A program made the translations under genes and the position numbers. DNA of 32,000 nucleotides from Fibrobacter succinogenes subsp. succinogenes S85 (lineage in GTDB: Bacteria; Fibrobacterota; Fibrobacteria; Fibrobacterales; Fibrobacteraceae): contig NC_017448.1 in the NCBI RefSeq assembly GCF_000146505.1, forward strand, positions 3,630,001-3,662,000. Reading direction: 5' to 3'. The first letter of the stretch is position 1. The number at the start of each line of letters is the position of its first letter. This document shows positions 1 through 32,000 of this stretch, piece after piece. Under the pieces are notes generated by a model. The model had not been told where the DNA came from. It ran no database searches and saw only the letters and a program-made list of their open reading frames with translations.

Positions 1-1
1 G

Positions 2-535
2 TACGATGCTAGCCACGGATTCTGGACTTCCGGCTTGCCGGACGGTTTCTTGGATGCGGTTGCACTTTCTTCGCAGTATTCCGATGTGGCGAGGACGATT
101 TACGAACCCTCGCGTGGATTCTTCAGCGCCGATGGCTCGGGCTGGGGAACCGCTTCCGTGGAACTGGACTCTAACTGGCATGGTGATGCCGGCATGCAGA
201 AGATTGAATGGAATATCAAGCGCCTGAAGGACTTTATCGTCAAAACGGAACCTTTGGGTGTAAATATTGTCGGTGTGATATTCCCGCAGAATCCGGGATA
301 TCGCAATACCGGTTCCTGGGGCCGTTATGGTCCGAGACGCTCTGTTGCCAAGGACATTATGGATTCCCTGAATAAGTTCCAGAAGCAGTATCCGCATTTC
401 CATGTGCTTGACGAAAACAAGAACGGTGAGCACGATTATGCGGACGATTGCGCTGTGAATACGGACCATCTAAGCTTGATAGGGGCAGCCAAGGTGACGG
501 GGCGTATAGATTCCCTGCTGAAAACGTTGAAGTAA
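2..535 (+). CDS. 3' fragment (5' end outside window) of a paralog of the next gene: SGNH-like C-terminal domain of a Fibrobacter TIGR02171-like family protein
   Basis: Frame 2 is open from the window edge to TAA at 533-535. The C-terminal ~95 aa (GVIFPQNPGYRNTGSWGRYGPRRS...NTDHLSLIGAAKVTGRIDSLL) align colinearly with the C-terminus of ORF 599-3538 (GVMFPISPYYKKTGTYGRHGMRRS...DADHLNKDGAKKITARIDELI), including the DxxH-type motif typical of SGNH/DltD-like folds. Confidence 0.7.
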   Translation, partial: YDASHGFWTSGLPDGFLDAVALSSQYSDVARTIYEPSRGFFSADGSGWGTASVELDSNWHGDAGMQKIEWNIKRLKDFIVKTEPLGVNIVGVIFPQNPGYRNTGSWGRYGPRRSVAKDIMDSLNKFQKQYPHFHVLDENKNGEHDYADDCAVNTDHLSLIGAAKVTGRIDSLLKTLK

Positions 536-598
536 TAATGTATTTGACGTTATTCTGGGTGAAGGAAAGTTTGTATATTAGTTCCAAGGAATCATAAT

Positions 599-3538
599 AT
601 GAAAATTTTTGGAATGAAAGATACTCTTATCTTAAGCGTTGCCGCTTTATCTATAATTTTCCTGGAATCCTGCTCGGATGATTCTCCGACTCAGACAGAA
701 ATGGGGTCGTCCCTTGTTTGTTCCTTAAGGGACAATTGCCCCGGTGCTGATCTAAAAGATGACTTTGCGCTTGTCCGGTCTTCTGGAAAAACTATAGTAG
801 TAGGCACGAATAACAAAACGGCTAAAGTCAATGAACGCCCTGAAATGGACGTCAAGTTTGATTACGATTATCAGCTCGGTTTGCATGAAGTCACCTGTGG
901 CGAATTCAAGGACTTGATGAACGGAAAGAACGGACTTTCGCTTGAGTGCTCTCAGAGTGTGGTTCCTGTGGTGAATGTCACCTATTACGATGCGGTCCTT
1001 TTTGCCAATGCCAAAAGCGTCAAGTTCAAGTTAGATACCGCTTATAGCTATTCCTCGGCTGAATTTGACAAGAATGGCCATTGTGTGCTTCTGGAAGGGT
1101 TCAAGTTCAATCCGAATGTTGATGCTTACCGCTTGCCAACCGAAGCGGAATGGATTTTTGCGGCAAGCCTTTCGGCCAATGTTGAAAAGAGCTGGAATGC
1201 CGACAATTCTGATTTCAAGGCTCACGAAGTTTGCAAGAAAAAAGACGAAAACGGCTTTTGCGATCTATATGGCAACGTGACGGAATGGGTCAATGACTGG
1301 CTCGGGAATTTCCGCGATACGACGATAACGAACTTTGTGGGCGCTACAAATGGCGGTAGCCTTGGCGAACGAGTGATCAAGGGCGGTAGCTTTAGGAGCG
1401 AACCTTCGGCGATTAACGTGTATGCCCGTGGAGATGTCTACACCGTTACGGGTACGAGTTCTTCGGAATATCTCGGGTTCCGACTTGCGTATGGAAAGAT
1501 TAGCAACCCGGTTTGGCTTGATGCTTCGGGCGAGGTCGTGGCTTCGAATATGTCTATTGTCACATCTTCGAAAAAGATTTCGTCCATTTTTGGAGTTTCG
1601 CGTTCTAGGCTTGCGTTCCGCAATGACGTGACCGGAAACTTGGCCTATGTCGATTTTGCAAAGATTTCACCGACCATTGTTGAAATCAAGGATTCTCTGG
1701 GCGTTTATCACCCCGATATTTCTCCGGACGGCAAGCGTGTGACGTTCTGCACGGGGCAGGAGGGAATTAGTGGAAATTCTGCAGTCTACGTGCGCAATCT
1801 GGATGCGGAAGGGACTGGCCTTGTAAAGCTTGACGTGAAGTCGGCTGCGATTCCGCGCTGGCGCGTGCTTGAAAACGGCGATACGGTGATTGTGTACGTG
1901 ACGGATGCCGGCAATAACAAGGACGAATCTGTGTTCAAGGCAGCATCTACATGGCAGGTGAAATTTGCAAATGGCAAGTTCGGCGAACCTTCTAAGCTTT
2001 TTGATGGCGCTTATCACGGTGGAATCAGCGATGATGAAAAGTTGACGGTCTCTGGAGCGCGTTTGCTCCGTGCTCGAATTGCAGCGAAGGAATCAACGGT
2101 AAAGTCGAAAGCCGAAGATGAAGTTTGGTATGGTGGCGAGCAGGCTTGCAATGCTTCGCTTAACAAGACGACGAAAAAGACGCTCTTCCTTGATTTCGCA
2201 GGTGAAACTGGCACGAAGTTTGTCGGCTCGAAGTACCGCACTCATGAACGTATGCTCATTGCCGATGATGGTGGCAAGCTTGTTTCTTCTGTTGCTGCTC
2301 CCAGTGGCTATACCTTTGACCATAGCGAATGGGTGCAGAATGACGAAACGATGGCTGTCGCAACGCTTACGAATGCCGATGGCGCACACCAGAAAATTGC
2401 CTTGGTGAATACGAAGGATGGCTCTATCCTGAATCTCGTCGAAGGCGAGGAATTGTGGCACCCGAGTTTCTGGACTCCGTCGGATAAGACTCCGGTTGCC
2501 TCGGACTGGGATGCTGATAGCGTGGGCCATTATGTGTCGGCCGCGAACCAGACAAATTACCTGCTTTCGCACAAGATGCCGATGTTCTGGAAACTGAAGG
2601 ATACGGTGGAAGTGGTTGGCCTTGGCAATTCCCACTTGTGGGCGGGCTTTGCCGCTCCTGAAATGAGCAAGCCTGCAATGAATATGGGTGTTGTGCCGTG
2701 CGACATGCACTGCATGCACTACCTCTTTAAGAATTACGTCTTGAACCATTGCCCCAAGGTGAAATACGTTGTGTTGAGCCTCGATATTGACTTGTGGTAC
2801 AACATTGACCCGCGTACGGATATCAATGCGGGCATGGGTGGCGCACTTGGCTTTGCATACGACCAAAGTCATGAATTCTACCCGGAAGGTGTTGATGACA
2901 AGTTTGTGGAAATGGTCATGGATAATGCCTCGGATGATATTGGTGAAATCCTTGATGCACATGGCTGGCATGCTGCCACGGAAAATCTCGGCTGGACTGA
3001 TGAAAACGGTGTTTCTGTCATGAACGGTGATTCTACTTGGAGCGATTGCCTGTTCAACAAGAACCTCGCCAATTGCCTTGTAGATATGGACCAGAATACT
3101 TGCCTTTCCACCTACACGATGGATGTCTGCGTGCCGGATACGAACTTGAACATGTGTCTTGCCAAGTCTGAACTGAACCAGTGCCTGGCAATTTTCTCTG
3201 GCGATGTCGACAAGCTCAGGGAGTTGGTGCGCCTAGCCAAGGAAAACGACATTACGGTGATTGGCGTGATGTTCCCGATCAGCCCGTATTACAAGAAAAC
3301 GGGTACTTATGGCCGTCACGGGATGCGCCGCAGCCACGCCAAGGCGTTGATTGATGAAATCGAAGCCATGACCGAAAGCAAATCAAATTTTGTCATCATG
3401 AACGAGAACAATTTTGGCGACCACGATTACTCAACGTCTTTGGCAAATGATGCAGACCATTTGAATAAAGACGGTGCCAAGAAAATCACGGCTCGCATTG
3501 ATGAGTTGATCAAGTCGCTGGATGGCAAGTCCAAATAA
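599..3538 (+). CDS. 979-aa multidomain lipoprotein: N-terminal FGE/SUMF1 (sulfatase-modifying-factor-like) domain, central TolB/PD40-like beta-propeller, C-terminal SGNH-like (TIGR02171-like) domain
   Basis: Signal peptide with lipobox (LSIIFLESC). SUMF1 hallmarks: HEVTCGEF, AYRLPTEAEW, LYGNVTEWVNDW, IKGGSFRS, LGFRLAYG. PD40-like HPDISPDGKRVTF. C-terminal DADHL motif. Long ORF with an ordinary amino-acid composition. Confidence 0.85.
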   Translation: MKIFGMKDTLILSVAALSIIFLESCSDDSPTQTEMGSSLVCSLRDNCPGADLKDDFALVRSSGKTIVVGTNNKTAKVNERPEMDVKFDYDYQLGLHEVTCGEFKDLMNGKNGLSLECSQSVVPVVNVTYYDAVLFANAKSVKFKLDTAYSYSSAEFDKNGHCVLLEGFKFNPNVDAYRLPTEAEWIFAASLSANVEKSWNADNSDFKAHEVCKKKDENGFCDLYGNVTEWVNDWLGNFRDTTITNFVGATNGGSLGERVIKGGSFRSEPSAINVYARGDVYTVTGTSSSEYLGFRLAYGKISNPVWLDASGEVVASNMSIVTSSKKISSIFGVSRSRLAFRNDVTGNLAYVDFAKISPTIVEIKDSLGVYHPDISPDGKRVTFCTGQEGISGNSAVYVRNLDAEGTGLVKLDVKSAAIPRWRVLENGDTVIVYVTDAGNNKDESVFKAASTWQVKFANGKFGEPSKLFDGAYHGGISDDEKLTVSGARLLRARIAAKESTVKSKAEDEVWYGGEQACNASLNKTTKKTLFLDFAGETGTKFVGSKYRTHERMLIADDGGKLVSSVAAPSGYTFDHSEWVQNDETMAVATLTNADGAHQKIALVNTKDGSILNLVEGEELWHPSFWTPSDKTPVASDWDADSVGHYVSAANQTNYLLSHKMPMFWKLKDTVEVVGLGNSHLWAGFAAPEMSKPAMNMGVVPCDMHCMHYLFKNYVLNHCPKVKYVVLSLDIDLWYNIDPRTDINAGMGGALGFAYDQSHEFYPEGVDDKFVEMVMDNASDDIGEILDAHGWHAATENLGWTDENGVSVMNGDSTWSDCLFNKNLANCLVDMDQNTCLSTYTMDVCVPDTNLNMCLAKSELNQCLAIFSGDVDKLRELVRLAKENDITVIGVMFPISPYYKKTGTYGRHGMRRSHAKALIDEIEAMTESKSNFVIMNENNFGDHDYSTSLANDADHLNKDGAKKITARIDELIKSLDGKSK

Positions 3539-3555
3539 ATTCTAGTAGGTTGATT

Positions 3556-5340
3556 ATGTCTTGGCTTCTGATATTGGTTCCTGTTGCGGTCGCTCTTTTT
3601 GCGATTTTTCCGCTGACGGATACCGATATCTGGTGGCATCTGGCTTGTGCGCGTGAATGGGTGACCACATGGACGCCTGTGCGCGAGCCTGTTGTGAATG
3701 TGCATGAATATTTTCAGCAGATGGTGGCGTTTGTCTATGATATTGGCGGCGCTCCGTTGCTGGTGGCGTTTAAGGCGCTCCTTTGGGGCGTTGTATTCAT
3801 GCTGTTTTTGCTGCCTTCGATCAAAAAGAATCAACAGTTCCCTACGATAACGTTTGCGGGGATTGTTGTCCTCCTGTTTGTTTTCCGCTATCAGCTTGAA
3901 ATCCGTCCGGTACTTTTGAGCATGCTGTTCCTCGGCGTTTATTGGAACGTGTTGCCTTGGCTATTTTATGGATGGCGTGAAGACCGTAAAGCGGATCGCC
4001 GTGCGGACCCTAAAAAATTCCATCACGTGTTTCACTTGACATTTCGTGATGTGACGCGCCTGTATAAGTTCTTAGGCGTGCTCCTGGTCCTTTTTATCCA
4101 GTGGGTTTGGTGTAAATGCCAAGGCCTGTATATCTTGGGTATAATTCTGGCGTATGGCTTTTTCTCGTATAGTCTCTGGTTTAGGCGTTGGGTTAATTTT
4201 GGAAAGGTCAGGCAATGGAATGGGGTGCGAATTTTGTTCAAAACGGTGGCATGGCAGACTCTTTTGGTCATCCTCCTTTTTGCGACGCCGTTCCTCCATC
4301 ACGATGGCTTTAACCTGATTCCCTATCCGTTTGAACTATTTGACCGTTTGCTTGGACTTTCGCCGTCGGCTACGGTTTTTGCAAGTGAAATTGCGGAGAA
4401 CCGCTCTCCAATTACGCTTTTGCTCAACGGTGAAAATGTGTTGCAGTCCGCCTTGATGCTTGTGTTTTCTGTAATGGGAATTGTTCTGGCTGCTGTCCGG
4501 TGGCATTTGGAGCCTTCGCCTGATGCTTCGTGGCAATTGTCGTGGCAGACGAAAGAACGTGTCGAGGCCATATTTAATCGCAGGTTGTTGCCTTCATGGC
4601 TTTTCATTACGGCGATTCTTTCTCTTATTGCCGAGCGCAACTTTGTGCTCTTTTTGCCGGTTTTTGTTGCTGTCGTTGTTCATTTTTCCGTGCAGCCTTC
4701 GTGTTCAAGCCAGAAGTTCAAAAATACAAGTCTCAAACTTAAAAATACAAGCTTGAAACTCAAAAATTCTAGTTTGAAGCTCAAGAAACATCTTGCCGAA
4801 AAGTCGCGAAAACTTGGCTCTAAGCTGAAACTTAAGGGGAAACTTGCAGAAAAAACTCGAAATTTGAGTACTACCTTGAGCCCGCTTTTGACTTCGGAAT
4901 TGTTGCTTTCGGCTGTTGTGTTGGCTTTTGTTCTTGGGCTTTGGGGCAAGTCGCTCTCGTCTTACGATTCCATGATTGCCTACCAGCGCGTGCCTGTGGG
5001 GGCTGCGCATTGGATGATGGAAAACCCGCATCCGGGCAGGTTGTTTAACGATGACCGTTCGGGTGGTTACTTGGCGTATATGAACCCGCTTGATTCAACG
5101 TATATTGATGGGCGTTTTATCCTGAAAACGGCGGATTTCTTTGAACGGTATTTGACCTATGCTAGAATGCCCAAGCTCTTTTTGGTGGATGCAGATTCGC
5201 TGGATATCGACCGCGTGGTGCTCCCGCTTCGCTATTACGCCAGGTGGGATAAATTGATTGAAACGCTTGATTCTAGCGAAAAATGGCACGTTGCGTACCG
5301 CGATTCTCTTTTTGTGGTGATGGACCGCACACTGTATTAA
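3556..5340 (+). CDS. Polytopic inner-membrane protein (about 10 or more TM segments) with a soluble C-terminal domain; possibly GT-C-like glycosyltransferase/polymerase (function uncertain)
   Basis: ATG at 3556 (the ORF track starts at an in-frame TTG at 3550). There are many hydrophobic stretches, an acidic/aromatic first loop (DTDIWWHLA), a basic low-complexity loop, and a C-terminal ~120-aa non-hydrophobic domain. It starts 18 nt after the upstream lipoprotein gene, so co-transcription is likely. Confidence 0.75.
   Translation: MSWLLILVPVAVALFAIFPLTDTDIWWHLACAREWVTTWTPVREPVVNVHEYFQQMVAFVYDIGGAPLLVAFKALLWGVVFMLFLLPSIKKNQQFPTITFAGIVVLLFVFRYQLEIRPVLLSMLFLGVYWNVLPWLFYGWREDRKADRRADPKKFHHVFHLTFRDVTRLYKFLGVLLVLFIQWVWCKCQGLYILGIILAYGFFSYSLWFRRWVNFGKVRQWNGVRILFKTVAWQTLLVILLFATPFLHHDGFNLIPYPFELFDRLLGLSPSATVFASEIAENRSPITLLLNGENVLQSALMLVFSVMGIVLAAVRWHLEPSPDASWQLSWQTKERVEAIFNRRLLPSWLFITAILSLIAERNFVLFLPVFVAVVVHFSVQPSCSSQKFKNTSLKLKNTSLKLKNSSLKLKKHLAEKSRKLGSKLKLKGKLAEKTRNLSTTLSPLLTSELLLSAVVLAFVLGLWGKSLSSYDSMIAYQRVPVGAAHWMMENPHPGRLFNDDRSGGYLAYMNPLDSTYIDGRFILKTADFFERYLTYARMPKLFLVDADSLDIDRVVLPLRYYARWDKLIETLDSSEKWHVAYRDSLFVVMDRTLY
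4720..4782 (+). repeat. In-frame 21-bp tandem repeat x3 (AAAAATACAAGYYTSAAACTY) encoding (KNTSLKL)3 inside the membrane-protein gene
   Basis: Units at 4720-4740, 4741-4761 and 4762-4782 differ at only a few positions. A second imperfect ~26-bp direct repeat (cttgccgaaaagtcgcgaaaacttgg / cttgcagaaaaaactcgaaatttgag) follows at ~4792-4868. Confidence 0.85.
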
Positions 5341-5428
5341 AACGTAAGACTAAAAAAATTTAAATTTGGTCGTTAATAATTTATTTTTAGATAGATTTAA
5401 CGGCCCTGTGTGGGCATTGGAGTTGTGT

Positions 5429-6874
5429 ATGAATCGTTTGGTAAAAATGGGACTTGCCGGTTTGTTCGCTTTCGGGCTTGCCCAGGCTAAGGTCAATTTC
5501 CCGTTTCCGCAGATGTCGGATTACGGTGGAAATGCAACGCTTTTGAGCGACAAGGCCAAGGCCTCCGAAGAATTGAAGTCCCAGTTTGCCTACTGGCTCA
5601 AAACCATGTACAATGAAAATGGCGATGTTGCTGGTGTCCGTTCTGATCCGGGTTCTGATACGTATTTCTCGGAAGGTGTCGGTTACGGCATGCTTTTGAT
5701 GGTCTACTTTAGCGATAACACGACGAGCTATCAGCCGCAATTCGACAAGATTTGGAACTTCTACAAGAAGATGATGAACGAAAACGGCCTCATGATTTGG
5801 AAGGTTGGTAATCTTTCTCAGTCGTGGGATGCCGGTAATGGTGCAGCACTCGATGGCGATATCGATGCCGCCGCAGCTCTTGCAATGGCTTACTTCCAGT
5901 TCGGTGACGAAAAGTACAAGGAAGATGCCAAGAAGCTTATCCAAGCCATGAAAAAGTCTGAGTTCGAATCAAACGGTTTGCATTTGCCGGGCGACAAGTG
6001 GGGTGATGCCGCTTTGAACCGCAAGAACCCGGGCTATTTTGACCCTGCCTACATGCCGGTTTTTGCCTTGATCGATACGGACAATGCGGAATTCTGGAAC
6101 AAGACCGCTTACGATGCCAACATGAAGCTTTACGAAGCTAGCTCTGCAGAAGTTACGACGGGCCTCATTGATGACTGGACTGATAAAAACGGCAAGAGCG
6201 AAGATGACTACTATAGTTACGATGCTTCCCGCGCTCCGTGGCGCAATGCCAAGGCTGTTTGCTGGCATGGCGATACGCGTGCTCTCGCTCTCGACAAGAA
6301 AATGGCTGAATTTGTCTCTACCGTCAGTGCCGCCAACATGAAGGGCCCTGTCCTCAGATCTTCTGGTAGCCTCGGCAACGATCACAACAGCACGTTCGTG
6401 ACATCCCTCATGACGGCGCTTATCTCTGATGCAAAGTATCAGGCTAAGCTCGATGAATACTGGAAGGAAGCGGTTGCTCTCGGTGACGAAAACTACTTCA
6501 ATCAGTCCCTCAAGCTTTTGAACGGTTTGCTTGTTTCGGGTAACATGCCGAACCTCGCCGCTGCAACGCCTTCGCAGCCGACTTCTTCGAGCTCTGTGAC
6601 TCCGGAATCCAGCTCCAGCGATGCTACGATTGCCTTGCCGACTCTTGCAACGAAATCTCCGAAGATGACCCTCTCTGGCAGGTCTCTCCAGATTACCGCT
6701 AATGGTAATGTCCATGTGGATTTGATTTCTATGACGGGTAGCGTGTTGAAGTCTTTCGACAATCATGCCAATGGTTCTTTGAATGTTTCGCTGAAGTCTG
6801 TCCCGAACGGTCTCTATGTCGTTCGCGTGAAAAATGCAGGCGTCACGAGCCTTAAGAAAATCAAGCTCGACTAA
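5429..6874 (+). CDS. Secreted glycoside hydrolase family 8 endoglucanase with Ser/Pro linker and C-terminal beta-sandwich sorting domain (T9SS-CTD-like)
   Basis: ATG at 5429 gives the signal peptide MNRLVKMGLAGLFAFGLAQA; the upstream extension in the ORF track is probably not translated. GH8 motifs: YFSEGVGYGMLLMV (catalytic Glu region) and ALDGDIDAAAALAMAYFQF (close to the GH8 signature A-[ST]-D-[AG]-D-x2-[IM]-A-x-[SA]-[LIVM]). PSQPTSSSSVTPESSSS linker. The last ~70 aa (..VHVDLISMTGSVLKSF...GLYVVRVKNAGVTSLKKIKLD) resemble a Por/T9SS C-terminal domain. Confidence 0.85.
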   Translation: MNRLVKMGLAGLFAFGLAQAKVNFPFPQMSDYGGNATLLSDKAKASEELKSQFAYWLKTMYNENGDVAGVRSDPGSDTYFSEGVGYGMLLMVYFSDNTTSYQPQFDKIWNFYKKMMNENGLMIWKVGNLSQSWDAGNGAALDGDIDAAAALAMAYFQFGDEKYKEDAKKLIQAMKKSEFESNGLHLPGDKWGDAALNRKNPGYFDPAYMPVFALIDTDNAEFWNKTAYDANMKLYEASSAEVTTGLIDDWTDKNGKSEDDYYSYDASRAPWRNAKAVCWHGDTRALALDKKMAEFVSTVSAANMKGPVLRSSGSLGNDHNSTFVTSLMTALISDAKYQAKLDEYWKEAVALGDENYFNQSLKLLNGLLVSGNMPNLAAATPSQPTSSSSVTPESSSSDATIALPTLATKSPKMTLSGRSLQITANGNVHVDLISMTGSVLKSFDNHANGSLNVSLKSVPNGLYVVRVKNAGVTSLKKIKLD

Positions 6875-6918
6875 AAGCTAAAACAGCGAAGCCCGCTTCT
6901 GCGGAAAAACTTTAAAAG

Positions 6919-6955
6919 TCCGGGAATTGTGAATTCTCGGGCTTTCTTGTTTTAC
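6919..6955 (+). terminator. Probable rho-independent terminator of the GH8 gene
   Basis: Imperfect hairpin tccgggaatt-gtg-aattctcggg followed by the T-rich tract ctttcttgtttt. Confidence 0.5.
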
Positions 6956-6958
6956 GTT

Positions 6959-6983
6959 GTCATCCCCGCGAAGGCGGGGATCT
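6959..6983 (+). repeat. GTCAT...ATCT hairpin element, short form (GTCAT-CCCCGC-gaag-GCGGGG-ATCT)
   Basis: Perfect 8-bp stem. It shares the conserved GTCAT/ATCT frame with five other copies in this window (19761, 19793, 24289, 24629, 24967). Confidence 0.8.
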
Positions 6984-7276
6984 CCTTTTATTATTTAGTG
7001 TTAAGACGAATTAATGCGGTTTTTAACGAACTATTTAGAACAATCTTTATTTGTAAATATTTGTTTGCTTTTTTGCGTATAATTGATGACAACTAAACGA
7101 AATTTGCTGCTGTCAAGTGGTAAAAATAAAATTACAAAATATGTGATATTGCTCAAATTTTAAAAATTTAAGCGTTTTATCCATATAAAATATAATTTTT
7201 GTATGTTTGAAATTATTTTGTATGATTTGTTTGCTAAATTTATTCAACCTTAAAATAAACTAAAAAAGGTGAATAA

Positions 7277-9634
7277 ATGAAAACAACCAAAATAACAACC
7301 CTCGTCTTGGGCGTGGCCTCTGCAATGGCTTTTGCTCAGGATGGTTCTGCCTGCATTCCGTTCGTCAATGGCGTCGGTGATTATGATAAGAATTGTTATA
7401 ATTCCGGCCTCCTTGACATGGAAGAAGGCAAGTGCTACACCTTCAATCCGGCTCGCATTGATGCAAATCCTGTTCCGCAGTGGGTCAATAACATGGCCTC
7501 TCAGACCTGGTGGTGGATTGAAACTCCTTGCATCGAAGAAGTTTCTAGCTCCAGTGTTGAACCGGAATCTTCCAGCTCCAGCGAAGAACCGCTCTCCAGC
7601 TCTAGTGAAGAACCGGTTTCTAGCTCCAGCGAAGAACCGGAATCTTCTAGCTCTGAAGATGTCTCCAGCTCTAGCGAAGAACCGGCCTCCAGCTCCAGCG
7701 AAATCATCGTTGCTTCTAAGTGCGAAGAATTCGTTCGCGGCTCCGGCAACTACACGACAGACAAGTGCTACAACGCAGGTCTTGCCGACATGGAAGAAGG
7801 CAAGTGCTACAAGTTGAAGGACGACCGTGCTAATGACGTTAAGGGTCAGCAGTGGATCAACGACCGCGCCAACGATAGTTGGTGGTGGGAAGAAACTTCC
7901 TGCGGTGAAGTTGTTGAATCCAGCTCCAGCGTCGAAGAATCCTCCAGCTCTGTTGAAGAATCTTCTAGCTCTGAAGAAGTTTCCAGCTCTAGCGAAGAAT
8001 CTTCCAGCTCCGAAGAAGTCTCTAGCTCTAGCGAAGAATCTTCCAGCTCTGAAGAATCTAGCTCCAGCGAAGAATCTTCTAGCTCCGAAGAATCCAGTTC
8101 CAGCGAAGAATCTTCTAGCTCTGAAGAATCCAGCTCTAGCGAAGAATCCTCCAGCTCTGAAGAAGTTTCTAGCTCCAGCGTTCAGGTGGAAATCGTTGAA
8201 CTTTGTGTTGCTTATGGCAAGACAAAGTTGTCTGCCAGTGTTGTTGCTAATAACTGCTACAACGCTGACTTGAGAAACATGAAGGAAGAAACTTGCTACG
8301 CCATTAATCCGGAAATCAAGGCTCAATTTGGCTCTTATTCCGGATACACTCGCGATGTTACCGCTTCTAAAACAAGTGGACATGGAAAAAATAAGAAGTC
8401 CATCAACTGGTGGATCGAAACTCCGTGCTACGAAGAAATCATCGTCTCTAGCTCTAGCGTCGAAGAATCTTCTAGCTCTGTTGAAGAATCCTCCAGCTCT
8501 GTTGAAGAATCCAGCTCCAGCGAAGAATCTTCCAGCTCTGAAGAAGTTTCTAGCTCCAGCGAAGAAGAATCCTCCAGCTCTGTTGAAGAATCCAGCTCCA
8601 GCGAAGAATCTTCCAGCTCTGAAGAAGTCTCTAGCTCTAGCGAAGAATCCAGCTCTAGCGAAGTTGTCGTTTCCAAGTGCGAAGAATTCGTTCGCGGCTC
8701 TGGCAACTACACGACTGACAAGTGCTACAACGCAGGTCTTGCCGACATGGAAGAAGGCAAGTGCTACAAGTTGAAGGACGATCGCGCTAATGACGTTAAG
8801 GGTCAGCAGTGGATCAACGACCGCGCCAACGATAGCTGGTGGTGGGAAGAAACGGAATGCGGCGAAGTCGTCGTTTCCAGCTCTAGCGAAGAATCTTCCA
8901 GCTCTGAAGAAGTCTCTAGCTCCAGCGAAGAATCCTCCAGCTCCGAAGAAGTCTCTAGCTCCAGCGAAGAATCCTCTAGCTCCGAAGAAATCTCCAGCTC
9001 TAGCGAAGAATCCTCCAGCTCTTCTGAACCGGAATCCAGCTCTAGCGAAATCGTTGTCGCTAAGTGCGTTGAATTCGTGAACGGCTCTGGTGATTACAAT
9101 GGCAAGTGCTTCAACGCCGGTCTCAATGACATGGAAGAAGGCAAGTGCTATGCTCTGAACCCGGATCGCGGTCAGGTTAATGACATTTGGATCAACAACC
9201 GTGCTGCTGATACCTACTGGTGGTCCGAAGTTGCTTGCGCAGACGAACCGGAAGTTGTTGAAGAACCGGTTGTCGAAGAACCGATTGAAATCGTCTGCAA
9301 GGGTGACGATTGCGCAGACATCAAGCCGATTCTCAAGGCTGCTCCGCTGGCAGAACCGACCCCGGCTCCAGAAAAGTCTTTGGCTATCGCCGAAGCTGTT
9401 GCTTCCAAGGCAAGCATGGCTGTTGCCAACAACATGTTGAGCATCGCAACGACCTCCAACGGCACGAAGTCTGTGAAGGTCTTTAGCGTTCGCGGAGACA
9501 TGCTCCTCTCTGAAACATTCTCCGGTGCTGTAAAGACCGTTGACATGGCTCAGTTTGCTGGCAAGGGCGCTGTGATCGTTCGCCTCGTTGAAGGCCGCAA
9601 GGTCCTCGCTACGAAGCGCATTGCAGTCCGCTAA
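7277..9634 (+). CDS. 785-aa secreted modular protein: five 4-Cys, Trp-rich ~60-75-aa modules (putative binding modules) separated by (S/E)-rich linkers, plus a C-terminal sorting domain
   Basis: RBS aaggtg, signal peptide MKTTKITTLVLGVASAMAFAQ. Repeated module C-x2-F-V-x-G-x-G-x-Y-x(3-4)-C-[YF]-N-A-G-L-x-D-M-E-E-G-K-C-Y...W-I-N-x-R-A-x-D-x-W-W-W-x-E-x-x-C at nt 7352-7531, 7721-7903, 8204-8428, 8678-8860 and 9065-9237. The C-terminal ~70 aa (KSVKVFSVRGDMLLSE...GAVIVRLVEGRKVLATKRIAVR) resemble the GH8 C-terminal domain. Confidence 0.85.
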   Translation: MKTTKITTLVLGVASAMAFAQDGSACIPFVNGVGDYDKNCYNSGLLDMEEGKCYTFNPARIDANPVPQWVNNMASQTWWWIETPCIEEVSSSSVEPESSSSSEEPLSSSSEEPVSSSSEEPESSSSEDVSSSSEEPASSSSEIIVASKCEEFVRGSGNYTTDKCYNAGLADMEEGKCYKLKDDRANDVKGQQWINDRANDSWWWEETSCGEVVESSSSVEESSSSVEESSSSEEVSSSSEESSSSEEVSSSSEESSSSEESSSSEESSSSEESSSSEESSSSEESSSSEESSSSEEVSSSSVQVEIVELCVAYGKTKLSASVVANNCYNADLRNMKEETCYAINPEIKAQFGSYSGYTRDVTASKTSGHGKNKKSINWWIETPCYEEIIVSSSSVEESSSSVEESSSSVEESSSSEESSSSEEVSSSSEEESSSSVEESSSSEESSSSEEVSSSSEESSSSEVVVSKCEEFVRGSGNYTTDKCYNAGLADMEEGKCYKLKDDRANDVKGQQWINDRANDSWWWEETECGEVVVSSSSEESSSSEEVSSSSEESSSSEEVSSSSEESSSSEEISSSSEESSSSSEPESSSSEIVVAKCVEFVNGSGDYNGKCFNAGLNDMEEGKCYALNPDRGQVNDIWINNRAADTYWWSEVACADEPEVVEEPVVEEPIEIVCKGDDCADIKPILKAAPLAEPTPAPEKSLAIAEAVASKASMAVANNMLSIATTSNGTKSVKVFSVRGDMLLSETFSGAVKTVDMAQFAGKGAVIVRLVEGRKVLATKRIAVR
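7532..7720 (+). repeat. Ser/Glu(/Pro) linker 1, degenerate short tandem repeats (SSSSEEPx)n
   Basis: Reiterated agc/tcc/tct-gaa units are visible directly. They are coding and low complexity. Confidence 0.8.
7721..7903 (+). repeat. Module 2, copy A of a 183-bp intragenic direct repeat
   Basis: A hand alignment with 8678-8860 is gapless, with roughly 8-10 mismatches. The encoded peptides are almost identical. Confidence 0.85.
7904..8203 (+). repeat. Ser/Glu linker 2, ~18-bp periodic tandem repeats (SSSEES/SSSEEV)n
   Basis: gaagaatcttccagctct-type units are reiterated more than 12 times. Confidence 0.85.
8429..8677 (+). repeat. Ser/Glu linker 3, tandem repeats
   Basis: Same unit family as linker 2. 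Confidence 0.85.
8678..8860 (+). repeat. Module 4, copy B of the 183-bp intragenic direct repeat
   Basis: See 7721-7903. Confidence 0.85.
8861..9064 (+). repeat. Ser/Glu linker 4, tandem repeats
   Basis: Same unit family as linkers 2 and 3. Confidence 0.85.
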
Positions 9635-9661
9635 TTCGCTAACGATTTAAGTCAAATTGTG

Positions 9662-9694
9662 AAAAAGGGCTTCCTCAAAAGAGGAAGCCTTTTT
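9662..9694. terminator. Bidirectional rho-independent terminator between convergent genes
   Basis: aaaaa-gGGCTTCCTC-aaaa-GAGGAAGCC-ttttt: a perfect 9-bp stem flanked by an A-tract and a T-tract. Confidence 0.8.
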
Positions 9695-9751
9695 GTTATT
9701 AAACCTCAAAGCGAAGCGAGCTCAGAGGGCGATGCCCGAGCCCATACCTCG

Positions 9752-12700
9752 TTACTGCCTAGCAGTAGCGTTCACTTTGTTAGCACGTTCGAGTTCGCGA
9801 GCATTGATGATGAGCATCTGCAAGCGGTTTTCGATGTTGGCAAAGCTGGTATCCGGATCGTAGTCCAAGCTCAGGATTTGCACGTGCGGGCAACGTTCCT
9901 TCACAGCCTTCGTGAGGCCACGACCACTGATGTGGTTCGCGAGGCAGGCGAACGGCTGCACAATGATGAAGCTGTTGATGCCGTGCTTCGAGTTGTAAAG
10001 GATTTCTGCCGGGATGAGCCAGCCTTCACCCGTGTTGTACGTCGGGTCGATAATGCCGTCGATGTAGTTCACGAGCTCAAAGCAGTCGGCGTGGTGTTCG
10101 TAGAGCTTGAACGACTGCATAACCTTATTGGCGGTTGCTGCGGCGTGTTCAAAGAGCTTTGATGTGACGCCACCTTCGAGGCGGTCTGCAATCGGATTGG
10201 CCGAGAATCCGCGCTTGATCTTTTCGGCGCGCACAACTTCGTCGACGCGGAAGAAGTCCATCATGCCCGGAAGGTAAACTTCCATGCCGTTGTCCATGAG
10301 GTAGTCTTCGACATGTCCGTTTGCGCTCGGGTGGTAGTTCATGAGGATTTCGCCGAGCACGGCAACGCGCGGCTTGCGCACGCCCTTCTGGCGGGCTTCC
10401 GTGATTTCGACCTTGTTGAATTCGTCGATGCACTGGCGAAGCATTTCAACGAGGCGCTTGGCTGAGCCGAGTTCCGTTTTCTTGAGGGTGGCTGCGGTCT
10501 TCATCAGTTCCGGCATCCACTTGCTGTAAATCTTCTTGGAATCCCCCTTGTGGATTTCGTAGGGGCGGAGTGCGCGGTATGCCGTTTCGATGGCGTCCAT
10601 GAATGCAAGGCCCCAGAGCGTATGGAGGCGGAAGTCAAGCCCGAGCTGGAATCCCGGATGCATGCCGGTGGTATCGACGCCGGTCGTAATGATGGAAACG
10701 TCCTTGTAGCCCGCTTCGTCAAGAGCCTTACGGCCAAGCACGGAGTACTGCACGGCGCGGCAGTTTTCGCAGTTCTTGGCAAGGCACATCGAAACTTCAG
10801 TTTGAGGAACGTTCGGGTGTTCTTCGAGCCACTTGAGGCATTCGCCAATGTTGATCTGGCAGGGGAAGCAAATGTCGTTATGCACGTACTTCTTGCCGAG
10901 TTCAATAGCGCGCTTGTCTGCAACCGGGAGGTAATCCGAGAGGTAACCCTTGCCCTGGATGTAGGAACTTGCGAGGATTGCAAATGCAGGGGAGAGGTTC
11001 GGCGTCAAGATGATACGCTTGTTCTTGTCGCTCGCGACGAACGGCGTGTGGAACTGCGGTTCGTTGGAAATCGGCTTTTCCGGGAGGTTAGCCGCGCGGC
11101 GGGCCTTCACGGTTTCGATAAAGCTCTTGATGCGGATGCCGACCGGGCCGCGTGCGTCACCTTCGTCGAGCTTGAGCATGAGCATTTCCTTGTTGGAATC
11201 GCGGTGCATCATGCGCATCATTTCGTCGGTCAAGACGGAGTCATGTCCGCAACCGAAGCTCACGATCTGGGCAAGTTCAACATGCGGGTCTCTTGATGCA
11301 ATCATCGTTGCACCGAGCATGCGCAAGTGGAACGTGTTCTTGATTTCCACGCGGGTGTGGTTCGGCACATCCTGGTCGTAAACGCCCGGGAGCGATTCGG
11401 TGGTGAGCACCGGAATGCCCATGGCAGTAAAGTGGCTTGCAATGTTGTGGTTGATGAGCAAGTCGGCATGATAGGGGCGGCCTGCAATGACCACGGCAAA
11501 ACTGTTGTTCGCCTTCACGTCGTCGAGAATCTTCTGGCCTTCTTCGAGGAGCGTGGTGCGGTAATTATTAAGAGCCTTTTCGCCTTCGGTCACCGCCTTG
11601 TCCAAAGTCTTGCGGTCTATGTTCCAGTTGTCGTGGAACCAGTCGATGGTCTGGCTTCTGCGGAGCTTGGTGTTTGCCCAGTGGAAAATCGGCTGGTCCA
11701 TCGGGATGCCGTAATTCTTTTCGGGTTCGTCCGTGTTCTGGCAGATGTTCGGGTAGCCTTGCACGACCGGGCAGACCGTCGTGGCGTTAAACTTGGTGTG
11801 GTCGCTCGGGAGCGAAATCATCATCGGGAAGAAGATGCGATCGACCTTCTTTTCGATGAGGCTGAGCACATGGCCGTGGACGAGCTTGGCCGGGAAGCAG
11901 ACGGTATCCGAAGGCACACTGTGGAGACCTGCTTCGAACATCTTGTAGTCGCTCTGGCGGCTCACGACAACGGTATAACCGAGGGCCGTGAAGAAAGCTT
12001 TCCAGTAGGGGAGGCTGTTCCAGAATTCGAGCACGCGCGGGATACCGATGGTCTTTCCGTTCTGCGGCAGGAGAATCTGCGGAGCGTAGTCCTTGACCAG
12101 GAGCTGGTTCGTGCGCTTGATCATGTCCGGCACGGCCTGCATCTTTTTGTTGATTTCGGCGATGAGCTTCTTTGTTGCCGGATCGTTCGGGTCGGCGGTG
12201 ACTTCGCCGCGTTCGCAGCGGTTGCCCGTCACAAAGCTCTGACCGTCACTGAACGTGACGATAGTGCGGGAGCAGTGGTTGGTGCAGTACTGGCAGAGCT
12301 GACCTGGCTGGTTGTGCCAGCTAAAGGTGCGCATGGCTTCAAGCCCGATAAACTTACTTTGCACGTTCGGGTCGGCGGCACGCTTTTCTTCCATGAACTT
12401 CTTCGTGAGGAGAGCGATACCGATAGCGCCCATTTCGCCCGGACGTTCCGGACGGATGGCCTTGAGGCCCGTGTACTGTTCGAAGGCACGGAGAACGGCG
12501 TTGTTCTTGAATGTACCGCCCTGTACCACAACCTTCTTGCCGAGGGTGTTCAGGTTGCGGATACGGATGACCTTCGTGAAAACGTTGTTGATGATGGAGC
12601 GGCAGATGCCCGCGATGATGTCTTCGGGCTGCTTGCCGTCGCGCTGTTCCGTGATGATGGAACTGTTCATGAACACTGTGCAGCGGCTGCCGAGCTGAGA

Positions 12701-14203
12701 CGGGCTCTTGGAGTTGAATGCGAGTTCCGCAATCTTTTCCATCGGGATGCCGAGGCTGCGGGCGTACGTTTCGATGAATGAACCGCAACCCGAGGAGCAG
12801 GCTTCGTTGAGGATGATGCCCGTGACGACACCGTCTTGCACGGAGATGGCCTTCATGTCCTGACCACCGATATCCAAGATGAACGAGACGTCGGGGCAGA
12901 GGCGCTGGGCGGCATTTGCGTGGGCGACGGTTTCCACCGTGTGGTAGTCCGCGTGGACGGCCTTTGCAAAGAGCTGTTCGCCGTAGCCGGTTGTACCCAC
13001 GCCCAAGATGTTGAGCTTCACGCCGTATTCTTCGTAGCGGTCGGCGAGGTCCACCATGGCACGCTTCAAGACGGCGAGCGGTTCACCATCGTTACTGGCG
13101 TAGAAGCCGTCGATGACCTTTTCGTTCTCGTCGATGAGCACGAACTTCGTGGTGGTAGAACCTGCGTCAATGCCCAAGTAGACGTTGATGGTTGTGCCGG
13201 AAGGCGGCTGCGGGTAATGGTTGTCCGCCATTTTGTGCTCTTCGAGGAACAGCTTGTATTCCGCTTCGCTCTGGAAGAAGAGGTCGGAGGCTGCCTTGGC
13301 CTTGTTCTCGGCCTGGCGGATTTCGTTAAAGTGAACGAGCGCGTCGAGAGAACCCTCTTCGCGGTACATGCATTCCTGGTTTGCGAACATGGAGCCGTTA
13401 GCGAGAGCGGCGCCCATGGCAACGAGCACTTCGGAATGTTCCGGAACAATCGCCTGTTCGTCGGAGATGCCCAAGCGTTCCTTGAAAGCCTTCACGAGAG
13501 TCGGGTTAAATGTGAGCGGGCCACCTTCAAAAATGACCGGCGGCTTGATTTCCATACCTTGGGCGAGGCCACCGATGGTCTGCTTCGCGATAGCGTGGAA
13601 ACTTGAAAGGGCGATGTCTTCCTTCGCGATGCCGTTGTTGAGCATCGGCTGGATGTCCGTCTTGGCGAACACGCCGCAACGGCCCGAGATTTCATAGACT
13701 TTTTGGCCACGCTTGGCGTAGCTTTCGAATACTTCTGTCTTGATGCGGAGGAGCTCCGCGACCTGGTCGATAAATGCACCCGTACCGCCTGCGCACACGC
13801 CGTTCATGCGCATGTCGGAGGCGATGAGCTTACCGGTGGTCTTGTCCTTTTCGAAGAACACAACCTTGGCATCCTGACCGCCGAGTTCGATGGCGACCCT
13901 GGAATCGGGGTAGGTGGCACGCACGGCAAGTGCGTTTGCGACTACTTCTTGCACAAAGAAGGCGTGAGTGGCCTCGGCGAACGGCTGACCGCCGCTACCG
14001 CAGAACGTGACCCTGAAGTTCTTGCCCGGGAAAAGGGCATGGGCTTCGCGTAGGACCTCGTAGACCTTTTTCGCCTGCATGGCGTTATGACGCTGATATG
14101 TATAGTGTAAAAGCTTAGATGTCTCGGGATCGACTACAGCAATTTTCACAGTGGTGGAGCCTACGTCGACACCCACCCATAAATCGTTCATAGAAGTATT
14201 CAT
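9752..14203 (-). CDS. 1483-aa fusion protein: two BadF/BadG/BcrA/BcrD-type ATPase (2-hydroxyacyl-CoA dehydratase activase-like) domains plus a large C-terminal DUF2229/dehydratase-subunit-like region
   Basis: Two actin-fold ATPase starts (VGVDVGSTTVKIAV and LGIDAGSTTTKFVL), each followed by GGQD and CAGGTGAF / CSSGCGSF-type motifs. Cys-rich CQYCTNHCS. The architecture matches the widespread ~1400-aa 'CoA-substrate-specific enzyme activase' fusions. The antisense ORFs in this GC-rich gene are spurious. Confidence 0.9.
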   Translation of the reverse strand: MNTSMNDLWVGVDVGSTTVKIAVVDPETSKLLHYTYQRHNAMQAKKVYEVLREAHALFPGKNFRVTFCGSGGQPFAEATHAFFVQEVVANALAVRATYPDSRVAIELGGQDAKVVFFEKDKTTGKLIASDMRMNGVCAGGTGAFIDQVAELLRIKTEVFESYAKRGQKVYEISGRCGVFAKTDIQPMLNNGIAKEDIALSSFHAIAKQTIGGLAQGMEIKPPVIFEGGPLTFNPTLVKAFKERLGISDEQAIVPEHSEVLVAMGAALANGSMFANQECMYREEGSLDALVHFNEIRQAENKAKAASDLFFQSEAEYKLFLEEHKMADNHYPQPPSGTTINVYLGIDAGSTTTKFVLIDENEKVIDGFYASNDGEPLAVLKRAMVDLADRYEEYGVKLNILGVGTTGYGEQLFAKAVHADYHTVETVAHANAAQRLCPDVSFILDIGGQDMKAISVQDGVVTGIILNEACSSGCGSFIETYARSLGIPMEKIAELAFNSKSPSQLGSRCTVFMNSSIITEQRDGKQPEDIIAGICRSIINNVFTKVIRIRNLNTLGKKVVVQGGTFKNNAVLRAFEQYTGLKAIRPERPGEMGAIGIALLTKKFMEEKRAADPNVQSKFIGLEAMRTFSWHNQPGQLCQYCTNHCSRTIVTFSDGQSFVTGNRCERGEVTADPNDPATKKLIAEINKKMQAVPDMIKRTNQLLVKDYAPQILLPQNGKTIGIPRVLEFWNSLPYWKAFFTALGYTVVVSRQSDYKMFEAGLHSVPSDTVCFPAKLVHGHVLSLIEKKVDRIFFPMMISLPSDHTKFNATTVCPVVQGYPNICQNTDEPEKNYGIPMDQPIFHWANTKLRRSQTIDWFHDNWNIDRKTLDKAVTEGEKALNNYRTTLLEEGQKILDDVKANNSFAVVIAGRPYHADLLINHNIASHFTAMGIPVLTTESLPGVYDQDVPNHTRVEIKNTFHLRMLGATMIASRDPHVELAQIVSFGCGHDSVLTDEMMRMMHRDSNKEMLMLKLDEGDARGPVGIRIKSFIETVKARRAANLPEKPISNEPQFHTPFVASDKNKRIILTPNLSPAFAILASSYIQGKGYLSDYLPVADKRAIELGKKYVHNDICFPCQINIGECLKWLEEHPNVPQTEVSMCLAKNCENCRAVQYSVLGRKALDEAGYKDVSIITTGVDTTGMHPGFQLGLDFRLHTLWGLAFMDAIETAYRALRPYEIHKGDSKKIYSKWMPELMKTAATLKKTELGSAKRLVEMLRQCIDEFNKVEITEARQKGVRKPRVAVLGEILMNYHPSANGHVEDYLMDNGMEVYLPGMMDFFRVDEVVRAEKIKRGFSANPIADRLEGGVTSKLFEHAAATANKVMQSFKLYEHHADCFELVNYIDGIIDPTYNTGEGWLIPAEILYNSKHGINSFIIVQPFACLANHISGRGLTKAVKERCPHVQILSLDYDPDTSFANIENRLQMLIINARELERANKVNATARQ

Positions 14204-14335
14204 AGTGAAGCCAAATTTAGTTTTTTTTCATTATTTGAAAATGTTTTTTGGCGTTTATGGCGATAAAACGTGCAATTTGGCGGATTTTGGGTAATTGTTC
14301 ATATGTGCAGATTGTTGTAAGGGACCGCGCAAAAC

Positions 14336-14361
14336 AAAAAGAGGCCTGCAGACCTCTTTTT
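14336..14361 (-). terminator. Possible terminator downstream of the first Rpn-like gene
   Basis: aaaaAGAGGcctgcagaCCTCTtttt: a short stem flanked by A and T runs, 29 nt beyond the stop of the minus-strand gene. Confidence 0.4.
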
Positions 14362-14389
14362 ATATGCACTTCAGGGGTGGATTGAGCTG

Positions 14390-15424
14390 TTATTTGATTG
14401 CATCTCCCATCAATGAAGCCTTCAGCTCAAGAATCTTGCTTTCAGGCAAATGCGAATACTTGACGATTTTCCCGATAGGTTCGTTATCGGCAAGCATGGC
14501 GAGAGCCATTTCGACACGCCCTTGTTCGAGACCTTGTTCAAGTCCCTGTTTAAGCCCCTGTTTAAGTCCTTTCTTTTCGGCACGGACTTCCAGCAAAGCC
14601 AAGTGATCCAATTCCTCTTCTGTCCATACCATATCGTTAGCCTGTTCCCTGATGAGTTTTTCTGACGCTCTGTTCACCAAAATTCTGTTGATTGCCTTCG
14701 CAATGATGCTATTGTTGAAATCCGGAAGATTTTCGGCCTTCCCGGCATATTTTAGCAGATAAAGCCAACGATCTTCGGTTGTCGTGATTTTTTTGTAAGG
14801 TTTGTTGAACTTAGTCAGATCATATAGAATATACATCATCTTGTCGGTTAGTGTCAAGCCTTTCTTATTGCGAACAGCCCAATCTCCACGAAACGACTTC
14901 TGTTTGCCTATGGAAAAATCGCAAATCCAGATGGCGTAAGTCGGAGGAACTTCGTACCGGTGGATTTCGCGCTCGGCACGTTCCTCTTTAGTTAGACAGG
15001 ATGGAAGGTCTCCGAAATTCAGCTTGTCCCATTCGTATTTGCTCTGGAGCATGAATGCAGATTGCTGTAAAAGAACTCGGTCGACAAAGTAGTCGGGCCT
15101 TGCCTTTTGCATCTCTATGTTTATGCAAATTCCTTTCGAAGTTTTGGCACGAATGTCGAGCCTGAATTGCTTTGCCGATGGAAAAATGATGTTGATTTCG
15201 GAATTCTTGATGACAACGGATTCAATTTTGTTGTCTTCATTCAGATGAAATACCCCATTCAGAAAATTGACCAAAGCTTCTTCATCACTCAGAAAAGCCT
15301 TGAATGCCGCATCAAAGAGCGGATCGAGATAGGTGTGTTTCTTGATTTCTTCAATTGTTTTCTCGACCAGTTGATCGCGAGATGAGGGAATGGAAAATTC
15401 GAGCGTATTTTGAGTTTCTGACAT
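14390..15424 (-). CDS. Rpn/YhgA-like PD-(D/E)XK 'recombination-promoting nuclease / putative transposase' family protein (TIGR01784-like), copy 1
   Basis: N-terminal YLDPLFDAAFKAFL..., nuclease core ...RLDIRAKTSKGICINIEMQKARPDYFVDRVLLQQS (D...E-x-Q-K). Typical family C-terminus: (GLxQ)n followed by VEMALAMLADNEPIGKIVKYSHLPESKILELK. Confidence 0.8.
   Translation of the reverse strand: MSETQNTLEFSIPSSRDQLVEKTIEEIKKHTYLDPLFDAAFKAFLSDEEALVNFLNGVFHLNEDNKIESVVIKNSEINIIFPSAKQFRLDIRAKTSKGICINIEMQKARPDYFVDRVLLQQSAFMLQSKYEWDKLNFGDLPSCLTKEERAEREIHRYEVPPTYAIWICDFSIGKQKSFRGDWAVRNKKGLTLTDKMMYILYDLTKFNKPYKKITTTEDRWLYLLKYAGKAENLPDFNNSIIAKAINRILVNRASEKLIREQANDMVWTEEELDHLALLEVRAEKKGLKQGLKQGLEQGLEQGRVEMALAMLADNEPIGKIVKYSHLPESKILELKASLMGDAIK
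14520..14567 (-). repeat. 12-bp in-frame tandem repeat x4 encoding (GLKQ/GLEQ)4 in Rpn copy 1
   Basis: ccttgttcgaga / ccttgttcaagt / ccctgtttaagc / ccctgtttaagt on the plus strand. Rpn copy 2 has only about one and a half units at the equivalent site. Confidence 0.8.
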
Positions 15425-15488
15425 AAAATTCCTTGCCTTGCGGCGGTTAAAATCGAGAAGGCTAGTTTGCTGAGTTCGCCCTCCTCTA

Positions 15489-15604
15489 TATTAACACGCT
15501 TGAGCAAGCCATTTGTCCCAAGAAATCTTTGTAAAATATTTTTAGGCAGGAGCGGGGCATGCGTGGATGATTGCAAACGACGTTACTTTTGTATATTGCG
15601 TTGT
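15489..15604. promoter_or_regulatory. Divergent intergenic control region Rpn1 <-> paralog P1; copy A of a duplicated 116-bp block
   Basis: A gapless hand alignment with 20923-21038 gives 11 mismatches in 116. There is a 51-nt perfectly identical core (15547-15597 = 20981-21031: caggagcggggcatgcgtggatgattgcaaacgacgttacttttgtatatt). Confidence 0.7.
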
Positions 15605-15607
15605 ATG
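15587..15607 (+). promoter_or_regulatory. Conserved start motif TTTTGTATATT-N4-TGT-ATG of paralog P1
   Basis: The same 21-nt motif ends in the start codon of all four paralogs and contains TATATT 7 nt upstream of the ATG. In P1 and P4 it also contains TActTTTG. Confidence 0.55.
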
Positions 15608-16996
15608 AAAAAGAAATTGTGTTTAGTTGTAATTTGGTTTGCTCTGATTGTTTGTTCGCTATTTTGCACATCATGTTCCGATGATTTGAAGAACATTGAT
15701 TTAAAACGTGATTCCCTAAGTTCGGAAACATGGCTCGAAGTCGAGAAGAACGATTCCCTCAAAATTTGCATGGACTCAAAAGTCCGCACGTGGGAAACTT
15801 CGCTGAATACAGAAATTCTAAACGATTCATGTTTAAAATTTCAAGTTCCAGAACTTAACGGAATCAATACAATCAATATAAAGTTTCCAGATTCTGACAG
15901 CGTCTATAAAATCAATTTAGCTGTCGGTATGAAGTATTTGAACTTCAAAAATGAAGAAACTTTATATGGTAATGACGATTACCAAATGAATCCTTATGAA
16001 GAAAAAATCGTATATGTTACGGGTTCCTATTTAGTTGATAAATACCCTGTGACTAATTGTGATTTTTTACAATTGTTATGGGATGAAATTCCTCTAAATT
16101 CTCCCCAAATAGATACCATGGAAAAAGACTTTACAAAATTTTGGGTACAAAAAAAAGAATCAAGAAAAAATAACGAAAAATGTATTACCCATGATTCTGC
16201 AGCAAGTACAATTCCTTTATATTTGGCGATGAAATATGCCAATATTCGCAGTCTTCGCGAAGGTCTAGAACCGTATTATATCTTTTCAAACACTAGTAAT
16301 AAATTTGTACAAATTGATCGCAAAGCAAGGTCTGTCAATCGTAACGGAATTGAAGAAGTTCCCGAGCATCATTATTTTATCGTTTACCATGATTTCATAG
16401 AGCATGAAAATAACTTGATAGAAGTTTATGATAATTCGTCTTCTGATGGTTATCGGCTTCCTTATTATGACGAATGGGTTATGTTAGCTCGTGGTGGTGA
16501 TAAAAACAACACCCCCTGGAATGAATCTGCATCTTTTAAAGAAATTTCTAAATACGCAAAATTCGAAGATAAGGTAAGTTGTTCTGATTTAAATGATTCA
16601 GGTCCTTTATATAGTATAATATCATTTTTTCATTGGTGCAAAAATGATTATGAATCAGGACCTGTTGGAAAACTCTTGCCTAATGGATTTGGTTTATATG
16701 ATATATTTGGCCTAGTTGAAGAACAAGTTCTATTTGAAAAGCATAATTATTCAAGAGATAATTATAATGTTTTTTTTACCATTGAACCTAAAGAAGAAAA
16801 AAAAAGAAACCCATTAAGATGCATAGATGATTGCCCAGCTTGTTTAAAAGGTGGAATTCGTCGTTCTGACTTAGAAAGAATTAATTATGGTTATATTTCG
16901 AACGATTATTTTCCTAAATATTCCGGCGGTTTCCGCCTAATCCGCAACATCGGCAACAACGCCAAATGGAGCGAAGTTAAGCTTGACAAGGAATAA
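15605..16996 (+). CDS. Paralog P1: lipoprotein with a conserved ~80-aa N-terminal domain and a FGE/SUMF1 (C-type-lectin-like fold) domain
   Basis: ATG 15605 gives MKKKLCLVVIWFALIVCSLFCTSCSDD (lipobox). SUMF1 hallmarks: LVDKYPVTNCDFLQLLW, GYRLPYYDEWVMLARGGDK, PNGFGLYDIFGLVEEQV, CLKGG, GGFRLIRNIGNNAKW. The upstream part of the ORF-track call (15467-15604) is non-coding promoter sequence. Confidence 0.85.
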   Translation: MKKKLCLVVIWFALIVCSLFCTSCSDDLKNIDLKRDSLSSETWLEVEKNDSLKICMDSKVRTWETSLNTEILNDSCLKFQVPELNGINTINIKFPDSDSVYKINLAVGMKYLNFKNEETLYGNDDYQMNPYEEKIVYVTGSYLVDKYPVTNCDFLQLLWDEIPLNSPQIDTMEKDFTKFWVQKKESRKNNEKCITHDSAASTIPLYLAMKYANIRSLREGLEPYYIFSNTSNKFVQIDRKARSVNRNGIEEVPEHHYFIVYHDFIEHENNLIEVYDNSSSDGYRLPYYDEWVMLARGGDKNNTPWNESASFKEISKYAKFEDKVSCSDLNDSGPLYSIISFFHWCKNDYESGPVGKLLPNGFGLYDIFGLVEEQVLFEKHNYSRDNYNVFFTIEPKEEKKRNPLRCIDDCPACLKGGIRRSDLERINYGYISNDYFPKYSGGFRLIRNIGNNAKWSEVKLDKE

Positions 16997-17034
16997 TTTT
17001 TTCCTGAAAATGTAGAACCGAGCAATTTCCTTTT

Positions 17035-17055
17035 TTTTGTATATTCTGTTGTATG
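17035..17055 (+). promoter_or_regulatory. Conserved start motif of paralog P2
   Basis: ttttgtatattctgttgtATG, preceded by a T8 run. Confidence 0.55.
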
Positions 17056-18375
17056 AAAATAAAGATTCTTTTACTATGTGTATCTTTTTTTGTTCTTGTT
17101 TTGAATGCGTGCTCGAATAGCGTTAAAAAACAGGATATTTCAGCGGGAATAATAAAGCAGTTTAGCCCGATAGAAAGAATCTTTGATGTAATCCGAGATT
17201 CTCTGGGCGAAGAAAACTGGCTTGAAGTCGAAAAAAATGAAAACGTTAAAATTTGTGTTGACCAGAAAGTTTTTGCTTGGAAGACGGTATTAAAATCAAG
17301 TGTTCTCAATGATTCCTGCTTAGTTTTCCAAGCTCCGACTCTTGTTGGAGTCGAAACTGTTGATGTGTCTTTTTCGGAAGCGGATAGTTCGCATAAAATC
17401 AATTTAGCCATCGGAATGAAATACTTAAATTTCAAGAATGAAGAAGTTCTGTTAGGATTTAACACATGTCGAGAAAACCAACTTGTCGGTCGATGCAAAA
17501 ACGAAGATCCAGAAAGACTATTTTCTGTAACGGGCACTTACTTAGTCGATAAATATCCTGTTACCAACTGCGAGTTTACGCAACTGATGTGGGATAGCAT
17601 TCCAGCAACATCCTTGTATAGAAACGAATCGTTAAGAAAGGATTATTATGAAGATTGGCTAAACAGAAAAAGTGCTTCTAAACGTAATGAAAACTGCATA
17701 ACACAAGACACGGCTGCCAATACTGTATCTTTATTTCAGGCGATGAAATATGCAAATGCACGCAGTATTCGTGAAGGTCTAAAGCCTTATTATATATTTG
17801 CTCCTGTAGAAGAATATGCAGAAAGAGAAAGTATTTTATCGACTACACAACGTATAGTAACTCGTAGGGATTTTACTATACATGATATCAAATATATTCA
17901 AGTTTCTGACGACAGTACCTCGAACGGTTATAGACTTCCATATTACAATGAATGGATGATGTTTGCTCGTGGTGGCGACAAAAAGAATATGGCCCCCTGG
18001 GGAGACTCTTCGGGCACTTTCGAAAAAACAAAAAAATACGCCAGATTTAAAACAAAAATGGTTTCTTTTGAAACAGAACCCGTTGGCCAGCTGACACCCA
18101 ATGGATACGGATTATACGATATGTTTGGTCTCGTTCAAGAGCATGTACTCTTAAAATCAAGTTTGTTTAGAGGAGACCTTGGTTTTGCGTCTTGTTTGAA
18201 GGGCGGAGATTATCACGTTTCTCTAGAAGACGGATCCGACGACACCTTAAGTCCTTATTGGAAATGGATAAGCTACGGATATTACGAACCAGGTCATCAA
18301 GGTTATGGAGCTGGTTTCCGTCTCATCCGCAACATCGGCAATAATGCTAAGTGGACCTATCTCAAGTCCAAATGA
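17053..18375 (+). CDS. Paralog P2: FGE/SUMF1-fold lipoprotein
   Basis: MKIKILLLCVSFFVLVLNACSNS (lipobox). It has the same N-terminal domain (ENWLEVEKNENVKICVD...KINLAIGMKYLNFKNEE) and SUMF1 motifs, and ends ...GAGFRLIRNIGNNAKWTYLKSK. Confidence 0.85.
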   Translation: MKIKILLLCVSFFVLVLNACSNSVKKQDISAGIIKQFSPIERIFDVIRDSLGEENWLEVEKNENVKICVDQKVFAWKTVLKSSVLNDSCLVFQAPTLVGVETVDVSFSEADSSHKINLAIGMKYLNFKNEEVLLGFNTCRENQLVGRCKNEDPERLFSVTGTYLVDKYPVTNCEFTQLMWDSIPATSLYRNESLRKDYYEDWLNRKSASKRNENCITQDTAANTVSLFQAMKYANARSIREGLKPYYIFAPVEEYAERESILSTTQRIVTRRDFTIHDIKYIQVSDDSTSNGYRLPYYNEWMMFARGGDKKNMAPWGDSSGTFEKTKKYARFKTKMVSFETEPVGQLTPNGYGLYDMFGLVQEHVLLKSSLFRGDLGFASCLKGGDYHVSLEDGSDDTLSPYWKWISYGYYEPGHQGYGAGFRLIRNIGNNAKWTYLKSK

Positions 18376-18379
18376 CAAC

Positions 18380-18400
18380 TTTTGTATATTCAATTGTATG
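18380..18400 (+). promoter_or_regulatory. Conserved start motif of paralog P3
   Basis: ttttgtatattcaattgtATG. It begins 5 nt after the P2 stop codon. Confidence 0.55.
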
Positions 18401-19687
18401 AAAAAGATTTTTTGTTTGGTTGCAAGTTATGGGGCCGTAATTGCCGGCTTGTTATTTTGTACAGCCTGCTCAGATAGGGAAAAATATATCGCTTTAAATC
18501 GAGGTTCTTTAAAAAACGAAACTTGGCTTGAAGTTGAAAAGAATGAAACGGTAAAAATCTGCATAGATTCCAAAGTACAAGTATGGAACACTGCACTGGA
18601 TTCTGAAATTCTTGGTGAATCCTGTTTAAAAGTTCGAGTTCCAACGCTTATTGGAGTCAGCACAATCGATGTGTTTTTTTCTAATACAGAAAGTTCCTAC
18701 AAAATCAATTTAGCGGTCGGGATGAAGTATCTGGACTTAAAAAACGAAGATGTTCTGTTAGGATTTGATTATATGCATGAATATATAGATAATGAAAGAC
18801 TAGCAAAAATCACAGGAATGTTTTTAGTTGATAAATATCCTGTTACTAACTGCGAATTTTTACAGTTAATGTGGGATGAAATTCCTTCAGAACTACATGA
18901 TGAAAAAGAAAAAAATTGGATTAAAAGAAAGAAGTTAAGCGTACGTAAAGAAGGTTGCGACACACACGACTCTGCGACAAATATTGTTTATTTATATCAA
19001 GCCTTAAAATATGCAAATAAGCGCAGTATTCGAGAAGGATTAAAACCGTATTATACATTTTCAGAAGAAACATTCTCGAAAAATGAATTTGAATATGATA
19101 AAACTATATCTGAAGGTCAATATATTATAAGCTATCGTGATTTCACCCACCATGATGAAACGCGAATCAAAGTTTCAGTTGATTCATCTTCGGATGGTTA
19201 TCGACTACCCTATTACGATGAATGGATGATGTTAGCTCGAGGCGGAGATAAGAAGCACAAAGCACCTTGGGGGGATTCAGCGACGTTTAAAGATGTACAA
19301 AAATACGCAAAATTCAATGATAAAACTGAATATTATGAAAAAATAAATAGTTCTATAACAGGACCTGTAGGCCAGTTACAGCCTAATGGATATGGTTTGT
19401 ATGATATTTTCGGTCTAGTTAATGAACTGGTTTTATTAGAGAAACCCCAAAAATTCAGAAAGTACCAAATATTATCAAGACCTAACCCCAATAGACCTCG
19501 TTACGCTAATACAAACTGTAAAAGGAAAAACAATTGTCCTTCTTATTTAAAGGGAGGAGGCGCTGATGATAATTGGCAAAATATTAGCTATGGGTATTAT
19601 TCATATGGTAGTATTGGCGGTTTCCGCCTCATCCGCAACATCGGCAATAACGCCAAATGGAGCGAAGTCAAGTCTGACAAGGAATAA
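18398..19687 (+). CDS. Paralog P3: FGE/SUMF1-fold lipoprotein
   Basis: ATG 18398 gives MKKIFCLVASYGAVIAGLLFCTACSDRE (lipobox). Same domain order. The C-terminus GGFRLIRNIGNNAKWSEVKSDKE is nearly identical to that of P1. Confidence 0.85.
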   Translation: MKKIFCLVASYGAVIAGLLFCTACSDREKYIALNRGSLKNETWLEVEKNETVKICIDSKVQVWNTALDSEILGESCLKVRVPTLIGVSTIDVFFSNTESSYKINLAVGMKYLDLKNEDVLLGFDYMHEYIDNERLAKITGMFLVDKYPVTNCEFLQLMWDEIPSELHDEKEKNWIKRKKLSVRKEGCDTHDSATNIVYLYQALKYANKRSIREGLKPYYTFSEETFSKNEFEYDKTISEGQYIISYRDFTHHDETRIKVSVDSSSDGYRLPYYDEWMMLARGGDKKHKAPWGDSATFKDVQKYAKFNDKTEYYEKINSSITGPVGQLQPNGYGLYDIFGLVNELVLLEKPQKFRKYQILSRPNPNRPRYANTNCKRKNNCPSYLKGGGADDNWQNISYGYYSYGSIGGFRLIRNIGNNAKWSEVKSDKE

Positions 19688-19713
19688 CCTGTTCCTGAAA
19701 TGACATTATCCAA

Positions 19714-19737
19714 ATGAGGCCTACGGCCTCATTTTTT
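19714..19737 (+). terminator. Rho-independent terminator of P3
   Basis: ATGAGGCC-tac-GGCCTCAT followed by TTTTT. Confidence 0.8.
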
Positions 19738-19760
19738 ACGCACTGTTTCGTATTCTCACC

Positions 19761-19785
19761 AGATTCTCGCTTTTGCGAGAATGAC
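19761..19785 (-). repeat. GTCAT...ATCT hairpin element, short form (minus strand: GTCAT-TCTCGC-aaaa-GCGAGA-ATCT)
   Basis: Perfect stem. It has the same frame as the copy at 6959 but a different, internally compensated stem sequence. Confidence 0.8.
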
Positions 19786-19792
19786 GAAATGC

Positions 19793-19844
19793 AGATTTCG
19801 CCCTTGCGGAGTTTATCCCGAACTTGTTTCGGAATGGAAATGAC
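19793..19844 (-). repeat. GTCAT...ATCT element, long form (52 nt)
   Basis: The minus strand reads GTCATTTC-CATTCCGAAacaagTTCGGGATaaactccgcaagggc-GAAATCT. The basal stem is ATTTC/GAAAT and there is an inner hairpin. It lies 7 nt from the short copy. Confidence 0.6.
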
Positions 19845-19846
19845 GG

Positions 19847-19870
19847 TAAAATCCCGGCATAAAGCCGGGA
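19847..19870 (-). terminator. Rho-independent terminator of Rpn copy 2
   Basis: The minus strand reads TCCCGGC-tttat-GCCGGGA followed by TTTT, about 10 nt after the stop codon. Confidence 0.7.
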
Positions 19871-19880
19871 AATCCGGTTG

Positions 19881-20879
19881 TTACTTAAGAGCGTTCTTCG
19901 CCAGTGACTGTTTCAGTTCAAGAACTTTATCCTCGGAAAGACGGGAGTACTTGACGATTTTTTCAACAGGCTCGTCATCAGCAAGCATGTCAAGAGCCAT
20001 TTCAACATTTCGGTTATCACGCCCTTGTTCAAGCCCTTGTTCACGTCCTTTGAGCCAAATTTCGGCTTCGATAGCTTCATCAGCGTGTTTATCGAACATA
20101 TGTTCCTCCAAGGCTTTAAGCAGTTCAGGGCTTATGCGGCTTACGCGCAAACGGTTGAGCGCATCCCTAAAGATCGGGTCCTTCGATTCGGGAACTTCAA
20201 GTGGCCCTTGAGACAAGAGTTTCAGCCAGTAGTCCTCGCGTGAACTGATGCTCTTGCGAATCCTCTTAAAGTTCGGTAAATCAATTACAATATATCTATT
20301 TTTACTGAAAATGGGAAGAGCCCGATGTGTTGAGTCGCTGTGGTGAACTTCGTCCTCGCTATAGACCGCCCAAGTGTCCTTAAAAATATCCTTTGACTTG
20401 AGAATTTGGAAATTACAAAGCCAGATGGACACCGTTTCGGGAAGTTCATAAAAATGAACCTTACGTTCCTTTTCGTCCATCAATTTGAAATACGTTGACC
20501 TGTTATACTCGTACTTGCCACGCAATGTTTGATAGGAATTGTAGAGTTGGAGACGGTCAAGAAAGAATGGATGGCTTCTATTCTGCATCTCTATGTTGAA
20601 ATAACGGTGATCCTTTGTTGTTACCCACACGTCTAGGCGCGCGGAGTCATCTTCCGGCATGAAAACGTCAATGGGCTTTTCGAACTCGTAGTCGAGATCA
20701 ATGATTTCATGGTCATGGTCAAGCCCAAGCAAACAATTGAGCATATCGCGGATGGTGTCCTTGTCATCCATCAGCACACGGAACGTTTCGCTGTAATATG
20801 GAAGCAAAAATTCCTCACCCTGCGCGTTCGTGACGATGTAGTAGGCCTTCTTTTCTGAAGTTGTGTTATTTTCGGTCAT
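19881..20879 (-). CDS. Rpn/YhgA-like PD-(D/E)XK recombination-promoting nuclease / putative transposase family protein, copy 2
   Basis: Core ...RLDVWVTTKDHRYFNIEMQNRSHPFFLDRLQLYNS. The C-terminus REQGLEQGRDNRNVEMALDMLADDEPVEKIVKYSRLSEDKVLELK is colinear with copy 1. Confidence 0.8.
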   Translation of the reverse strand: MTENNTTSEKKAYYIVTNAQGEEFLLPYYSETFRVLMDDKDTIRDMLNCLLGLDHDHEIIDLDYEFEKPIDVFMPEDDSARLDVWVTTKDHRYFNIEMQNRSHPFFLDRLQLYNSYQTLRGKYEYNRSTYFKLMDEKERKVHFYELPETVSIWLCNFQILKSKDIFKDTWAVYSEDEVHHSDSTHRALPIFSKNRYIVIDLPNFKRIRKSISSREDYWLKLLSQGPLEVPESKDPIFRDALNRLRVSRISPELLKALEEHMFDKHADEAIEAEIWLKGREQGLEQGRDNRNVEMALDMLADDEPVEKIVKYSRLSEDKVLELKQSLAKNALK

Positions 20880-20922
20880 TTACAATTCCTTTAGAGGGTT
20901 GGTTATGATTTGCCCCCTATAC

Positions 20923-21038
20923 TATTAACACGCTTCAGCAAGCCGTTTGGCTCATGAAAACTTTGTAAAATATTTTTAGACAGGAGCGGGGCATGCGTGG
21001 ATGATTGCAAACGACGTTACTTTTGTATATTCAACTGT
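20923..21038. promoter_or_regulatory. Divergent intergenic control region Rpn2 <-> paralog P4; copy B of the duplicated 116-bp block
   Basis: See 15489-15604. Confidence 0.7.
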
Positions 21039-21041
21039 ATG
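21021..21041 (+). promoter_or_regulatory. Conserved start motif of paralog P4
   Basis: ttttgtatattcaactgtATG. Confidence 0.55.
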
Positions 21042-22457
21042 AAAAAAATTTTGTTGTTCCTAACGATATGCGTTACGTTTGCGAATGCTCAATTCTATTA
21101 CGACAAGCATGGAGAAAGTCGCGGTGCGTATAAGGACAGCTTGGAGTATTCAAAGCTTGTTGGGCTTGCAAAAAGATTTCGTGGTCCGATATTGGTGAAA
21201 AAGCCGGTTGATGGCGTCAAACCAAGAAAAAATTTGGAAAAGATTCCTGAAAATAAAATTCAAAGAACATTTAATGTAAATCGCGATACTTTGAACAAAG
21301 AAAAGTGGCTCGAAGTGGAGAAAAACGAAATCGTCAAAATTTGTGTTGATGCACCTGTTGTCGCATGGGAAACTTCCTTAAACGCGATTATATCTAGCGA
21401 TTCGTGCCTGACATTCGAAACACCGACGCTTATTGGTGTTGAAACACTTAGGGTGCATTTCCCTGACTCGGATAGTTCGAAGAAAATCAATTTAGCAGTC
21501 GGGATGAAGTATCTTGATTTCAAAAACGAAGAAGTTCTGTTAGGATTTAATCGATACTCCGAAAAAGAATTAAAGATGCAAGGGTTTTGCAATACAGAGG
21601 AGAACGGAACAATAGCTTGTGGTCCCAAAAATGAGGATCCAGAAAGGCTTGTTTCCATTACTGGTACATACTTAGTCGATAAATATCCTGTTACAAACTG
21701 CGAATTTACACAACTGATGTGGAATGATAGTCTTCTTGATTATAAGTGGCAAAACAGAAAGAGAGCTTCTATACGTAATGGAAACTGCATAACACAAGAC
21801 ACGGCCGCAAATACTGTATCTCTATTTTGGGCTATGGAATATGCCAACGCACGCAGTATTCGTGAAGGTCTAAAGCCTTATTATATATTTTCTCCTGTAG
21901 AATATGCAGAAAGAGAAAGTATTTTATCGGCTCGACAACGTATTATTAAACAATATGTTCTCGGATATATTCAAGTTTCTGACGACAGTACCTCGAACGG
22001 TTATAGACTTCCATATTACAATGAATGGATGATGCTTGCTCGTGGTGGCGACAAAAAGAATAGGGCCCCTTGGGGAGATTCTTCGGGCTCTTTTGAAAAA
22101 ACAAAAAAATACGCTAGATTTAAAACAAAAATGGTTTCCTTTGAAACGGAACCCGTTGGCCAGCTGACTCCCAATGGATACGGATTATATGATATGTTTG
22201 GTCTCGTTCAAGAGCATGTTCTTTTTGAATACGATTTGTTTGAAGGAAACATGGGGTTCGCATCCTGTCTAAAAGGTGGCGATTATCACGTTTCTCTAGA
22301 AGATGGGTTCGACGATACTTTAAGTCCTTATTGGAAATGGATAAGCTACGGGTATTATGAACCTGGTCATCCAGGTAATGGAGCGGGTTTCCGCCTAATC
22401 CGCAACATCGGCAATAACGCCAAATGGACCAAAATTAAAACAGTTGGCAAAGAGTAG
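21039..22457 (+). CDS. Paralog P4: secreted FGE/SUMF1-fold protein (SPase-I-type signal, extra ~70-aa N-terminal insert); body most similar to P2
   Basis: ATG 21039 gives MKKILLFLTICVTFANA-QF. Long near-identical DNA runs are shared with P2, for example 17894-17961 vs 21967-22034, which is identical by eye. It ends GAGFRLIRNIGNNAKWTKIKTVGKE. Confidence 0.85.
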   Translation: MKKILLFLTICVTFANAQFYYDKHGESRGAYKDSLEYSKLVGLAKRFRGPILVKKPVDGVKPRKNLEKIPENKIQRTFNVNRDTLNKEKWLEVEKNEIVKICVDAPVVAWETSLNAIISSDSCLTFETPTLIGVETLRVHFPDSDSSKKINLAVGMKYLDFKNEEVLLGFNRYSEKELKMQGFCNTEENGTIACGPKNEDPERLVSITGTYLVDKYPVTNCEFTQLMWNDSLLDYKWQNRKRASIRNGNCITQDTAANTVSLFWAMEYANARSIREGLKPYYIFSPVEYAERESILSARQRIIKQYVLGYIQVSDDSTSNGYRLPYYNEWMMLARGGDKKNRAPWGDSSGSFEKTKKYARFKTKMVSFETEPVGQLTPNGYGLYDMFGLVQEHVLFEYDLFEGNMGFASCLKGGDYHVSLEDGFDDTLSPYWKWISYGYYEPGHPGNGAGFRLIRNIGNNAKWTKIKTVGKE

Positions 22458-22496
22458 TGACCTGCCGCTAAGCAACAAAATACTATCTTATTTCTC

Positions 22497-32000: not shown

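What the first reader, a model, noticed from the sequence alone, without database searches (positions are those of the whole stretch)
14390..22457. Rpn-type nuclease genes paired with a mosaic array of four FGE/C-type-lectin-fold surface proteins: candidate recombination-driven surface-variation cassette system
Seen in sequence:
- Gene order is Rpn1(-), P1, P2, P3 (+), then Rpn2(-), P4(+).
- Each Rpn gene is divergently paired with a paralog across the same duplicated 116-bp intergenic block (11 mismatches, 51-nt identical core).
- P4 is a mosaic. Its upstream region matches that of P1, while its body matches P2, with runs of identical DNA such as 17894-17961 = 21967-22034 and high identity over ~17690-17855 vs ~21780-21945.
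- P1 and P3 form a second, more diverged pair.
- All four genes keep an invariant 21-nt motif at the start codon and a near-invariant 43-bp block at the 3' end. The interior carries many substitutions and indels, especially between the LKGG and GFRLIRN motifs.
- The whole block is visibly AT-richer than the flanking activase and AlgX-like genes.

Established knowledge:
- YhgA/Rpn (TIGR01784, PD-(D/E)XK) proteins of E. coli are nucleases that stimulate RecA-independent recombination.
- The FGE-type C-type-lectin fold is the scaffold of hypervariable DGR receptor proteins (Treponema denticola TvpA) and of the GldJ/GldK/PorK lipoproteins.

Inference: the conserved end blocks act as recombination anchors, and the adjacent Rpn nucleases promote exchange or gene conversion among cassettes. 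This would diversify a surface ligand-binding repertoire without a reverse transcriptase. I am not aware of a described Rpn-plus-CLec-lipoprotein variation system.
Basis: partly seen in the sequence, partly recalled or inferred. Interest (0 to 1): 0.82.

Follow-up and report, generated by a model that had tools for sequence, protein, structure and literature searches.

The report
Variable lectin-fold gene array with Rpn toxins
This is a strain-variable island in the rumen bacterium Fibrobacter succinogenes, where four old paralogs of a secreted lectin-fold protein family sit among two Rpn toxin-antitoxin nuclease genes; the array is reshuffled between strains by ordinary recombination at conserved gene ends, and nothing shows that the Rpn nucleases drive it.

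Summary
The sequence observation is correct in every detail I could check. The window is F. succinogenes S85, genes Fisuc_2582-2587.

**Supported:**
- All four P genes are PF03781 proteins. The P2 model has a signal peptide, an Ig-like domain and an FGE/C-type-lectin fold, and its best structural match is T. denticola TvpA.
- Both nucleases are Rpn family members with an intact D...E-x-Q core.
- The conserved P-gene ends do behave as recombination junctions between strains.
- Rpn-like genes are clearly enriched next to these arrays. About one third of sampled Rpn loci touch a P gene.

**Not supported:** a dedicated Rpn-driven cassette system.
- At the same chromosomal site, other Fibrobacter genomes carry from 1 to at least 8 P genes with no Rpn, and these arrays show the same cassette-wise exchange.
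- The S85 paralogs are saturated at synonymous sites, apart from one old P2/P4 tract (dS 0.43).
- Every copy is a full-length gene with its own signal peptide.
- The left half of the "116-bp block" is the promoter region found upstream of all the Fibrobacter Rpn genes sampled.
- Rpn proteins are now known as RpnL/RpnS toxin-antitoxin antiphage genes that move horizontally, and RpnA cuts DNA with little sequence specificity.

**Best reading:** a hypervariable paralog array that doubles as a landing site for defence-type nuclease cargo. Interest is moderate.

The parts
14390..15424 (-). Rpn1 (Fisuc_2582), an RpnL-type PD-(D/E)XK nuclease. Core residues D90, E104, Q106, R116. Four GLKQ/GLEQ repeats. 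Internal Met265 lies 21 residues before the repeats and is a candidate RpnS start.
   Evidence: RpnA catalytic residues are from PMC5350276; the repeat/RpnS rule is from PMC10400941.
14515..14569 (-). 12-nt tandem units that encode the four-amino-acid repeats of Rpn1.
   Evidence: family D9. Copy number ranges from 2 to about 13 among alleles.
15489..15540 (.). Rpn upstream region. It holds the box TATTAACACGC (15489-15499) and TTTGTAAAATATT (15528-15540), and forms the left half of the 116-bp block.
   Evidence: the box lies upstream of every Fibrobacter Rpn-like gene seen, whether or not a P gene is adjacent.
15587..15614 (+). P-family start motif TTTTGTATATT-N4-TGTATGAAAA, here at P1.
   Evidence: (D10). 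It is present at nearly every P gene in all arrays.
15605..16996 (+). P1 (Fisuc_2583), a lipoprotein-type signal peptide (…LFCTSC-SDD) followed by the family's N-terminal domain and FGE domain (fold modelled for P2 only).
17053..18375 (+). P2 (Fisuc_2584). The structure was modelled (pLDDT 83) and its best fold match is TvpA.
18398..19687 (+). P3 (Fisuc_2585).
19881..20879 (-). Rpn2 (Fisuc_2586), 35% identical to Rpn1. Core residues D83, E97, Q99, R109. Two repeats. Met261 lies 17 residues before them.
20923..21054 (.). Second copy of the block: Rpn box at 20923-20933, TTTGTAAAATATT at 20962-20974, and the P start motif at 21021-21048.
   Evidence: (D8).
21039..22457 (+). P4 (Fisuc_2587), with a signal-peptidase-I type leader (FANA/QFYYDKHGESRGA). 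It is chimeric: its own 5' third is joined to a P2-like 3' two-thirds.
17656..18357 (+). The P2 side of the P2/P4 shared tract. Its partner is 21747-22430.
   Evidence: (D2, D3, D11).
16925..16972 (+). Conserved 3' block encoding GFRLIRNIGNNAKW. Further copies lie at 18310-18357, 19616-19663 and 22383-22430. Cross-strain junctions map here.
   Evidence: (D6).

Best explanation
The segment between the BcrAD/BadFG-type activase gene and the ALGX-domain gene is a strain-variable island.

**What it holds.**
- Four ancient paralogs of a family that, in every hit carrying an organism name, comes from Fibrobacter. Each encodes a secreted protein or lipoprotein. The P2 model has an Ig-like beta-sandwich followed by an FGE-type C-type-lectin fold.
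- Two RpnL/RpnS-type nuclease toxin-antitoxin genes.

**How it changes.** The array gains, loses and swaps whole genes between strains. This happens by ordinary homologous recombination and unequal crossing-over at the family's conserved blocks: the start motif, the conserved 5' region and the 3' GFRLIRNIGNNAKW block.

**Role of the Rpn genes.** They are horizontally mobile defence-type cargo. They land in these recombination-prone arrays and are carried along with neighbouring P cassettes. They are passengers rather than the engine.

**Shown:** the families, the fold, the junction positions, the strain-to-strain variation, the enrichment of Rpn near arrays, and the existence of Rpn-free arrays.

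**Inferred:** the hitchhiking mechanism, the surface location and ligand-binding role of P, and the toxin-antitoxin/antiphage role of these particular Rpn genes.
For: **The same site differs between genomes**:

| Locus | Content between activase and ALGX |
|---|---|
| L021 | 1 P, no Rpn |
| L024 | Rpn1' plus a truncated P4' |
| S85 | 4 P, 2 Rpn |
| L043 | 5 P, 2 Rpn, with a different first Rpn+P unit |
| L019 | Rpn2'-type next to the activase |
| L002 | 5 P, no Rpn (both flanks seen) |
| L003/L012 | at least 8 P, no Rpn |

**Junctions fall at conserved blocks**.

**Modules move between sites.** The L043 [Rpn-P465] module is 88.5% identical to a module at a different locus, next to a proton-antiporter gene (L029).

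**Rpn-free arrays exchange cassettes too.** One cassette is 98-99% identical across three species-level genomes whose activase flanks are about 91% identical, and its edge falls on the start motif.

**The Rpn genes are typical RpnL/RpnS genes.** They show variable four-amino-acid repeats (2 to about 13 copies), swapped C-terminal tails and a conserved internal Met (PMC10400941).

**Rpn-like genes also occur in other variable contexts.** Examples are beside Cas12a CRISPR, a capsule glycosyltransferase locus, and a PheS/giant-protein junction.

**Other defence-type cargo is present.** An AAA-ATPase_like+PDDEXK_9 gene sits inside the L012 array. An AAA_15/AAA_21 pair in L024 and a GIY-YIG gene in S85 occupy a second variable spot just after ALGX.

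**Some P-adjacent Rpn genes look decayed.** Three of six in the metagenome loci are split into two ORFs.
Against: - The enrichment of Rpn genes beside P genes is strong. About 8 of 24 sampled Rpn contexts touch a P gene, while P genes are roughly 0.3-0.5% of genes, and at least five Rpn subtypes at four or more sites are involved. A plain "hotspot" explanation does not fully account for this.
- The 51-nt identical core between the two S85 junctions is more conserved than either flanking gene. That implies conversion or strong constraint at exactly the Rpn-P junction.
- Rpn genes elsewhere in a genome could act in trans on Rpn-free arrays.
- Most comparison genomes are MAGs or short metagenome contigs, so some junctions, especially the L063 fusion, could be assembly chimeras.
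- No expression or functional data exist for any of these genes.
Confidence: 0.6

Rival explanations
1. The embedded Rpn nucleases make local breaks that promote exchange or gene conversion among P cassettes. The conserved blocks serve as anchors. The result is diversification of a surface-binding repertoire without a reverse transcriptase.
For: - Rpn-like genes are enriched next to P arrays.
- Junctions fall at conserved blocks.
- P2 population variants carry P4-type or P1/P3-type C-terminal tails.
- Overexpressed E. coli RpnA-D raise RecA-independent recombination (PMC5350276).
- A different PD-(D/E)XK gene sits in an array that lacks Rpn.
Against: - At the same site, arrays of 5 and at least 8 genes have no Rpn and still show unequal-crossover deletions and cassette swaps.
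- Paralogs are saturated at synonymous sites, and only one old tract is shared.
- RpnA has little sequence specificity (PMC5350276), so targeting of the blocks is unexplained.
- Rpn genes are now explained as toxin-antitoxin antiphage genes (PMC10400941).
- Several P-adjacent Rpn genes appear to be decayed.
- Rpn genes of the same clades also sit in unrelated contexts.
Confidence: 0.1
2. The island is a defence or immunity island. The P proteins would be polymorphic periplasmic or surface binders, for example immunity proteins against secreted toxins like the FGE-like Tsi3 family, or phage-receptor variants or decoys. They would cluster with antiphage genes because both are under the same antagonistic selection.
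For: - FGE-like proteins form a T6SS immunity family that works by binding rather than catalysis (bioRxiv 10.1101/2021.05.21.445229).
- The P proteins carry signal peptides and have hypervariable loops on the lectin-fold face.
- Defence-type genes are neighbours: Rpn, AAA_15/AAA_21, GIY-YIG and PDDEXK_9.
- Orthologous P genes have dN/dS of 0.22-0.33, against 0.04-0.13 for flanking genes.
Against: - No toxin or effector gene lies next to any array examined.
- PADLOC finds nothing for the P proteins.
- No direct similarity to Tsi3 was tested.
- dN/dS stays below 1.
Confidence: 0.12
3. The Rpn toxin-antitoxin modules are retained inside the arrays because they stabilise them. A deletion by unequal crossover that removes an Rpn gene would be counter-selected, in the way toxin-antitoxin cassettes stabilise Vibrio superintegron arrays.
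For: - Rpn genes sit between or at the edges of direct-repeat P genes that are prone to deletion.
- Deletion variants do exist.
- Rpn genes have a toxin-antitoxin nature (PMC10400941).
- The superintegron precedent is from my own knowledge.
Against: - Toxin and antitoxin are encoded by the same gene, so a deletion removes both. Addiction would need a long-lived toxin, which has not been shown.
- The largest arrays have no Rpn.
- Variants that lost Rpn2 together with P3-P4 are observed.
Confidence: 0.06

Closest known systems
RpnL/RpnS toxin-antitoxin antiphage genes (E. coli RpnA-E, RpnP2; Zhong et al. 2023, PMC10400941; Kingston et al. 2017, PMC5350276)
   Same: - PD-(D/E)XK N-terminal domain with D...E-x-Q.
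[quoted passage not shown]
- A conserved internal Met 17-21 residues before the repeats.
- No terminal inverted repeats.
- Gain and loss between close strains, with variable ends.
   Different: - These genes are mostly the PF12784 (PDDEXK_2) branch rather than PF04754.
- Translation of an RpnS product, toxicity and phage defence are all untested here.
- The Fibrobacter genes share a conserved upstream box, GCGTGTTAATAT.
- They are strikingly often next to one paralog family.
Treponema denticola TvpA and other FGE-type C-type-lectin-fold DGR variable proteins
   Same: TvpA is the best structural match to the P2 model (Foldseek E 1e-11; sequence E 4e-5). The most variable P segments lie between LKGG and GFRL.
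   Different: - No reverse transcriptase or template repeat lies nearby.
- Variation is between paralogs and alleles, with ordinary substitutions and indels.
- P proteins have an extra N-terminal Ig-like domain.
Cassette-based antigenic variation (Neisseria pilE/pilS, Borrelia vlsE, Anaplasma msp2)
   Same: Tandem related cassettes with conserved end blocks and variable interiors.
   Different: - Every P copy is a complete gene with its own start codon and signal peptide.
- There is no single expression site.
- Synonymous divergence between copies is saturated, so exchange is rare rather than programmed.
Defence islands and integration hotspots; toxin-antitoxin cassettes in superintegron arrays
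   Same: - The site is variable between conserved core genes.
- Defence-type nuclease and ATPase genes turn over there.
- Cargo is exchanged through flanking homology.
   Different: - The "scaffold" here is a paralog array of secreted lectin-fold proteins.
- It is not an integron or a prophage.
- No integrase or attachment site is present.
FGE-like Tsi3 T6SS immunity proteins (bioRxiv 10.1101/2021.05.21.445229)
   Same: The FGE fold is used as a non-enzymatic binding scaffold in an envelope-targeted protein.
   Different: No adjacent effector gene is present, and no direct homology test was run.

Membership tests
Rpn family (PF12784 / TIGR01784; RpnL/RpnS) | Profile match above the curated cut-off. 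| tested here: met
   PF12784 scores 88.2 bits (Rpn1) and 57.2 bits (Rpn2) against a cut-off of 27.4. TIGR01784 scores 82.4 bits for Rpn1 (cut-off 52.1), but Rpn2 reaches only 46.5 bits, just below.
Rpn family (PF12784 / TIGR01784; RpnL/RpnS) | Intact PD-(D/E)XK core equivalent to RpnA D63, E82, Q84, R94. | tested here: met
   Rpn1 has D90, E104, Q106, R116 and Rpn2 has D83, E97, Q99, R109. The RpnA residues are from PMC5350276. The D11 equivalent is clear in Rpn1 (LFDAAFK) but shifted in Rpn2 (YSETFR).
Rpn family (PF12784 / TIGR01784; RpnL/RpnS) | Variable C-terminal domain with four-amino-acid repeats that begin 8-20 residues after an internal Met (RpnS). | tested here: met
   GLKQ/GLEQ units occur in 2 to about 13 copies among alleles, and tails are swapped between alleles. 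Met265 lies 21 residues and Met261 lies 17 residues before the repeats. Translation of an RpnS product was not tested.
Rpn family (PF12784 / TIGR01784; RpnL/RpnS) | Toxicity blocked by RpnS; antiphage activity. | not testable with these tools
   This needs experiments.
FGE-sulfatase / C-type-lectin-fold superfamily (PF03781) | Profile match above cut-off and the FGE-type fold. | tested here: met
   PF03781 scores 34.9-77.2 bits against a cut-off of 23.3. The AlphaFold model has pLDDT 83 and pTM 0.86. Fold matches are TvpA, PvdO and PorK.
Diversity-generating retroelement target | A nearby reverse transcriptase and a template repeat matching the variable region. | tested here: not met
   No RT domain is on record among the called genes of the 21-kb locus. 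There are no repeat pairs other than paralog matches.
PorK/GldK T9SS ring lipoprotein (TIGR03525) | Equivalog score of at least 350 bits. | tested here: not met
   The score is 43-46 bits, and only over the shared FGE core.
Cassette-type antigenic variation system | One expression site plus promoterless, truncated silent cassettes. | tested here: not met
   All four copies, and nearly all copies in other arrays, are full-length with a start codon, a signal peptide and the start motif.
Cassette-type antigenic variation system | Frequent segmental gene conversion between copies. | tested here: not met
   Five of six pairs show no breakpoint, with dS of 1.4-3. The one shared tract has dS 0.43. 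Within-culture frequency is not testable here.
Cassette-type antigenic variation system | Conserved flanking blocks used as recombination junctions. | tested here: met
   Cross-strain junctions lie at the 3' block and at the start motif.

The most novel reading that the evidence does not exclude
PD-(D/E)XK nuclease genes are recruited into these lectin-fold arrays because their occasional DNA breaks raise local recombination. The nucleases involved would be Rpn of several subtypes and, in one array, an AAA-ATPase/PDDEXK_9 gene. The pairing would then be a selected, RT-independent diversification module for a surface-binding repertoire in Fibrobacter. The conserved Rpn-P junction, with its 51-nt identical core, would be part of that coupling.
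Probability: 0.1. Interest if true: 0.8.

Novelty: new member of a known kind. Interest (0 to 1): 0.38.

Why it matters
- **Correcting a tempting story.** The Rpn genes here are best read through the 2023 toxin-antitoxin/antiphage model, not as a recombination engine.
- **An uncharacterised family.** The work documents a paralog family, seen so far only in Fibrobacter, that combines an Ig-like domain with an FGE/lectin fold. Its copy number at one site ranges from 1 to at least 8 between close relatives. This makes it a candidate for strain-level differences in adhesion, phage susceptibility or antagonism in a key rumen fibre degrader.
- **A real statistical link.** Rpn genes and these arrays are genuinely associated, and all the sampled Fibrobacter Rpn genes share an upstream box. 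Either observation could lead to how Rpn genes are regulated and why they settle where they do.

Tried and rejected
- **Rfam scan** of 14000-23000 at E up to 1 found no RNA family, so the block is not a known riboswitch or sRNA.
- **Sigma-70 promoter and terminator scan** gave 30 sites against 22±5 expected, which is not informative.
- **PADLOC** found no defence-system hit for P or Rpn, apart from a weak "putative invertase" tail match for Rpn1.
- **PDB sequence search with Rpn1** found no solved relative.
- **Literature searches** found nothing. I searched for the S85 locus tags Fisuc_2582-2587 and for Fibrobacter together with TIGR01784/PF12784.
- **First tblastn screen** (Rpn1/Rpn2, E below 1e-5) under-detected Rpn-like genes. 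It missed the divergent PDDEXK_2 gene in L004 and the Transposase_31 gene in L006, and I found these only through the shared upstream box. I therefore dropped my early conclusion that only 3 of 22 loci carry Rpn.
- **The 116-bp block as a mobile-element end or site-specific recombination site:** rejected. There are no inverted repeats and no recombinase, and the left half is simply the Rpn upstream region.
- **DGR:** rejected, because there is no reverse transcriptase or template repeat.
- **Look-up of P0139 (Fibrobacter sp. UWB2)** failed, as the protein is not on record.

Full report
**1. Source and observation**

The window is Fibrobacter succinogenes S85 (CP001792.1, around 3.19-3.21 Mb). 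The six genes are Fisuc_2582 to Fisuc_2587.

- Gene order and coordinates are as stated.
- The 116-nt block has exactly 11 mismatches and a 51-nt identical core.
- The 68-nt identical run between P2 and P4 is confirmed.
- The start motif is TTTTGTATATT-N4-TGTATGAAAA. The 3' block encodes GFRLIRNIGNNAKW.
- GC content drops to 0.33-0.39 in the P genes, against 0.53-0.56 in the flanking genes.

The family assignments also hold.
- Both nucleases match PF12784. Rpn1 matches TIGR01784 above its cut-off, and Rpn2 falls just below it.
- All four P proteins match PF03781.
- Rpn1 and Rpn2 are only 35% identical.

**2. What the P proteins are**

- They carry signal peptides of two kinds. One is a lipoprotein type ending in …C-S-D-D (P1, P2, P3). 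The other is a signal-peptidase-I type, FANA/QFYYDKHGE (P4).
- An AlphaFold model of P2 (pLDDT 83, pTM 0.86) shows an Ig-like beta-sandwich at about residues 40-135, followed by an FGE-type fold.
- The best structural match is T. denticola TvpA (Foldseek E 1e-11), followed by PvdO and PorK.
- Across 62 family members the most variable stretches are the domain linker, residues 191-200, 251-280 and 331-340, and above all 391-400 and 411-420. The last two lie between LKGG and GFRL.
- The family has more than 430 clusters at 90% identity, and every hit that carries an organism name is from Fibrobacter. The proteins are annotated only as FGE/SUMF1-like.

**3. What the Rpn genes are**

- Both keep the RpnA-type core (D...E-x-Q...R, with the RpnA residues from PMC5350276).
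- Their C-termini carry four-amino-acid repeats (GLKQ/GLEQ). Copy number varies from 2 to about 13 among alleles.
- The C-terminal tails are swapped between otherwise similar alleles.
- A conserved Met lies 17-21 residues before the repeats.
- This is the RpnL/RpnS gene-within-gene architecture of Zhong et al. 2023 (PMC10400941). That paper reports four things:
  - Rpn genes are toxin-antitoxin antiphage genes.
  - They are gained and lost horizontally as single genes.
  - Their ends are variable.
  - They are not transposases.
- Kingston et al. 2017 (PMC5350276) found that RpnA cuts DNA with little or no sequence specificity.

**4. The "shared 116-bp block" is composite**

I aligned the upstream regions of 16 Rpn-like genes from many contexts.
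- The box GCGTGTTAATAT (Rpn orientation) and an ATTTTACAAAG-like element precede every one of them.
- This includes genes beside PheS and beside a capsule locus. It also includes a very divergent PDDEXK_2 gene and a Transposase_31 gene.
- All exact hits of the 11-mer in about 700 kb of fetched DNA lie upstream of an Rpn gene.

The left half of the block therefore belongs to the Rpn gene and is probably its promoter. The right end is the P-family start motif, which is found at nearly every P gene in all arrays. Only the central roughly 45 nt is specific to this lineage. Its near-identity in S85, L043, L019 and L024 implies either conversion or constraint at that junction.

**5. Comparison across genomes**

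A protein-pattern scan of species-representative genomes returned 22 loci, all in Fibrobacter MAGs. Exact-protein look-ups added closer strains. At the same site, between the activase and ALGX genes, I found the following states:

| Locus | Content between activase and ALGX |
|---|---|
| L021 | one P, no Rpn |
| L024 | Rpn1' (93%) plus a P4' truncated to 168 aa |
| S85 | Rpn1-P1-P2-P3-Rpn2-P4 |
| L043 (P2 98% identical) | RpnA-P465-P2-P3-Pextra-RpnB-P4 |
| L019 | Rpn2'-type next to the activase, then at least 3 P |
| L002 | five P, no Rpn, both flanks visible |
| L003/L012 | at least 8 P, no Rpn, but one AAA-ATPase_like+PDDEXK_9 gene |
| L014, L015 | at least 3 and at least 5 P, no Rpn visible |

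The junctions between S85 and L043 fall at three places:
- exactly at the Rpn stop codon;
- inside the P1 3' block;
- inside the P3 3' block, as a one-gene indel.

The replaced [RpnA-P465] unit of L043 is 88.5% identical to a unit at another chromosomal site, next to a proton-antiporter gene (L029). The extra P of L043 is 94% identical to the P gene on the other side of that Rpn.

A 2-kb metagenome contig (L063) carries a P2 allele joined inside the 3' block to the P4 tail and the start of ALGX. It is either a deletion variant or an assembly chimera. P2 population variants also carry P4-type or P1/P3-type tails.

Rpn-free arrays behave the same way:
- L002 differs from L003 by a one-gene deletion within the conserved 5' region.
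- One cassette is 98-99% identical across three species-level MAGs whose flanks are about 91% identical. Its edge falls on the start motif.

**6. How fast is the exchange?**

- Within S85, only the P2/P4 pair shows a breakpoint (0.64 versus 0.87 identity; 0 of 200 permutations reach the statistic).
- The shared tract has dS 0.43, which is older than the S85-L043 split (dS 0.03-0.43 across genes). All other paralog pairs have dS of 1.4-3.
- Orthologous P genes have dN/dS of 0.22-0.33, against 0.04-0.13 for flanking genes. They evolve faster, but not under overall positive selection.
- This is slow, population-level reshuffling. It is not programmed switching.

**7. Is Rpn associated with the arrays?**

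Yes.
- **From the P side:** Rpn-like genes of at least five subtypes lie directly next to P genes at four or more chromosomal sites, but in none of the 10-kb flanks beyond the arrays.
- **From the Rpn side:** 2 of 7 contexts reached from Rpn1 homologs, and 6 of 17 Rpn loci found with an Rpn1-clade promoter pattern in metagenomes, have an adjacent P gene.
- **Scale of the enrichment:** I saw about 8-12 P genes per genome, which I estimate at 0.3-0.5% of genes. The enrichment is therefore tens-fold. The samples are not phylogenetically independent.
- **Other contexts:** the same Rpn clades also sit beside Cas12a CRISPR, capsule genes, Fib_succ_major proteins and a giant protein.
- **Decay:** three of the six P-adjacent metagenomic Rpn genes are split into two ORFs.

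**8. Verdict**

The specific claim that Rpn nucleases drive a cassette-variation system is not supported, for the reasons in sections 3 to 6.

The best-supported reading is a hypervariable paralog array that also serves as a landing and carrying site for defence-type nuclease cargo. It could be tested by long-read sequencing and rpn mutants.

Noticed in passing
window 15489-15499 and 20923-20933; also L004 11394, L026 8003, L029 7924, L031 6421 and 7923, L036 7926: A conserved "Rpn box", GCGTGTTAATAT in Rpn orientation, resembles an extended -10 element (TGnTAATAT). In the loci aligned it sits about 55-80 nt upstream of the annotated start of every Fibrobacter Rpn-like gene seen. This includes subtypes only 19-35% identical to each other and a Transposase_31 type. 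In about 700 kb of fetched DNA, no exact hit lies anywhere else.
   Followed up: partly
window 15587-15614, 17035-17062, 18380-18407, 21021-21048: The P-family start motif TTTTGTATATT-N4-TGTATGAAAA contains two TGTAT direct repeats 12 nt apart. It is conserved at nearly every P gene in all arrays and genomes, although the proteins are only about 50% identical. It could be a promoter, a translation signal or a regulator site, and this is unresolved.
   Followed up: partly
L012 9768-11372: An AAA-ATPase_like (PF09820) + PDDEXK_9 (PF08011) gene is inserted between P genes in the otherwise Rpn-free array of MAG RGIG5926. This is a different PD-(D/E)XK family in the same kind of position.
   Followed up: partly
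window 24340-24630; L024 3520-5474; L043 16063-16162: There is a second variable spot just downstream of ALGX. S85 has a 96-aa GIY-YIG gene there, the close strain L043 has nothing, and L024 has an AAA_15/AAA_21 ATPase (430 aa) plus a 220-aa partner, which looks like a defence-type pair.
   Followed up: partly
L063 1-2049: A metagenome contig carries a P2 allele (96.5% to S85) that switches inside the conserved 3' block to the P4 tail and runs straight into ALGX. It is either a natural deletion of P3-Rpn2-P4 or an assembly chimera.
   Followed up: yes
L002 11532-12901, L003 12988-14510, L015 939-2461: One P cassette is 98-99% identical across three species-level MAGs whose neighbouring activase genes are about 91% identical. 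This suggests recent cassette transfer between lineages.
   Followed up: partly
window 14390-14545 versus 19881-20048: Rpn1 and Rpn2 are 35% identical overall but share a much more similar C-terminal (RpnS-region) tail, VEMAL.MLAD.EP..KIVKYS.L.E.K.LELK. They differ in repeat number (4 versus 2). Other alleles of each type carry entirely different tails, so the tails are exchanged between Rpn genes.
   Followed up: partly
window 599-3538 and 5366-6874: The window holds a further FGE-domain protein of 979 aa, preceded by a one-mismatch copy of the TTTGTATATT motif at 569. It also holds a GH8 glycoside hydrolase with a Por_Secre_tail (T9SS) C-terminal domain.
   Followed up: no
L031 6474-8996: This locus has a tandem arrangement of an Rpn2-type gene, a fragment of the L004-type and an Rpn1-type gene. 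Each full gene has its own upstream box. This is an Rpn gene array of the kind described by Zhong et al.
   Followed up: no
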